DNA of 64,000 nucleotides from Gemmatimonadota bacterium (GCA_035708865.1 DASTFF010000034.1:15529-79528), one strand, 5' to 3'; shown: positions 1 to 64,000, counted from the stretch's first letter. The notes: generated from the sequence alone by a model not told the origin. A program made the numbers and translations.

Positions 1-296
1 GGGATCCGGAGCTGCCCAACCTGCTGCTCGACGAGCGCCTCGGCCGGGCGGTGGAGCAAAACCAGGGCGGGTGGCGCCGGGCGGTGGCCTCGGCCGCCCG
101 GATCGGCCTGCCGGTGCCGTGCTGGAGCGCGGCGCTGGCCTACTTCGACGCCTTCCGCACGGAGCGACTTCCACAGAGCCTGACCCAGGCCCAGCGCGAC
201 TGGTTCGGCGCCCACACCTACCATCTGCTGGACGACCCGGAGGGCGCACCGGTCCACACCGACTGGGCGGCGCTGGCGGCGGAGGCCCGCGCGTGA
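1..296 (+). CDS. gnd: 6-phosphogluconate dehydrogenase, C-terminal fragment (5' end lies outside the window)
   Basis: Frame 3 is open from the window edge. The C-terminus ...LTQAQRDWFGAHTYHLLDDPEGAPVHTDW is typical of 6PGDH. It is followed by zwf-pgl-glk. Confidence 0.85.
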   Translation, partial: DPELPNLLLDERLGRAVEQNQGGWRRAVASAARIGLPVPCWSAALAYFDAFRTERLPQSLTQAQRDWFGAHTYHLLDDPEGAPVHTDWAALAAEARA

Positions 297-1879
297 GCAA
301 GCGGGTGATTCAGGCGCGCCCGACGGTCCGTCCGGGCAAGTACCAGATGCCCAAGGTCCGCGGCTGCACGTTCGTGATCTTCGGCGCCACCGGCGATCTG
401 ACCGAGCGCAAGCTGATGCCGGCCCTCTACCGGCTGGCCCGCAAGCGGTGCCTGGGAGGGGAGTTCCGGGTCCTCGGCGTGAGCCGTGGCCAGATGTCCG
501 ACGGCACGTTCCGCACCAAGATGCGGGAGGCGGTCAGCGAGCACGTCCGTGAGCTCGACGCGGGGCTGTGGGATCGTTTCGCCGAACGGCTCCACTACAT
601 GGCCGCCGACCTGAAGGACGAGGGCGCCTACCGCGAGCTGGCCCGCCGGATGGAGGAGATGGGGGTCGGCGAGGCCGCCGCGGGGAACCACCTCTTCTAC
701 CTGGCCGTGCCGCCTTCCCTGGCGCCCGACATCGTGCGCGGGCTGGCGTCGGCGAACCTGACCGGGGAGGGGAAGGGGTATACGCGCATCATCATCGAGA
801 AGCCTTTCGGCCGCGACCTCGAATCGGCGCGCCGGCTGAACGAGGAGATCGCGCGCCATTTCCGTGAGTCGCAGGTGTACCGGATCGACCACTACCTGGG
901 CAAGGAGACGGTCCAGAACATCCTCGCGTTCCGGTTCGGGAACACCATGTTCGAGCCGATCTGGAACCGCAACTACGTCGATCACGTCCAGATCACCGCC
1001 GCCGAGACGATCGGCGTGGGAGACCGTGGCGGATTCTATGACAACACGGGCGCCCTCCGCGACATGATCGCCAACCACCTGCTCCAGCTCCTCACGCTGA
1101 CCGCCATGGAGCCGCCGATCGCCTACGACGCGCACTCGGTGCGCGAGGAGAAGGTCCAGGTCCTGCGGTCGATCCCGGTCATGAGCGCGGCCCAGGTCGA
1201 GCGCCGGGCGGTGCGCGGCCAGTACGGTCCCGGAGCGATCGACGGGAAGCCCGTCCCCGGCTATCGCGAGGAGGAGGGGATGCCGCCCGACTCGACGACC
1301 GAGACCTATGCCGCCGTCGAGCTGAGCGTCGAGAACTGGCGCTGGGCGGGGGTCCCGTTCTACGTGCGAACGGGGAAGCGGCTCGGGCGCGACCTCACCG
1401 AGATCGCGGTCATCTTCAAGCCGACGCCCCACACGCTCTTCCAGACTACCGACGACCGCGTCCCGCCCAACGTCATCGTGATCCGGCTGAAGCCCGACGA
1501 GGGGATCGACGCGACGTTCAGCGCCAAGATCCCCGGCCAGGGGATGCGGACCACGCGCGTGCGGCTGGAGTTCGACTACGAAGAGGCGTTCGGCGTCGAG
1601 CTGCCGGACGCCTACTGGACGCTGCTGCTGGACGCCATGGAGGGGGACGCGACCCTGTTCACGCGGGGGGACGAGGCCGAGGCCCAGTGGCGGCTGATCA
1701 CCCCGATCCTCGAGGCGTGGGGCGACCAGGAGCCGCCGCCCTTCCCCGACTACGCCGCCGGAAGCCAGGGGCCGGAGGCCGCCGCCCGCCTGACCGCGCG
1801 GAACGGCCACGTCTGGCGCGACATCGTCGCCGCAACGGACCACTCGGTCCCGGACGCCCGGCCCCAGGCCGTCCCCTAG
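293..1879 (+). CDS. zwf: glucose-6-phosphate 1-dehydrogenase
   Basis: Contains FVIFGATGDLTERKL (NADP site), EKPFG and YRIDHYLGKETVQN motifs. The start is either GTG 293 (GTGA overlap with the gnd stop) or ATG 347. The track ORF from 71 is an over-extension. Confidence 0.95.
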   Translation: MSKRVIQARPTVRPGKYQMPKVRGCTFVIFGATGDLTERKLMPALYRLARKRCLGGEFRVLGVSRGQMSDGTFRTKMREAVSEHVRELDAGLWDRFAERLHYMAADLKDEGAYRELARRMEEMGVGEAAAGNHLFYLAVPPSLAPDIVRGLASANLTGEGKGYTRIIIEKPFGRDLESARRLNEEIARHFRESQVYRIDHYLGKETVQNILAFRFGNTMFEPIWNRNYVDHVQITAAETIGVGDRGGFYDNTGALRDMIANHLLQLLTLTAMEPPIAYDAHSVREEKVQVLRSIPVMSAAQVERRAVRGQYGPGAIDGKPVPGYREEEGMPPDSTTETYAAVELSVENWRWAGVPFYVRTGKRLGRDLTEIAVIFKPTPHTLFQTTDDRVPPNVIVIRLKPDEGIDATFSAKIPGQGMRTTRVRLEFDYEEAFGVELPDAYWTLLLDAMEGDATLFTRGDEAEAQWRLITPILEAWGDQEPPPFPDYAAGSQGPEAAARLTARNGHVWRDIVAATDHSVPDARPQAVP

Positions 1880-1886
1880 GCCGGCC

Positions 1887-2642
1887 ATGCCCTCGACCGC
1901 GGACCCGCGGATCTACGGCGACGTGGAAGCGCTCCGCGACGCAGCCGCCGAATCGATCGTGGAGATCGGAGCGCGAGCGGTGGCCGAGCGGGACCGCTTC
2001 CGCTGGGTGATGACGGGCGGGTCCACCATCGAGCCCGTCTACGAGCGCCTGGCCGGACCGTCCTTTCACGGCCGGCTGGCGTGGGAGCGGGTCGAGGTGT
2101 TCTTCACCGACGAGCGGTGCGTAGCGCCCAGCCACCCCGACAGCAACTACGGCATGGCGAGGCGGGCACTCCTCGACCGCGTGCCGATCCCGTGCGCGGG
2201 TATCCATCGCATGGCCGGTGAGGACCCGAACCACGAGCGGGCGGCGATCGAGTACGAGCACCGGATCCGCCAGGCGCTGCTGATCGGGCGCGGGGAGCCC
2301 CCGGATTTCGATCTCGTCCTCCTCGGAATGGGGGCCGACGCCCACGTGGCCTCCCTGTTTCCCGGCGATCCCCAGGTCATGGTCGACGAGCGGCTGGTGG
2401 TCGCGGTCGAGCACGACCGCGACCCGCCACCGCGGGTCGACCGGCTGTCGCTGACCGCGCCGGCGCTGAGTGCCGGCCGGGCGACGTTGTTCGTCGTCGC
2501 GGGGGCGGGAAAGGCGAAGGCCGTCAGGGCCGCCCTCGAGGGCGCCGCCGAGCCGGCCCGGGCTCCGGCCCGTCGCGTGACCCCCGCCGAGCCACCCGTC
2601 TGGCTGCTCGACGGCTCCGCTGCCGCGGAGCTCGACCGGTGA
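1887..2642 (+). CDS. pgl: 6-phosphogluconolactonase
   Basis: Contains FFTDERCV and LLGMGADAHVASLFPG motifs. It lies between zwf and glk. Confidence 0.9.
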   Translation: MPSTADPRIYGDVEALRDAAAESIVEIGARAVAERDRFRWVMTGGSTIEPVYERLAGPSFHGRLAWERVEVFFTDERCVAPSHPDSNYGMARRALLDRVPIPCAGIHRMAGEDPNHERAAIEYEHRIRQALLIGRGEPPDFDLVLLGMGADAHVASLFPGDPQVMVDERLVVAVEHDRDPPPRVDRLSLTAPALSAGRATLFVVAGAGKAKAVRAALEGAAEPARAPARRVTPAEPPVWLLDGSAAAELDR

Positions 2643-3667
2643 GTCCGGCCGGATCCGCCGTCCTGGCCGGTGACGTCGGCGGCACCAAGATCATCCTCGC
2701 CCTGGCCCGACCCGCCACGGACGGAGTCGAGATCCTGGCCGAGAGCCGCTACGAGAGCGACGAGCACGGCAGCCTGGCGGCGGTGGTCGGCACGTTTCTC
2801 GAGGCTCACCGGAGCGCGCTGGGAGACGACCGGGTCGAGCGGGCTTGCATCGGGGTCGCCGGTCCAGTCCTCGGCGACGAGTCGGTCCTCACCAACCTGC
2901 CCTGGTCCGTGGACGCCGACGTCCTGGAGCGCGATCTGGGGATCCGCGACATCGTGTTCCTGAACGACCTGGAGGCGACCGCCTACGGTCTCGCCTCCCT
3001 GGGCGCGGATCGCCTGGCGACCCTCCACGCCGGCCGGCCGCGCGGTACCATCCGTGCGGTGATCGCCGCCGGGACGGGTCTCGGCGCGGCGATCCTCTCC
3101 GAGGCCGAAGGCCGGCCCCGCGCACTGCCGACCGAGGCCGGGCACGTGGACTTCGCCCCCCGGGACGCAGAGGAGGACGCCCTCCTGGCATGGCTGCGCG
3201 AACGCCATGGAAGGGTCAGCGTGGAACGCGTCGTCTCCGGCCCCGGACTGGTCGCGATCTACGAGTTCCTCCATGAGACGGGGCGGCTGAAGGAGCCGGC
3301 CTGGCTCGCCGAGCGGCTCGCCGCGGCCGAGGAGCAGGGAGAGGTGATCTCCCGGACGGCCCTCGCCGGCAAGGCTGCCATCTGCGAGGAGGCGCTGGCC
3401 CGCTTCGTCGGCGCCTACGGAGCGGCGGCCGGGAACCTGGCCCTTTCCTGCCTCTCCCTGGCCGGGCTATACGTAGGGGGAGGAATCGCGCCCGACATCC
3501 TTGCCGCCCTCCGGAACGGCCGTTTCCGGAGGGCTTTCCTCGACAAGGGCCGGATGCGGGACATCCTGGTCGACGTCCCGATCCACGTCATCCTCGAGTC
3601 GCGCGCGGCCTTGTTGGGGGCCGCGCAACGCGCCCTGATGGCCCGATTCTTCCATAACGCGGACTAG
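2639..3667 (+). CDS. glk: glucokinase
   Basis: N-terminal LAGDVGGTKIILAL ATP-binding motif, as in Glk. GTG start in a GTGA overlap with the pgl stop. Confidence 0.85.
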   Translation: MSPAGSAVLAGDVGGTKIILALARPATDGVEILAESRYESDEHGSLAAVVGTFLEAHRSALGDDRVERACIGVAGPVLGDESVLTNLPWSVDADVLERDLGIRDIVFLNDLEATAYGLASLGADRLATLHAGRPRGTIRAVIAAGTGLGAAILSEAEGRPRALPTEAGHVDFAPRDAEEDALLAWLRERHGRVSVERVVSGPGLVAIYEFLHETGRLKEPAWLAERLAAAEEQGEVISRTALAGKAAICEEALARFVGAYGAAAGNLALSCLSLAGLYVGGGIAPDILAALRNGRFRRAFLDKGRMRDILVDVPIHVILESRAALLGAAQRALMARFFHNAD

Positions 3668-3752
3668 TCTCTGGCAGGGCGGCGCCTCCTGGTGTGCCGC
3701 CGTTCACGCCCGCGCCCGCCCCCCGTCGAAGCCGGGCCCTTCGACTCGAACG

Positions 3753-4796
3753 ATGGTGAACACGGTCAGCGAGCGCGCGGACGCCCGGATCCTGGTCATC
3801 GACGACGACGCCTCCAACGTGGAGCTCGTCGCCCGTATCCTCGAGCCCGAGGGGTATCGGCACGTGGCGCGGATGACCGACCCCGAGGCCGCCGCCGCGC
3901 TCTGCACCGAGCGCCCTCCCGATCTGGTCCTTCTCGACCTCCGGATGCCGGGGATGAACGGCCTGCAGGTGATCGAAACCCTTCGCGAGGGGCTTCCCCC
4001 TCAGGACTTTCCGGCCGTCATCGTCCTCACCTCCGACGACAGCCGGCAGGCCAAGCAGCAGGCGCTCGCCCGGGGCGCCTTCGACTTCATCGCCAAGCCG
4101 CTCAGCCCCTACGAGGTGCGGCTGCGGGTCGGCAACGCTATCGACCACCGCCTTCTCCAGCGGACGCTCGTGCTCCAGAACGAGGAGCTCGAGCGGCTGA
4201 TCCAGGTCCGGACCGACGAGCTGGAGGACGCCCGCGTCCAGATCCTCGGGCGGCTCGCGATCGCCGCCGAGTACCACGATCCCGAGACGGCGCTCCATAC
4301 CCGGAGGGTCGGCGAGATGAGCGCCCGGATCGCCGGCGAGATCGGCTGGCCGCCAGGCCAGATCGAGCTGCTGCGGCGGGCGGCCCCCCTTCACGACGTC
4401 GGTAAGATCGGTGTCAGCGCCGACCTTCTGCGGAAGAACGGGCCGCTGACCGAGGAGGAATTCGAGCACATCAAGCTGCACACCACAATCGGCGCCCGGA
4501 TCCTGTCGGGGAGCCGGATCGGCCTGCTCGACATGGCCACCGACATCGCCCACTGCCACCACGAGCACTGGGACGGCGGCGGCTATCCCCGCGGGCTGGC
4601 GGGTGAGGCGATCCCCCCGGCGGCGCGCATCGTGAGCGTGGCCGACGTGTTCGACAGCCTGACCCACGTCCGCCCGTACAAGAAGGCATGGTCCGTCTTC
4701 GATGCGCTGAAGACGATCGAGGCGGTGTCGGGCTCCAAGTTCGACCCGACGATGGTGGAGGCGTTCCTCGAGGTCTACCTGGAGGCTCCCGGATGA
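3753..4796 (+). CDS. response regulator with HD-GYP (c-di-GMP phosphodiesterase-type) output domain
   Basis: Receiver domain (ILVIDDD, LVLLDLRMPGMNG, KP), followed by HD ... HHEHWDGGGYPRGL. Confidence 0.9.
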   Translation: MVNTVSERADARILVIDDDASNVELVARILEPEGYRHVARMTDPEAAAALCTERPPDLVLLDLRMPGMNGLQVIETLREGLPPQDFPAVIVLTSDDSRQAKQQALARGAFDFIAKPLSPYEVRLRVGNAIDHRLLQRTLVLQNEELERLIQVRTDELEDARVQILGRLAIAAEYHDPETALHTRRVGEMSARIAGEIGWPPGQIELLRRAAPLHDVGKIGVSADLLRKNGPLTEEEFEHIKLHTTIGARILSGSRIGLLDMATDIAHCHHEHWDGGGYPRGLAGEAIPPAARIVSVADVFDSLTHVRPYKKAWSVFDALKTIEAVSGSKFDPTMVEAFLEVYLEAPG

Positions 4797-5431
4797 GGGA
4801 CGCGAGGCGGATTGCGGCCGCCACCATGCTCGCGGTGCTCGTGCTCTCGGGTTGCGCGTCGGCCGGCGCCTCCCGAACCGCCGGCGCGGGCCGGCTGGAC
4901 GCCGGCGCACTCGCCCTGCGGCGCGGCGAGTTCGACCGCGCCGGGGAGGCGCTGGCCGAGGTACGCCGCACCTGCGGGGAGACACGGCTGGGGAGGCAGG
5001 CCCTGCTGCTGATCGCCGCGCTGGAGATGGATCCACGGAACCCCTCCGGCGATCCCGGTCGGGCCGCCGCGCTGGCCGGCCACTGGCTCACCCGCCCGGA
5101 GACCTTCCCGTGGACGCGGTCGATCGCCGAGACCCTCTACCTGCAGGCGCTGCGGGCCGGCGGAGCGTCGTACACCGTGCCCGGCACGGCCCCCGCGGGC
5201 GTCCGGGAGCTGCTGGAGATGGTCCACCCCGCCGACGGAGCGGGCGAGACGTGCGACGCGCTCGAGTGGGAGGTGCTGGCGGCCGGGGGCCTGCCCGAGC
5301 TGGATCGAAACCCGCCCCGCGGCTCGACCGGCGGGGCGGGTCGTCTGCGCGACGACAACACCCGGCTGCGCGAGAAGGTGGCCCGGCTCGAAGCGGAGCT
5401 CGAGCGAATCCGGGAGACGCTGCGGCCATGA
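4793..5431 (+). CDS. hypothetical lipoprotein with C-terminal coiled coil
   Basis: ATG in an ATGA overlap with the upstream stop. Signal peptide with lipobox (AATMLAVLVLSGC). The C-terminus LRDDNTRLREKVARLEAELERIRETL is heptad-like. Confidence 0.6.
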   Translation: MRDARRIAAATMLAVLVLSGCASAGASRTAGAGRLDAGALALRRGEFDRAGEALAEVRRTCGETRLGRQALLLIAALEMDPRNPSGDPGRAAALAGHWLTRPETFPWTRSIAETLYLQALRAGGASYTVPGTAPAGVRELLEMVHPADGAGETCDALEWEVLAAGGLPELDRNPPRGSTGGAGRLRDDNTRLREKVARLEAELERIRETLRP

Positions 5432-6924
5432 CCCTCCGTACCCGGCTTCTGCTGTCGCTGGCCGTGATGGCGCTTCTGCTCATCTATCCGGCCCTGTACG
5501 GCCTCTCCCGGCTGATGGAGATGAGCGACGTGGCGCAGCGTCTGGAGGGGCCGCAGGCCGAGGCCACCGCGGCGGTAGGACGGACCCGGACCGCGCTCGC
5601 CGAGCTGGACCGCCATCAGCGGGCCTACATCATCGCCGGCGACTCGCTGTCCCGGCGCGCGATGTGGATCGCGCTACGGAGCGCCGACCGGGCCGTAGCC
5701 ACGCTCGACCGGGTCGGCTTCGGCGAGGCCGGGGACACGGTCGGGCACGATCTCGCGCGGCTCCGCGCCGCGACGACCGAGATCGACTCGCTGGTCGAGG
5801 CGGGGGCCGCGGCCGAGGCCACGGCCGCCTTCCGAGCCGTGGCCGCCGTCTACGAGGAGGCGGGGGAGGGCCTCGTCGCCGCGTCCCGGACGATCGAGCG
5901 CGAGGGCACCCGTTCGCTCGCCGAGACGCGGGCCGGGATCGCGGCGACGCGCTCGATGATCGCCGTGACCGCCGTCCTCGCGCTCCTGTCCGCCGTCGGC
6001 CTGGGGGCCTGGACCGTGCGCGCGATCGGACGCCCCATCATGGACCTCCGCGACGCGATGACGGGCATGGCGGCCGGCAACTTCTCGGCGCCGGACGGGC
6101 TTCCCTACGGACGCTCCGACGAGATCGGGGACCTCAGCCGCTCCTTCCGAACGATGACCGAGGAGCTGGCCCGGCTTCAGCGCCTGCGGGCGGAGTTCGT
6201 GAGCATGGCGAGCCACGAGCTCAAGAACCCCCTCAACGTCATCGGGGGGTACGCGGAGATCCTGGACGAAGGTCAGTTCGGCGAGTTGAACCCCGAGCAG
6301 CGGCAGTCGCTCAAGGCGATCCACGAGCAGGTCCGCGTGCTGACCCGGCTGGTGAACCAGCTCCTCGACCTGGGACGTTACGAAGCGGGCGCCCTGGACC
6401 TGCAGCGGGACGCGGTCTCGGTGCCCGATCTGCTGGAGGGAGTGGTGCGATCGTTCGGCTCGCTGGCCCGCCAGCGCGGAATCGATCTGTGCCTGCGGGT
6501 CTCCGCCAACGCCCCGCCCGTCATATGGGGGGACGTGGAGCGCCTGCGGAACGAGGTCCTCGGGAACCTGCTCAGCAACGCGGTCAAGTTCACGCCGTCC
6601 GGCGGGACCGTCACCGTTTCGGCGGCGGCCGACGACCGCGGCCTGCGCATCCGCGTCCGCGACACGGGCCCCGGCGTACCCGCCGAGAAGGTCGCCTTCG
6701 TCTTCGAGAAGTTCTATCAGGCGGACGGTCCGGCGCGATCGCTGGGAGCCGGCCTCGGCCTCGCCATCGCTCGCGACATGGTGGTCGCGCACGGGGGCCA
6801 GATCGGGGTCGAGAGCGAGCCAGGGGGCGGGGCCACGTTCTGGTTCACAATCCCGATGCGGACCCAGGACATTCCTGCCGAGCCGGGGGTCGTCTCGATC
6901 GAGCGCGCACGACGCGCCGGGTGA
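5428..6924 (+). CDS. sensor histidine kinase (TM-HAMP-HisKA-HATPase)
   Basis: ATG in an ATGA overlap. N-terminal TM segment, HAMP domain, H-box SHELKNPLN, then N/G1/G2 boxes (LLSNAVKFT, DTGPGV, GLGLAI). The track ORF from 4852 is an over-extension. Confidence 0.9.
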   Translation: MTLRTRLLLSLAVMALLLIYPALYGLSRLMEMSDVAQRLEGPQAEATAAVGRTRTALAELDRHQRAYIIAGDSLSRRAMWIALRSADRAVATLDRVGFGEAGDTVGHDLARLRAATTEIDSLVEAGAAAEATAAFRAVAAVYEEAGEGLVAASRTIEREGTRSLAETRAGIAATRSMIAVTAVLALLSAVGLGAWTVRAIGRPIMDLRDAMTGMAAGNFSAPDGLPYGRSDEIGDLSRSFRTMTEELARLQRLRAEFVSMASHELKNPLNVIGGYAEILDEGQFGELNPEQRQSLKAIHEQVRVLTRLVNQLLDLGRYEAGALDLQRDAVSVPDLLEGVVRSFGSLARQRGIDLCLRVSANAPPVIWGDVERLRNEVLGNLLSNAVKFTPSGGTVTVSAAADDRGLRIRVRDTGPGVPAEKVAFVFEKFYQADGPARSLGAGLGLAIARDMVVAHGGQIGVESEPGGGATFWFTIPMRTQDIPAEPGVVSIERARRAG

Positions 6925-6946
6925 TACATCTCGGCGCACCGGTATC

Positions 6947-7083
6947 GGGCGGCGGCAAGACCTCCGCCGGAGGCGAGAGCGCGCTCGTGCGAAACTCCGC
7001 TCCATGCCGCTTTGCGTGGGGCCGGGGCGGGATGACAGGGGGGGTAACTTGACGCCTCCGGCGGAGGCCTTGCCGCCCGCCCC
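6947..7083. repeat. long-stem palindromic element, copy A (arms 6947-6975 and 7053-7082/3, spacer about 77 nt)
   Basis: The arms gggcggcggcaagacctccgccggaggcg and cgcctccggcggaggccttgccgcccgccc are reverse complements with 1 mismatch and 1 indel. The element lies between the convergent kinase and GST stop codons. Its core resembles the elements at 43823 and 44073. Confidence 0.7.
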
Positions 7084-7102
7084 CTACTGAAGGGTGAGAC
7101 CG

Positions 7103-7729
7103 TTACAGCTTGGTGTCGTGCGCGAGCACGCGGTCGATCCAGGCCTCGACCGCGGGGCGGTCGCCGTCGAGGGCCAGGTGGTCGGCGCAGAAGCGCCAGA
7201 GGGGGGACTGCTCCACGAACTTGGCCGGCGGGCGGGACGGGAGCAGGTTGCAGGCGAGGATGACGTCGTACATCGACATCGCGCCGCCGACCAGCCATGG
7301 AGCGGCGGCCAGCCGGGCGTCCAGGCGCTCGAGGGCGCCGATCAGGCTCGCCCGCTGGGCGGCGATACGGTCCAGGGCGGGCTCCGGCTTCCGCATTTCG
7401 TCCTCGACGCTCCACTGGATCCGCAGTACCTCGGGGTTCAGCCGGCCGAGCAGGGCCTCGGCGGAACGCAGGTCGTCCCGTGAGGTGGGTGTCAGGCTCG
7501 GCCGGTCCCGGTAGTTGGACTCCAGATAGTGGAGGATCGCCGCCGAATCGCGCATGACCACCTCGCCGTCCAGCAGGATCGGAACCAGCGGCCACCCCGC
7601 GGCCTCGATCATGGGTCCGCGATCGGCCGCCATCATCTCGCGGATCTCGTACTCGAGGCCCTTGTAACCCAGGGCCACCCGGACCTTGACCGAGTTGGGC
7701 GAGCGGTGGAACTCGAGCAGCGTGCGCAT
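7103..7729 (-). CDS. glutathione S-transferase family protein
   Basis: N-terminal thioredoxin-like GST pattern (LEFHRSPNSVKVRVALGYKGLEYE ... PILLDGE) and about 208 aa in length. Confidence 0.75.
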   Translation of the reverse strand: MRTLLEFHRSPNSVKVRVALGYKGLEYEIREMMAADRGPMIEAAGWPLVPILLDGEVVMRDSAAILHYLESNYRDRPSLTPTSRDDLRSAEALLGRLNPEVLRIQWSVEDEMRKPEPALDRIAAQRASLIGALERLDARLAAAPWLVGGAMSMYDVILACNLLPSRPPAKFVEQSPLWRFCADHLALDGDRPAVEAWIDRVLAHDTKL

Positions 7730-7854
7730 GGGGCGGCGAAGATACCGGGGGCGGTCCCGGGACGCACCGGGCGTGGCAGGGGCCCGGGCGGGGCGCTAAC
7801 ATTCGGCTCCCCCAGGCCTTCAGGTTCCTCACGACCCGTTCGCGAGAGGAGGCC

Positions 7855-8886
7855 ATGCCCGAACGCCGCGTGACCCTTACCCAGCACCTGCTACACGAGG
7901 TCGAAGAGCATACCGAAGCCGGCGGGAAGGTCGCTTCGATCATCGCCGAGATCGCGACCGCCTGCAAGGAGATCCGGGCCCAGCTCGCGCAGGTCGGCCT
8001 GGGACCGCTGGCCGGGATGCAGGGCGGCATCAATGTCCAGGGCGAAGCCGTCCACAAGCTCGACTGGTTCGCCGACCAGGTCCTGAAACGTCACTTCTCG
8101 GGGCTCGGGCTGCTGTGCTCGCTGGTGAGCGAGGAGATGGAGGACGTCGAGCATCTGGTGGAGGACTGCCCGCGCGCCGAGTACGTCCTCTGCTACGATC
8201 CGATGGACGGCTCGTCCAACCTGGACGTCGACGGGGCCGTCGGGACGATCTTCTCGCTGCGGCGCCGGGTCGAAGGCGACGATCACGCCACGCCGCGCGA
8301 GGTGTTCCGCCCCGGCAGCGAGCAGGTGGCGGCCGGCTATGTCCTCTACGGCCCTCAGTGCATGCTGGTGTACGGGGTCGGCGGGCAGGTCCACGGCTTC
8401 ACGCTCGACACCGCCGTGGGAGAGTTCTTCCTGTCCAACCCGGGCCTCCGGATGCCGGAGCGGGGCAAAGAGTATTCAGCCAACCTGTCGCGCCTGGACG
8501 CCTGGGATCCCGGCTTCCGGTCGTTCGTGGAGGATCACGCCGAAGGAGGCGACGGGCGGACCTACTCGCTACGCTATGTCGGCGCGCTGGTGGCCGACTT
8601 CCACCGGATACTCCTCCGCGGCGGCGTGTTCTTCTACCCTGGCGACGCGAAGAACCCCGATGGCAAGCTGCGTCTCCTCTACGAGGCCGCGCCGCTGGCC
8701 TTTCTGGCCGAGGCGGCCGGCGGAGCGGCGACCGACGGCCGGCGTCCCATCCTCGATATCGTTCCGCAGGCGCTGCACCAGCGGACCCCGCTGGTGATCG
8801 GCAGCCGGAGCGAGGTGTACGACATCCAGTCCCGCATGACCCCGGCGGCGGAGGCCGTCATCGCATCGAAAGGAGCGCCAGCATGA
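7855..8886 (+). CDS. fbp: fructose-1,6-bisphosphatase class 1
   Basis: Contains YVLCYDPMDGSSNLDVDGAVGTIFS and SLRYVGALVADFHR. RBS gagaggagg lies upstream. Confidence 0.95.
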   Translation: MPERRVTLTQHLLHEVEEHTEAGGKVASIIAEIATACKEIRAQLAQVGLGPLAGMQGGINVQGEAVHKLDWFADQVLKRHFSGLGLLCSLVSEEMEDVEHLVEDCPRAEYVLCYDPMDGSSNLDVDGAVGTIFSLRRRVEGDDHATPREVFRPGSEQVAAGYVLYGPQCMLVYGVGGQVHGFTLDTAVGEFFLSNPGLRMPERGKEYSANLSRLDAWDPGFRSFVEDHAEGGDGRTYSLRYVGALVADFHRILLRGGVFFYPGDAKNPDGKLRLLYEAAPLAFLAEAAGGAATDGRRPILDIVPQALHQRTPLVIGSRSEVYDIQSRMTPAAEAVIASKGAPA

Positions 8887-9860
8887 CGAACCACGATCAC
8901 GCCACCCTGGTGGCGACGCCCGAGACGCAGACGCCGGTCGGCGGCCGCGTCGAGGAGATCCTTTCGTACTACCCCAGCGACAGCGCCGGCACCAAGGCCA
9001 ACCTCCGGAGGCTCTTCGGCCAGGGCCGGCTGGCCGGCACCGGCCGGCTGGTGATCCTGCCGGTCGACCAGGGGTTCGAGCACGGCCCGCACCGCTCGTT
9101 CGCGGTCAACCCGCCGGCCTACGATCCCGAGTATCACCCCCGTTTCGCGCTCGCCGCGGGTATGTCCGGCTACGCGGCCCCGCTCGGTTTCATCGAGGCG
9201 ATCGCCGGCAACTACTCGGGCCATCTACCGCTGATCCTCAAGATCAACAACCATGATCTGTTGTACGACGAGGGCGACCCCATCCCGGCGGTCACCGGTT
9301 CCGTCGAGGCGGCAATGCGGCTCGGCTGCGTGGCAATCGGCTACACGATCTACCCGGGCTCGGCCCACTGCACCGACATGTACGAGAAGCTCCAGTTCAT
9401 GGCCGAGGAGGCGAAGTCGGCGGGCCTGGCGGTCGTGGTGTGGTCCTACCCGCGCGGCTCGGGGATCACCGAGTCGAAGGGCGAGACGGCGCTCGACGTC
9501 GTCGCCTACGCCGCCCAGCTCGCGTGCCAGCTGGGCGCGCACGTCGTCAAGGTGAAGCTCCCGTCCGATTACCTGTACCAGGACAAGGCGAGGAAGATCT
9601 ACGAGGAGCTGGACATTCCGCGCGCCACGGCCGCCGACCGGGTCAGGCACATCATGCAGGCCGCCTTCGACGGCAGGCGGATCGTCATCTTCTCGGGCGG
9701 CTCGAAGACGAGCGAGGACGCCTTCTACGACGACATCCGCGGGATCCGCGACGGCGGCGGCTACGGCTCGATCATCGGCCGGAACACGTTCCAGCGACCC
9801 TGGGACGAGTCGCAGGCGTTCATCGGCACGGTGATCGACATCTACCGGGGGGAGGCGTAG
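8883..9860 (+). CDS. class I fructose-bisphosphate aldolase (DhnA/FbaB, DeoC-LacD family)
   Basis: ATG in an ATGA overlap with the fbp stop. Contains LILKINNH and VVKVKLP (Schiff-base Lys context), 325 aa. The track ORF from 8115 is an over-extension. Confidence 0.8.
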   Translation: MTNHDHATLVATPETQTPVGGRVEEILSYYPSDSAGTKANLRRLFGQGRLAGTGRLVILPVDQGFEHGPHRSFAVNPPAYDPEYHPRFALAAGMSGYAAPLGFIEAIAGNYSGHLPLILKINNHDLLYDEGDPIPAVTGSVEAAMRLGCVAIGYTIYPGSAHCTDMYEKLQFMAEEAKSAGLAVVVWSYPRGSGITESKGETALDVVAYAAQLACQLGAHVVKVKLPSDYLYQDKARKIYEELDIPRATAADRVRHIMQAAFDGRRIVIFSGGSKTSEDAFYDDIRGIRDGGGYGSIIGRNTFQRPWDESQAFIGTVIDIYRGEA

Positions 9861-9873
9861 ACTTCTTTCGGAG

Positions 9874-9892
9874 CCCGATCTCCTGGATCGGG
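9874..9892 (+). terminator. hairpin downstream of the aldolase gene (possible terminator, no U-tract)
   Basis: cccgatc-tcctg-gatcggg forms a 7-bp stem 14 nt after the stop codon. Confidence 0.3.
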
Positions 9893-9923
9893 AAGGGACC
9901 AACCACAAAAGGGGGTACCGGGA

Positions 9924-10463
9924 ATGAAGAAGCGTAGCCTGGCTGCGCTGGCCATCCTCCTCCTGCTGGCCGTCGCTCCGGCGGTGGCTCAGGAGGCGGA
10001 GAAAAAGGCCGAGGACGCCGCGACCGCGACCGCCTTGGCCACCCACGTCATGATCGACCCGGCGGACATCGTCTGGCAGCCCGCGCCGGACGTTCTCCCC
10101 GTCGGAGCCCAGCTCGCGGTCCTTTCGGGCGACCCGTCCAAGGAAGGCCCGTTCGTGATCCGCATCAAGGCCCCGGACGGCTACGAGGTGGCGCCGCACT
10201 GGCATCCCGCCGTCGAGACCGTCACCGTGATCTCCGGGACGTTCGGGATCGGGTTGGGCGACGCCTTCGACGCCGCCACCGGGACCGAGCTCGGCCCGGG
10301 AGGGCTCTTCGTCATGCAGCCCGAGGTCGAGCACTTCGCCTGGACGAAGGGAGAGACCGTCGTTCAGGTGAGCGCCCACGGACCGTGGCAGCTCAACTAC
10401 GTGAACCCCGCCGACGATCCGCGGAACGCCGCCCCCGAGGAGGGCGTACCGTCGGGTCGCTGA
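9924..10463 (+). CDS. secreted cupin-domain protein
   Basis: Signal peptide MKKRSLAALAILLLLAVAPAVAQE. Cupin metal motif context HWHPAVETVTVISGTF. Confidence 0.7.
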   Translation: MKKRSLAALAILLLLAVAPAVAQEAEKKAEDAATATALATHVMIDPADIVWQPAPDVLPVGAQLAVLSGDPSKEGPFVIRIKAPDGYEVAPHWHPAVETVTVISGTFGIGLGDAFDAATGTELGPGGLFVMQPEVEHFAWTKGETVVQVSAHGPWQLNYVNPADDPRNAAPEEGVPSGR

Positions 10464-10492
10464 AGCCTTCTCGAGGCCAGTGGGGGTACTTG

Positions 10493-10523
10493 CGAGGGCC
10501 GGGGCGGTCGTCCCCGGCCCTCG
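10493..10523 (+). terminator. GC-rich hairpin after the cupin gene
   Basis: cgagggccgggg-cggtcgt-ccccggccctcg forms a 12-bp perfect stem 30 nt after the stop. There is no clear U-tail. Confidence 0.4.
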
Positions 10524-10584
10524 TCGCTCGTGGCCACTTGCTCCCGGCCTTGGTTGACCCTGACCCCGGACACGAGGTGAACGG

Positions 10585-10950
10585 ATGGCGCTGTCTCGCA
10601 AAGGCATGATCCCGGCTCTCCTGGTGGGCACGCTCCTCCAGCTCGCGATGGTCCTGATCGGGCACAACACGGTCGCCGTGGCCTCGCTCTTCGCGCCCCT
10701 CGGGATGGCGATCTCGCTGATCGCCGGCTTCCTCTACGCCCGCTGGGCTCGGACGACGCGCGGCGCGGCCGTTCTCGGCGGCGCCGTCGTGGGCGGCCTG
10801 TGCGCGCTGATCGGGATCGGGGTCTCGTACTATCTGGGCGACGTGACGACCTGGATCCTCTTCCTGGGGACGCTGAGCTCAGCGTTCACCGGCGCGATCG
10901 GCGGCCTGATCGGGCACGTCGTCGGGGAACGGGCGCCGGCGCAGGTCTGA
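10585..10950 (+). CDS. small integral membrane protein, unknown function
   Basis: 121 aa with about four hydrophobic, Gly-rich segments. No motif recognised. Confidence 0.5.
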   Translation: MALSRKGMIPALLVGTLLQLAMVLIGHNTVAVASLFAPLGMAISLIAGFLYARWARTTRGAAVLGGAVVGGLCALIGIGVSYYLGDVTTWILFLGTLSSAFTGAIGGLIGHVVGERAPAQV

Positions 10951-10974
10951 CGCCCTGGCGGGCCCAGGCGCGAG

Positions 10975-12189
10975 CTAGAGGAGGTGGAGGGCCACCTGGC
11001 TCAGGAGCCAGGCGCAGGTGAGGCCCGCATAGATCCCGATCACGTAGCCGACCACCGCCATCAGCACGCCGACCGGCGCCATCGCGGGGTGGTAGACCCC
11101 GGCCACGACGGGAGCGCTCGCCGCGCCACCGACGTTGGCCATCGACCCGGTGGCCAAGAAGAACAAAGGCGCCCGTATCCAGCGCGCGACGAGCAGGAGA
11201 AGCCCCGCGTGGACGGTGATCCAGAGCGCCCCCGCGGCCATGAACAGTGGCGCCTCGACGATCGCCTTGAGGTCGCCGCGGGCCCCGATCGAGGTGACCA
11301 GCAGGTAGAGGGCGACGGTCCCCACCCGCGAGGCGCCGGCGCCCTCGAGCCGGTTCAGCGGGGTGAAGGACAGCCCGAGCCCGATCGTCGTCACGAGCAC
11401 CACGGCCCAGGTCGTGTGGCTGATGATCTGGGGATCGCCCAGCTCCGGCAACCGGTCTCCCACAACCCGGCACAGGTACGCCCCCGCGAAGCCGAGGCCC
11501 AGGATCATTCCCAGGTCTCGGACCGTGATCGGCCGGCGGATCTCTTCGTACTTGACGGCCAGCGCCGCGTTGGTCTCCTCGATCAGCCGGGTGTCGGCCC
11601 GGTTCCAGCGATCGAAGCGGGCCTGGTAGGCGGAGAGGAAGAGGAGGACCCCCATCCAGCCGTAGCCGACCAGCGTGTCGACGACGATGATGGGGCCCAG
11701 CATGGCGTCGGGCGTCCCCACCGACTCGGCAACCGCGACCAGCTGGGCCGAGCCGCCGATCCACGAGCCCGACAGGGCCGCCAGCCCCTGCCAGGCATCC
11801 GGCGGAAGCCAGCGGCCGAAGACGGCCAGCGCCAGGGGTCCGCCGAGAACGATCCCGACCGTACCGGCCAGCATCATGATCAGGGCCGGGCGGCCGAGCT
11901 TCAGGACCGCCGGCAGGTCGACCGTCACCATGAGGAGGACCAGGGCCACGAGCAGCAGATAGCGCACGGTCCAGTCGTACGCCGCCGACTCGACGGGGAT
12001 GATCCCGAGCGTCGTGGAGACCATCGGCAGGAAGTACGCCCACAGGATGGCCGGGGTGAACTCGAACAGCCGCCGGAAGGCAGGCACCCCCGAGAGCCAG
12101 ACGATGATCCCCAGCAGCGACGCCAGGTAGACGAAGACCCCGGTGGGGTCGACGATCCACGTCCCGTCCTGCGCGCCGGGCTGGATCAC
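10975..12189 (-). CDS. multi-pass membrane protein (DUF819-like)
   Basis: About 10 predicted TM segments. The likely start is GTG 12189 (VIQPGAQDGTW...), in a GTGA overlap with a small upstream ORF. The first 39 codons of the track ORF (from 12306) are Arg/Gly/Pro junk. Confidence 0.65.
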   Translation of the reverse strand: MIQPGAQDGTWIVDPTGVFVYLASLLGIIVWLSGVPAFRRLFEFTPAILWAYFLPMVSTTLGIIPVESAAYDWTVRYLLLVALVLLMVTVDLPAVLKLGRPALIMMLAGTVGIVLGGPLALAVFGRWLPPDAWQGLAALSGSWIGGSAQLVAVAESVGTPDAMLGPIIVVDTLVGYGWMGVLLFLSAYQARFDRWNRADTRLIEETNAALAVKYEEIRRPITVRDLGMILGLGFAGAYLCRVVGDRLPELGDPQIISHTTWAVVLVTTIGLGLSFTPLNRLEGAGASRVGTVALYLLVTSIGARGDLKAIVEAPLFMAAGALWITVHAGLLLLVARWIRAPLFFLATGSMANVGGAASAPVVAGVYHPAMAPVGVLMAVVGYVIGIYAGLTCAWLLSQVALHLL

Positions 12190-12293
12190 CCGGGGAACTC
12201 CGGTACGGGGACCGCCCCCCCGGGGCCGTAGCACAGGATCTGGGCCAGCACCCACCCCAAGAGGACGAAGACCGCCAGCCCGGCCACCGCCAT
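12186..12293 (-). CDS. possible 35-aa single-TM peptide coupled to the DUF819-like gene
   Basis: MAVAGLAVFVLLGWVLAQILCYGPGGAVPVPEFPG. Its stop overlaps the GTG of the downstream gene (GTGA). It is hydrophobic, unlike the alternative frame. Confidence 0.3.
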   Translation of the reverse strand: MAVAGLAVFVLLGWVLAQILCYGPGGAVPVPEFPG

Positions 12294-12349
12294 CAGGACG
12301 CCGCAATTGACGAAACGGGGCGGACCCTTGACGTCCCCCCCGCTCCGCT

Positions 12350-12610
12350 TCACGCCGGACGCCGCAGCTGGGTCCCTCCGGGCTTCCTGCGCCGCCGGCC
12401 GGTCAGGACGTGGTCCACGTCCAGACCGGTCGCGTCCGACAGGTTGGCCAGGAACCAGAACGAGCGTGGGATGCGGCCGCTCTCGTAGCGGCTGATCATC
12501 TGCTGGGTATAGCCCGTCAGCTCGGCGAGCTGGGCCTGGGTGAGATCCCCTCGGGCTGCTCGCAGCCGGTGGGCCATGGCGACGCGGAAATCCGCGAACT
12601 CGCTCTCCAT
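12350..12610 (-). CDS. XRE-family helix-turn-helix transcriptional regulator
   Basis: Contains LTQAQLAELTGYTQQMISRYESG. ATG 12610 is preceded by a strong RBS (aaggagg). The track ORF from 12796 is an over-extension. Confidence 0.8.
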   Translation of the reverse strand: MESEFADFRVAMAHRLRAARGDLTQAQLAELTGYTQQMISRYESGRIPRSFWFLANLSDATGLDVDHVLTGRRRRKPGGTQLRRPA

Positions 12611-12701
12611 GTGGAGACCTCCTTCGAGGCGACAACCTAACACCGCGCGAGTCGCCGGGCGCTCCTGCCCCCGACCGGGGGGCGGCCTAGATTCCCGGTC
12701 G

Positions 12702-14306
12702 ATGGACGACGCACACGACCTGGTCGAGCGCCTGGTGGCGGACCTGCGCCCCCTCGAGACCGGGGCCGCCCGAGCGTGGTGGGAGGCTGCGGTCACCGGC
12801 GAGGCGCGCGCCTACCGGCGGGTCGAAGCGTTCCGTAACCGGATCGACGACCTCTACGCAGCGGCCGGCGTATTCGAGGCGCTCTCCCGCGCGCGGGAGA
12901 TGGAGCTGGACGATCCGTTGCTCGCCCGCCGGGTGGAGCTCTTCTACCTCGAGGCCCTACCCCGACAGGTCGACACCCGACTGGCTCGCAGGATCAACCG
13001 GCTGGCCGCCGAGGCCGAGCGGGACTTCGCGACGTTCCGGCCGACTTTCCGCGGGAAGCGCGCCTCGGCCAACGACCTCGACCGCGTGCTGCGCGAGGAG
13101 CCGGACGAGGGTGTCCGTCGCGAGGCGTGGGAAGCGCTCAAGAGCGTCGGCCCCATAGTGGCCGATCGGCTCCGCGAGCTGGTGATCCTCAGGAACCGGG
13201 CCGCCGGGCGGGTCGGCTTCCCCGACTTCTACAGGATGCGGCTCGCCCTCCAGGAGCAGGACGCCGACCGGCTGGACCGGTTGCTGGCCGAGCTCGAGGC
13301 GCGGTCGGGACCCGCCTACCGGCACACCAAGCGGACGATCGACGAGGCGCTCGCCACGCGTTACCGGCGACCGTCCGGAGTGCTCGAGCCGTGGCATTAT
13401 GCCGACCAGTTCTTCCAGGACGTCCCGGACGTCTTCGGCGCCGATCTCGACGCCGTCTATGCCGGCGTGGATCCGATCACCGTGGCGGGGAGGTTCTTCG
13501 ACGGGATCGGCCTGCCCGTCGACGACGTGCTGGCGAGGTCCAGCCTGCACGAGGCGGAAGGAAAGGACCCGCACGCCTTCGCCACCGACATCGATCGCGA
13601 GGGTGACGTCAGGATCCTCCTCAACCTGCGGCACAACGAGCGGTGGATGGGGACGACGCTCCACGAGCTGGGTCACGCGGTGTACGACCTCGGCATCGAC
13701 CCCGCGCTCCCCTGGGACATCCGGCGCCCGGCCCACACGCTGGCCACCGAGGCGATCGCCATGCTGTTCGGCCGGCTCTCCCGCAGTCCCGCGTGGATGC
13801 GCGACCTGAAGGTGCTCGATCACGCGTCGGCGCGGCTGGACGGTCCGGTCGCCGCGGAGGCCCGCGCCGCCATGCAGATCGTAGTCCGGTGGATCCTGGT
13901 CATGGCCCACTTCGAGCGCGGCCTGTACGCCGATCCGGAGCAGGACCTGAACGACCTGTGGTGGGATCTGGTGGAACGGTTCCAGGAGGTCCCGCGGCCG
14001 GACCGCCCGCCGGACGCGGCCGATTATGCGGCCAAGATCCACGTGGTCGTGGCCCCGGTCTACTACCACAACTACATGCTCGGCGAGTGTCTGGCCTCAC
14101 AGATCGACCGCCGCCTGCGGGAGGACGTGCTGGACGGCGCCGCGAGTTACGCCGGCCGCCGCGAGGTGGGGGCGTGGCTGGGCCAGCGCGTCTTCCGGGC
14201 CGGAGCCTCCCTCCACTACGACGACCTGGCGGACGCCGCCACCGGGAGCCCGGTCGGGCCCGAGGCGTTCGCCGCCCAGTTCCTGGAGTCGCCTCCCGGA
14301 GCCTGA
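12702..14306 (+). CDS. zinc metallopeptidase, M3 (oligoendopeptidase)-like
   Basis: HEXXH motif in TLHELGHAVYD, about 534 aa. ATG 12702 is the first sensible start. The family assignment comes from overall pattern only. Confidence 0.7.
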   Translation: MDDAHDLVERLVADLRPLETGAARAWWEAAVTGEARAYRRVEAFRNRIDDLYAAAGVFEALSRAREMELDDPLLARRVELFYLEALPRQVDTRLARRINRLAAEAERDFATFRPTFRGKRASANDLDRVLREEPDEGVRREAWEALKSVGPIVADRLRELVILRNRAAGRVGFPDFYRMRLALQEQDADRLDRLLAELEARSGPAYRHTKRTIDEALATRYRRPSGVLEPWHYADQFFQDVPDVFGADLDAVYAGVDPITVAGRFFDGIGLPVDDVLARSSLHEAEGKDPHAFATDIDREGDVRILLNLRHNERWMGTTLHELGHAVYDLGIDPALPWDIRRPAHTLATEAIAMLFGRLSRSPAWMRDLKVLDHASARLDGPVAAEARAAMQIVVRWILVMAHFERGLYADPEQDLNDLWWDLVERFQEVPRPDRPPDAADYAAKIHVVVAPVYYHNYMLGECLASQIDRRLREDVLDGAASYAGRREVGAWLGQRVFRAGASLHYDDLADAATGSPVGPEAFAAQFLESPPGA

Positions 14307-14318
14307 GCGCGAACCGCT

Positions 14319-15374
14319 CTACGGCAGCGTCGCCCGGCCGATCGTACCGGTGTCCGTTCCGAACCAGATCGCGCGCCCGGGAGCGTGGTAATACATGTGG
14401 CGGACGGTGCCGCCGCCACTCGGGATCTCCGCGCTCCAGGCGAACTCCTCGGTCTCGGGATCGAAGCCCACCAGGCGGTTCGGGGAAGGCCCGGTCTCCA
14501 CGAACCATGGACGCCCCCGCTCGTCCATCGCCATCCCGTAAGGCCGGGCGGCTTGGCCGCCGGGCGTCCGCCACTCGCGGATCCCGCCCGCCGGGTCGAT
14601 CCGCCCCAGGTACCCTTCCGCGAAGTCCACGTACCAGACGGCACCCGAGCCGTCGATCTCCAGCCTGCGGGGGCGCGACCCATCCCGCGGAAGCACGATC
14701 TCCTCGATCGCCATGGCGGTGTCGATCCGCCCGATCTTGTTGGTTCCGAACTCGGTGAACCACGCCCCGCGGCTGCCATCGGCCACGATCCCGTAGGGAC
14801 GCGCCTCCGGGGTCGGCACTTCGGCGATCCGGATCTCGCCGGTCTCCGTGTCGAGGTGGCCGACGCGGTTCCCGCCCTGCACGGTGAACCAGATGTCGCC
14901 GGCGTCGTCGAAGACCAGGGTATGCGGATCGGCGGCAGCGGGATCCTGCAGCGGAAGCTTCTCGATCTCGCCGCTGACGGGATCGAGGCGGCCGATGTGG
15001 GCGGCCCGGTTTCCCGCGTACCATACCGCACCGTCCGCCGCCACGATCAGGTTGTGCGGTCCGGCGCCGGGGTCGAGGTCGAAGCGGTCGAACTCGCCAT
15101 TCTCCGGATTCAGGACCCCCACGTAGTCCCCCTGCTGGCCGACGAACCAGACCCGACCCTCCGGGCCGACGTACGGGTCCCGGGGTCGCGTCGACGGCCA
15201 CGGAACCTTCCACTCGTCGATCTCGACTGCGACGGCGGTCGCGGAGGACCCGGCCTCCGCCGGGGCCGGATCCCGCGACGGCTCGGCGCGGCCGGCTCCG
15301 TCCCCGCCGCACGCGACCCCCCCCACGATCGCGGCCAGCACCGCGCAGACGAGGCCTCGCGTCAGGTTCGTCAT
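14319..15374 (-). CDS. beta-propeller lipoprotein, Vgb (streptogramin lyase)-like repeats
   Basis: Lipobox GGVACG. Contains repeated ...GP.G...DG.G.(V)WF....N.IGR(I/L)D blades. ATG 15374 is in an ATGA overlap with the upstream stop. Confidence 0.7.
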   Translation of the reverse strand: MTNLTRGLVCAVLAAIVGGVACGGDGAGRAEPSRDPAPAEAGSSATAVAVEIDEWKVPWPSTRPRDPYVGPEGRVWFVGQQGDYVGVLNPENGEFDRFDLDPGAGPHNLIVAADGAVWYAGNRAAHIGRLDPVSGEIEKLPLQDPAAADPHTLVFDDAGDIWFTVQGGNRVGHLDTETGEIRIAEVPTPEARPYGIVADGSRGAWFTEFGTNKIGRIDTAMAIEEIVLPRDGSRPRRLEIDGSGAVWYVDFAEGYLGRIDPAGGIREWRTPGGQAARPYGMAMDERGRPWFVETGPSPNRLVGFDPETEEFAWSAEIPSGGGTVRHMYYHAPGRAIWFGTDTGTIGRATLP

Positions 15375-16129
15375 CGCTCCTCCTTGCGTATCTTCCACAG
15401 GTTCTCGGCCGGCCACCGGCGGGCCCATTCCCGGCTCCAGCCCTCGTAGGATGTCGTCGCGTTCGCCGCCGGGCGCAGCTCGATCAGCGCCTCGACCACC
15501 AGCCCGCTGTTGCGGAACAGATCGATCCACTCCCCATACCCCGGATGATACTCGACGTGCGCCTCGGAATCGTGGCGGCCGCTTCCGAAATAGTCGCGCC
15601 TGAGGGCCGTCACCTGGCGGCCCTGGCTGAGGCTCGTGCAGACGTGCGAGAACGGGCTCTCGTGGCAGAACGCGAGGAGACCGCCCGGCCGTAGGAGACG
15701 CCCGCATTCGGGCACGGTGCGCCGGGGATCGGCGAACGACATGGCACCGTGGTCGCAGAAGACGACGTCGAAGGCGGCGTCCGTAAGAGGCACCTCCTCG
15801 GCGCTGGCGTGAATGAGCGGGACCCGGACCTCCGCCCGCCGGATCAGGCGCCGCGCATGCTCGAGCTGGAGCCCGGAGTTGTCCAGCCCGACCGGGCGAC
15901 CCCCGGCCCGGGCCAGCGCGATGGACCACTGCGCCGCGCCACAGCCGAGCTCCAGGAAGTCCCGGTCCCTAGGGTTCCCGAGGACCTGGAGCCGGCTCTC
16001 CGGTATCCTCCACACGCCCCAGGCCGGGCGCGCTGCGGAGAGCCGCCGGCCATGGAGCGCCTGATACTCGTCGGCGATCCCGTCCCAGTATCTGCGGTTC
16101 TTCGGGGCCGACGGCGCGGACCGGGTCAT
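15371..16129 (-). CDS. class I SAM-dependent methyltransferase
   Basis: Motif I FLELGCGAAQWS and post-I VGLDNS. Confidence 0.85.
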   Translation of the reverse strand: MTRSAPSAPKNRRYWDGIADEYQALHGRRLSAARPAWGVWRIPESRLQVLGNPRDRDFLELGCGAAQWSIALARAGGRPVGLDNSGLQLEHARRLIRRAEVRVPLIHASAEEVPLTDAAFDVVFCDHGAMSFADPRRTVPECGRLLRPGGLLAFCHESPFSHVCTSLSQGRQVTALRRDYFGSGRHDSEAHVEYHPGYGEWIDLFRNSGLVVEALIELRPAANATTSYEGWSREWARRWPAENLWKIRKEER

Positions 16130-16710
16130 GCGAGGCTCCCGGCGAGACCCTCGAACCGGGCGACCAGGTCCATCCGGCCGGCCTGTTGGAGCGCAGGGAA
16201 CAGGACCTGCACCGGAAGTGCGACCCAGCGTGGATCAACGCCTGGCGGCTCGGGGTCGACGAGCACGACGCCGATCACGAGCTCGTCGCCGTTTCCGCGC
16301 CCCCGGGCGCGCAGCCCGGCGGACGAGACCGCGGCCACGACGCGCGCGCCGGCGAGGCGGGCCGTTCCGTCGGGTTCGAGGACGAGCCCGCGATCCGGAG
16401 GGACGGCCACCCTGAGCGCGTCCGCCACGGCCGACCGGAAGGACGCCTCGAGCCCGGCCTCCCGCGCCGTGCCGTTGCCACGCCGCCACGACCGGTGGGT
16501 GGCCGGCGCCGAATCCTCTCCGGTCAGGAGGCGGACCGCCTCGCGCCGGCTGGCGTCGTACGCGGCGCTCGTCCGCCGGGTCGGGGCATCCCCGCTCCGG
16601 ACGAGGACCAGCACGATGAGCACCGCGACGAACAGCAGCAGCGAGAGGAGCACCGCGATCCCAGCCACGATCATGGCGCCGAGCTTATCGCAACGGCCGG
16701 TGCTTGCCAA
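16126..16710 (-). CDS. hypothetical membrane-anchored protein
   Basis: N-terminal TM segment (MIVAGIAVLLSLLLFVAVLIVLVLV; alternative start ATG 16674). Its stop overlaps the methyltransferase start (ATGA). Confidence 0.45.
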   Translation of the reverse strand: MASTGRCDKLGAMIVAGIAVLLSLLLFVAVLIVLVLVRSGDAPTRRTSAAYDASRREAVRLLTGEDSAPATHRSWRRGNGTAREAGLEASFRSAVADALRVAVPPDRGLVLEPDGTARLAGARVVAAVSSAGLRARGRGNGDELVIGVVLVDPEPPGVDPRWVALPVQVLFPALQQAGRMDLVARFEGLAGSLA

Positions 16711-16742
16711 CGCATCCCACCGCCGTTAGCGTCGGCTCGCGC

Positions 16743-16943
16743 ATGGACACCGAACGGATTCACGCCACCTTAGCGCGCCTGATCCCGCTCCGGGCGAAGC
16801 TCGCCCTGGGCTCGCTGATCGTAGGGATCCTCCTGACCGTCGTGTCGTTCTACCTCCACGACCTGTGGCTCGCCCTGGTGGGCGCGATCCCCCTCGGCGG
16901 CGCGCTGGCGCTCCTCTTCATTCCCCTCCCCCACCCGCGGTGA
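16743..16943 (+). CDS. small two-TM membrane protein
   Basis: MDTERIHATLARLIPLRAKLALGSLIVGILLTVVSFYLHDLWLALVGAIPLGGALALLFIPL. Its stop overlaps the next start (GTGA). Confidence 0.4.
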   Translation: MDTERIHATLARLIPLRAKLALGSLIVGILLTVVSFYLHDLWLALVGAIPLGGALALLFIPLPHPR

Positions 16944-17542
16944 ACCGCGGCTGGCTGCCGATCGCCTCAGCGGTCGGCGTCCTGGCCGCCGGATGCAGCG
17001 CGTCCACCGAGGAGCCCTTCCTCCGGCAGACATTCGGCTTCACCTTCGAGAGCGATCTCGGCCAGTGGGTTGAGGACGGGACCGACCTGCTGGACCCCCC
17101 GGTCACCTGGTCGGTCTTGCGTTCCGACGAGCTCGCCAAGCGCGGCGCGTGGTCGGTCCGGTTCGAGCTCGACAACCTGAACGACATGGGGAAGATCTGG
17201 ATGGAGCGCGCCTTCGAGCTTCGTCCGGGCGCGACCTACGACGTCGACGTGGCGTTCGACTTCGCCAGCGCCGACTTCGGCGAAGTCGGCCGGTGGACGA
17301 TCATCGCCGGCGTCTCGGACGCCGATCCGCAGACGGCGGGCGACTTGACCTTCCAGGACGAGACCGGCAACGGAGCCGATCAGGACGTCGGCCACGTCTG
17401 GGGGCGGAGATCCTACCCCCTGGGAACCATCACGGCCGGCGAGGACGGCCTTCTCTGGATCGCGATCGGGGTCTGGGGGACGTTCGAGACGCCGCGCACC
17501 TACTTCGTCGACGACGTCGAGGTGGGGTTCACCCTGCGCTAG
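16940..17542 (+). CDS. hypothetical lipoprotein
   Basis: GTG in a GTGA overlap. Lipobox VLAAGC. No recognised domain. Confidence 0.5.
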   Translation: MNRGWLPIASAVGVLAAGCSASTEEPFLRQTFGFTFESDLGQWVEDGTDLLDPPVTWSVLRSDELAKRGAWSVRFELDNLNDMGKIWMERAFELRPGATYDVDVAFDFASADFGEVGRWTIIAGVSDADPQTAGDLTFQDETGNGADQDVGHVWGRRSYPLGTITAGEDGLLWIAIGVWGTFETPRTYFVDDVEVGFTLR

Positions 17543-17702
17543 GCGCGGCCGCCTCCGCGGGATCCCCGTCCGGCGGACGGGGGGTCGGCGTCCCAGGCCT
17601 TCCCTGGCTGTACTTCTCCTCCACGATTTCCCGAATCCTGGAGAGCGGAACGCCGGCCTCGAACTGAGTCTTCGCCTCCCGGGCGACGTCGATACAGATG
17701 TC
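17529..17702 (-). other. in-frame continuation of the PCYCGC gene past TGA 17705-17703 (Sec recoding candidate or pseudogene tail)
   Basis: The same frame reads DICIDVAREAKTQFEAGVPLSRIREIVEEKYSQGRPGTPTPRPPDGDPAEAAAPSAG and then TGA. This looks like the family C-terminus. A hairpin at 17690-17668 has apical loop CGGGA. Confidence 0.5.
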
Positions 17703-18038
17703 TCAGCCGAAACCCATCGGATCCGGGTCCACCCGGGGGATCGGGCCGGTCCGGTCGATGGCGTCGACGAAGCAGTCGTAGTTGGAGCGGTGGGGCGGGC
17801 TCTCCCGCTCGCAGCCGCAGTAGCACGGCATGTACTCGAGCACCTCCGGATGCCGGGCCGCGAACACGTACGCCTCGACGATCTCCGGCGGCGCCTCGGC
17901 GAAGACGGCCGGGAACTGGACGCCCTCGATCGTCACCCAGCCGGCTTCCGCCGGCGCCTCGGGGGCCCGGGCCGGGACGCGGTCCCCGCCGCAAGCGGCG
18001 AGGACGAGGAGCGGAAGGGCGGCGTACACGACGCGCAT
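17703..18038 (-). CDS. PCYCGC-motif lipoprotein, conventional ORF ending at an in-frame TGA
   Basis: Signal peptide with lipobox MRVVYAALPLLVLAAC. Contains the MPCYCGCERESPPHRSNYDCF motif. The ORF ends ...DPDPMGFG-TGA (see the next feature). Confidence 0.75.
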   Translation of the reverse strand: MRVVYAALPLLVLAACGGDRVPARAPEAPAEAGWVTIEGVQFPAVFAEAPPEIVEAYVFAARHPEVLEYMPCYCGCERESPPHRSNYDCFVDAIDRTGPIPRVDPDPMGFG

Positions 18039-18127
18039 CCGCCCAAGATACTCCACCTCCCGTGCACCGGCCCGTCGGCAACTCCCGGCCGGGGGCGCGG
18101 CGCCGCCCTCTCCCCCGCCCCGCGGCG

Positions 18128-18625
18128 TCACCGACTCGACCAGTGGATGTGACGGATCTTCCACCCTTCGGCCGACGGCGCGAGGACGATCGTCTCGACG
18201 CCGATGGAATCGATCTCCCGACCCCGGAAGACGCCTTTCGTCCGGTACTCTCTCACAAAGAGCGACAGCTCGGCGCCGCGGACAACCGCGTCACGCGTCG
18301 TTTCGAACGAGACGGCGCGACTGAACTCGATGTCGCTCATCAAGTGGCCGCGCCGGTATTCTTCGAGGGTCTCGGCATAGCCGCTCTCGTAGACGATCAG
18401 GTCCGGATGAAGGTATCCGAGCGCATCGACAGAGTCGCCGGCTGCCAGCGCGTCGTGGAATCCCTCGACGACAGAGCGGATCACTGCCTCGTCCGCGAGC
18501 CCTCCTGGCCGCTCCTGGCCCCGTGCCGGCGGTAAGGCGACGGCGACCGACACCAGTGCCACGCCCGTGAGGAGCACTGCGGACCGTCGGACTCCGGCCA
18601 CACGAGATCGTCCCGTCGCGGCCAT
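18128..18625 (-). CDS. SnoaL-like / NTF2-fold (DUF4440-like) exported protein
   Basis: N-terminal signal or anchor, then IRSVVEGFHDALAAGDSVDALGYLHPDLIVYESG...WKIRHIHWS. The start overlaps the upstream stop (TGATG). Confidence 0.65.
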   Translation of the reverse strand: MAATGRSRVAGVRRSAVLLTGVALVSVAVALPPARGQERPGGLADEAVIRSVVEGFHDALAAGDSVDALGYLHPDLIVYESGYAETLEEYRRGHLMSDIEFSRAVSFETTRDAVVRGAELSLFVREYRTKGVFRGREIDSIGVETIVLAPSAEGWKIRHIHWSSR

Positions 18626-19941
18626 CAGTGCGAGTGGCCTTCGGCCATCATCGGAGCCGGACGCAGCCGGAAGAAGAGCTGAAGGCCCGTCGGGGTCGTC
18701 GAGCCGTAGAAGGGTTCGAGCTCGTCGGGCACGCGCGCGACGGTAACACCGGCGCCGAAGCCGGGCACGAGACCGCCAACGACATCGAGTTGACGGACGT
18801 ACCCGAGCCCGAGCTTGCCCACCGTGAACGACCGCTCCTCCAGCTCCTCGAGCAGGACCAGGTCTTCGCCGGTCTTCTCCGCGGCCTCGATGCGGCCGTA
18901 GAAGATGTGGCGCTCCGCGAGATTGAGGTTCGTTTCGGCAAGGAACGCATGGGTCCCATTGCCTTCCTCGTGGTTTCGGCCCCAGGCGATCGTGCTCGCC
19001 CAGATCCCCCCTTCCGCGAGCGGGCGGTGGTAGGTCGCCGACGCGGTCAGGCGCGTGACGTCGATGCGCGGGCCACCGCCTTCGTGGACCTCCGCCTCGT
19101 TCAGCCGTCCGGCCGAGACCTGGAACGCCCACTCCCTGTTCGGCAGATACCACAAGCGACCCGCGTACGAGTCGAGCGCGTCGAGGTCGAAGTCATACCG
19201 CTCCGCATCGGGCTCTCGACCGTTGAAGAGCGATCCCTCCGCCTTCCATCGCCGACCGTAGATGCCGGCGGTCGCGACACCGAACGCGATGTGGGTAGAG
19301 TCCAGCCAGTGGTGGCCGATGGGGGCAATAGGATTGGGGAAGGAGGAGACCCGGTGGGGAAACGCCACCGGCCCGAGCGCCGGCTCGCCGGCCGGTCCGC
19401 CGTAGAGCTGTAGCGCGAGGGCGGCGCCCAGCTCCCGCTCGTAGACTCCGGCCACCTCCATGAAGACATCGTGGGGGTGCTGCCGGTCGTGGAGCGGCTC
19501 GTCGTCGCAAAACTCGCCGGTAGCCAGCAGGTCTGGGTAGCCGCATTCGTCGGCGGTGAGGGGGTCGGCGCTCAGCATCGCGCGAAGTGTCAGGTCGCCG
19601 CCGGCCGCGGTCCGCCGGGCCATCCCCATCCACCAGGTAGTCGCGCCGAACTGCTCCCGGCCGCGAGTCCCCCCGTCGTCGAGATAATGGACGAAGAGGC
19701 TGCCGTGGAGCATGAGCTCCCAGCCGGCGGTCTCTCCGTGGAGGGCGTGCATGGGGCTGGCATCGGGAAGCCAGCTCGTGCCCGACGCCTCGCGCGTGCG
19801 CGGAATGCCGAGCGGGCCCGGCCGCATCGTGTCCGTGGCCGGCACCCGAGGATGCTCCTGGGCCGCCAGCTCCGGCGGCGTCGCGAGGAGCGCCAGCAGC
19901 ACGAGGGGCATGGCGCGTCGAGGGTCGGGCAGAGAGGTCAT
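18625..19941 (-). CDS. putative outer-membrane beta-barrel protein with Met/His-rich C-terminal tail
   Basis: Signal peptide (MPLVLLALLATPPELAAQ; alternative start 19911). Has alternating hydrophobic strands and many aromatic girdle residues, and ends ...LQLFFRLRPAPMMAEGHSH. No family recognised. Confidence 0.45.
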   Translation of the reverse strand: MTSLPDPRRAMPLVLLALLATPPELAAQEHPRVPATDTMRPGPLGIPRTREASGTSWLPDASPMHALHGETAGWELMLHGSLFVHYLDDGGTRGREQFGATTWWMGMARRTAAGGDLTLRAMLSADPLTADECGYPDLLATGEFCDDEPLHDRQHPHDVFMEVAGVYERELGAALALQLYGGPAGEPALGPVAFPHRVSSFPNPIAPIGHHWLDSTHIAFGVATAGIYGRRWKAEGSLFNGREPDAERYDFDLDALDSYAGRLWYLPNREWAFQVSAGRLNEAEVHEGGGPRIDVTRLTASATYHRPLAEGGIWASTIAWGRNHEEGNGTHAFLAETNLNLAERHIFYGRIEAAEKTGEDLVLLEELEERSFTVGKLGLGYVRQLDVVGGLVPGFGAGVTVARVPDELEPFYGSTTPTGLQLFFRLRPAPMMAEGHSH

Positions 19942-19987
19942 TCGGGAACGCCGGTCGTTTCCTCGTCGAGAGCAGGTCTTCCCGCGC

Positions 19988-20089
19988 CTAGCGCGGGCCT
20001 CCGCCGCGCGGGGCGCCGAGAAAGAACCAAAGCTCGAAGGCGATCAGGACGACTCCGCCGAGGAGGACGCCCCACTCGGCCGGCGTCAT
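19988..20089 (-). CDS. possible 33-aa single-TM peptide coupled to copA
   Basis: [33 protein letters not shown]. Its ATG is in an ATGA overlap with the copA stop. Confidence 0.35.
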
Positions 20090-22605
20090 GCCGTCCTCGC
20101 GCCGGCCAGCCCGACCGTCCTGAGCCGCAGCGAGTTCCCCATCACGAAGATGTCCGAGAGGACCATCGCCAGGGCGCCGACCCACGGCGCCATCAAGAGT
20201 CCCGTCCACGGATAGAGCACTCCGGCGGCGATCGGTATCCCCAGCACGTTGTAGACGAACGCCCAGAAGAGGTTCTGGCGGATCGTCCGCATGGTCTTGC
20301 GGGAGAGTGAGATCGCCTGGACGACGCCGCGCAGGTCGGCCCTGACCAGGGTGATGTCGGCCGACTCGATGGCGACGTCGGTCCCGGTCCCGATCGCGAT
20401 CCCGATGTCGGCCTGGACGAGGGCCGGGGCGTCGTTGACGCCGTCGCCCACCATGGCCACGGCCCGACCCTGCTCCTGGAGGGCGCGGACGCGCTCCTGC
20501 TTCTGGTCGGGGAGCACCTCGGCCAGGACGTGATCGATCCCGACCTCACGGGCGATGGCCTCCGCCGTGCGCGGGTCGTCGCCGGTCATCATGATGACAT
20601 CGAGGCCGCGCGCGCGGAGGGCGGCCACCGCTTCGGCGGATCCCTCCTGGACCGTGTCGGCCACGGCGATCGCCCCGAGCAGGATCCGCTCGCGTGCCAC
20701 GAGTACCGGGGTCTTCCCGGCGTCCGCCAGCCGCCCGACCACGGCCTCGACGCTCTCGCCCCGGAGCTCCGGGAGGTCGATCCCCCGCCCGGCGAGGAGG
20801 CGGCGAGAGCCGATCACGACCTCGGCGCCCGCCACGTACCCCCGGACGCCCTGGCCCGCCAGGGCCTCGAAGTCGGCCGCCGCCGGTCCCCCGGCGCCGC
20901 GCCTCTCGGCCGCCCGGACGATGGCCTCGCCGATGGGATGCTCGGAGCCCCTCTCGACGGCGGCGGCCAGCGCCAGGAGCTCGGCTTCGTCCACGCTGGC
21001 TGCCGGGAGGACATCGGTCACGGCGGGCTCGCCGCGGGTGACCGTCCCGGTCTTGTCGAGCACGACCGTGTCCAGCTCGTGGGCCTTCTGCAGGCTCTCG
21101 GCGTCCTTGATCAGGATCCCCATTTCGGCCCCGCGGCCGGTCCCCACCATGACGGCCGTGGGGGTGGCGAGCCCGAGCGCGCATGGGCAGGCGATGATGA
21201 GGACCGCGACGGCGGTCACGACCGCGTAGGTCAGCGAGGGTGCCGGCCCCGCCACGAACCAGACTACGAAGGTGGCGATCGCGATCGCGATGACGATCGG
21301 GACGAAGTAGGCGGCCACGGTGTCGGCCAGGCGCTGGACCGGCGCCTTCGAGGCCTGTGCGTCCCGGACCAGGCGCACGATCTGGGCGAGCGCGGTCTCG
21401 GCCCCCACCTTCTCGGCCCCGAAGACGATCCGTCCGGCGCGGTTCATCGTTCCGCCCACGACCCCGTCGCCGGGGGCCTTCTCGACCGGCATCGACTCGC
21501 CGGTCAGCATCGACTCGTCGATCGTGGTCCGCCCCTCCAGCACCCGGCCGTCGACCGGGATCCGCTCGCCGGGCCGCACCACGACTTGGTCGCCGGCCTC
21601 GATCTCCTCGACGTCGACCTCGAGCTCGCGGCCCTGCCGGAGGATCCGGGCCGTCCCCGGCTGGAGGTCGAGGAGCGCGCGAATGGCCTCGCCCGTTCGG
21701 CCGCGGGCCCGCTGCTCGAGCCAGGTGCCGAGGAGGATCAGGGTGACGATTGTGGCGGCGGCCTCGAAGTACACGGTCGGCCGGATTCCCGCCGCGAGGA
21801 AGAGGCCGGGGGCGACCGTCGCGACGGCGCTGTAGGCGTACGCGGTCCCCGTCCCCGTCGCGATCAGGGTGTTCATGTCGGCGACACGGTGGCGGAGCCC
21901 GTTCCAGGCCCCGCGGAAGAAGCGCTGGCCGCTGTAGAGAACGACGGGGGTCGCAAGGCCGAGCTGGATCCACGGGTCGAGCATCGGCCAGCCGAGATGG
22001 AGCCCCAGCGGCGACAGAAGGTGCGGGATCATCTCGAAGACGACGAGCGGCGCCGTAAGCGCGGCGGCGACCCAGAACCGCCGCCCCAGGCGCCTCTCCT
22101 CACGGGCCCGCTCTTCGCGCCGGGCCGCCTCTTCACGGCCGGCTCCGGTGACGGGGGAGGCGTCGTAGCCCGCTCGCCGTACGGCTTCGACGAGGTCCCG
22201 CGCCCGTACGGTCCCGGGGATCACGCGCACGAGCGCCGATTCGCCCGCCAGGTTGACCGCCGCTCCGGTCACGCCGGGAACGGCCGCCAGCTCGGACTCC
22301 ACCCGGGCCACGCACGAGGCGCAGTGCATTCCCTCGACGGCGAGTTCGATCTCGCGCTCCTGGACCCCGTACCCTGCCCTCTCGACGGCCTCGACCAGCG
22401 CCTTCGGATCCGCAGCGCCCTCCACGGACGCCTCGCCCGCGGCGAAGTTCACCGTCGCCGACTCCACGCCCGGCACGTCGCGAAGGGCGCGCTCGACGTT
22501 CGCCGCGCACCCCGCGCATGTCATCCCCTCGACGGGAAGCTCGAGCGTCCGAGTCCCCGGCCGGCCCGTGCCGGCCGCGCGGTCGGCGCTGCGGGTCGTG
22601 CTCAC
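20086..22605 (-). CDS. copA: copper-translocating P1B-type ATPase with two N-terminal HMA domains
   Basis: Contains [12 protein letters not shown] and [12 protein letters not shown] (HMA domains), TGES, CPC ([13 protein letters not shown]), DKTGTVT, SEHP and [13 protein letters not shown] 22605 is in a GTGA overlap with the csoR stop. The track ORF from 23067 is an over-extension. Confidence 0.95.
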
Positions 22606-22910
22606 GGCGTCCTCCGGAACTTCCTCAGGAGCCCCACCACCTCGTCGACCTTGGCGCGGCGCTCCACCCCGTCCTCTCCCTCGAGCGCCTCGGCAACGCA
22701 GTGGTTCAGGTGGGCCTCCAGGATCTGGTCCTGAACCCGCGCCAGAGCCGAAGTGATGGCGTCGATCTGGGTCAGGACGTCGACGCAGTAGCGACCCTCC
22801 TGGAGCATCTTCTGAACGCCCCGCACCTGACCCTCGATCCTCTTGAGGCGGTTCTCGAGGCCGGGTTTGACCCGGCCTTGCTCGTACCCGCGGGCCGCGC
22901 GCTCGATCAT
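22602..22910 (-). CDS. csoR: CsoR-family copper-sensing repressor
   Basis: Contains [26 protein letters not shown]...HLNHCV (the C-H-C Cu(I) ligand pattern). ATG 22910. Confidence 0.9.
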
Positions 22911-22918
22911 TTCTCCAG

Positions 22919-22937
22919 TATACCCTGGTAGGGTATA
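22919..22937. promoter_or_regulatory. CsoR-type operator palindrome in the csoR / cytochrome c divergent region
   Basis: TATACCC-TGGTA-GGGTATA lies 9 nt upstream of the csoR ATG. It matches the GC-tract-flanked TACCC...GGGTA style of CsoR boxes. Confidence 0.6.
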
Positions 22938-23044
22938 TAGGAGCAACCGCGTCCCCCCGCCGCGGGGTGCCGGCCGCGGCGGGTTCTTCGGCGGCTGCAG
23001 GAACCGGCTCGCGGTCACGTATGCCCCCTCGTATCTTGCGGGCC

Positions 23045-23659
23045 ATGCCTGAGCCCCATGAGGCCATCTCCAGCCGAACCGCCGCTCGCGGGAGCCGCGG
23101 AGGCTGCCTGTCCAGCCTGTCCCTCGCCCTGGTCCTGGTGGCCGCGGGGGGTCTGGCCCTCGTCTACTCGGGCGTCTACGACGTGGCCGCCACCCAGCCC
23201 CACTCCCGCGCCGCGCGCTGGGTCCTGGGGACCCTCATGGAGCGCTCGGTGAGGTCGCGTGCGGGCGACGTCCCGGTACCCCCGGCGGAGAGCGAGGAGC
23301 TCCTGGCCATGGGATTCCATCACTACGACGAGATGTGCGCGGTCTGCCACGGTGCGCCGGGGGTCGAGCGGGGCGAGATCGGCGAGGGGATGGAGCCCGA
23401 GCCCCCCGCCCTCGCGGAGGAGGCGGGGGAATGGACCCTTCCCGAGATCTTCTGGATCACCAGCCAGGGGATCAAGATGGCCGGGATGCCCGCCTTCAGG
23501 CCCACCCACTCCGAGGAGGAGCTGTGGGGGATCTCGATGTTCGTGAAGCGACTCCCCGAGATGGACGCCGCCGAGTACGCGCGGCTCAGGGAAGAAGCGC
23601 GAGGCGAGGGCGGGGGCGAAAGCAGCGGATCGGTGCCCACACCCACGCATACCCACTGA
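23045..23659 (+). CDS. membrane-anchored c-type cytochrome
   Basis: N-terminal TM segment ([23 protein letters not shown]). Haem motif CAVCHG and a distal Met context ([10 protein letters not shown]). Confidence 0.75.
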
Positions 23660-23704
23660 GCGACCCAGGCCACCGGTTCGGTCGAACGATCGCCTTGGTC
23701 CTCT

Positions 23705-26700
23705 TCACGAAGCGCCTCCCTCGTCGCTGGCAAGCAGAGCCGGAGCGGGCTCGGGAGGCGTACCCGCACGGGCCTCTGCGCGCCGGTGCAACAGCGCCTG
23801 CTGGTAGAGCGACCACACGACCGGGATCACCAACAGCGTGAGCGCAGTGGCGGAGACCATCCCGCCGACCATTGGCGCGGCGATCCGCTTCATCACGCTC
23901 GCTCCCGTGCCGTGGCCCCATAGGATCGGCAAGAGCCCCCCGATCACGGCCGTAGCGGTCATGATCACCGGCCGGAGCCGCTGACCTGCGCCTTCGCGGG
24001 CGGCCCGGAAGACATCCTCGATCCCGCGCAGCTCTCCAGCGCGCTCGAGGCGGTCGTGGGCGTGCCCGAGGTAGACCAGCATCACGACCCCGATCTCCGC
24101 GGCCACCCCCGCCAGGGCGATGAAACCGATCGCCGTGGCCACCGACCAGTTGTAACCCAGAATCGCCATGAACACGACGCCTCCCACGAGCGCGAAGGGC
24201 AGCGACAGCATGACGATCAGGGTTTCCCCGACGCTCCGGAAGTTGAAGTACAGGAGCAGCAGGATGATCAGGAGCGTGGCTGGCACGACCAGCTTCAGCT
24301 TCTCCTTGGCCCGTTGCATGTACTCGTACTGCCCGGACCACTGGAGCGAGTAGCCCGGCGGCAGCGTGACCATGTCGTCGACCATCCGCTTGGCGTCGGC
24401 GACGTAGCCGCCGATGTCGCGGCCCTCGACGTCGACGAACACCCACGCGGTCGGAAACGCGCCTTCGGTCTTGATCGCCATCGGGCCGCTCACCTCGCGG
24501 ATCGTCGCGATCTGGCCGAGCGGGATCTGAGCGGTGCCCGCGGCCATCGCCGCCATGTCCCCTTCCATCCCGCCGCCGGTCATGCCGCCCGTCGGAGCGC
24601 TCCCCGATCCGTCCATGCCGCCGGTTCCGCCGCCGACCGATCCGGATCCCGGAAATCCTCCCCCACCGCTCAGAGCCGTGGCGCCCAGGAGCCCGCCCGA
24701 GGCGCGCCCCTTCCGGACCTGGATCAGCACTTCCTCGAGCTTCTCCGGCTGATCGCGCATTTCGTGCGGATAGCGGAGCCGCACCCCGTACCGCTCGCGA
24801 CCCTCCACGGTCTGGGTGATCGACATCCCCCCGATCGCCGACTGGACCACCGCCTGGACGTCCTCGATGTTGAGGCCGTAACGGGCCGCACCCTCGCGGT
24901 CGAGGTCGATGTCGAGGTAGTAGCCGCTGACCGCGCGCTCGGCGAACACCGAACGGGTGCCCGGGATGCCGCGGATCGCGCTCTCGATCTGGCGGCCGAT
25001 CCGCTCGAGCTCGGCGAGGTCCTCGCCGAAGATCTTGATCCCCACCGGAGTCCGGATGCCGGTGGCGAGCATGTCGATCCGTCCCTTGATCGGCATTGTC
25101 CACGCGTTGGTGAAGCCGGGGAAGGCCACCTTCTCGTCCATTTCCTCGATGAGGCGCTCCATGTTCATCCCCTTGCGCCACTCCTCCTCGGGTTTGAGCG
25201 TGATCGTGGTCTCGAACATGTCGAGCCCCGCCGGATCGGTGGCCGTCGTGGCGCGCCCTGCCTTGCCGAACACGGTCTCGACCTCGGGGATCGAGGCCAG
25301 GATCGAGTCCTGGCGCTGGAGCGCGGCGCTCGCCCGCGAGACGCTGATTCCAGGCAACGTCGTCGGCATGTAGAGGACTGTGCCCTCGTTCAGGGGAGGC
25401 ATGAACTCCGAGCCGATCCGCTGATACGGGATCGCCGTCAGGATCACCACGGCCAGGGCCCCGCCGACGACCGGCCAGCGGTACCGCAGCACGAAATCGA
25501 GGACCGGGCGGTACGCCCGCTCCAGGGTCCGCGCGACCGGATTGGTTCTCTCGGCGTGGATACGACCGCGAACGAACAGCCCCATCGCCACCGGCACGAC
25601 CGTCACCGAGAGCAGGCTCGCCGACGCCATGGCCAGCGTCTTTGTCCACGCCAGCGGCTTGAACAGCCGTCCCTCCTGGGCCTCCAGCGTGAATACGGGC
25701 AGAAAGCTGACCGTGATGATCAGAAGCGAGAAGAAGAGCGCGGGGCCGACTTCCTTCGATGACCGCACGACGATCCCCCATCGCTCCGCGGGCGTGAGCC
25801 GCGAAGTGGAGAGCCTCCCCTTCGCGTCAGCCGCAGCTTCGCCGAGCTTTCGAAGCTTCTCCCCGATCGACTTTTCGAGGTGCTTATGCATGTTCTCGAT
25901 CATCACGATCGCGGCGTCGATCATCGCCCCGATCGCGATCGCGATCCCGCCCAGGCTCATGATGTCCGCCCCGACGCCGAGGAAGCGCATGGCGATGAAC
26001 GCCATCAGGATCCCGAGCGGCAGCGTCAGGATGGCCACCAGGGCGCTCCGGGCATGGAACAGAAATACCAGGCAGACGAGGGCGACCACGATCGTCTCCT
26101 CGAGCAGCTTCTCCTTGAGCGTCCCGATGGCCCGGTGGATGAGCCCCGAGCGGTCGTACACCGGCTTCAGGACCACGCCTTCGGGGAGACCGCTCTCGAT
26201 CTCGGCCAGCTTCGCCTTGACGCGCTCGATCGTCGCCAGCGCATTCTCACCGAAGCGCATGACAACGATCCCGGCTACCACGTCGCCGCGACCGTCCAGA
26301 TCGGCCACGCCGCGCCGGACATCGGGGGCGAGCTGTACGTTGGCCACGTCGGCCACCCGGATCGGGATGCCGGTCTCGGTCGAGCCGACGACGACATTCT
26401 CGAGGTCTTCTATCCCCTGGAGGTACCCCAGGCTCCGGACCATGAACTCGCGCTCGGAGAGCTCGACCATCATCGCCCCCACGTCCTCGTTCGAGGCGCG
26501 GATCGCGGACATGACCTTCGTGACGCCGGTCCCGTAGCCCCGCAGCTTCATCGGGTCCACGGTCACCTCGTACATCCGTTCGAAACCCCCCACCGAGGCG
26601 ACCTCGCTCACCCCGGGAACAGCGGTCAGCTGATACCGGAGGTACCAGTCCTGGATCGAGCGCAGGTCCGCGAGATCACGGGCGCCGGTCGTGTCGACCA

Positions 26701-27130
26701 GGACGTACTGGTAGATCCATCCGAGCCCCGTGGCATCGGGCCCGAGCGCAGTCTCGGCGGCCGGCGGCAGCTTGCTGCGGATCGCCGACAGGTACTCCAG
26801 CACTCGGCTCCGGGCCCAGTAGAGATCGACACCATCCTCGAAGATCACGTAGACGAACGAGACCCCGAAGAAGGAGTATCCGCGCACCGTCTGAGCCCCG
26901 GGCACCTTCAGCATCTCGGAGGCGATGGGATAGGTGACCTGGTCCTCCACGATCATGGGGGCCTGGCCCGCATAGTCGGTCTGGACGATCACCTGGACGT
27001 CGGAGAGGTCGGGGAGCGCCTCGAGCGGCATGTCGCGCATGACCAGGATCCCGGCGGCGACCACGAAGGCCGCCAAGACGATGACGATCAACCTGTTGGA
27101 AACCGACCACTCGATGATTCGGGGCAGCAT
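23705..27130 (-). CDS. cusA: CusA/CzcA-family heavy-metal efflux RND transporter (with 57-aa Gly/Met insertion)
   Basis: 1141 aa with full-length RND/HME pattern (N-terminal MLPRIIEWSV.NR, 12 TM segments). It sits in a cusC-cusB-cusA arrangement. Confidence 0.95.
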   Translation of the reverse strand: MLPRIIEWSVSNRLIVIVLAAFVVAAGILVMRDMPLEALPDLSDVQVIVQTDYAGQAPMIVEDQVTYPIASEMLKVPGAQTVRGYSFFGVSFVYVIFEDGVDLYWARSRVLEYLSAIRSKLPPAAETALGPDATGLGWIYQYVLVDTTGARDLADLRSIQDWYLRYQLTAVPGVSEVASVGGFERMYEVTVDPMKLRGYGTGVTKVMSAIRASNEDVGAMMVELSEREFMVRSLGYLQGIEDLENVVVGSTETGIPIRVADVANVQLAPDVRRGVADLDGRGDVVAGIVVMRFGENALATIERVKAKLAEIESGLPEGVVLKPVYDRSGLIHRAIGTLKEKLLEETIVVALVCLVFLFHARSALVAILTLPLGILMAFIAMRFLGVGADIMSLGGIAIAIGAMIDAAIVMIENMHKHLEKSIGEKLRKLGEAAADAKGRLSTSRLTPAERWGIVVRSSKEVGPALFFSLLIITVSFLPVFTLEAQEGRLFKPLAWTKTLAMASASLLSVTVVPVAMGLFVRGRIHAERTNPVARTLERAYRPVLDFVLRYRWPVVGGALAVVILTAIPYQRIGSEFMPPLNEGTVLYMPTTLPGISVSRASAALQRQDSILASIPEVETVFGKAGRATTATDPAGLDMFETTITLKPEEEWRKGMNMERLIEEMDEKVAFPGFTNAWTMPIKGRIDMLATGIRTPVGIKIFGEDLAELERIGRQIESAIRGIPGTRSVFAERAVSGYYLDIDLDREGAARYGLNIEDVQAVVQSAIGGMSITQTVEGRERYGVRLRYPHEMRDQPEKLEEVLIQVRKGRASGGLLGATALSGGGGFPGSGSVGGGTGGMDGSGSAPTGGMTGGGMEGDMAAMAAGTAQIPLGQIATIREVSGPMAIKTEGAFPTAWVFVDVEGRDIGGYVADAKRMVDDMVTLPPGYSLQWSGQYEYMQRAKEKLKLVVPATLLIILLLLYFNFRSVGETLIVMLSLPFALVGGVVFMAILGYNWSVATAIGFIALAGVAAEIGVVMLVYLGHAHDRLERAGELRGIEDVFRAAREGAGQRLRPVIMTATAVIGGLLPILWGHGTGASVMKRIAAPMVGGMVSATALTLLVIPVVWSLYQQALLHRRAEARAGTPPEPAPALLASDEGGAS

Positions 27131-28314
27131 CAGTCTCCCTCCATCTCCATCCCCGGCATCGCCTCGATCGCCGAGCCCATGCTGCTCTCGGCGTCGATCA
27201 GGAAGTTCGCCGAGGCGACCACCGTCTCACCGGCCTCGAGGCCCGACAGCACCTCGATCTCGCGCCCGGTCACGAGCCCCGTCTCCACCTCGCGGGCGAC
27301 GAGCATCTCGTCGGGGCCCCGGACGAACACCCACGCCCGTTCGCCGGTGGCGTGGACGGCCTCCCGGGGGAGGACGAGCCGCAGCTCGGACGGGACCTCG
27401 AGCGCGACCCGGGCGTACATGCCGGGCTTGAGCTTCCCCTGCAGGTTGGCGAGCTCGACCCGTACGCGACCGGTCCGGGCCTCGAGCGTCACGGTGGGAT
27501 AGACGTACGTGACGGTGCCCGTGAACGTCTCGCCGGGATACGTCTGGACGCTCACCCGGGCGGGCTGACCCTCGCGAACCATCGAGAGATCCCGCTCGAA
27601 CACCTCGCCCTCGACCCACACCGTGGAGAGGTCGGCGATCCGGTAGAGGTTCATCCCGGGGGCGATCCGGCCGCCCTCGAAGACGTTCTTCTCGATGACG
27701 AATCCGGAGGCGGGGGAGGTCAGCGTCAACGTCTTGGTCGGCTGGCCGGTTTCCTCGATCCGCCGGATCTCGCCGGCCGGGATGTCCCAGTACGCGAGCC
27801 GGCGGCGCGAGGCCTCCAGGAGCTGGCGCGCGCGTTCGGCCGCCCGGCCGGCCGGGTCGGCCGCGGACTCGTCGACCAGCCGGCGTGCCAGGATCAGCTC
27901 CTCCTGGGCGGAGACCAGCATCGGGCTATAGACGGCGAGCAGTGGCTGGCCCCGACGCACCGGCATGCCGGTGAAATCCACGTACAGCCGCTCGATCCAG
28001 CCGTCGATCTTCGGGTTGACATCGACGATCCGGGTCTCGTCGTAGGTGACCGTGCCCACGGTCGAGAGCGCGCGGTCGACGACCTTTCGCGCGGCCACCA
28101 CGTACCTGACGCCGATCCGCCGGGCTGCGGCCGCGTCAAGCCGGACGGGATTTCTGTCGTCCCCGCCTCCGCCGGACATGGCCGCGTGATCGTGCCCCTC
28201 CGCGCCGCCTCCGGCCGGAGTCTCGTCGCCGCGACCGAGGCCCGCCAACACCACCACCGCGCCGGCGACGACAACGAGGGCGACGGACACCAGGATCTGC
28301 AATTTCGTGCTCAT
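27130..28314 (-). CDS. cusB: efflux RND periplasmic adaptor (membrane fusion protein)
   Basis: N-terminal anchor and HlyD/CusB-like barrel-sandwich pattern. Has a His/Met-rich N-terminus (GGAEGHDHAAMSGGG) and C-terminus (AMPGMEMEGD). Its stop overlaps the cusA start (TGATG). Confidence 0.9.
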   Translation of the reverse strand: MSTKLQILVSVALVVVAGAVVVLAGLGRGDETPAGGGAEGHDHAAMSGGGGDDRNPVRLDAAAARRIGVRYVVAARKVVDRALSTVGTVTYDETRIVDVNPKIDGWIERLYVDFTGMPVRRGQPLLAVYSPMLVSAQEELILARRLVDESAADPAGRAAERARQLLEASRRRLAYWDIPAGEIRRIEETGQPTKTLTLTSPASGFVIEKNVFEGGRIAPGMNLYRIADLSTVWVEGEVFERDLSMVREGQPARVSVQTYPGETFTGTVTYVYPTVTLEARTGRVRVELANLQGKLKPGMYARVALEVPSELRLVLPREAVHATGERAWVFVRGPDEMLVAREVETGLVTGREIEVLSGLEAGETVVASANFLIDAESSMGSAIEAMPGMEMEGD

Positions 28315-29657
28315 CGGACCTCCGCCAGCATCTCCGGCGTCGGGGGCAGCTCGCGACCGACCGCCGTCTCCAGCCGGGAGATCGCGGTGCCGTACGCGCC
28401 GAGCAGCGCGTAGTGCTCCTGCTCGTATCGGTTGAGCGTCATCTGGGCGTCAACCAGCGTCATGAAGTCGACGCTGCCGACACGATAGGAGGAGAACGAC
28501 GACTCGACGTTCGACTCCGCCTGGGGGATCACGGCGGTCTCGTAGAGATCGAGCAGCGTGCGGGCGCGCTCGAGCTCGGCGAGGAGCTCCCCGATCTCGG
28601 CATCGACGGAGGCGCGCATGCCGGCGAGGTCGGCCTTCGCCATCTGTCGCATCGCGGTCGCCTCGTCGCGCATCTTCAACTGCCGGCCGGCGGCGAAGAT
28701 CGGGATCGAGAAGCCGATCATCGCGCCACCCATCCGCTCGGTCCCCATGCCGAGGTCGCGCTGGCCGTACTGGAGCCCGAGCGCGAGGTCCGGCCACAGT
28801 TCCTTCTTCGCCAGGTCGACCCCGGCGTCGGCCCGCTCGACCCCCGTCTTCGCCTTCTCGAGCATCGGCCGGGTCTCCTCGGCCCAGCTTCGCAGCGTGT
28901 CGCGGGCGGGAACCGCCGCCGGCACCGCCGGCAGGACGGGGGACGGGACCGGCGTCTCCGCGGGCCGGTCGAGGAGCCCGTTCAACCGCGCCGCGGCGAC
29001 CTTACGCATCGCCTCCATCCTGGCGATGTCGGCCTCCATACGGGCGATCTCGACGTTGGCGCGGAGGACGTCGCTCTGCCGTCCCGTGCCGGCGCCGTAC
29101 ATGGCGCGGGCGACCCGTTCGAAGTCCTCCAGCAAGCGCAGGGTCCTCCTCATCACCTCGATCTGACGGTCGGCGGCGTAGAGCTCGTAGAACGCCATCG
29201 CCACGTCAGCGCGGATCATCCACGCCGTCTCGCCGGCGTCGGAGCGCGCCATCTCGCTCGTCTTCCCGGCGATCCGCTCGGAGAGACCCAGCTTGCCGGG
29301 GAAGGGGACCATCTGCATGAGCTGGATCGACGGCGCCATCGACGACGGCATGTCCGCGTCCAGGTCAGGCAGCGACAGGTTCATGGCCCCGATCTGGAAC
29401 ACCGGATCGGGCGGTAACCCCGACGCGGAAACCCTCGCCGCGGAGGCGTCGGCCACGGCGGCAGCCGCGGCGATCCGCGGGTTCCGCTGAGCGGCGAGCG
29501 CGTAGGTCTCCTCGAGCGTCAGCCCCTCGGCGGTCGGGACTTGATCGGAAAGGACGGTGGGCGTCTGCGCCAACGCCCTCGCCGTGAAAAGCAGCGAGGC
29601 CGCGATCAACCGGAGAGCCATTCCGTTCCTGCGGCTCATCGATTTCATGGCATTCAT
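28311..29657 (-). CDS. cusC: TolC-family outer membrane efflux protein
   Basis: Signal peptide (MNAMKSMSRRNGMALRLIAASLLFTARALAQ) and duplicated OEP repeats. ATGA overlap with cusB. ATG 29657 is preferred over 29708. Confidence 0.88.
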   Translation of the reverse strand: MNAMKSMSRRNGMALRLIAASLLFTARALAQTPTVLSDQVPTAEGLTLEETYALAAQRNPRIAAAAAVADASAARVSASGLPPDPVFQIGAMNLSLPDLDADMPSSMAPSIQLMQMVPFPGKLGLSERIAGKTSEMARSDAGETAWMIRADVAMAFYELYAADRQIEVMRRTLRLLEDFERVARAMYGAGTGRQSDVLRANVEIARMEADIARMEAMRKVAAARLNGLLDRPAETPVPSPVLPAVPAAVPARDTLRSWAEETRPMLEKAKTGVERADAGVDLAKKELWPDLALGLQYGQRDLGMGTERMGGAMIGFSIPIFAAGRQLKMRDEATAMRQMAKADLAGMRASVDAEIGELLAELERARTLLDLYETAVIPQAESNVESSFSSYRVGSVDFMTLVDAQMTLNRYEQEHYALLGAYGTAISRLETAVGRELPPTPEMLAEVR

Positions 29658-29734
29658 GGGTGTCCTTCGCGTGCGGATCGAACGGCAGGAGCCCGCTCCG
29701 GGAATCAATACTCCCGAAGACTACGGTCCTCGTT

Positions 29735-29761
29735 CTGAAGCGAAGGTGAAGGGAACGTGAA
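29735..29761 (-). promoter_or_regulatory. three direct repeats at 11-bp spacing upstream of cusCBA (possible OmpR-family binding site)
   Basis: The minus strand reads TTCAC-N6-TTCAC-N6-TTCAG, 78-104 nt upstream of the cusC ATG. Confidence 0.3.
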
Positions 29762-29839
29762 AGGGTCTTTAGTCCTCTTCGGGGTCGCCGGCCTACGCGG
29801 TAGTCTTCGGTGGTCGTTCCTTCAGCTTCATGGGCTCCT

Positions 29840-31257
29840 TCAGGCGGAGAAGAGCGGAAGCCGGAGGACGAATCGAATCCCGCCCCCGGTCCGGTTCTCG
29901 GCCGAGAGCGACCCCTGGTGCAGATCGGCGATCGATCGTGCGATCGCCAGCCCGAGCCCCGCCCCGCCACCGTCGCGCTCGGGCGTTCGGGAGTCGTCGA
30001 CTCGATGGAAGCGCTCGAATATCCGGTCGATCTCACTCTCCGGTATCCCGGGCCCCGTGTCCTCGACCGTCACCCGCCCTGCCTTCTCCTCACGATCCGC
30101 GCGAACGGCCACCCGCCCGCCGCTCGGCGTGTACTTGATGGCGTTCTCGAGCAGGTTGCGGACGAGGCGGTCGAGAAGATCCGGGTCGGCCAGGACCGTG
30201 GGACCATCCTCCGACGCGACCTGGAGATCGAGCCTCTTAGCGTCGGCCATCGACTCCATCCGTCGCACGACGCCGCGGACAGCCTCGCCCAGCTGCACCG
30301 TCTTGAGCCGCGGCTGGATGGCCCGTGCATCCGAACGGGCCAGGGTCAGCAGGTCGTCGGCGGTCCGCGACAGCCGTTCGACCTCTTCGAGCACGCTGTC
30401 GATCACGCGCCGGTATTCCTGGGGACTGCGCTCGCGGCGTCGCGCGAGCTCGAGCTCGCCACGGAGCGCCGTCAGCGGCGAGCGGAGCTCGTGACTGGCG
30501 TCGGCGGTGAACCGGCGCTGCGACTCGAAGGCGGCGTCGAGGCGCTCCAGCATATCGTTCAGGACCTCGACGAGGCGCTGGTACTCCAGGCTGTACGCGT
30601 GGGCGGCGATTCGCCGCTTCAGGGTCCCGGCCCCGATCTCCTCCGCCTGATCGACGATCGCGGTCACGGGGAGGATGGCCTGCCTGGCCAGCCACCACGC
30701 CCCGGCGAAGGCCATGACGGTAGCGACGACCACGATACCCAGAAGCAGGAGACCGGCATCGCGCAGCGTCGCGTTCCTGGATGCCAGCGTCGCCGCCACC
30801 TGGAGCACGTGGGGATCGTGGACCCGGCCCAGCCTTCCGAGGGGGTAGTAGAGAGACAGGATCTCCTCCCCCCCGAACGTCTGCTCCGACCAGGCGATCT
30901 CCCCCTCGCCGGCACGATCCAGCGCGGCACCATCGAGCGGCAGATCCTGGGTGAGGTGCCGGCTGCGCAGCAGGCTCTCGCCGTCGGCCGACCAGACCTG
31001 GGTCCAGCGGTTGATGTCGCGGATGGACGCCGCCTCCTCGGGAGTGATCTCCCACTCCCGGATCCGCATCTGCCCGCCCGGCGGCTCGGTGATCGAGGCC
31101 GCCTGAAGGGAAGCCACGTTGACGAGCGAGGCCTCGATCTGGCGATCGAGCGTGGCCCGAATCGCGAGCCAGGCGAGCAGCGCCATGGCGCCCAGGCCGA
31201 TCGCCATCGCGACCGCAAAACGGCCCGCCAGCGTCAAGCGGAACGGCCGCCCCCCTT

Positions 31258-31261
<4 letters not shown>
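29840..31261 (-). CDS. heavy-metal sensor histidine kinase (CusS-like)
   Basis: Two TM segments flank a periplasmic domain, then HAMP, H-box ASHELRSPLT, and NLLENAIKYTP / DTGPGIP / GLGLAI. ATG 31261 is in an ATGA overlap with the regulator stop. Confidence 0.9.
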
Positions 31262-31938
<677 letters not shown>

Positions 31939-32031
31939 GCCGCTTATCGTAACCTGCCGTGGGTGGCCCGTCCGGCGTCACCGCCGGAGCGGGCCTGGAC
32001 CCCGTGCCTCCCCGTCGGCATCCCCGGCCCG

Positions 32032-32664
32032 CTACCCGCCGCGCGCGGCGGTGGCGGTCATGAGCCCCCACAGCCTGCCGATCCGGTAGCGCTCGACCCG
32101 CACGTCCTCGAAGCCGGCCTCCCGGAGCAGCCCCGCGAGGGCCGCGGTCCCATGAGTCCGGCCGTGGGCGGGCTCGAGGATGCGCAGGGCGAAGTCGGCG
32201 ATCCGGCACGCCAGGTAGTCGTCACACCAGTCGGTGATCGAGATCCTTCCTTCGGGCTCGAGGACGCGCGCGATCTCGGCCACGCCGGCCGCCGGATCCG
32301 GCCAGTAGTGAAGCGCGCTCGTCGAAACCACGAGATCGAAGGCGCGGTCGGGGAAGGGGAGATCCGCCGCGTCGGCGGCAACGAGGAGCGCCCGGCCTTC
32401 GAGCCTCCGGCGCGCGACCGCCAGCATGGCCGGGCTGAGATCGACGCCCGCGAGCCTGGACGCGCGAACGCGCCCGGCCACCGCCGCCAGGAGCGCCCCG
32501 GTTCCGCACCCCACGTCCAGGATCGACTCGCCGTCACGAAGCTCGATCCGACGCAGGGTCTCGCCCACGCTGGCGTTCACGTAGGCCGCCCAGCGCCGGT
32601 CGTACGTACCGGCCAGCCGGTCGTAGCGGCGCCGGATCCGGCGGATCGAAGGCGCGGCCCGCAG
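32032..32664 (-). CDS. class I SAM-dependent methyltransferase (start codon uncertain)
   Basis: Contains YDRLAGTYDRRW, ILDVGCGTG, LPFPDRAFDLVVS and LEPEGR. There is no ATG/GTG/TTG upstream of the conserved N-terminal region; the nearest candidate is CTG 32664. The 708-aa track ORF is an artefact. Confidence 0.7.
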   Translation of the reverse strand: MRAAPSIRRIRRRYDRLAGTYDRRWAAYVNASVGETLRRIELRDGESILDVGCGTGALLAAVAGRVRASRLAGVDLSPAMLAVARRRLEGRALLVAADAADLPFPDRAFDLVVSTSALHYWPDPAAGVAEIARVLEPEGRISITDWCDDYLACRIADFALRILEPAHGRTHGTAALAGLLREAGFEDVRVERYRIGRLWGLMTATAARGG

Positions 32665-32669
32665 GGCGC

Positions 32670-34391
32670 CTACTCGACCACGATCCGGCGCTCCGCCCGG
32701 GCCCGCCGCGAATCGGGGAGCACGGCCTCGAGCTCGAGCACGTACGCCCCGGATGGGAGCTCGGGCAGGGTGAGCGCCAGCGCGCGCGCCGCGACGGCCG
32801 CGTCGGCCGGAAGGTCCTCGACCCACTCGATCGCGGTCGCCCCGCCGGCCGCGTCGGCCAGCCCGAGAGCCGCGCCGAGCCCCCTCCAGAACCCGCCCCG
32901 GTTGTCCCGGAGGCGCAGCGACCAGCGCACCGCGTAGCGCCCCCCGCCGGGCGGGTAGAGCTCCCAGTAGACGCCGAGCGTCGATCCCGAGCCGACCCGA
33001 GTCGTCCCGCGGGCCCGCGGCTGGGCTACCTCGAGCGAGACCGGCAGCGGCTCGGTGGGGTCGATCAGGAGCAGATCGGAGAGGGCGGGGCGGGCCCCCA
33101 CGGCGCCCTCGATCGGAAGGCCGTAACGGGCGCGCGCGGCCAGGTCCGCCTCGGGCGACCACGCCTCGACGCTCACTACGGCGGGCGCCCAGGGCGCGGA
33201 GGCGGCCAGGAATCCGGCCGCTTCGCGGACGACCTTGCGCGCCAGCCGGACAGGCCCATCGGGACCGGCCGCAACGGCCAGCGCCGTCCGGACCGGGTGG
33301 TCCGGCCCGGTCAGCGAGTCCGCGGGCAGGCTCCACGCGGCCACCACGCGGGCCGAATCCGCGCGCCGGAACACGGCCAGCTGATGGTCGAGGTCGAGAA
33401 ACTGCTCCGCGTAGGCCGGCGAGTAGGTGGTCCGGGCGCCCTCGTCCTCCAGCGTGGTGGCCGACGGCTCGCTCTCCCACGGCCGCTCCCAGGTCCCCGC
33501 GTCGGGGGCGAAGCGGCGCTCGCCCGGCGGGTCGTGCCCGATCACCCCTCGCTCGCCGCTCCTTCCCAGCGCCCACGTCCGGGCCCGAGTGCGCTCCCAT
33601 CCGACCGGCCAGCCGTAGCGGATCAGGACCTGGCGCAGGTCGCTTCCCCAGCTCATCTCGAACGGCGTGCGCGCCTCCGCGAGGACCTTGTCCTGGACAT
33701 GACGCGCGTAGTGCTCGGTCAGGCGGTCGTTGCCGGGCTGGCTCCAGAAAGGATCGGCCAGCCACCAGAACCGCTTCTCCAGCCGGGCGCGCTCCTCCCC
33801 CGCGTCCTCGAGGAGCCGCGCAGATTCCCCGTCGAGCAGCGGGCCGAGGTCGGTCCACCGCTCCCGTTCCCCGTCCGGCATGCCGGCCAGCGCTTCTCCG
33901 AACGCTGCCTCGGAGGCCACGAAATCGCCGGCGGCGTGGAGCGCCCAGCCGATCAGGGCCCGGCACCACCACGCCTGCCCGCGACACTCCCGGGCGGCCT
34001 CGAGCGCGGCGGCGGCGTGGCCCGCCTCGAGATGGTAGAAGACCCGCTGCCCGGCGATCCAGCCGTTCTCGGGAACCCGCGCCGCCGCTCGCTCCAGCAT
34101 CACCAGCAGGTCCCGGCGGGCTTCGGCGACGGGCGCCGGATCGGGACGCGGTCGCCATGCCTCCAGCGCGGGGTCGTCGATGAGCGCGATCCGGCCGACG
34201 ATCTCCTCGCGGGAGGAGCCCGAGCGGCTCCAGGTGGTCGGGAGGTGGCGCAGGCGGACGCTTTCGTAGCGGGACTGGGCGGCGCGCGCTTTCTCGACGA
34301 TCCGGCCCGGATCGTCCGGGGCCTGCGCGGCCGCGCCGCGTCCACCGGCCAGACCGGCGATCAGAAGGACGGGAACGAGCGAGCGGCGCAC
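32670..34391 (-). CDS. hypothetical secreted protein
   Basis: Signal peptide MRRSLVPVLLIAGLAGGRGAAAQA, 573 aa. No motif confidently recognised. Confidence 0.55.
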   Translation of the reverse strand: MRRSLVPVLLIAGLAGGRGAAAQAPDDPGRIVEKARAAQSRYESVRLRHLPTTWSRSGSSREEIVGRIALIDDPALEAWRPRPDPAPVAEARRDLLVMLERAAARVPENGWIAGQRVFYHLEAGHAAAALEAARECRGQAWWCRALIGWALHAAGDFVASEAAFGEALAGMPDGERERWTDLGPLLDGESARLLEDAGEERARLEKRFWWLADPFWSQPGNDRLTEHYARHVQDKVLAEARTPFEMSWGSDLRQVLIRYGWPVGWERTRARTWALGRSGERGVIGHDPPGERRFAPDAGTWERPWESEPSATTLEDEGARTTYSPAYAEQFLDLDHQLAVFRRADSARVVAAWSLPADSLTGPDHPVRTALAVAAGPDGPVRLARKVVREAAGFLAASAPWAPAVVSVEAWSPEADLAARARYGLPIEGAVGARPALSDLLLIDPTEPLPVSLEVAQPRARGTTRVGSGSTLGVYWELYPPGGGRYAVRWSLRLRDNRGGFWRGLGAALGLADAAGGATAIEWVEDLPADAAVAARALALTLPELPSGAYVLELEAVLPDSRRARAERRIVVE

Positions 34392-34436
34392 GCCGACAAC
34401 GTTACCGCGCGCCGGCCCGACCGCCTACGCCCCGGG

Positions 34437-35105
34437 TCAGTCGGGCCACTCCTCGCCGCGCCAGCACATCTCCCAGAACATCCATTCGTAGCGGCTGGAG
34501 AGCAGGAACAGGTCCCGGAGCCGCTCGCGGCGCCCCGCCGGCGCATCCGCGGCAAGCCGGTCCATCTCGTCACGCAGCCACCCGGCCGCCTGCTGGAACT
34601 CGGTCGAGGCGTACTGCTCGATCCAGTCGGCGTAGCGGCGGTCGGGGGGCCGGTCCTGCTCCGCCAGACGGCCGCCGAGCCAGGCATATCCCCAGGCGCA
34701 CGGCAGCAGCGCCGCCACCAGCTCGGCCAGGTCCCCGTCGGCGGCGGTCCGCACCAGGAAGTCCGTGTAGGCGCGGGTGGTGGGCCACATCCCGCCCGCC
34801 TCCAGATCCCGGGCGGAGATCCCGAAGCGGGCGGCGTACGTCCGGTGGAGCTCCATCTCGGTGTTGAGGGTCAGGTCGAGGGCGGCCGCGTACCATCCCA
34901 TGCTGGCGAGCCGGTCGGCCTTGGCCGCCGCCCACGCGAAGACGCGCGCGAACTCCTTCAGATACAGATAGTCCTGGACGACCCAGCGCCGGAACACGTC
35001 CTCGTCGAGGTCGCCGGCCGCGATCCCCTGGACGAACGGGTGCTCGAGCTGGGCCTCCCAGATCGGCCGCGCGGCGGCGAACAGCTCGTCGCTGAACGCG
35101 CTCAC
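34437..35105 (-). CDS. TenA/thiaminase II family protein (copy 2)
   Basis: Contains PIWEAQLEHPFVQGIAAGDLDEDVFRRWVVQDYLYL. GTG 35105 is in a GTGA overlap with the upstream tenA stop. Confidence 0.8.
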   Translation of the reverse strand: MSAFSDELFAAARPIWEAQLEHPFVQGIAAGDLDEDVFRRWVVQDYLYLKEFARVFAWAAAKADRLASMGWYAAALDLTLNTEMELHRTYAARFGISARDLEAGGMWPTTRAYTDFLVRTAADGDLAELVAALLPCAWGYAWLGGRLAEQDRPPDRRYADWIEQYASTEFQQAAGWLRDEMDRLAADAPAGRRERLRDLFLLSSRYEWMFWEMCWRGEEWPD

Positions 35106-35767
35106 TTGACCTCGCGGATCCCCGGCCACCCGTCCGCGCGGCCGTACGCCAGCTCCCAGAAGGCGATCTCGTAGCGGACGGTTGTCGCAAAGAGCTCGGC
35201 CATGCGCGCCCGCTCGCCGGCGCCGGCCTCGTCGCCCAGCCGGTCCAGCTCGCCCGTAAGCCATGCCACCCAGCCGGCGAAGGCGTCTCCGGCCCAGTTC
35301 TCGACGAAACCGATCCACGGCGAGGCGGAGTCGATGCCGGACCTGACCGCCTTCCAGGAGTCGTGGTACGCCTTCTCGGCCGCGTAGAGGACGGTGAAAC
35401 CCTCTTGGTACGGCGCCAGCGCGCCGGTGGCGAGGAGGAACTGCACGTAGGCGTGGCAGATGAAGGACGGCCGGACATCCTCGAGGTCCACGCCGGAAGC
35501 CTGGGCCCGCTCGCGGAACAGGCCGAGCTCTCCGTGGAAGGCGGTGATCGCTTCGGCAAGGGGCTTCCGGTGCGCGACGGGCGCCTTGGCGAGCAGAGAC
35601 CCCATGAACGGGATCGCGGCTTCCACGAACAGGTAGTCCTGACGCATCCAGCGGGCGAACGTGGCGTCGGGCAGCTTGCCATCCCTGGTGTCGTGGAGGA
35701 AAGGGTGGTTCAGCATCTCGTTCCAGAGCGGCCGCTCCCGAGCGAGCAGTTCGGTGGAAATCCCCAC
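35102..35767 (-). CDS. tenA: TenA/thiaminase II family protein (copy 1)
   Basis: Contains PLWNEMLNHPFLHDTRDGKLPDATFARWMRQDYLFV. GTG start with RBS gggagga. It sits directly behind a TPP riboswitch. Confidence 0.85.
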   Translation of the reverse strand: MGISTELLARERPLWNEMLNHPFLHDTRDGKLPDATFARWMRQDYLFVEAAIPFMGSLLAKAPVAHRKPLAEAITAFHGELGLFRERAQASGVDLEDVRPSFICHAYVQFLLATGALAPYQEGFTVLYAAEKAYHDSWKAVRSGIDSASPWIGFVENWAGDAFAGWVAWLTGELDRLGDEAGAGERARMAELFATTVRYEIAFWELAYGRADGWPGIREVK

Positions 35768-35771
35768 TTCA

Positions 35772-35858
35772 TCCTCCCTTCGCCGGCATTATCCGGATCA
35801 GGTGTTGAGGGTGTCATCTCAGCCGGGATGGATCCCAGCACCCCTGGTGCCGCCAGTA
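35772..35858 (-). promoter_or_regulatory. TPP (THI-box) riboswitch
   Basis: The minus strand reads ...CCAGGGGUGCUGGGAUCCAUCCCGGCUGAGAUGACACCCUCAACACCUGAUCCGGAUAAUGCCGGCGAAGGGAGG. It contains the GGGGUGC, GCUGAGA, ACCC and ACCUGAUC.GGAUAAUGCC.GCG signatures and ends in the tenA Shine-Dalgarno sequence. Confidence 0.9.
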
Positions 35859-35963
35859 TAGGGCTCCGTTTCGGGCGACGCAGCCGGCCCCCGGGCTTGC
35901 TGCCCGCGCTGCGTCGGGCGACGTTCTCCCGCCGCGCCGCACTCGAACCGTGGGAGCGTCCGG

Positions 35964-37331
35964 ATGCCAATCGAAGTCGTCAACCCCGCCACCGGGAGGA
36001 CGCTGCGGACCGTCCCCGAGACGCCCGCCGACGAGATCGACGGGATCGTCGAGGACGCCCAGCGGGCGTTCGAGTCGTGGCGCGTGACCGCCTTCGAGGA
36101 GCGCGCGCGGCGGATGCGCGGCGCGGCCGGGATCCTGAGAGAGAGGGCCGGGGCCTACGCCCGACTGATGGCCGAGGAAATGGGAAAGCCGGTCCGCGAC
36201 GGCCGCGCCGAGGCCGTGAAGTGCGCCTGGGTGTGCGACTACTACGCCGACAACGCCGAGCGCTTCCTGGCCGACGAGCCGGTCGAGACCGACGCCCGCT
36301 CGAGCTTCGTCGCTTTCCGGCCGCTCGGGGTCGTGCTCGCGGTCATGCCGTGGAACTTCCCGTTCTGGCAGGTCTTCAGGTTCGCGGCCCCGGGCCTCAT
36401 GGCCGGCAACGCAGGTCTCCTCAAGCACGCATCCAACGTCCCCGGCTGCGCGCTCGCCATCGAGGAGTTGTTCCGCGAAGCCGGCTTTCCGGAGGGAATC
36501 TTCCGGGCCCTCCTGGTCGGCAGCGATCGCGTCGAGAGGCTGATCGGCCACCCGCTCGTCCGGGCGGTCACGCTGACCGGCAGCGGCTCCGCCGGCCGGG
36601 CGGTCGCCTCCACCGCCGGCCGGCACCTCAAGAAGTCCGTACTCGAGCTCGGCGGCAGCGACCCGTACCTGGTCCTGGAGGACGCCGATCTCGACCTCAC
36701 CGTCGACACGTGCGTGAGGAGCCGCCTCATCAACTCGGGCCAGAGCTGCATCGCCGCGAAGCGCTTCATCGTCGTCGAGCCGGTGCGGGAGGCGTTCGAG
36801 CGCGGCTTCGTCGAAGCGATGGGGCGCGCGGTGATCGGCGACCCGCTGGATGAGGCGACCCAGGTCGGACCCCAGGCGCGGGCCGACCTCCGCGACGAGC
36901 TCCACCGCCAGGTCGAGGAGACGATCGCGCTCGGCGCGCGCTGTCTGCTTGGCGGAGAGGTGCCCGACCGGGAGGGCGCCTGGTATCCGCCCACCGTCCT
37001 GACAGACGTGAAGCCGGGCTCACCCGGCTACGAGGAGGAGCTGTTCGGACCGGTGGCGTCGATCATCCCGGTGGCCGACGAGGCCGAGGGGATCCTAGTC
37101 GCCAACGACACCTCGTTCGGCCTCGGCGCGGCGGTGTTCACGGGTGACCTCGAGCGTGGGCGGCGGATCGCGGCCGAAGAGCTCGAGGCGGGGGCGTGCT
37201 TCGTCAACGGGCTGGTACGGTCGGACCCCCGGCTTCCCTTCGGCGGGATCAAGGAGAGCGGCTACGGCCGGGAACTCGCGGTCTTCGGCATCCGCGAGTT
37301 CGTCAACATCAAGTCGGTGTGGATCGACTGA
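35964..37331 (+). CDS. NAD(P)-dependent aldehyde dehydrogenase (succinate-semialdehyde dehydrogenase-like)
   Basis: Contains WNFPFWQ, ELGGSDP and GQSCIAAKR (catalytic Cys), 455 aa. Confidence 0.88.
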   Translation: MPIEVVNPATGRTLRTVPETPADEIDGIVEDAQRAFESWRVTAFEERARRMRGAAGILRERAGAYARLMAEEMGKPVRDGRAEAVKCAWVCDYYADNAERFLADEPVETDARSSFVAFRPLGVVLAVMPWNFPFWQVFRFAAPGLMAGNAGLLKHASNVPGCALAIEELFREAGFPEGIFRALLVGSDRVERLIGHPLVRAVTLTGSGSAGRAVASTAGRHLKKSVLELGGSDPYLVLEDADLDLTVDTCVRSRLINSGQSCIAAKRFIVVEPVREAFERGFVEAMGRAVIGDPLDEATQVGPQARADLRDELHRQVEETIALGARCLLGGEVPDREGAWYPPTVLTDVKPGSPGYEEELFGPVASIIPVADEAEGILVANDTSFGLGAAVFTGDLERGRRIAAEELEAGACFVNGLVRSDPRLPFGGIKESGYGRELAVFGIREFVNIKSVWID

Positions 37332-37341
37332 CCCGGGTCGC

Positions 37342-38010
37342 TCACGCCGCGGCGGGCGGCGGCTCGCCATCCTGGACCTCGATCGCGCAGCAGCGCAGGC
37401 GGTCGCCGATCGGCACGTGGCTCACCCGCTCCGTCCCCAGGACCTCGCCGATCAGGGTGGCGAGAAACGTCCCGCAGACCCGCGGGCGGTCGGCGGCGAT
37501 GTCCTGAAAGGGACAGTGGTGGATGACGATGCGCCGCCGGCCGCCGTTCGGGATCTCCGCCTGGGCCTCCAGGGCGAACGTATCCTCGAGCCAGGCGAGG
37601 AGGAGCTTCCAGCGTCGGTCGGGGGCGTCGATCGGCATCTGCTTCTGGACCCGCCGGGCGACCCGGCGCGCCGCCGTCGCCACCAGCTCGAGCGCCGCGG
37701 CTTCGCCATGCCGGTCCACCAGAACCTGGACCAGCCCGCTCGCCAGCACGTCGTACCGCTTGGGGTAGGCACGGCGGGCGAGCGCCGAAAGGGCGTACAC
37801 CCAGGCGGGCCGGCCGGGCTGGGGGTCGCCCTTGCCCCGGACGACCAGCCCGGCGACCCGCAGCGTCGCCAGATGCTGGCGGACCGCCGCCGGGCTGACC
37901 TCCAGCCGCTCGGCCAGCTCCTGGGCGTTCAGCTCCTCACGGATCAGGAGATCGAGGATCTGGCGCTTGGTGCCTGTGGGGAGCTCAGTTATAATAGTTT
38001 CAACTTGCAT
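37342..38010 (-). CDS. ArsR-family wHTH regulator with Cys/His-rich C-terminal domain
   Basis: Contains RQILDLLIREELNAQELAERLEVSPAAVRQHLATLRVAGLV. The C-terminal part has HHCPF...VCG...RCC. ATG 38010 is preferred; the track start 38046 is a TTG inside an AT-rich island. Confidence 0.8.
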   Translation of the reverse strand: MQVETIITELPTGTKRQILDLLIREELNAQELAERLEVSPAAVRQHLATLRVAGLVVRGKGDPQPGRPAWVYALSALARRAYPKRYDVLASGLVQVLVDRHGEAAALELVATAARRVARRVQKQMPIDAPDRRWKLLLAWLEDTFALEAQAEIPNGGRRRIVIHHCPFQDIAADRPRVCGTFLATLIGEVLGTERVSHVPIGDRLRCCAIEVQDGEPPPAAA

Positions 38011-38084
38011 AACTTTTAAATTAGTCGTATACTGAAACCGCGGCAAGTCCGCATCGTCCTCAACCTGACTCAGGAGGATTCATC
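37985..38084. promoter_or_regulatory. AT-rich divergent promoter/operator region
   Basis: Contains ataatagtttcaacttgcataacttttaaattagtcgtatactgaaac in an otherwise roughly 70% GC sequence, with a gtttca...tgaaac inverted repeat. It lies between the ArsR-type gene and the 38085 operon (RBS caggagga). Confidence 0.45.
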
Positions 38085-38528
38085 ATGAGACCGCTATTCA
38101 CCCTCGCCCTCGTGGCCCTCACGCTGGGCTTTCTGGCCGGCCCGGCCATGGCCCAGGAGGAAGTCGCCGCCGGGCACGACCCCGAGATGATGACCGCCCC
38201 TCCGGGCGGCGCCTTCCAGCCGGTCAGCGAGCTGGTCGAGCTGCCCGACTTCCTGCCCGGCATCGGGACCCTGTACGTGGATCCGGCTACCCTGCCGGCC
38301 GGCCCCTTCCTGGCCTACGACCGGGACGGCACGCTGGTCAGCTCGGTGTACATGATTCCGCTATCGGCGATGAACGAGCAGCAGAACTTCAACGGGCTCG
38401 ACGTCGCCGCGGCCGAGGCCGACCACGTCGACATCTACTACAACGCCGGCCACCCGGGGGTCGCGGAGCCGCACTACCACTTCGTCGTGTGGTACGTGTC
38501 GCCCGAGGCGGCGGCGGCGCTCAAGTAG
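38085..38528 (+). CDS. hypothetical secreted protein
   Basis: Signal peptide MRPLFTLALVALTLGFLAGPAMAQE. His-rich patch HPGVAEPHYHF. No family recognised. Confidence 0.55.
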   Translation: MRPLFTLALVALTLGFLAGPAMAQEEVAAGHDPEMMTAPPGGAFQPVSELVELPDFLPGIGTLYVDPATLPAGPFLAYDRDGTLVSSVYMIPLSAMNEQQNFNGLDVAAAEADHVDIYYNAGHPGVAEPHYHFVVWYVSPEAAAALK

Positions 38529-38532
38529 CCGC

Positions 38533-39120
38533 GTGCTCTCCCGGCGGAGGTTCCTGACGGCCGGCGGGCTCGCGCTCGCCGGCCTCTCCGCCCCGGCTCC
38601 GGTGCGGGGCCTCCTCGTCGGGTTGCGGTCCGGCGAGGAGGCTCCCGGACCGTCGCCCGGGTCGGAACCCGTCGAGATCCGGATGCGGAGCGACGTGCTC
38701 GGCTCGAAGGTGTGGTTCGACCCGATCGGCGTCTGGGTCGAACCGGGGACCACGGTCCGGTGGGTGCTCGAGGCGAGCGTCCACTCGACGACGGCCTATC
38801 ACCCGGCCAACGCCGGCCATCCGCTGCGGATCCCGGAAGCGGCCGAGCCCTGGGACTCGGGGATCCTGACCCGGCCGGGCGAGACGTTCGAGGTCACGCT
38901 CACCGTCCCCGGTATCTACGATTACTACTGCATCCCCCACGAGGCCGGCGGCATGGTCGGCCGGATCGTGGTGGGAGAGCCGGGAGACGAAGCGCGTCCC
39001 TTCGTCGGGACCGCCGAGGCGGGCGCGGGCGATTCCAGATCCGTGCCGGAGGCGGCCCGGCAGGCCTTCCCTGCCGTCGAGCGGATCGTTCGCGAGAAGA
39101 TGGTGCGGATCGCTACGTAG
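38533..39120 (+). CDS. Tat-exported cupredoxin (plastocyanin/azurin-like type 1 copper protein)
   Basis: Twin-arginine signal (SRRRFLTAGGLALAGL). Contains H...YYCIPHEAGGMVG (the Cys-His-Met T1Cu ligand spacing). Confidence 0.8.
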   Translation: MLSRRRFLTAGGLALAGLSAPAPVRGLLVGLRSGEEAPGPSPGSEPVEIRMRSDVLGSKVWFDPIGVWVEPGTTVRWVLEASVHSTTAYHPANAGHPLRIPEAAEPWDSGILTRPGETFEVTLTVPGIYDYYCIPHEAGGMVGRIVVGEPGDEARPFVGTAEAGAGDSRSVPEAARQAFPAVERIVREKMVRIAT

Positions 39121-39124
39121 GAGA

Positions 39125-39913
39125 TCAGCCGGCGAGCTGCCGCAGCAGCTCGTCGTGGAGGAGCGCGTTGGTGGAGAGCGCGCTCCCGCCCGCCGGGACG
39201 GCCTCGCCGCCGAGCGTGCTGAACCGCCCGCCGGCTTCCTGGACGACCGGCTGAAGCGGGACCGAGTCCCAGGGCTTCATCCGCGGATCGATCATGGCCT
39301 CGGCGCGCCCGGTGGCGACGAGGACGTGGCCGTACGCGTCCCCCCACGTCCGGAGTTCCCCGGCAGCGGCGGCCAGGCCGGCGAACCCCGCCCCCGGCTC
39401 GCCCGGCAGACGCCGGAAGTCGGTCGCCAGCACCAGCGCCGCCTCCAGGTCCGGTTCGGCCGAGACCCGCGCCCGGACCGGATCCCCGCCCCCCCTCCAC
39501 CACCAGCAGCCGGCGCCGCGGGTGGCGGCGACCGTCTCCCGGATCGCCGGCAGGTGGACGACACCGAGCACCGCCTCGTCGCCGTCGAGCATCCCGATCA
39601 GGACCGAGAAGAGAGGCACGCCGTGGACGAACCCGAACGTCCCGTCGATCGGATCGAGCGTCCAGCTCCGGCCGCTCGTGCCTTCCTGGACGCCGAACTC
39701 CTCGCCGATCACCCCGTCCGCGGGGCAGCGCGCGGCCAGCCGCTCCCGCAGGACCTCCTCGGCCCGCCGGTCGGCCGAGGTCACCAGCGAGCGATCGGCC
39801 TTGAGTTCCACCTCCAGGACGCCGCCGAACGCCTCGGCGGCCACCCGGCCGGCCGCCCGTGCGGCCTCGAGCGCGAACGCCCGCAGCTCGGCCAGCTCAC
39901 GCGCTTCGATCAT
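39125..39913 (-). CDS. inositol monophosphatase family protein (SuhB/HisN-like)
   Basis: Contains VIGEE, WTLDPIDGT and WD..P motifs. ATG 39913 (MIEARELAELR...). Confidence 0.85.
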   Translation of the reverse strand: MIEARELAELRAFALEAARAAGRVAAEAFGGVLEVELKADRSLVTSADRRAEEVLRERLAARCPADGVIGEEFGVQEGTSGRSWTLDPIDGTFGFVHGVPLFSVLIGMLDGDEAVLGVVHLPAIRETVAATRGAGCWWWRGGGDPVRARVSAEPDLEAALVLATDFRRLPGEPGAGFAGLAAAAGELRTWGDAYGHVLVATGRAEAMIDPRMKPWDSVPLQPVVQEAGGRFSTLGGEAVPAGGSALSTNALLHDELLRQLAG

Positions 39914-40057
39914 CGTCCGCTCCCTGCAGGTCACGAAGGCCGCCTCCGGACCGTCGAGGGTATCTCGGCACCCCGGCGGGGCCAAGCGAAACGCCGGAGC
40001 CGGCTCGAGGCCGACCCCGGCGCCGCGTTGGAGTGCCGAGGGTTCGGGGAAGATCCG

Positions 40058-40855
40058 CTACAGCCCGACCGAGCTCGTCAGCCGTACCGTCATATCGCTG
40101 CCCGCGTTGAGAGCCACCTCGTAGTCGTCGCGCGCCGTCCCCATCGCCGCGCCGCCGGCCCCGCCGGCCGCGGCTCCGATCGCCGCGCCCTTCTTGCCGC
40201 CGATGATGCCGCCGAGGACCGCTCCGGCCCCCGCCCCGATACCCGTCTCCTTGGTCGGGAAGCCCTTGTCGGCGTAGGAGTGGCCGCCCGACACCGGGGA
40301 CGCCGCTATCGAGCGCGTGCCGTAGGCGGTCTCGACCGAGCGCGCCTCGAGGGTGATCGAGCCGCGTCCGTCGTTGTCGTCGCCTTCGTTCATGCTGGTG
40401 ACGACGCCCGAAACCGTGGCGCCCGCCGGGATCACTACCTGACCGCCGACCACGACGTTACGGGTGACCCGTCCGGTCCACGTGCTGCCGACCTCGTTGT
40501 GCTCGGAGTCGATCTGATGCATGGTGGCGAACGGAATCGAGGTGCCCGCCGGTATCGCGCTCGGGCGCGACGGAGCCGCTGCCGGCGCGGGCTGCTCTAC
40601 CTCCGGCTGGGACCGCGGCGTCTCGCGGACGATGACCGTCCGCTCGACGACCCGTGGCTGTTCCTCCACGACATCGATCTCATCGGCGTCGGGACCCATC
40701 GTGTCGCTCAGGGCGATCGGGCCGCCGTCCTCGACGACGATCGGCAGATCCTCGTCGACCTCCTCGCCCTCACCCCCGCAGCCCGCTGCCGCGAACCCGA
40801 ACGATCCGAGCGTCACGAGCAGGGCCCACGTGCGAATCGTGCTCTGCATCGACAT
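40058..40855 (-). CDS. lipoprotein with C-terminal glycine-zipper segment
   Basis: Lipobox FAAAGC. The C-terminal region GIGAGAGAVLGGIIGGKKGAAIGAAAGGAGGAAMG is glycine-zipper-like. Confidence 0.6.
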   Translation of the reverse strand: MSMQSTIRTWALLVTLGSFGFAAAGCGGEGEEVDEDLPIVVEDGGPIALSDTMGPDADEIDVVEEQPRVVERTVIVRETPRSQPEVEQPAPAAAPSRPSAIPAGTSIPFATMHQIDSEHNEVGSTWTGRVTRNVVVGGQVVIPAGATVSGVVTSMNEGDDNDGRGSITLEARSVETAYGTRSIAASPVSGGHSYADKGFPTKETGIGAGAGAVLGGIIGGKKGAAIGAAAGGAGGAAMGTARDDYEVALNAGSDMTVRLTSSVGL

Positions 40856-41041
40856 GTCTGCCTCCCCTCGGGAAATAGCGTCAGAACGTCACTATCCTAG
40901 CACGCCACCACGCCAAAGGTTCCCCGGCCCCGTAACCCCCCGGGGGGACGCAGGATCGGCCGCCTCGCCTTCAGCTTCGCGCTGGCAGGCGGGGCGCCCC
41001 CGGTTAGGTTCGGCCGCCCATGCCCCTCGCGATCCTCCCGC

Positions 41042-42034
41042 ATGGCTGACCGCCTCGCCGTCCTCACCAGCGGCGGGGACGCCCCTGGAATGAACGCCGC
41101 GATCCGGGGCGTCGTCCGGACGGCCGCCAGCGCGGGCTGGGAGGTCATCGGCTTCCGCCGCGGCTTCTGCGGGCTGATCGACGATGAGGCGCTTCCCCTC
41201 ACGCCGCGCTCGGTGGCCAACATCCTTCAGCGCGGCGGATCAATCCTCGACACCGCGCGCGAGGCTCGTTTCCGGGACGAGCAGGTGAGGCACGCGGTCT
41301 GTGATGTCCTCGACCGGCGGCGCTGCCGGGCGCTGATCGCGATCGGCGGCGAAGGAACACAGACCGGTGCGACTCGTCTGCAGGAAGTCTGGAGCGGCCG
41401 CGTCCTCGGCGTCGCCTCGACCATCGACAACGACCTCGGAGGTACGGACCATTCGATCGGTTTCGATACCGCCTGCAACACCGCTCTCGAAGCGATCGAC
41501 CGGATCCGCGACACGGCCAACGCGCTCGACCGGCTGTTCTTCATCGAGGTGATGGGCCGCCACCGCGGGTTCATCGCTCTCGCCGTCGCGATCGGGGGCG
41601 GGGCCGAAGCCGTCGTGCTCCCCGAGGTCAAGCTGGATCCGGGGGCGCTCCTCGAACTGATCCACGGCAACTACCGCCGCGGCAAGCTCTCATGCATCGT
41701 CGTCGTCGCCGAAGGCGCGCACCCGGGTGGGGCGCGAGGATTGCTGGACGAGCTCGACGCGCGCGACGCCGGGCTGAAGGGGATGCCCGGCGCCGATCCG
41801 CGCGTCACCATCCTCGGCCACATACAGCGTGGGGGCAATCCGACCGCGCGCGACCGGCTGCTCGCGAGCCGTCTCGCGAGCGCGGCGACACGTGCGGCCA
41901 TCGATGGAGACGGGAACCTGCTCTTCGGTATCCGCGGGGAGACGATCTGCTCGACGAAGATCGCCGACGCGGTTGCCGAAAAGAAGATGCTCGACTCTTC
42001 GCTGCTCGAGCTCGTCAACACGCTCGCCGGGTGA
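41042..42034 (+). CDS. pfkA: ATP-dependent 6-phosphofructokinase
   Basis: Contains LAVLTSGGDAPGMNAAIRGVV, IGGEGT, TIDNDL and MGR motifs. Confidence 0.92.
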   Translation: MADRLAVLTSGGDAPGMNAAIRGVVRTAASAGWEVIGFRRGFCGLIDDEALPLTPRSVANILQRGGSILDTAREARFRDEQVRHAVCDVLDRRRCRALIAIGGEGTQTGATRLQEVWSGRVLGVASTIDNDLGGTDHSIGFDTACNTALEAIDRIRDTANALDRLFFIEVMGRHRGFIALAVAIGGGAEAVVLPEVKLDPGALLELIHGNYRRGKLSCIVVVAEGAHPGGARGLLDELDARDAGLKGMPGADPRVTILGHIQRGGNPTARDRLLASRLASAATRAAIDGDGNLLFGIRGETICSTKIADAVAEKKMLDSSLLELVNTLAG

Positions 42035-42038
42035 TCCG

Positions 42039-42154
42039 AAATCCTTCCCCGTTTTTTTCTGTTCCAAACTATTGCGCATGTTCGCATTGTTGTGATAGAC
42101 TTTTTTTCGTCGAGCGGTCCGACCATCGTGACGCTCAGACCAGGAGGAAACGAT
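42039..42154 (+). promoter_or_regulatory. AT-rich promoter region upstream of the Lys-rich protein gene
   Basis: Contains two T-runs and a candidate TTGCGC-N18-TAGACT promoter (42072-42101). RBS caggagga precedes ATG 42155. Confidence 0.3.
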
Positions 42155-42304
42155 ATGGCTGCTATGGCCAAGAAGTCGACCAGAAAGAAGGCCTCGAAGA
42201 AGAAGGCCAAGAAGAAGGGAAGGAAGAAGGCTTCACGGAAGAAGGCCTCGAAAAAGAAGGCCTCGAAGAAGAGAAAGGCTTCACGGAAGAAGAAGCGGAA
42301 GTAA
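42155..42304 (+). CDS. 49-aa Lys-rich, histone H1-like basic protein
   Basis: MAAMAKKSTRKKASKKKAKKKGRKKASRKKASKKKASKKRKASRKKKRK has 24 Lys, 6 Arg and no acidic residues. Strong RBS. The DNA shows internal repeats (gaagaaggcctcgaa x3). Confidence 0.6.
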   Translation: MAAMAKKSTRKKASKKKAKKKGRKKASRKKASKKKASKKRKASRKKKRK

Positions 42305-42360
42305 CTCTCGAGAGAACCTTACCGCTGATCGATCGGTTCGGACCGTTTCGACGCTTCAAC

Positions 42361-42384
42361 GAAAGCCCGCTCACGCGGGCTTTC
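42361..42384 (+). terminator. hairpin after the Lys-rich gene (probable terminator)
   Basis: gaaagcccgc-tcac-gcgggctttc forms a 10-bp perfect stem, followed by gtcttgg. Confidence 0.45.
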
Positions 42385-42390
42385 GTCTTG

Positions 42391-43815
42391 GTGGTCGCCC
42401 TTCTGTTCCCGGTCGCCTGCGCCTCCGCCGCGCGGGGCGCGGGCGGGGCCCGGCTCTCCGACACGCTCTCCCGGCTGCTCGCCGATCCGAGCCTGCGGCA
42501 TTCGGGCGCGGCCCTGCTGGTGGTTTCCCTCGACAGCGGGGATACGCTGTACGCGCGCGAGATCGACCGGCTCTACACCCCCGCCTCGAACCTCAAGCTG
42601 TTCACCGCCGCCTCGGCCCTCCACTACCTGGGACCCGACTTTCGTTTCGAGACCATGGTCGCGACAGGCGGACGGTGGACGGGCGACACGCTTCACGGAG
42701 ACCTGTATCTGGTCGGCCGTGGCGATCCCGATCTGGTGACCGACGATCTCGCCGTGCTGGCCGACAGCGTCGCGGCGGCGGGCGTGCGGGTCGTTCGCGG
42801 ACGGGTGGTCCCCGTCGCCGACTGGTTCGGCGGACCGGAGTGGGGGGCCGGTTGGATGTGGGATGACGGACCGTTCTGGTACTGGCCCTACACGAGCGCG
42901 CTCACGCTGAACGACAACTCGGTGACCGTGCGGGTGACTCCGGGTCCCGAGGTGGGCGCCCCGGTCGACGCGAGCCTCGAACCGGCGACCGACTACGTGC
43001 GGCTGACCGTCGATGCCCGCACCGGCCCGACGGGCTCTCCGCCGACGCTCGAGGTCGAGCGGCATTGGGACCCCAAGGCCAACGTCATCGACGTTCGGGG
43101 CTCACTACCTCTCGACGCCGGGCCGGTCGCCGAGGTGCGGACGGTCGAGGACCCGGCGTCCTACGCGGCACGGGTCTTTACCCAGCTCCTGTCCGAGCGG
43201 GGTGTCGACGTCCTCGACGCGCTCGGCGAGGGTCTGCAACCGCCACCCGACACGATCCCGATCGTGCGCCATGAGAGCGACTCGCTGGCGGTGAGCGTCC
43301 GGAACTTCCTCAAGGTCAGCGACAACCTGACCGGCGAGCAGCTGGTGAAGGCGATCGGCGCGCGGACCGCCGGGCCGCCAGGCAACTACGCCAACGGCCT
43401 GGCGGCCGAGCGGCGTTTCCTGGCCGCCGAGGTGGGGATCGACACCACCGCCATGGTGCTCGCCGACGGCTCGGGCGTGTCGCGCTACAACCTGGTCACT
43501 GCGCGACAGGTGGTCCGTCTGCTCGCCTACATGGCCGGCCGCGACGATCTGGCGCCGGCCTTCTTCGGCGCCCTGCCGATCGCCGGCGTGGACGGAACCC
43601 TCGAGGACCGGATGCGGGGAACCGCCGCCGAGCGCGCGGTCCGCGCCAAGACGGGATCGCTGGCGGGCGTCTCCGCGCTGGCGGGCTACACGATGACGGC
43701 CGGCGGCGAGCGCCTCGCCTTCAGCCTCATGATGGAGTTCTTCCCGGGAGCGGCCGCGCCGCGGCGGGCGGTCCAAGATTCGATCATGGCGGCGCTGGCG
43801 GGGATGCGGGAGTAG
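42391..43815 (+). CDS. dacB: D-alanyl-D-alanine carboxypeptidase/endopeptidase (PBP4, peptidase S13)
   Basis: Contains SxxK (PASNLKL), SDN (VSDNLTG) and KTG (AKTGSLAGV). The start is uncertain: GTG 42391, TTG 42388 or in-frame CTG 42325. The track ORF from 41692 is an over-extension. Confidence 0.85.
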   Translation: MVALLFPVACASAARGAGGARLSDTLSRLLADPSLRHSGAALLVVSLDSGDTLYAREIDRLYTPASNLKLFTAASALHYLGPDFRFETMVATGGRWTGDTLHGDLYLVGRGDPDLVTDDLAVLADSVAAAGVRVVRGRVVPVADWFGGPEWGAGWMWDDGPFWYWPYTSALTLNDNSVTVRVTPGPEVGAPVDASLEPATDYVRLTVDARTGPTGSPPTLEVERHWDPKANVIDVRGSLPLDAGPVAEVRTVEDPASYAARVFTQLLSERGVDVLDALGEGLQPPPDTIPIVRHESDSLAVSVRNFLKVSDNLTGEQLVKAIGARTAGPPGNYANGLAAERRFLAAEVGIDTTAMVLADGSGVSRYNLVTARQVVRLLAYMAGRDDLAPAFFGALPIAGVDGTLEDRMRGTAAERAVRAKTGSLAGVSALAGYTMTAGGERLAFSLMMEFFPGAAAPRRAVQDSIMAALAGMRE

Positions 43816-43822
43816 TGGAGAA

Positions 43823-43957
43823 GCGGGGGCGGGGGGCGTATTCGCGGAGCGAATCCTCGGGCGGAAGCGCTTCGGAAGGGGGCTGCTCCACGGACCACGT
43901 GCATTCGCTCAAGGATCGAAACTTTGATCGCTCCGCGAACACGCCCCCCGCCCCCGC
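43823..43957. repeat. long-stem palindromic element, copy B (arms 43823-43855 and 43926-43957)
   Basis: gcgggggcggggggcgtattcgcggagcgaatc pairs with gatcgctccgcgaacacgccccccgcccccgc (1 mismatch, 1 bulge). The spacer is 70 nt. It starts 8 nt after the dacB stop. Confidence 0.75.
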
Positions 43958-44072
43958 GCCACCGTCACTCCAAACCCGCGCCAGTCAACGCGCATTGCTC
44001 CGGCAAAAGACCTACGGGACGCCTTGGTTCAAAAGGGGGCGATGTCGCTCCCTTGTTCGTACGCCGCTGAGG

Positions 44073-44209
44073 GGCGGGCTCGGCGGGGGTCCTCCCGGAG
44101 CCGTCAAAGTTTGGCTCCGGCGCAAGCATGCCCGCGGTTCGTGGAGCGACGAATCCCCTCCGATCGAGCGCCCGGCGTCGGCTCCGGGAGGACCCCCGCC
44201 GAGCCCGCC
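44073..44209. repeat. long-stem palindromic element, copy C (perfect 31-bp arms 44073-44103 and 44179-44209)
   Basis: ggcgggctcggcgggggtcctcccggagccg and its exact reverse complement are separated by 75 nt. The core is homologous to copy B in inverted orientation. It ends 2 nt from the stop of the 44212 gene. Confidence 0.8.
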
Positions 44210-44211
44210 GA

Positions 44212-45333
44212 TCACCGACTCTCAGAGGAAGGAAGCGACACCGCGCCCGCCCCCGTCGCCTGGAGCCCCACAGGGATCGAGCGGATGGTCGCCAGCGTCT
44301 CGGGGTCGATGACGTCGATGGCGCCCGGCACGACGGCGTGGCTCTCCATCGACAGGAAGACCGTGCCGTCCGGCCCGAAGGCGAAGGTGTGGGGATGGGT
44401 AGCGCTCGACGGCATCGTGGCAACGGGGGATTCAGTCGCCAGATCGACCACCGTGAACGACTGGCCGTTCCGGTTGGGCACGTACAGCCGCCCGCCCGCC
44501 GGATCCACCTTGATCAGGTAGGGGCCGTCGCCGACCGGAATGCTGTTGGTGTAGGTGCCGAGCTCGGACGTGGCCATGACGCGCACCTCGCCAGTCTTGT
44601 GGCACGCCACGTAGAGCTTCTCATCGTCCTTCGACAGCGCGAGGCCGGCCGGGTAACACACCTTCTCCTCGGCCCGGTCCTGGTCGGTGAGGGTGCTGGT
44701 CGAGTCGACCACCGACAGCGTCGAAACGCTGACCTTCCTGAGCTCATTGTCGCGCGTGCACGAGACGTAAACCGACGTCCCGTCGTGCGAGGCCACCAGG
44801 CCGTGCGGCTTCACGCAGACCGGGATCTGCTTGACCTCGGTCATGGTCGGGGCGTGCACGACCGAGACGGTGTCGGTCTGAGGGTCGCCGTGCAGGTTGT
44901 AGTTGGCCACGAAGAGCCACATGCCGTCCGGCGTGATCGCCGACGTCGCAGGAAACAGTCCGACGTTGGTCCGGGCCACCAGGCTGTCCGTGCTGGTCGT
45001 CATCTTCCAGACCGACCCGTAGGGCCAGCCGTGCGCGATCGACAGATAGTAGAACCGGCCGTCGGGCGAGAGAGTGAGCGCGTGAACGCCCTCCACGTCC
45101 TCGATCGACACACCCACCGGGATCTTCCTGAGAACCTCGCCCGTGCCGGGGTCGACAACCGCCACCGCGTCCTCCGACTCGAGGCCGACGAAGAGAACGT
45201 AGCCGGACGGCTCGCCGGACGTGGTCCCGGCCTCCGGGTCGGGTGCGGCCGCGGGCTCCTGGGCCCCGATCGGCAGCGGGTAAGAGAGAAAGGCGGCGCA
45301 TGCCGCCAGGACGATCCTCCAGCGACGGGTCAT
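44212..45333 (-). CDS. secreted YVTN/YncE-like beta-propeller repeat protein
   Basis: Signal peptide MTRRWRIVLAACAAFLSYPLPIGAQE. Contains repeated ~40-aa units (..P.G(L/I)A.S.DG..(L/V)YV(A/S)...). Confidence 0.7.
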   Translation of the reverse strand: MTRRWRIVLAACAAFLSYPLPIGAQEPAAAPDPEAGTTSGEPSGYVLFVGLESEDAVAVVDPGTGEVLRKIPVGVSIEDVEGVHALTLSPDGRFYYLSIAHGWPYGSVWKMTTSTDSLVARTNVGLFPATSAITPDGMWLFVANYNLHGDPQTDTVSVVHAPTMTEVKQIPVCVKPHGLVASHDGTSVYVSCTRDNELRKVSVSTLSVVDSTSTLTDQDRAEEKVCYPAGLALSKDDEKLYVACHKTGEVRVMATSELGTYTNSIPVGDGPYLIKVDPAGGRLYVPNRNGQSFTVVDLATESPVATMPSSATHPHTFAFGPDGTVFLSMESHAVVPGAIDVIDPETLATIRSIPVGLQATGAGAVSLPSSESR

Positions 45334-45476
45334 GTCGATTCCTCCGATCCGGTTCCAAATCGGCCGCGCACGGTGCGGCCGAACGGGCGAGCGATTACGC
45401 GCTCTCCTACCATTCTAGGTGGCGTCGGGTTTCGCGGCCGCCGAAACCGTCCCGTTATCTCGCGCGTAGAGGTTCG

Positions 45477-46571
45477 ATGATGGACTCGCCCCGCCGGACC
45501 GCTCGAGCCGCACTCGTCGGGGTCCTGCTGATCCCGGGGCCGGCGTGGGCCCAGGACGAACCCGGCCCGCCGCGCGGCCGGATCGTGGCCGACACCGTCC
45601 CCGCCCCGGCCCTGGCGGGCAATCTCCTCGGCGACCCGACCCTCCAGCCGGCGTGGGTCTACCTGCCCCCGGGATATGACGGCTCCGGGGAGCGCTATCC
45701 CGTCCTCTATCTCCTGCACGGCGTCCTCGACGATCCGTCGGTGTGGATCGAGCCCGCCTATCAGGGCATGACCGTCCAGTCCACGATGGACAGCCTGATA
45801 GGCGCCGGTGCGGTCCGGCCGCTCATCGTCGTCATGCCGAACGGCCGGAACGCGCTCGGTGGGAGCTACTACCGCAACTCGTCCGTGACCGGGGGATGGG
45901 GCGACTTTATCGCCCGCGACCTGGTGCGCCACGTGGATGCCAACTATCGGACGCGGGCCGCGGCCGAGGCGCGGGCCGTCGCCGGCCACTCGATGGGCGG
46001 GTTGGGCGCGATATGGGCCGGAATGATGAACCCCGACGTCTTCTCCGTGGCCTACGGGATGAACCCCTGCTGTCTGTGCTGCGTCGGGGCCGAGCAGGTG
46101 CCGCCGGGGGCGGCCGCGCTGGAGGCCTACGCGTCGGTCGACGCGCTGTGGAAGGAGCTCGAGGGAGGCAACATCTGGCCGCTCGTCCTGGCCGGCTTCG
46201 GCGCGGCGTTCTTCCCCGACCCGGCCCACCCCCCGTTCTACGGTGATCCCGACGCGGGGCTGGGGGAAGCGACGGTCGGACCGGCTGTGGAGGTCTTCCC
46301 CACCAGCCTGGTGGACGACCGTGTCGACGCCCTGCAGAGCCTGAACGGCCTGGGGTTCGACTCCGCCTTCGGCGATCAGTTCGCCCACATCCCGGTCGCG
46401 ACGGCGGCGTTCTCGGACTCTCTCGAGGCGCACGGCGTGCCCCACGTGTACGAGGTCTACGCCGGGGACCACCGCAACCGGATGCGGGAGCGGATGGCGA
46501 CCGTCATTCTGCCGTGGATCTCGGAGCGGCTTGGGTACCCCGACCCAGAGGGCGCGTCCTCGGGGCCCTGA
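45477..46571 (+). CDS. secreted esterase (putative esterase / esterase D-like alpha/beta hydrolase)
   Basis: Signal peptide, YPVLYLLHG, and nucleophile elbow AGHSMGG. ATG 45477. Confidence 0.8.
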   Translation: MMDSPRRTARAALVGVLLIPGPAWAQDEPGPPRGRIVADTVPAPALAGNLLGDPTLQPAWVYLPPGYDGSGERYPVLYLLHGVLDDPSVWIEPAYQGMTVQSTMDSLIGAGAVRPLIVVMPNGRNALGGSYYRNSSVTGGWGDFIARDLVRHVDANYRTRAAAEARAVAGHSMGGLGAIWAGMMNPDVFSVAYGMNPCCLCCVGAEQVPPGAAALEAYASVDALWKELEGGNIWPLVLAGFGAAFFPDPAHPPFYGDPDAGLGEATVGPAVEVFPTSLVDDRVDALQSLNGLGFDSAFGDQFAHIPVATAAFSDSLEAHGVPHVYEVYAGDHRNRMRERMATVILPWISERLGYPDPEGASSGP

Positions 46572-47107
46572 GGTCCCGACCCGGACAGAAGCGGGTAGGG
46601 GTTGACCGGCTCCCCGGCGGCGAACACGGCATAGTGGAGGTGCGGCGCGTGGTCGGGCGCGTTGCCCGAGGTCCCCACGAACCCGATCACCTCCCCCGCT
46701 TCGACCCAGTCGCCCTGTCCCTGGCCTCCGTACTGCTCGAGGTGCGCGTAGTAGTGACGCCAGCCGCCCGGTCCCAGGACCGTCACCGTACGCCCGCCGA
46801 GGGGGTTGCCGCCCCGCCGCGTGACGATCCCTTCCGTCGCGCTCCGGACGGGCGTCCTACGAGGGGCGAAGATGTCGATTCCCTCGTGGCGCCGGCCGCC
46901 GCTTCGAGCGGCGCCCCACGTGTCGACGAGGTCGGGCGGTCGGACGCCGTCCACGGGAACCGGCAGACGGGCCGGCGGATCGGCGGCCATCAGGCGCACC
47001 TGACGCCAGGCTCGATGGGCGGCCGGATGGAGGAGGAGTCCGAGCGCCAAGAGCGCTGCCCCCCACCCAACCCCGGCGGCCAATCGCCACGGATCGGGCG
47101 CTCTCAA
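46457..47107 (-). CDS. M23-family peptidase
   Basis: Contains HEGIDIF and GTSGNAPDHAPHLHYAV. The last ~40 codons run antisense into the esterase 3' end. Confidence 0.85.
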   Translation of the reverse strand: MRAPDPWRLAAGVGWGAALLALGLLLHPAAHRAWRQVRLMAADPPARLPVPVDGVRPPDLVDTWGAARSGGRRHEGIDIFAPRRTPVRSATEGIVTRRGGNPLGGRTVTVLGPGGWRHYYAHLEQYGGQGQGDWVEAGEVIGFVGTSGNAPDHAPHLHYAVFAAGEPVNPYPLLSGSGPQGPEDAPSGSGYPSRSEIHGRMTVAIRSRIRLRWSPA

Positions 47108-47135
47108 CGGCCGTTCGGCTCCGTCCGCCGACCCG

Positions 47136-48386
47136 CTACAGGGCCTCCCGCTCGACGGCCATCAGGTCCTGCGAGGTCTCACGCCGGCGGATCGTCTCGA
47201 CGGATCCGTCCTCGGTGATCCACACCTCGGCCGCCCGCGGGTGCGAGTTGTAATGGCTGGACATCGCCATCCCGTACGCGCCGGTATCGAGGACCGCCAA
47301 GAGGTCGCCAGGCTCGAGCGGCGGGAGCGGGCGGTCGCGGCCCAGGAAGTCGCTCGACTCGCAGATCGGGCCGGCCACGTCGGTCGCCCGCTCGCCGTCC
47401 CGGCGCCGCAGCGGCCAGATGCGGTGGCGGGCCTCGTACAGGGCCGGCCGCATGAGGTCCGTCATCCCGGCGTCGACGACCGCGAGGGAACGACCGTCCC
47501 GCTCCTTGCGGTACAGGACTCGCGTCAGGAGACACCCGGCCGGGCCGACCAGGTACCTTCCGAGCTCGAGCACGATCTCGGCCCCGAATTCCCGCACCCG
47601 CGGCACGATCGCCTCGGCGTAGGCCTCCGGGCGCGGCACGGGATCGCCGTCGTAGGAGATTCCGAACCCTCCCCCGGCGTTGATCCAGCGGACGGCCACC
47701 CCCGCCGCGCGTGCGGCCCGGCCGCAATCGAGGAGGACCTCCAGCCCGGCATCGTACGGCGCGGTGTCGGTGATCTGGCTTCCGAGGTGCATGTGAAGTC
47801 CGACGAGGTCGAGCCCGGTGGAGCCGGCGATCCGGTCCAGCAGAGGTGGAAGCTCGTCGAGGGCGATCCCGAACTTGTCGACCTTGCGTCCGGTCGTGAT
47901 GTGGCGATGCGTGCGGGCATCGACGTCCGGATTCAGACGCAGGCTGATCGGCGCCCGGATCCCGCGGGCGGCGGCCAGCCCGTTCAGCCGCTGCGCCTCT
48001 TCGACCGATTCCACGTTGACCATCCAGAGCCCGGCCCCGGCGGCCCGTTCGAGCTCACGCAAGGTCTTTCCGACGCCCGCGAACACGACCCTGTCGAACG
48101 CCACCCCGACCTCCGCCAACCGGTCCAGCTCGCCCTCCGACACGACATCGAAGCCAACGCCCAGGCCCGCCAGCCACTTTAGCAACCGGAGGTTCGAGTT
48201 CGCCTTGACGGAGTAGCATAGCCGGGTCGGGTGAGCCTCGAAGGCCTCGCGAACCTCGGCCACGCGCGACGCGATCGAGGGGCGATGATAGACGTAGAGC
48301 GGGGTTCCGTGACGGTCCGCCAGGTCGGCCAGACGCACGCCCCCGCCAACGAGATCGTCCTGATGGTAGCTCCAGGGAATCGGCAC
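47136..48386 (-). CDS. lysA: diaminopimelate decarboxylase
   Basis: Contains YSVKANSN (PLP Lys), GGGFGI and CESSD motifs, 416 aa. Confidence 0.95.
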   Translation of the reverse strand: MPIPWSYHQDDLVGGGVRLADLADRHGTPLYVYHRPSIASRVAEVREAFEAHPTRLCYSVKANSNLRLLKWLAGLGVGFDVVSEGELDRLAEVGVAFDRVVFAGVGKTLRELERAAGAGLWMVNVESVEEAQRLNGLAAARGIRAPISLRLNPDVDARTHRHITTGRKVDKFGIALDELPPLLDRIAGSTGLDLVGLHMHLGSQITDTAPYDAGLEVLLDCGRAARAAGVAVRWINAGGGFGISYDGDPVPRPEAYAEAIVPRVREFGAEIVLELGRYLVGPAGCLLTRVLYRKERDGRSLAVVDAGMTDLMRPALYEARHRIWPLRRRDGERATDVAGPICESSDFLGRDRPLPPLEPGDLLAVLDTGAYGMAMSSHYNSHPRAAEVWITEDGSVETIRRRETSQDLMAVEREAL

Positions 48387-48518
48387 GGAGCCACCAAGTT
48401 AGGGGCGGCCCCCGCGGGGTCAACGCGATCGCTGGGCGGAGTGCCCGCGGCTGGTGGAGGGGTCCCCTCCGGCCACGGTTGCCCCCGGGGGACGGGCTTG
48501 TCTACATTACTACGTCTG

Positions 48519-49427
48519 ATGCGGACCAGGACGCATTCCCCCGCCCCGGCCAGTCGCGCCAGTACGTCTGTCAGCGGCGTCGCGTGCCTGCTCGTCCTCG
48601 TTCTCGCCGGTCCCGTCCGCGCCCAGGAGCTCCGGCCCGTCACCCCCGCCTCCGAGACCCATCTGGTGCAGCAGGCGGCGTTCGCGCTATGGTGGCCGCA
48701 CTACGAGCGGCTGATGCGGGAGTTCCTCCGCAACACGCCCGACGACGCGGGACGGATCGCGCTTCCCGAACCCACCCCCGAGGAGTTCTATCGCGAGATC
48801 ATCGTCCTCGGCCGGATCCTCGAGCCCGCCATGGCTGACGTCTCGTTCTACAGCGTCACCACCGAGGGCGACCTGTATCAGGGACTCTTCGTGGTCAACG
48901 AAAACGATCGCGCCTGGCCGCTGGTGAACCGAATGGAGCCCGGCTCGTTCGCCCACACCATGAACCGCGCCTACGTGGACGCCGTCAACGCCCTCCTCGA
49001 CCGCGAGCGGGTCCGGCCCGCCTCGGCCGACGAGGCGCTCCGGCTGGCCCGGTTCCTGGTGGAGGCATTCTACAACTTCGATTACCGGTACACCCCGTCG
49101 AGCGTCGACTCCATCACGTTCGCCGAGCTCAATCTGGTCCGCGTGCTCAACTCGATCGACGAGATCCCCCAGGGGCTCCGCCGCTTCGATGCCGCGGACG
49201 GGGACGCCCTGCTGTACGGCAAGGTGCCCGACACCGTCCGGGGGACGGTCAGCCCCCCCCGTGTCCAGCGTGCCGGCGCGAACGACTACCGGGTCTCCTT
49301 CTACACCTGGCATCCGCAGACCGGCGAGCTCAAGCGCTGGGAGATACAGATGACCGACGGCCAGTTCGCCGCGCTGGAGGATCGGACCGTCGAGAAGTGG
49401 CCCTCGTTCACCGTCCAGGACTTCTAG
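48519..49427 (+). CDS. hypothetical secreted protein
   Basis: ATG 48519 with signal-like VACLLVLVLAGPVRAQE. No motif recognised. Confidence 0.5.
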   Translation: MRTRTHSPAPASRASTSVSGVACLLVLVLAGPVRAQELRPVTPASETHLVQQAAFALWWPHYERLMREFLRNTPDDAGRIALPEPTPEEFYREIIVLGRILEPAMADVSFYSVTTEGDLYQGLFVVNENDRAWPLVNRMEPGSFAHTMNRAYVDAVNALLDRERVRPASADEALRLARFLVEAFYNFDYRYTPSSVDSITFAELNLVRVLNSIDEIPQGLRRFDAADGDALLYGKVPDTVRGTVSPPRVQRAGANDYRVSFYTWHPQTGELKRWEIQMTDGQFAALEDRTVEKWPSFTVQDF

Positions 49428-49882
49428 CCGCTCCGATCCTGGTGTCCCTGCTCGCCGCCTGCGGCAGCGAGGCGCCGGATCCCGCGGCCGAGGCCGTCAC
49501 GCCGAGCACGACGGCGGCGAACGAGGCGGCAGACACGATCCCGCCGCCGGTCCCCGACGGCGAGCCGATGCCGGCCGCCACGGACGCAGCCGGAATTCCG
49601 CCGTATCCCGGTGCGATCGTGCACATGATCACCGCCGCCCCCGCCTCGACCTACCGCGTCAACGCCTTCACACGGGACCCCAAGGAGCAGGTGGTCGCCT
49701 TCTATCAGGAGAGCCTCCCGGGCTGGCGGATGATCCGCTCCCCCGACGACATCGTGGTGTTCCAGAAGGAGCCCGATCAGGCCGCGGTCACGATCTCGGA
49801 CTGGGACGGCTCGGTGCTGGGGCCGGAGGCGGAGGAGGAGTTGCGGCGGGCGAGGACTGCGATCGGCACCGCCTGGCGGTGA
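49397..49882 (+). CDS. hypothetical lipoprotein
   Basis: Lipobox VSLLAAC. The start is uncertain (GTG 49397 overlaps the previous gene by 31 nt). Confidence 0.45.
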   Translation: MALVHRPGLLAAPILVSLLAACGSEAPDPAAEAVTPSTTAANEAADTIPPPVPDGEPMPAATDAAGIPPYPGAIVHMITAAPASTYRVNAFTRDPKEQVVAFYQESLPGWRMIRSPDDIVVFQKEPDQAAVTISDWDGSVLGPEAEEELRRARTAIGTAWR

Positions 49883-49888
49883 CCGGGA

Positions 49889-50311
49889 CTAGAGCTCGAT
49901 CAGGGGCAGACGCAGGGACTCGTCGAAGACCCGCTCCACCGGCGATTCGAACGGGGTCAGCACGATCTCGCAGGTGACACCGACCACACCGCCGAGGAGG
50001 TGGCCGGCCCGGGTCTCGCAAGAGCGGTCCGAGACGATGACGTGGGCGTGGATGCGGGGGGCGTCCTCGTAACGGGTGACGTTCCCGGTCAGGCCGGCGA
50101 TCTCCCAGACGCCCTCCAGGCTGGTCTCCCGGTAGCGCTGCTCGTACCGATCGAACCACGCCACCCGGGGCGCCTCGACCGCGCCCAGTCCGACGAACGA
50201 TCCGCTCTCGACCGCTGCTTCCCGTACGGCTTCACGAAGCCCGTCCAGGAGGTCGGTGCCCCGCGCCAGCACGATGAGAAGGTCCCTTTCGCGCCGCGCC
50301 CAGGCGGTCAC
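49889..50311 (-). CDS. PPC/DUF296-domain protein
   Basis: Contains IVLARGTDLLDGLREA...GSFVGLGAV....HAHVIVSD..G...GGHL. GTG 50311 is in a GTGA overlap. Confidence 0.65.
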   Translation of the reverse strand: MTAWARRERDLLIVLARGTDLLDGLREAVREAAVESGSFVGLGAVEAPRVAWFDRYEQRYRETSLEGVWEIAGLTGNVTRYEDAPRIHAHVIVSDRSCETRAGHLLGGVVGVTCEIVLTPFESPVERVFDESLRLPLIEL

Positions 50312-51327
50312 GGCAGAAGCCTCTCGACCTCGATGACGGGGTTGCCGGTGAGCTCGCTGCGACCGGTGCGGACGCGGCCCTCGATGCGGATCGTCTCGAA
50401 GGGCGAGAGGCCGCGGAACTCGTCCAGCAGGGCGGCCGGAACGACCAGATAGACGTACGTCGCCCGGCCGGGGACGCGCGCCAGTCCGTACCACTCTCCG
50501 TCCTTGAAATCGCTCCTCCATGACTCGGCCTGCTGGAGCGCGACGTGCTCGAGCGTCCACTGAACCCGCCGCCCGGTGAAGCGGTCGGGAGCCAGCGCCA
50601 CGGCCTCGGGCGCCGAGGCCGCCCCGCCGTCGGTCGACACCGCCTCGCTGGGCACCCATCCCTCCACCTCGACGCGCGTCCAGGCGCCGCGACGCTCGAG
50701 CGTCCGGAGGACCGTGCCCGAGGGGATCGTCGTGACGAGCGTCCCCCCGGGACTTCCGCGCAGCCCGGTCTCCTCGGTGAGGCGGCCCGCCGTGACGCGG
50801 CCCGCCGGGGGTGCGGCCGGCGGCCGTGAGGGACTCGCCGGCGGCGGGGCGGCGTCTGTCCGGGGCTCGCCGTCCCCCCCCGGCGCGGCGTCCGCGCCGG
50901 CGGGCGGCCGCACGGCGGAGTCGGGGAGCCAGCCGATCATCTCGATCTCGAACCACTTGTCGTTTCCGCCGACCCGCCGGACCTCGACCCCGCGCTCGAG
51001 CGTGCCCAGGATCTCCCCGCCCGGCCCCTCGCGCAGGTTCTCCCGGACGGGCGTCACCTGGTAATGGTCACCCGCCTTCTCGAGGGACCTCCGCCACATC
51101 CAGCCGTGGACGCCGACCCGCGTCCAGTCGCCGCGCCCTCCGAGCCGCTCGAGGGGAGTGCCGCGATGAAGGTGGCCCAGGAGCCGGCCCGTGGAGCTCC
51201 ACTTGAGCACGGTCTCTTCGACCACGACCTCGAGGTCGGAGAGACCTCCGCCGTTCGCCCGGCCGGCGGCCGCCACCGCGGCAGAGACGAGAACGAGAAT
51301 GAGAACGGTCGGGAGCAGGACCCGCAT
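50308..51327 (-). CDS. secreted protein with three SH3b-like repeats
   Basis: Signal peptide MRVLLPTVLILVLVSAAVAAA. Contains recurring ..G(D/A)W.(R/E)V.(V/I).GW(M/L/V) units: GDWTRVGVHGWMW, DKWFEIEMIGWLP and GAWTRVEVEGWVP. Confidence 0.6.
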   Translation of the reverse strand: MRVLLPTVLILVLVSAAVAAAGRANGGGLSDLEVVVEETVLKWSSTGRLLGHLHRGTPLERLGGRGDWTRVGVHGWMWRRSLEKAGDHYQVTPVRENLREGPGGEILGTLERGVEVRRVGGNDKWFEIEMIGWLPDSAVRPPAGADAAPGGDGEPRTDAAPPPASPSRPPAAPPAGRVTAGRLTEETGLRGSPGGTLVTTIPSGTVLRTLERRGAWTRVEVEGWVPSEAVSTDGGAASAPEAVALAPDRFTGRRVQWTLEHVALQQAESWRSDFKDGEWYGLARVPGRATYVYLVVPAALLDEFRGLSPFETIRIEGRVRTGRSELTGNPVIEVERLLP

Positions 51328-51606
51328 GCAGACCTTCGTGGCCGGGTTCGTCGTCGAGCGGATGGGGGTTCCGAGGGGCGTTCAAGCTTCGCGATCCAAC
51401 CCGGTCTTGTCAAGCCGGAGCGCCTCCCGGCCCGACGGCGTCGCGACAAGGAAAACGGCCGCTTCTTCACCGCGGTCGTACCGGCTACCGGACCATGACC
51501 CCGCCGTACAGTGTTTGACGATGCCGAAGCGGTTGACGCGTGCTTTGCCTGGATTTCCGAGCAGCGCCCGGCGTCCGGGCCGTGCCGGCGTAGATTGCTC
51601 GAGCTG

Positions 51607-52107
51607 ATGGCGCCGGCCGACCCCACCTTCCGCGTCGTCCTGGTCGAGCCCCTGATCCCGCAGAACACGGGGACGATCGGCCGCCTGTGCGTGGCGGCGC
51701 GGGCGGAGCTGCATCTGGTGGGTCCGCTCGGCTTCTCGATCGACGATCGCCGGCGGCGGCGCGCCGGGCTCGACTACTGGCCGCACCTGGTCTGGCGGGC
51801 GTGGGACGACCTGCCGGCCTTCCTGCGCGGCGCCGCGCCCGCCGAGGACCGCTCCTGGTACGCCACCACCCGGAGCGGAGTCGCCTACGCCGACGCCCGG
51901 CTGCGGCCCGGCGACTGGCTCTTCTTCGGAGCCGAGACAGCCGGCCTGCCGGCCGACCTCACGGCGGACCACCCCGAGCGGTGCGTGTCGATCCCCATGG
52001 ATCCCCGCGCACGGTCGATCAACCTGGCCATCGCGGTCGGGATCGTGCTTTACGAGGGCCTGCGCCAGACCGGCTGGCCGGGCGACGCGCCGGCCGCTTT
52101 CTCGTGA
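51607..52107 (+). CDS. trmL: tRNA (cytidine/uridine-2'-O-)-methyltransferase, SpoU/TrmL type
   Basis: Contains VVLVEPLIPQNTGTIGRLC, FGAETAGLP and SINLAIAVGIVLYE. ATG 51607. Confidence 0.85.
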   Translation: MAPADPTFRVVLVEPLIPQNTGTIGRLCVAARAELHLVGPLGFSIDDRRRRRAGLDYWPHLVWRAWDDLPAFLRGAAPAEDRSWYATTRSGVAYADARLRPGDWLFFGAETAGLPADLTADHPERCVSIPMDPRARSINLAIAVGIVLYEGLRQTGWPGDAPAAFS

Positions 52108-52126
52108 CGCCTGTTGATGCGGGGGG

Positions 52127-53251
52127 GTGATGTTATCTTCAGCTCGACGCGCTCCTGTCGATCACCTGAACGGCCGCGAAGGACCGGTTCGCCTGCCGAC
52201 ATCTGCTTGCCGCCGACTCACCGCCGGACCGCTTCCGCTTCTTCTCCTCCTGGCGGCATGCGGGCGAGGTCCGGCCTATGGCTCCGACAACGCGATCATC
52301 GCGGTCGTCGATCCGGCCCTCCGGGACCGTGTCGAGCCGGTGCTCCGCCAGGCGCTCGAGCGGGAGGTGGAGACCACGCGCAGTGAGCCTGTCTTCGAGG
52401 TGACGTTTACGACCCCCGCTGGGATCGGCGAGTTCCAGAAGTGGAAGCGGCTGCTGGTCGTCGAGCCTGGGAGCGGTGACGCGGTCCTGCTGCCCGAGTT
52501 GGTCGACACCCCACTGGAAGGTCCCGTGTCCACGGTGGTGCACGACAAGTGGGCCCGTGGCCAGACGATCCACGTGCTGGCAGCTCCTACCCCGGAGGCG
52601 ACGGAGGATCTGGTGCGGGCGTCGGTCGATTCGCTCTACCAGGCGCTGCATGCCGAGTTCGTCGCTTTCCACGTGGACCGGATGTGGGCGAGCGGGGCCG
52701 ATTCCGCCCTCGCCCGGAGCCTCGAGAACGAGCTCGGCTTCTCGATCCTGCTTCCGAACGTCTACCAGCCGGCCGCCGCCTCGGCCCCCGCCGACTCGCG
52801 GGTGTGGTACAACGAGGACCCGCGCCGCGTGGTCGCGCTGCATTGGCTTCCGCGTCCGGCCCGGCTGACCGCCGACACCCTCCTCGCCGTCCGCATCGAC
52901 TGGGGACGCCGGCTCTTCCCCGGCGATTCGATCCCGGGCCGGCTCCAGGCCCCGCAGGGGGAGGTGCCTGGTGCGGACTCGCTGGTCGGATCCGGGCCGG
53001 CGGTGAGGGCGCAGGAAACCCGCCTGGGCGGGCTTCCGGCGCTCCGCCTCCAGGGGACCTGGACCAGCCCCTCCGACGTCGGAGCCGGCCTGTTCGTGAC
53101 GTACGGGGTCATCTGCGGAGAACGGCTCGTCGTCCTGGACGGCAACCTTTACGCACCCGACCGCGACAAGTATCCGTACGTGGTCCAGCTCGACCGGATC
53201 TTCGAGACCCTCCGGTGCACGGCGGCGGACGAGGACCGCGAGGCGGCGTGA
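52127..53251 (+). CDS. hypothetical lipoprotein
   Basis: Lipobox LLLLAAC. The start is uncertain. Its stop overlaps the dnaE GTG (GTGA). Confidence 0.5.
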   Translation: MMLSSARRAPVDHLNGREGPVRLPTSACRRLTAGPLPLLLLLAACGRGPAYGSDNAIIAVVDPALRDRVEPVLRQALEREVETTRSEPVFEVTFTTPAGIGEFQKWKRLLVVEPGSGDAVLLPELVDTPLEGPVSTVVHDKWARGQTIHVLAAPTPEATEDLVRASVDSLYQALHAEFVAFHVDRMWASGADSALARSLENELGFSILLPNVYQPAAASAPADSRVWYNEDPRRVVALHWLPRPARLTADTLLAVRIDWGRRLFPGDSIPGRLQAPQGEVPGADSLVGSGPAVRAQETRLGGLPALRLQGTWTSPSDVGAGLFVTYGVICGERLVVLDGNLYAPDRDKYPYVVQLDRIFETLRCTAADEDREAA

Positions 53252-56200
53252 GCTTCGTCCATCTCCACACCCACTCCGAGTACTCGCTGCTGGATGGCGC
53301 CAACCGCCTCGACCGGCTGGTGGCGGCGGCCGCCGGCCAGCGGATGCAGGCGCTCGCGCTTACCGACCACGGCAACCTCTTCGGCGCCGTCGAGTTCTAT
53401 CGCGCCGCCCGCGAGGCGGGGATCAAGCCGATCCTCGGGATGGAGGCCTACGTCGCGGCGGGGGACCGCCGGGAGCGAGGTGGGCGGGCGGGCTCGTACT
53501 CCCACCTCGTGCTCCTGGCTGAGGACGAGACGGGGTGGAAGAACCTGATCCGCCTCTCCTCGATCGGCTATCTGGAGGGGTTCTACTACAAGCCCCGGAT
53601 CGACCACGAGGCGCTGGCCGAGAACTCCGCGGGTCTGATCGCGCTGAGCGCCTGCCTGAAGGGCGAGGTGCCGACCTTCCTCATGCAGGCGAACTACGAG
53701 GCCGCCCGCGAGCGGGCCACCCGGCTGGCGCGCCTGTTCGGGCCCGACCGCTTCTTTCTCGAGCTCCAGGATCACGGCATCCCCGAGCAGCGGGGGGTCA
53801 ACGACGGCGTCCGCGAGCTCGCGCGCGAGCTCGGCCTGCCGCTGGTGGCCACCAACGACGTCCACTACGAGCGCCGGGTCGACGCCTCCGCGCACGATGT
53901 CCTGCTGTGCATCCAGACCGGCAAGCTCGTCGACCAGCAGGACCGCATGCGGTTCTTCTCCGACGAGTTCTACTTCAAGACGCCGGAGGAGATGGCCGAG
54001 CGGTTCCCGGACTGCCCGGAGGCGCTCGAGAACACGGCCTGGATCGCCGAGCGCTGCGAGGTGGAGCTCGCCTTCGGCCGTCCGCTGCTCCCGGCCTTCC
54101 CGGTGCCGGCCGGTCACGATTCGCTGGAGACGCTGCTCGAGGAGCAGGCCCGGCGCGGGCTCGAGGAGCGCTACGACACGATCGACGACACGATCCTGGA
54201 GCGCTTCGAGTACGAGCTCGGCGTCATCAAACGGACGGGCTTCGCCGGCTACTTCCTGATCGTCGCCGATTTCATCGCGTACGCCCGAGCGGAGGGGATC
54301 ACGGTCGGGCCGGGACGCGGCTCCGCCGCCGGCAGCCTGGTCGCGTACTGCCTGGGGATCACCAACATCGACCCGCTGCGCTACGGGCTGCTCTTCGAGC
54401 GTTTCCTGAACCCCGACCGGATCTCGATGCCGGACATCGACATCGACTTCCGGGACGACCGGCGGGGCGAGGTGATCGAGTACGTGAAGCGCAAGTACGG
54501 CGAGGAGTCGGTGGCCCAGATCATCACCTTCGGGACCAGGAAGTCGAAGGCCGCCGTGCGCGACGTCGCGCGCGTCCTCCAGCTCCCGCTGGCCGAGGCG
54601 GACCGCCTCGCCAAGCTGATCCCGAACGCGCCGGGGTCCCCCCAGCCGGTGCGGGTCGAGGACGCGATCGAGCAGGTCCCCGAGATCGGGGAGGCGTATC
54701 GCTCGAGCGACCGGCTGCGGCGGCTGCTGGACGACGCCAAGGCCCTCCAGGGCCTGGCGCGCCACGCCAGCGTGCACGCGGCGGGCGTCGTCATCGCGCC
54801 CGACCGCCTCGTCAATTACGTCCCGCTCTACCGCTCCGAGCGGAGCGAGCTGACGACCCAGTGGGACATGAGCACGATCGAGCTCGTGGGCCTGCTCAAG
54901 ATCGACTTCCTCGGGCTCAAGACGCTCACCATCATCGACGACGCGATCGACATGATCGCCGAAAAGAGCGGCGCCCGGATCGACGTGGACGCCCTCCCGC
55001 TGGACGATCCGGAGCCCTACGCGCTCCTCGTGCGCGGCGAGACCGAAGGCATCTTCCAGTTCGAGTCGTCGCTGGCGACCGACATCTGCGTGCGCACGCG
55101 TCCGACCCGTTTCGAGGACCTGATCGCCATCAACGCGCTGATCCGGCCGGGACCGCTCGACTGCGGGATGACCGAGCGCTACATCAAGCGCAAGCGCGGC
55201 GAGGAACCGATCGACTCCTACCACGAGGACCTGGTCGACCTGCTGTCCGAGACGTCCGGCGTCATCACCTACCAGGAGCAGGTGATGCAGATCGCCAACC
55301 GGGTGGCCGGCTTCTCGCTCGCCGAAGCCGACATCCTGCGCAAGGCGATGGGCAAGAAGATCCAGTCGCTGGTCGACGAGCAGATGAGCCGCTTCCGCGC
55401 CGGCGCGCTGGAGCGCGGCTATTCGCCCGAGGTTGTCGAGCGGCTGGTGACCGACATCACCACCTTCGGCCGCTACGGGTTCAACAAGAGCCACTCGGCG
55501 GCCTACGCGCTGGTGGCCTATCACACGGCATGGCTCAAGGCGCATCATCCGCGCGAGTTCATGGCGGCGCTGCTGACCAACGTGATGGGCAACACCGACA
55601 CGGTGGTGCGCTACCTGGACGCCTGCCGGACGATGGGGATCGAGATCCTGGGCCCGGACGTCAACGAGTCCGGGTACGGCTTCACCAACGTCGGGCGGGG
55701 CCTGCGCTTCGGGCTGGGGGCGGTCAAGAACGTGGGCCGAGGCGCGATCGAGGCGATCCTGGCCGCCCGGCGCAAGGAGGGCCGGTTCGCCAACCTGTTC
55801 GAGCTGGCCGAGCGGGTCGACCTCCGTCACGTCAACAAGCGCGTGGTGGAGAGCCTGATCCAGGCCGGCGCCTGCGATGCGCTGGAAGGGCATCGCGCCC
55901 AGCAGATCGTAGCCCTCGACCTGGCGCTGGCTCATGGCCAGCGGAAGGCGAGCGAGCGGGAGCGGGGCCAGTTCACGCTGTTCGGCGGCGCGCCCGAGAA
56001 CGCGAGCCGGACCATCCCGCCGCTCCCCGACGTGGACGAGTGGCCGTCCGGCGAGCGGCTCCGGAACGAGAAGGAGGTGCTCGGCTTCTACGTCTCGGGT
56101 CACCCGCTCGACCGCGTGAAGGCCCAGCTCGCGGCCTTCGCCCGTCACACGGCGGCCGGCCTGGCCGAGCTGCCGGCCGGCCGCCAGGTGACGATCGGCG

Positions 56201-56727
56201 GGGTGGTCACCGCCGTCCGTGGCCAGCGTGACAAGCGCGGCCAGGAGATGGCGTTCTTCACGCTCGAGGACTACACGGGGGCGCTCGAGGTGATCGCGTT
56301 CAGCAGCGTCTACGAGACCGCGCGGCCGCTGATTCATAGCGACGTGCCGATCCTGGTGACGGGACGCCTCGACCGGCGCGACGAGGAGGGCGGCAAGGTG
56401 GTGGCCGAGACGATCGTCCCCCTCGCCCAGGCGGCCACCGAGGGCGAGCGCCGGCTGGAGGTCCGTGTGCCGCGTGACAAGTGCGAGCAGGAGATCCTCA
56501 CCGAGGTCCGGTCCGTCCTGCTGCGCAACTCGGGCTCGATGCCGGTCACCATCACGATCGACACCGGCGCCAGCCGCGCGATCCTCGCCACCGACCTGCG
56601 GGTCGCGCTGCACGATGGCCTCCTCGAGCCCTTGACGACCCTCCTCGGACCGGGCAGCGTCCGCCTTGCCGAGCCCGCGGCGGCGGCCGCCGCGCGGTCC
56701 GGAAACGGTCACGCGGAGAAGCGGTGA
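53248..56727 (+). CDS. dnaE: DNA polymerase III subunit alpha
   Basis: Begins with the PHP domain FVHLHTHSEYSLLDG. Full-length DnaE pattern, 1159 aa. GTG in a GTGA overlap. Confidence 0.97.
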   Translation: MSFVHLHTHSEYSLLDGANRLDRLVAAAAGQRMQALALTDHGNLFGAVEFYRAAREAGIKPILGMEAYVAAGDRRERGGRAGSYSHLVLLAEDETGWKNLIRLSSIGYLEGFYYKPRIDHEALAENSAGLIALSACLKGEVPTFLMQANYEAARERATRLARLFGPDRFFLELQDHGIPEQRGVNDGVRELARELGLPLVATNDVHYERRVDASAHDVLLCIQTGKLVDQQDRMRFFSDEFYFKTPEEMAERFPDCPEALENTAWIAERCEVELAFGRPLLPAFPVPAGHDSLETLLEEQARRGLEERYDTIDDTILERFEYELGVIKRTGFAGYFLIVADFIAYARAEGITVGPGRGSAAGSLVAYCLGITNIDPLRYGLLFERFLNPDRISMPDIDIDFRDDRRGEVIEYVKRKYGEESVAQIITFGTRKSKAAVRDVARVLQLPLAEADRLAKLIPNAPGSPQPVRVEDAIEQVPEIGEAYRSSDRLRRLLDDAKALQGLARHASVHAAGVVIAPDRLVNYVPLYRSERSELTTQWDMSTIELVGLLKIDFLGLKTLTIIDDAIDMIAEKSGARIDVDALPLDDPEPYALLVRGETEGIFQFESSLATDICVRTRPTRFEDLIAINALIRPGPLDCGMTERYIKRKRGEEPIDSYHEDLVDLLSETSGVITYQEQVMQIANRVAGFSLAEADILRKAMGKKIQSLVDEQMSRFRAGALERGYSPEVVERLVTDITTFGRYGFNKSHSAAYALVAYHTAWLKAHHPREFMAALLTNVMGNTDTVVRYLDACRTMGIEILGPDVNESGYGFTNVGRGLRFGLGAVKNVGRGAIEAILAARRKEGRFANLFELAERVDLRHVNKRVVESLIQAGACDALEGHRAQQIVALDLALAHGQRKASERERGQFTLFGGAPENASRTIPPLPDVDEWPSGERLRNEKEVLGFYVSGHPLDRVKAQLAAFARHTAAGLAELPAGRQVTIGGVVTAVRGQRDKRGQEMAFFTLEDYTGALEVIAFSSVYETARPLIHSDVPILVTGRLDRRDEEGGKVVAETIVPLAQAATEGERRLEVRVPRDKCEQEILTEVRSVLLRNSGSMPVTITIDTGASRAILATDLRVALHDGLLEPLTTLLGPGSVRLAEPAAAAAARSGNGHAEKR

Positions 56728-57734
56728 CGAACGGCGTCCACCTCGACTTCGAGCGCCCGATCGTGGAGCTCGAGGAGCGGATCTCCGAGATGGAGAGGGC
56801 GGCCGAGGAGCGGGGGATCGACGTCTCGGCCGAGCTGGCCACGCTCCAGGCCAAGCTGACGCGGCTGAAGTCCGACATCTTCTCCCACCTCTCGCCGATG
56901 CAGCGGGTCCAGCTCGCCCGCCATCCGCGGCGGCCCTACCCGCTTGACTTCGTCGAACGCTGCTTCACCGACTGGCTCGAGCTGCACGGCGACCGCGCCT
57001 TCGCCGACGACCGCGCCATGATCGGCGGGCTGGCGCGCTTCGAGGGGCGGCCGGTCTTGATCGTCGGACAGCAGAAGGGGCGCGACACGAAGGAGAACCT
57101 GCGCCGCAACTTCGGGATGCCGCATCCCGAAGGGTACCGGAAGGCGCTCCGGCTCATGCAGCTGGCGGAGAAGTTCGGGCACCCTGTCATCACGTTGATC
57201 GACACGCCCGGCGCGTACCCCGGCATCGGCGCCGAGGAGCGCGGCCAGGCCGAGGCCATCGCCAGGAACCTCCGCGAGATGGCCGGGCTGCGCGTCCCCA
57301 CGATCTCGGTGGTGACCGGGGAGGGCGCCTCGGGCGGGGCGCTGGGAATCGGCGTCACCGACCGGATCCTGATCCTCGAGAACGCCTTCTACTCGGTGAT
57401 CAGCCCCGAGGGATGCGCGGCCATCCTGTGGAAGGACGGGGAGAAGCGCGAGCTCGCGGCCCGCGCGATGAAGCTGACCGCGAACGACCTCTACCGGCTC
57501 GGCGTCGTGGACGAGATCGTGAAGGAGCCGATGGGAGGCGCCCACACCGACTACGCCGCTACGGCGCGCGCGGTCGAGGACGTCCTGAGGCGCCATCTCC
57601 TCGAGATCTCCGACCTCGAGCCCGGGGAGCGGATCCGCCGCCGCGCCGACAAGTACAGGGACATGGGCGCGTGGATGGACGGCGACGAGGTCCATGCCGC
57701 GACCAGGGGCCGGGAGGCCCCGTCCCCGCCCTGA
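56724..57734 (+). CDS. accA: acetyl-CoA carboxylase carboxyltransferase subunit alpha
   Basis: Contains LDFERPIVELEERI, ARHPRRPY and DTPGAYPG. GTG in a GTGA overlap with the dnaE stop. Confidence 0.95.
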   Translation: MTNGVHLDFERPIVELEERISEMERAAEERGIDVSAELATLQAKLTRLKSDIFSHLSPMQRVQLARHPRRPYPLDFVERCFTDWLELHGDRAFADDRAMIGGLARFEGRPVLIVGQQKGRDTKENLRRNFGMPHPEGYRKALRLMQLAEKFGHPVITLIDTPGAYPGIGAEERGQAEAIARNLREMAGLRVPTISVVTGEGASGGALGIGVTDRILILENAFYSVISPEGCAAILWKDGEKRELAARAMKLTANDLYRLGVVDEIVKEPMGGAHTDYAATARAVEDVLRRHLLEISDLEPGERIRRRADKYRDMGAWMDGDEVHAATRGREAPSPP

Positions 57735-58213
57735 GCGCGCCCTCGCACCTGGATGCCGCCGGACGGGCCCGGATGGTGGACGTCTCGACCAAGGAGCCGA
57801 CCCGCAGGACGGCGCGCGCGACCGGGGCGCTCCGGATGTCGGCCCCGGCGCTGGCCATGGTGGTGGAGGGCGGCCTCCCGAAGGGGGACGCCCCGGCGGT
57901 CGCCCGGGTGGCCGGGATCCTGGCCGCCAAACGGACACCGGACCTCCTTCCCCTCTGCCATCCGCTGCCGCTCGAGCACGTCGCGGTGGAGGTCGTCCCC
58001 GACCCGGCCCTGCCGGGGCTCCGGGTCGAGGCATCGGTCGTCACGATCGCCCGCACGGGAGCCGAGATGGAGGCCCTCAGCGCGGTCGCGGTGGCGCTCC
58101 TCACCCTCTACGACATGATCAAGTCGGTCGACCGGGGGATGGTGATCGAGGCCGTCCGGCTGGAGAGCAAGACGGGCGGGGCCGGCGGGACCTACGCCGG
58201 CGCGCGGGAGTGA
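57731..58213 (+). CDS. moaC: cyclic pyranopterin monophosphate synthase
   Basis: Contains SHLDAAGRARMVDVS, LPLCHPL and EMEAL...YDM. The conserved N-terminus begins at CTG 57731 (CTGA overlap with the accA stop). The first canonical start is ATG 57773, which falls inside the conserved block. Confidence 0.85.
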   Translation: MSAPSHLDAAGRARMVDVSTKEPTRRTARATGALRMSAPALAMVVEGGLPKGDAPAVARVAGILAAKRTPDLLPLCHPLPLEHVAVEVVPDPALPGLRVEASVVTIARTGAEMEALSAVAVALLTLYDMIKSVDRGMVIEAVRLESKTGGAGGTYAGARE

Positions 58214-58770
58214 CGGCCCCGCGCGCCCTGGCGCTGGCGGCGGCGCTGGCCGCCTGCGGTCCCGGCGACCGTCCCGCGCCGGACGGCTCGCGCCCTGATG
58301 CCGGCCTCGGCACGGCCGACACGCAGTACGTCGTGGACTCCGCCGGCCCCCAGCTCATGATCGTGATCAACCGCCCCCGGGGGGAGATCCGCGAGATCGA
58401 GCCGCGCAAGGGAGTCGGGGATCCGGACGCGGCCGAGGCGTATCGCATCCTCACGCCCGCCGTGGCCCACAGCATGCTCCAGGCGGCGCGTCCGCCGTGG
58501 CGGGTCGTCGACGTCCGGACGGCTGAGGAGTACGTCCGGGACGGGTACCTGGCCGACGCCATCCTCGTCGATCTCGGACGCTTCGAGGAGAACATCGTCG
58601 ACCTCCACGTCCGGAGCGACCAGATGGTGCTGGTCTACGGCCGCGACTCCGACTCGGCCGAGCGGGCGGCACGACTGCTCGTAGCCTACGGCTTCCCCAA
58701 CGTGCGTGTGCTCCAGGGGGGGCTGCGGGCATGGAAGGCGGCCGGCCTGCCGGTCGAGACGCGGCCATGA
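58210..58770 (+). CDS. rhodanese-domain lipoprotein
   Basis: GTG in a GTGA overlap. Lipobox LAAC. Contains WRVVDVRTAEEY...VLVYGRDSDSAERAARLLVAYGFPNVRVLQGGLRAW; the usual active-site Cys position reads YGRD. Confidence 0.75.
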   Translation: MTAPRALALAAALAACGPGDRPAPDGSRPDAGLGTADTQYVVDSAGPQLMIVINRPRGEIREIEPRKGVGDPDAAEAYRILTPAVAHSMLQAARPPWRVVDVRTAEEYVRDGYLADAILVDLGRFEENIVDLHVRSDQMVLVYGRDSDSAERAARLLVAYGFPNVRVLQGGLRAWKAAGLPVETRP

Positions 58771-60098
58771 GCGTCCGCGCGCGCCTCTGCGCGATCGTCC
58801 TCCCGCTGGTGGCCAGCGCCTGCCTGGGGGACAGCGACGCCCCGCTCGACGCGTTTCCAGACCGCACCGGGTCCCTCGACCTGAGCCGCCCCCTCGCGAT
58901 CGGGGACGGGTACCTGGCCGGCGTCCAGGACGGGGCCCTGTTCGAGAGCGGACAGGCGCATTCGATCCCGGCGCTGCTGGCCGGGCTGGTCGCGGTCCAG
59001 GACTTCGCCCAGCCGCTGGTGGCCGACCCCGGGTTCGCGACCGGGGAGGGACAGGGAGGGCGCCTGGCGCTCGTCCAGTTCGCGCCGCCGGTCATCGAGC
59101 GGGAGCCGCGCGGCGGGCCGCCGCTGCAGCCCGATCTGCCCCGGCCCTACGACAACCTGGGGGTTCCGGGGGCGCTCGCCTTCGAGTCGCTGGCGACCCG
59201 CAGCTCCGCCACCTCGACGACCGGCAACATCTTCTACGACCTCGTCCTGCGGAACCGCGGTACCTTCGCCGAGGAGGCGGCGGTTCTCGATCCGTCCTTC
59301 ATCCTGGTGTGGCTCGGGACGACCGACGTCCTGAACTACGCCGCGGTGGGCGGAGACCCCAGCCTGGCCCCCGGACTGCCGACCTCGCCGGCGACGTTCG
59401 AGGCCGTCCTGGGCCCCCTCCTCGACCAGCTCGTCCCGCTGACCGACGACATCGCGATCTTCAACGTCCCCGACGTGACGCGGTTCCCGTTCCTGCACGC
59501 GGTGCCACCGATCGTCATCGACCCGCTGACCGGCGAGCCGAAGACGATCACGATCTTCGAGGAGGTGGTGGATCCGGTGACCGGCGACACGCTGGTCGTC
59601 CAGCGCCAGGTCCCGGTGCCGCTGATCGGACCCGAGGGGCCTCTCGGCCCGGGAGACCTGGTGACCCTCGAGGCGGGCCCGCTGGCCGAAGCCGGCATCG
59701 GCGTCCCCGTCGACCAGGACGGCCTCGGGATCCCGCTTCCCGACCGCGTCGTGCTCGACGTGGGCGAGCAGTTCGTCGCGCGCGAGGCGGTCGTCCGCTA
59801 CAACGAGGCCCTGGAGCGGCTGGCCGCCGCGCGCGGGCTGGCGCTGGTGGACGCGCACGGGGTGGTCGAGGACCTGACACGGGAGGAGGGGATCCTGTCG
59901 GACGGGGTGCGCCTGGGTGACGAGTGGCTGACCGGTCAGGCGTTCGGGCTGGACGGCGCCTCGTTTACCGCCAAGGGGTACGGGGTGCTGACCAACCGCC
60001 TCATCGACGTCCTGAACGGCCGCTACGGCAGCCGGCTCCCGCACATACGGACGGCCGATCTGCCCGGCGTTCGCCTGCTCGGGCCGGCAGCCCCCTAG
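58767..60098 (+). CDS. lipoprotein, SGNH/GDSL-hydrolase-like
   Basis: ATG in an ATGA overlap. Lipobox VASAC. Contains LAIGDGYLAGVQDG (block I-like, with Gly in the Ser position), GVPGA and WLGTTDVL. Confidence 0.5.
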   Translation: MSVRARLCAIVLPLVASACLGDSDAPLDAFPDRTGSLDLSRPLAIGDGYLAGVQDGALFESGQAHSIPALLAGLVAVQDFAQPLVADPGFATGEGQGGRLALVQFAPPVIEREPRGGPPLQPDLPRPYDNLGVPGALAFESLATRSSATSTTGNIFYDLVLRNRGTFAEEAAVLDPSFILVWLGTTDVLNYAAVGGDPSLAPGLPTSPATFEAVLGPLLDQLVPLTDDIAIFNVPDVTRFPFLHAVPPIVIDPLTGEPKTITIFEEVVDPVTGDTLVVQRQVPVPLIGPEGPLGPGDLVTLEAGPLAEAGIGVPVDQDGLGIPLPDRVVLDVGEQFVAREAVVRYNEALERLAAARGLALVDAHGVVEDLTREEGILSDGVRLGDEWLTGQAFGLDGASFTAKGYGVLTNRLIDVLNGRYGSRLPHIRTADLPGVRLLGPAAP

Positions 60099-60778
60099 CC
60101 CTCGCCCGTCGGGGCCGGCTCCACCCGCCGCCGCTTGGCCGGCCACGACAGCGCGCGGAACCGCCGCAGCTCCCGGATCTGGCGCTCGGCCGGCATGGCC
60201 TCCAGGGCATCCAGGAAGCTCGCCGCCCCGCGGGCCGCGCGACGATATCGAGCGCCGATCACCTCGTCCTCGTACGGGACATCCCACCGCGCCACCGCAT
60301 GATGCCGCGCCCAGCTGCGATCCCGGGTGGTGAAGCACCCGCTGAGCCCGACCACGAAATGGCGGAGGACGAGATACGCGTCGATCCGCGCCAGCAGCTC
60401 AAGCTCCTCGAGGAACGCCACGTCCTGGACCCGGCGGACCCCGCCCTCACGGAACGCGAACGTCGTGTGCACCGCGTGGCTCAGCTCCTCGGCGAACACC
60501 AGAAACGGCAGTACGTTCGACTCGCCCAGCGTCTTCCGGGGATCGAGCGTCTCCAGCGTGCCGATCATGTCGCGGCCGTAAAACAGCGCCAGGCGCAGGT
60601 TGCCGCGGTCGACGTAGAAGAAGAACCGGGCCCAGTCGGACATCTCGACGTGGCTGCCCGCGCACGCCTCCAGCTCGGCGCGGCGCGCGGGTCCGACCAG
60701 ACACCGCTCGAGGTCCACGCCGGTCCGGCGTCCGTAGGTGTTCTCGAATACCCGCTGGAGATCGCCCAGCAGGGCCAT
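60095..60778 (-). CDS. hypothetical protein
   Basis: 227 aa with protein-like composition. Contains FAEELSHAVH. No family recognised. It starts 1 nt after the stop of the upstream gene. Confidence 0.5.
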   Translation of the reverse strand: MALLGDLQRVFENTYGRRTGVDLERCLVGPARRAELEACAGSHVEMSDWARFFFYVDRGNLRLALFYGRDMIGTLETLDPRKTLGESNVLPFLVFAEELSHAVHTTFAFREGGVRRVQDVAFLEELELLARIDAYLVLRHFVVGLSGCFTTRDRSWARHHAVARWDVPYEDEVIGARYRRAARGAASFLDALEAMPAERQIRELRRFRALSWPAKRRRVEPAPTGEG

Positions 60779-60779
60779 G

Positions 60780-61373
60780 TCAGTTGCGGATCCGGTACAG
60801 CGCCTGGCGGAAGAGGCGATCCACCGACTCGGGGCGCGGGGCCAGGTGGAGGTGCAGGTCGACGAGATCGTTGAGCGCCTGGCGGACCTCGGGGAACGTC
60901 TCGCCCAGAAACCCGAGCGGCTCGTCCAGCTCGTGGCGGCGGGCGGATTCGGTGCGCGCCGCGGCGGAGTAGGAGCGCCGGCCCATCTCCTCGTAGTATT
61001 CGAGCGACACCGGCCGCCGGCCGTAGGTGAAGCGGTGATAGATCCAGTCAGGGAACACGCCCGCCAGGTACAGGGCGCGATTCCCCACCTCGGCCTGCAG
61101 CTCGAACGCCCGCTCGGGGGTCCGCGCCTGGGCCGTGGCCATCACCAGGTCGACCAGATAGGCGGTCTCGGGGGCCGGGCGTCCGCCCGTCCGCTGGATG
61201 TGGAAGGACAGCAGCGCGGCCACGTAGTCGGAGGCCACCCGATGGTCGATGCCGTGGTCCAGGAAGGCGCGCCGGACGAGCACGTAATAGAAGAAGAAGG
61301 GGGAGATGTGGAGCAGCCGCGGGGCCTGGAGCAGGCGCTCGAACAGGACCGGGCTGTCGAGGAGCCGGTCCAC
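60780..61373 (-). CDS. hypothetical protein (possibly extending to CTG 61496)
   Basis: GTG 61373 is the first canonical start. The frame stays open and protein-like up to CTG 61496, which overlaps the moaE stop (CTGA). Confidence 0.5.
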   Translation of the reverse strand: MDRLLDSPVLFERLLQAPRLLHISPFFFYYVLVRRAFLDHGIDHRVASDYVAALLSFHIQRTGGRPAPETAYLVDLVMATAQARTPERAFELQAEVGNRALYLAGVFPDWIYHRFTYGRRPVSLEYYEEMGRRSYSAAARTESARRHELDEPLGFLGETFPEVRQALNDLVDLHLHLAPRPESVDRLFRQALYRIRN

Positions 61374-61492
61374 CGCCTCGGGATCCGCCGCCAGCGACCG
61401 GAGCGCCGGGCGCTCGGTCTCGCTGCGGGCGAGCGCGTCGACCAGGAAGTCGAGATCGCGCCCGGTCAGGCTCGAGCGGCAGTTGGGGACGA

Positions 61493-61942
61493 TCAGGGCG
61501 GCTCACCTCCTCGACCGGGGGTCGCCTCGTTCTCTCGCCAGACCGCTCCCCCCTCGAGGACTTCCCGCTTCCAGATCGGGAGCTCCCGCTTCAGGAGGCC
61601 GATGCCGAACTCGCAAGCGGCCAGCGCCTCAGCCCGATGCGGAGCCGAGATCGCCACCACCACGCTCGCCTCGCCGACCTCGACGCGGCCCACGCGGTGG
61701 GCGATGGCGACGCCCGTCACCGGCGGCCATCTAGCGGCAATTTCCATACCGATCCGCTCCAGCGCGCGTTCCGCCATCGGCCGGTACGCCTCGTACTCGA
61801 GATACCGGACGCCCTTGCCCCGGAAGGAGTTACGGGTCACCCCGACGAACGTGGCGACAGCTCCCGCGGAGGGGTCCGCCACCTCCTCGATCCACGCCTC
61901 GGGGCGTAGCGGGGCCTCGGTGATCTCGACGCGAAGGCGCAC
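61493..61942 (-). CDS. moaE: molybdopterin synthase catalytic subunit
   Basis: Contains GAVATFVGVTRN, LEYEAY..MAE, SAPHR and PIWKRE. Confidence 0.9.
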   Translation of the reverse strand: MRLRVEITEAPLRPEAWIEEVADPSAGAVATFVGVTRNSFRGKGVRYLEYEAYRPMAERALERIGMEIAARWPPVTGVAIAHRVGRVEVGEASVVVAISAPHRAEALAACEFGIGLLKRELPIWKREVLEGGAVWRENEATPGRGGEPP

Positions 61943-62048
61943 CGGGCTCAGAAATCCGACGGCAGCAGTCGGTGACGGGTGGTGCCAGGGAGGGTCGCGT
62001 CCATCGCCGCGAACCTACATGCGCGGGACGCCGGGTCCAGGCAAGCCG

Positions 62049-62303
62049 TCAGCCTCCCCCCACGGGCGGGATGATCGCGATCTCGTCGCCGGATTCGACC
62101 GGCGTGCCGGCCTCCACGTAACACCGGTTGACGGCCACCCGGGCGCGCGGGAGGAGCGGCGCCAGCGCCGGATGGGCGCGCTCGAGCGCCGCCACGACGC
62201 CGCCCGCGGTGGCCGGCCCGTCGACCTCGACCGACACGCGATCGCCGCCCGCCGCCTCGCGGGCAGGGCCGAACAGCAGGACCTCGAACGTCCCCCCCGT
62301 CAT
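62049..62303 (-). CDS. moaD: MoaD/ThiS-family sulfur-carrier protein
   Basis: 84 aa: FEVLLFGPAREAAGGDRV...GDEIAIIPPVGGG (C-terminal Gly-Gly). ATG in an ATGA overlap with the hydrolase stop. Confidence 0.85.
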   Translation of the reverse strand: MTGGTFEVLLFGPAREAAGGDRVSVEVDGPATAGGVVAALERAHPALAPLLPRARVAVNRCYVEAGTPVESGDEIAIIPPVGGG

Positions 62304-63243
62304 GCGCCGCCCCGCACGGCCTCGTGGCCGTCGGCGTCCTCCAGATGGCGCCTGAAGAACCCGCTGACGCGCTCGGCGTAGGCCGGCCGGTCGACGAAGT
62401 AGGCGCCGCAGTGATGCGCCCCGGGAACCAGCCACAGCTCGGCGCCGGCCTCGGCCGCCAGGCGCTCGCCGTGCTCGGGCGGGACGGTGGCGTCCAGGCC
62501 GCCCTGGATGACCAGGACCGGCTTGGAAACGAGCCCGCTGACGATCTGGATCGGGGCGGCCTCGGCGAAGGCAGGCTTGCCACGCCGGCGATGCCACCAC
62601 TCCATGGCCGGCAGGAAGGCCCCGCCGTCGACCCACCCGCGCAGGTAGCGCCGCGCCTCACGGCGGGCCATCCCCGCCAGGACCTCGGACAGCGTGGTGA
62701 AGCAGCTGTCGAGGACGAGCGCCCGGACCCGCCGGTCCCGCCCGCCGTAGGCGGCCACCACCGCGCCCATCGAGTAACCCAGGAGCCCGACCCGGGCGCC
62801 CTCGATCCGGCGTTCGACCAGGTCGAGCGCCGCCGCCAGGTCGGCGCGCTCCCAGAGCCCCATCGAGATCGGCGCCGCTCCGCTCCGGCCGCGGCCGCGG
62901 AAGTCGAACAGCAGGACGTTGAAGCCGGCGCGCCACAGGAGGGTGGAGATCCCCAGCAGCTGGGCCATGTGCCCGCGATAGCCGTGCAGCGAAACGATCG
63001 TACGCGTGGTCTCCGGCCGGGGGAGGAACCATCCGCGAAGGGTGACCCCGTCGGCCGTCACGAACTCGACCTCCTCGTGCTCGACGCCGAGCTCCCAGGG
63101 CGTGAAGGTGAAGCTGACGTCGGGGTACAGCGTGTACGCACGGTTCAACCGCCACGCGCCGAGCCAGCCCAGCACCAGCCACAGCCCGACCAGCGCTCCT
63201 CCGAGCAGGAGGACGACGGCGAGGAGCGCCAGCGCGACCCCGC

Positions 63244-63247
<4 letters not shown>
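62300..63247 (-). CDS. alpha/beta hydrolase with N-terminal TM anchor
   Basis: TM segment ALALLAVVLLLGGALVGLWLVLGWL. Contains HGYRGH, the nucleophile elbow GYSMGA, and a C-terminal His region. GTG in a GTGA overlap. Confidence 0.85.

Positions 63248-64000
<753 letters not shown>

Follow-up and report, generated by a model that had tools for sequence, protein, structure and literature searches.

Two long inverted repeats fill the spacer between the convergent genes dacB and YncE in this uncultured Gemmatimonadota genome, and their arms have changed in sequence between copies while continuing to pair. This raises the question of whether the pairing is kept by selection on a structure, be it an RNA hairpin or a protein-recognised cruciform, or by some other process. 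We addressed it within the window, by which we mean the whole 64-kb stretch of DNA analysed, and in the corresponding loci of relatives.

Three palindromic elements in convergent spacers

The two inverted-repeat elements described in the original prediction for the dacB/YncE spacer are real, with arms of 30-31 bp around 75-nt cores: element B spans 43823-43957 on the plus strand, and element C spans 44073-44209 as its minus-strand homolog (Table 1). They had been called tandem; two homologous elements are indeed present, but they form an inverted pair, B being canonical on the plus strand and C on the minus strand. The B stem has a single mismatch, A(43840).C(43940), its other 29 pairs being Watson-Crick, and what had been taken for an additional bulge is an internal loop beyond which the stem continues weakly into the core. 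The arms of C are perfect over 31 bp, as reported. Either strand of B or C folds with an energy of -94 to -109 kcal/mol (z of -7.0 to -8.3), and none of 200 shuffles did as well. The proposed homology of the cores is borne out once C is reverse-complemented: the two elements align with a core identity of 0.65, against a mean of 0.50 and a maximum of 0.59 in shuffles of another core pair, and AAACTTTGA occurs twice in 64 kb, at the equivalent position in B and C, where 0.00 occurrences are expected. Both elements also begin within a few nucleotides of a stop codon, with that of dacB (43813-43815) lying 7 nt ahead of B and that of YncE (44212-44214) 2 nt past C.

Table 1. Positions of the elements, of their parts and of the orthologous junctions
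Feature	Position	Strand	Remarks
Element B, left arm (stop-codon-proximal, G-rich)	43823-43852	+	29/30 Watson-Crick with 43928-43957
Element B, core (75 nt, non-palindromic)	43853-43927	+	blocks GCTCCACGGACC at 43885-43896 and AAACTTTGA at 43919-43927
Element B, right arm (C-rich)	43928-43957	+	partner of 43823-43852
Spacer between B and C (115 nt)	43958-44072	none	includes 44035-44054, which repeats the end of the YncE coding sequence in inverse orientation
Element C, arm distal to the YncE stop (canonical right arm)	44073-44103	-	31/31 with 44179-44209
Element C, core (75 nt)	44104-44178	-	AAACTTTGA at 44104-44112, GCTCCACGAACC at 44136-44147; homolog of the B core on the minus strand
Element C, arm adjoining the YncE stop (canonical left arm)	44179-44209	-	perfect, 31/31
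Part of the YncE 3' coding end	44229-44248	none	inverted partner of 44035-44054
Element A	6947-7082	+	arms 6947-6975 and 7053-7082 (29 and 30 nt), 77-nt core ending in TAACTTGA
A-locus inversion	L066 10648-10797 versus L064 10652-10798 and window 6947-7082		75-nt core flipped, arms unchanged
dacB/YncE junction, L053			1-bp spacer, no element
dacB/YncE junction, L054			35-bp spacer, no element
dacB/YncE junction, L060 (YncE 80% identical)			86-bp spacer, no element
dacB/YncE junction, L052			B only
dacB/YncE junction, L061			B present; contig stops just after
dacB/YncE junction, L062 and L063			B and C, positions and orientations as in the window
dacB/YncE junction, L055, L056, L058 and L059			C present, cut by contig end

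The labels B and C implied a further copy, and a whole-window inverted-repeat scan located element A at 6947-7082, flanked by a convergent histidine kinase gene (stop 6922-6924) and GST gene (stop 7103-7105). Elements of this kind are non-coding and 135-139 bp long, with G+C-rich inverted arms of 29-31 bp. Among the three copies in 64 kb, the cores are 0.52-0.65 identical and the arms 0.61-0.71 identical to one another; the outer arm ends (GGCGGG) and the inner ends (CGGAG-S-CG) are common to all three, and the arm middles are variable. Profile searches gave no link between A-type and B/C-type cores, and it is only the architecture, the junction motif at the same position and the arm ends that suggest kinship of A to B and C.

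On a rough gene map, all three copies lie in convergent spacers, of 178 bp and 396 bp, while the other convergent spacers in the window mostly measure ~4-45 bp. The same map gives two further convergent spacers of comparable size, one of 160 bp without an element and one of 564 bp containing a gene that the map missed; the 160-nt convergent spacer at 17543-17702 is free of elements of the A/B/C family. That the elements occur in convergent spacers only is consistent with copies persisting solely at sites where they do not damage a promoter. Convergence can also go as far as overlap in this genome, since an esterase gene (plus strand, ending at 46571) and an M23 peptidase gene (minus strand, ending at 46457) share ~115 nt, with the same call in contigs L019-L021.

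Comparison with Rfam 15, which had been proposed, was carried out and returned no family for the elements at the gathering threshold. The sole window hit at that threshold was a TPP riboswitch (RF00059, 61.6 bits, 35757-35855, minus strand) upstream of two TENA/THI-4 family genes, and a relaxed scan matched the elements to generic microRNA-precursor hairpins only (18-46 bits, for thresholds of 62-268). Neither a literature search nor Rfam yielded a Gemmatimonadota repeat family of this kind, and blastn gave no match in plasmids or phages. Several specific candidates were rejected. An integron attC site is contradicted by the arms, which read GGCGGG...CCCGCC and not RYYYAAC...GTTRRRY, and by flanks that consist of syntenic housekeeping genes with no cassette array. 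A core-encoded peptide was considered since B and C both carry 25 codons followed by TGA; the peptides are unrelated, the orthologs lose the stop (AACTTGGA), and reading frames across the cores are not conserved in orthologs. The TTGAC at the core junction is not followed by a -10 box, and a promoter scan of the core was empty. Resemblance of GATCGAAACTTTGA to an IHF site was inconsistent across copies.

Two other features of the window were recorded. Between pfkA and dacB, a 49-residue, extremely lysine-rich ORF (MAAMAKKSTRKKASKKKAKKK..., 42155-42304, plus strand) is preceded by an A+T-rich region and a strong ribosome-binding site, and equivalents of 41-54 residues occupy the same place in L054, L060, L062 and L063; the product looks like a small histone-like or nucleic-acid-binding protein. 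A metal-efflux island at 20086-31405, unrelated to elements A, B and C, encodes a P-type ATPase with HMA domains, a tripartite pump resembling CusA, CusB and an outer-membrane factor, and a HAMP histidine kinase.

Filled and empty sites in relatives

The search of relatives suggested by the original prediction recovered orthologs of A, B and C at matching loci, and in each relative the neighbouring housekeeping genes are syntenic. Proteins homologous to those encoded beside the elements are annotated as Gemmatimonadota and come from metagenome-assembled genomes. L064, L065 and L066 all carry an A ortholog at the corresponding place, flanked by the kinase and GST genes. At the dacB/YncE junction, relatives whose YncE is ~73-80% identical have spacers of 1-86 bp and no element, while others carry B, C or both (Table 1). 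Filled and empty orthologous sites, the pattern that serves as a criterion for MITEs, are thus both seen, and the comparison identifies B and C as insertions that were afterwards passed on vertically and probably lost once. Because the ancestral convergent spacer was only 1-86 bp, the closeness of the elements to stop codons is a by-product of insertion into so small a target. The empty sites lack any palindrome of the corresponding type, and we therefore rejected the idea that the 30-bp arms are the two halves of an earlier terminator hairpin into which the core was inserted.

In all orthologs, B and C are each oriented the same way with respect to their neighbouring gene. The DNA between them is less stable: the B-C spacer is 53-55 nt in the relatives and 115 nt in the window, and the spacers of the window and L062 are unalignable (identity 0.38). 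Within the window spacer, 44035-44054 forms a 17/20 inverted match with 44229-44248, so that C is enclosed by a second, larger repeat; 2 of 500 shuffles reached this match. A homologous outer repeat in L062 (~11594-11624; 1 of 500 shuffles) tracks that lineage's own coding sequence, and another is found in L052 (10675-10730; 36 of 500 shuffles), where C is absent. The outer repeat may be an older YncE 3' hairpin into whose loop C was inserted.

With nhmmer and a covariance model, no extra copies beyond the orthologs of A, B and C were found in the 566 kb searched, and none turned up in ~240 kb of the relatives' DNA; the 64 kb of the source genome analysed contains three copies. We also scanned GTDB genomes and JGI metagenomes with the pattern CTCCACG N18-36 AACTTTGA NNN CTCCG. 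This gave scattered matches, one per contig, none of which scored as an element with the profile, and the number in GTDB was close to a rough chance estimate; an improved pattern had 0 matches in viral contigs. The GTDB and JGI scans say little on distribution because the pattern is specific to the window, orthologs reading CCAGGGAC and AACTTGGA instead. Short-read contigs end inside or just after the arms (L019-L022, L055-L059 and L061), and the Logan contigs L019-L022 break in the YncE-side arm of C, right where the perfect 31-bp repeat ends. These breaks are an assembly effect of the palindrome. It follows that the elements break up the metagenome-assembled genomes of this clade where convergent genes meet, and that public data under-represent them.

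Variable presence among relatives is also what would be expected of an ordinary active MITE moved by a terminal-repeat transposase, in which case the arm differences would mark subfamilies and the apparent orthologs would reflect re-insertion or conversion. The constant GGCGGG and CGGAG-S-CG ends around variable middles resemble two-part transposase-binding repeats and would suit such an element. We nevertheless consider this improbable. A consistent direct repeat of at least 3 bp was absent from the boundaries of the ten full copies, whose exact ends are uncertain, and the cores within one genome are only ~65% identical. Moreover, junctions and orientation are common to several lineages, and ortholog divergence tracks that of four-fold sites, as in vertical descent and not as in recent re-insertion. 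The original prediction had already set aside a textbook MITE with identical terminal repeats, and we agree, given that the arms differ between copies and no target-site duplication was found.

Matching of the arms and conservation of the core

That pairing persists under sequence change, as originally claimed, was evident in the alignment of all copies. The ten full copies together have 306 arm positions, of which 286 are Watson-Crick. In the eight full copies tested by shuffling, 89.7% of cells are paired and double changes occur at 15 of 29 arm pairs, a result matched by 0 of 500 shuffles, a test that overstates independence because the ten copies represent three loci in four or five related lineages. 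Sliding the 3' partners by 1-3 columns lowered pairing to 45-53%. The three compensatory inner-arm pairs that had been listed between B and C are correct. Between the window B and that of L061, seven of eight left-arm differences are mirrored, as are all six arm differences between the A copies of L064 and L066. Changes in the C orthologs are mostly uncompensated: L062 has 5 mismatches and L063 has 3, against none in the C of the window. Compensation is therefore episodic, being almost complete in B and A orthologs and nearly absent in C. The degree of matching exceeds what separate descent of the arms would leave: at four-fold degenerate sites in the flanking genes, the identity of the window to these relatives is only 0.57-0.66 (random, 0.41), and so independent decay would have left several mismatches per stem.

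The original prediction took the kept pairing to point to selection on a structured RNA or a cruciform. We do not follow this step, because wobbles are not favoured, compensation is patchy, the core has no conserved fold, and in one relative the core is inverted. In its RNA form, the idea is that a cis-acting terminator, insulator or stabiliser hairpin sits at the 3' ends of the flanking genes with its stem kept by selection. The strong arm covariation speaks for it, as do the orientation of B and C, constant relative to the abutted gene in every ortholog, and the conserved length and motifs of the core. The transcriptional setting also leaves room for such a signal. Hairpin-plus-U terminator-like sites in window positions 1-60000 are not enriched (10, versus ~14 expected from shuffles), none of them lying at a gene end, and most convergent spacers measure only 4-45 bp. 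The host thus probably ends transcription by means other than classical terminators, which makes another 3' end signal plausible. The elements themselves are not intrinsic terminators, in agreement with the original prediction: at 75 nt, the loop far exceeds the usual 3-8 nt, no T run follows the stem, and neither strand offers a U tract. A scan of A, B and C and their borders detected neither a sigma-70-like promoter nor a hairpin-plus-U terminator.

The mismatches, however, speak against it. The 20 imperfect arm positions comprise 3 G.T, 5 A.C, 11 transversion-type mismatches and 1 gap; read on the reverse strand, five of the eight transition-type mismatches would become G.U, yet no preference for wobbles is seen on either strand, and C:G/G:C flips at four pairs have no wobble intermediate. 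A stem of ~-100 kcal/mol is over-stable for RNA function, and selection against single mismatches would be weak, yet the arms are near-perfect; the C orthologs tolerate 3-5 mismatches. Element-free relatives manage with spacers of 1-86 bp, and the evidence from orientation amounts to two independent insertions only. We consider selection on a structured RNA a possible but unlikely cause, which is not favoured over re-matching of the arms at the DNA level. Matched changes in the arms are explained equally well by copying of one arm onto the other as by selection on RNA structure, and strong covariation of a long stem is by itself no proof of the latter.

Core length stays within 74-77 nt throughout the ten full copies, although that of the B-C spacer varies from 53 to 115 nt, and the blocks CCA(C/G)G(G/A)ACC and AAACTT(T/G)GAC are invariant or nearly so in the eight B/C copies. 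Core blocks, including CCAGGGACC and AAACTTKGAC, are conserved without any fold: we found no conserved core fold on either strand, and the RNAalifold consensus energy was no better than that of column shuffles. Ortholog core identity (0.57-0.79) is close to four-fold site identity (0.57-0.75), which neither proves nor excludes selection, so the sequence evidence for constraint is suggestive only. The conserved length and motifs nonetheless suggest some ongoing constraint that homogenisation at the DNA level alone would not explain. The arms of orthologs, 0.68-0.93 identical, are at least as conserved as the cores.

The A core of L066 is reverse-complemented relative to that of L064 and the window and lies between perfect 31/31 arms; the left junction in L066 matches that of L064. 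An inversion between 31-bp repeats could indicate a programmed inverton, and a dedicated protein that recognises a cruciform or DNA site would be compatible with conserved blocks that do not fold. We regard this as highly improbable, since a scan found no sigma-70-like promoter within the elements or beside them, no recombinase gene lies nearby, and B and C have a single orientation in all sampled lineages. One inversion in three lineages is, besides, what template switching or recombination between the arms would be expected to produce.

Proposed origin and comparison with known systems

Template switching between inverted repeats is reported to homogenise their arms and invert the spacer (PMC8604942), and in stems it gives rise to compensatory changes of several bases (PMC8794818). 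An inverted core combined with homogenised arms matches this published signature, and compensatory changes can thereby arise without structural selection (PMC8604942, PMC8794818). On balance, we lean towards the view that A, B and C belong to a lineage-restricted, MITE/REPIN-like family of palindromic insertions in uncultured Gemmatimonadota whose arms are re-matched at the DNA level. The elements would have entered very short convergent spacers in one clade, these being the only intergenic DNA there without promoters, and would then have descended vertically without changing place, a copy being lost now and again. Either gene conversion from arm to arm or template switching during replication would episodically copy one arm onto the other, yielding multi-base changes that look compensatory and now and then flipping the core. 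On read-through from either flanking gene, the arms would fold into a ~30-bp hairpin, which, by analogy with REP, ERIC and Correia elements, probably blocks further transcription and 3' exonucleases. We infer the homogenising mechanism, the mobilising enzyme and this RNA-level effect from the patterns described, and mobility from the presence/absence pattern only. If the hairpins do act as barriers, they would mark the way in which convergent transcription units are kept apart in a compact, high-G+C genome that lacks classical terminators.

A more elaborate scheme would have a dedicated protein, for example a domesticated transposase, bind the fixed-length core with its conserved motifs, maintain perfect arms and from time to time invert or excise the element, with the host using the hairpin as an insulator between convergent genes. 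We think this distinctly unlikely. It would make the elements vertically inherited and actively kept modules instead of decaying junk, place a candidate protein beyond the known range of RAYTs, and assign an insulator role in a phylum lacking classical terminators.

Returning to arms re-matched at the DNA level in an inserted family, four groups of known systems bear comparison. Rho-independent terminators, including the U-tract-less ones proposed for high-G+C bacteria, are likewise G+C-rich hairpins just past the stops of convergent genes; A, B and C differ in that they came in by insertion, as a repeat family whose core is conserved, and they have no U tract.

The likeness to REPIN/REP (BIME)-RAYT systems is closer, since REPINs are ~100-140 bp long and extragenic, with two inverted ends and a spacer of fixed length, are predicted to form a hairpin in single-stranded DNA or mRNA, show compensatory hairpin changes, and persist vertically for long periods (PMC3116915). 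A system of this type, in which the arms act as REP-like single-stranded DNA hairpins and a single-copy domesticated tyrosine (HUH) transposase duplicates or maintains the elements, would accommodate their dimensions, their conserved inverted ends, their vertical persistence at fixed sites and ortholog arms conserved as much as the core or more, and REPINs too show compensatory hairpin changes (PMC3116915; bioRxiv 10.1101/2021.07.10.451892). We judge it improbable all the same. REPINs have an invariant and abundant 16-mer at their ends and a spacer that pairs, whereas the arms here have variable middles and differ strongly between copies of one genome, and the 75-nt core is unpaired and asymmetric. 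The copy density is low, at 3 per 64 kb. The scanned window proteins and the gene lists of the relatives contained no transposase, RAYT (Y1_Tnp, PF01797) or recombinase, and RAYTs are known mainly from Proteobacteria, a different phylum.

Correia elements of Neisseria and the ERIC/IRU MITEs are small, non-coding palindromic insertions in transcribed intergenic DNA, and their long terminal repeats fold in read-through mRNA, with possible effects on termination, RNase processing and mRNA stability. A, B and C resemble them as small palindromic intergenic insertions whose presence varies between relatives. They differ in having no detectable sequence similarity to these families, no TA or other target-site duplication found at their uncertain ends, and non-uniform terminal repeats, and in that the copies are old and diverged instead of near-identical.

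The remaining counterpart is the class of inverted repeats maintained by template switching. Those documented mostly have arms of ~5-20 bp and short spacers, whereas here ~30-bp arms enclose a 75-nt spacer in a multi-copy, inserted family, and the mechanism is a deduction and not an observation. The two nevertheless have in common the homogenisation of arms by simultaneous multi-base changes that include transversions, the inversion of the spacer, and repeats better conserved than their surroundings (PMC8604942, PMC8794818, PMC5941160).
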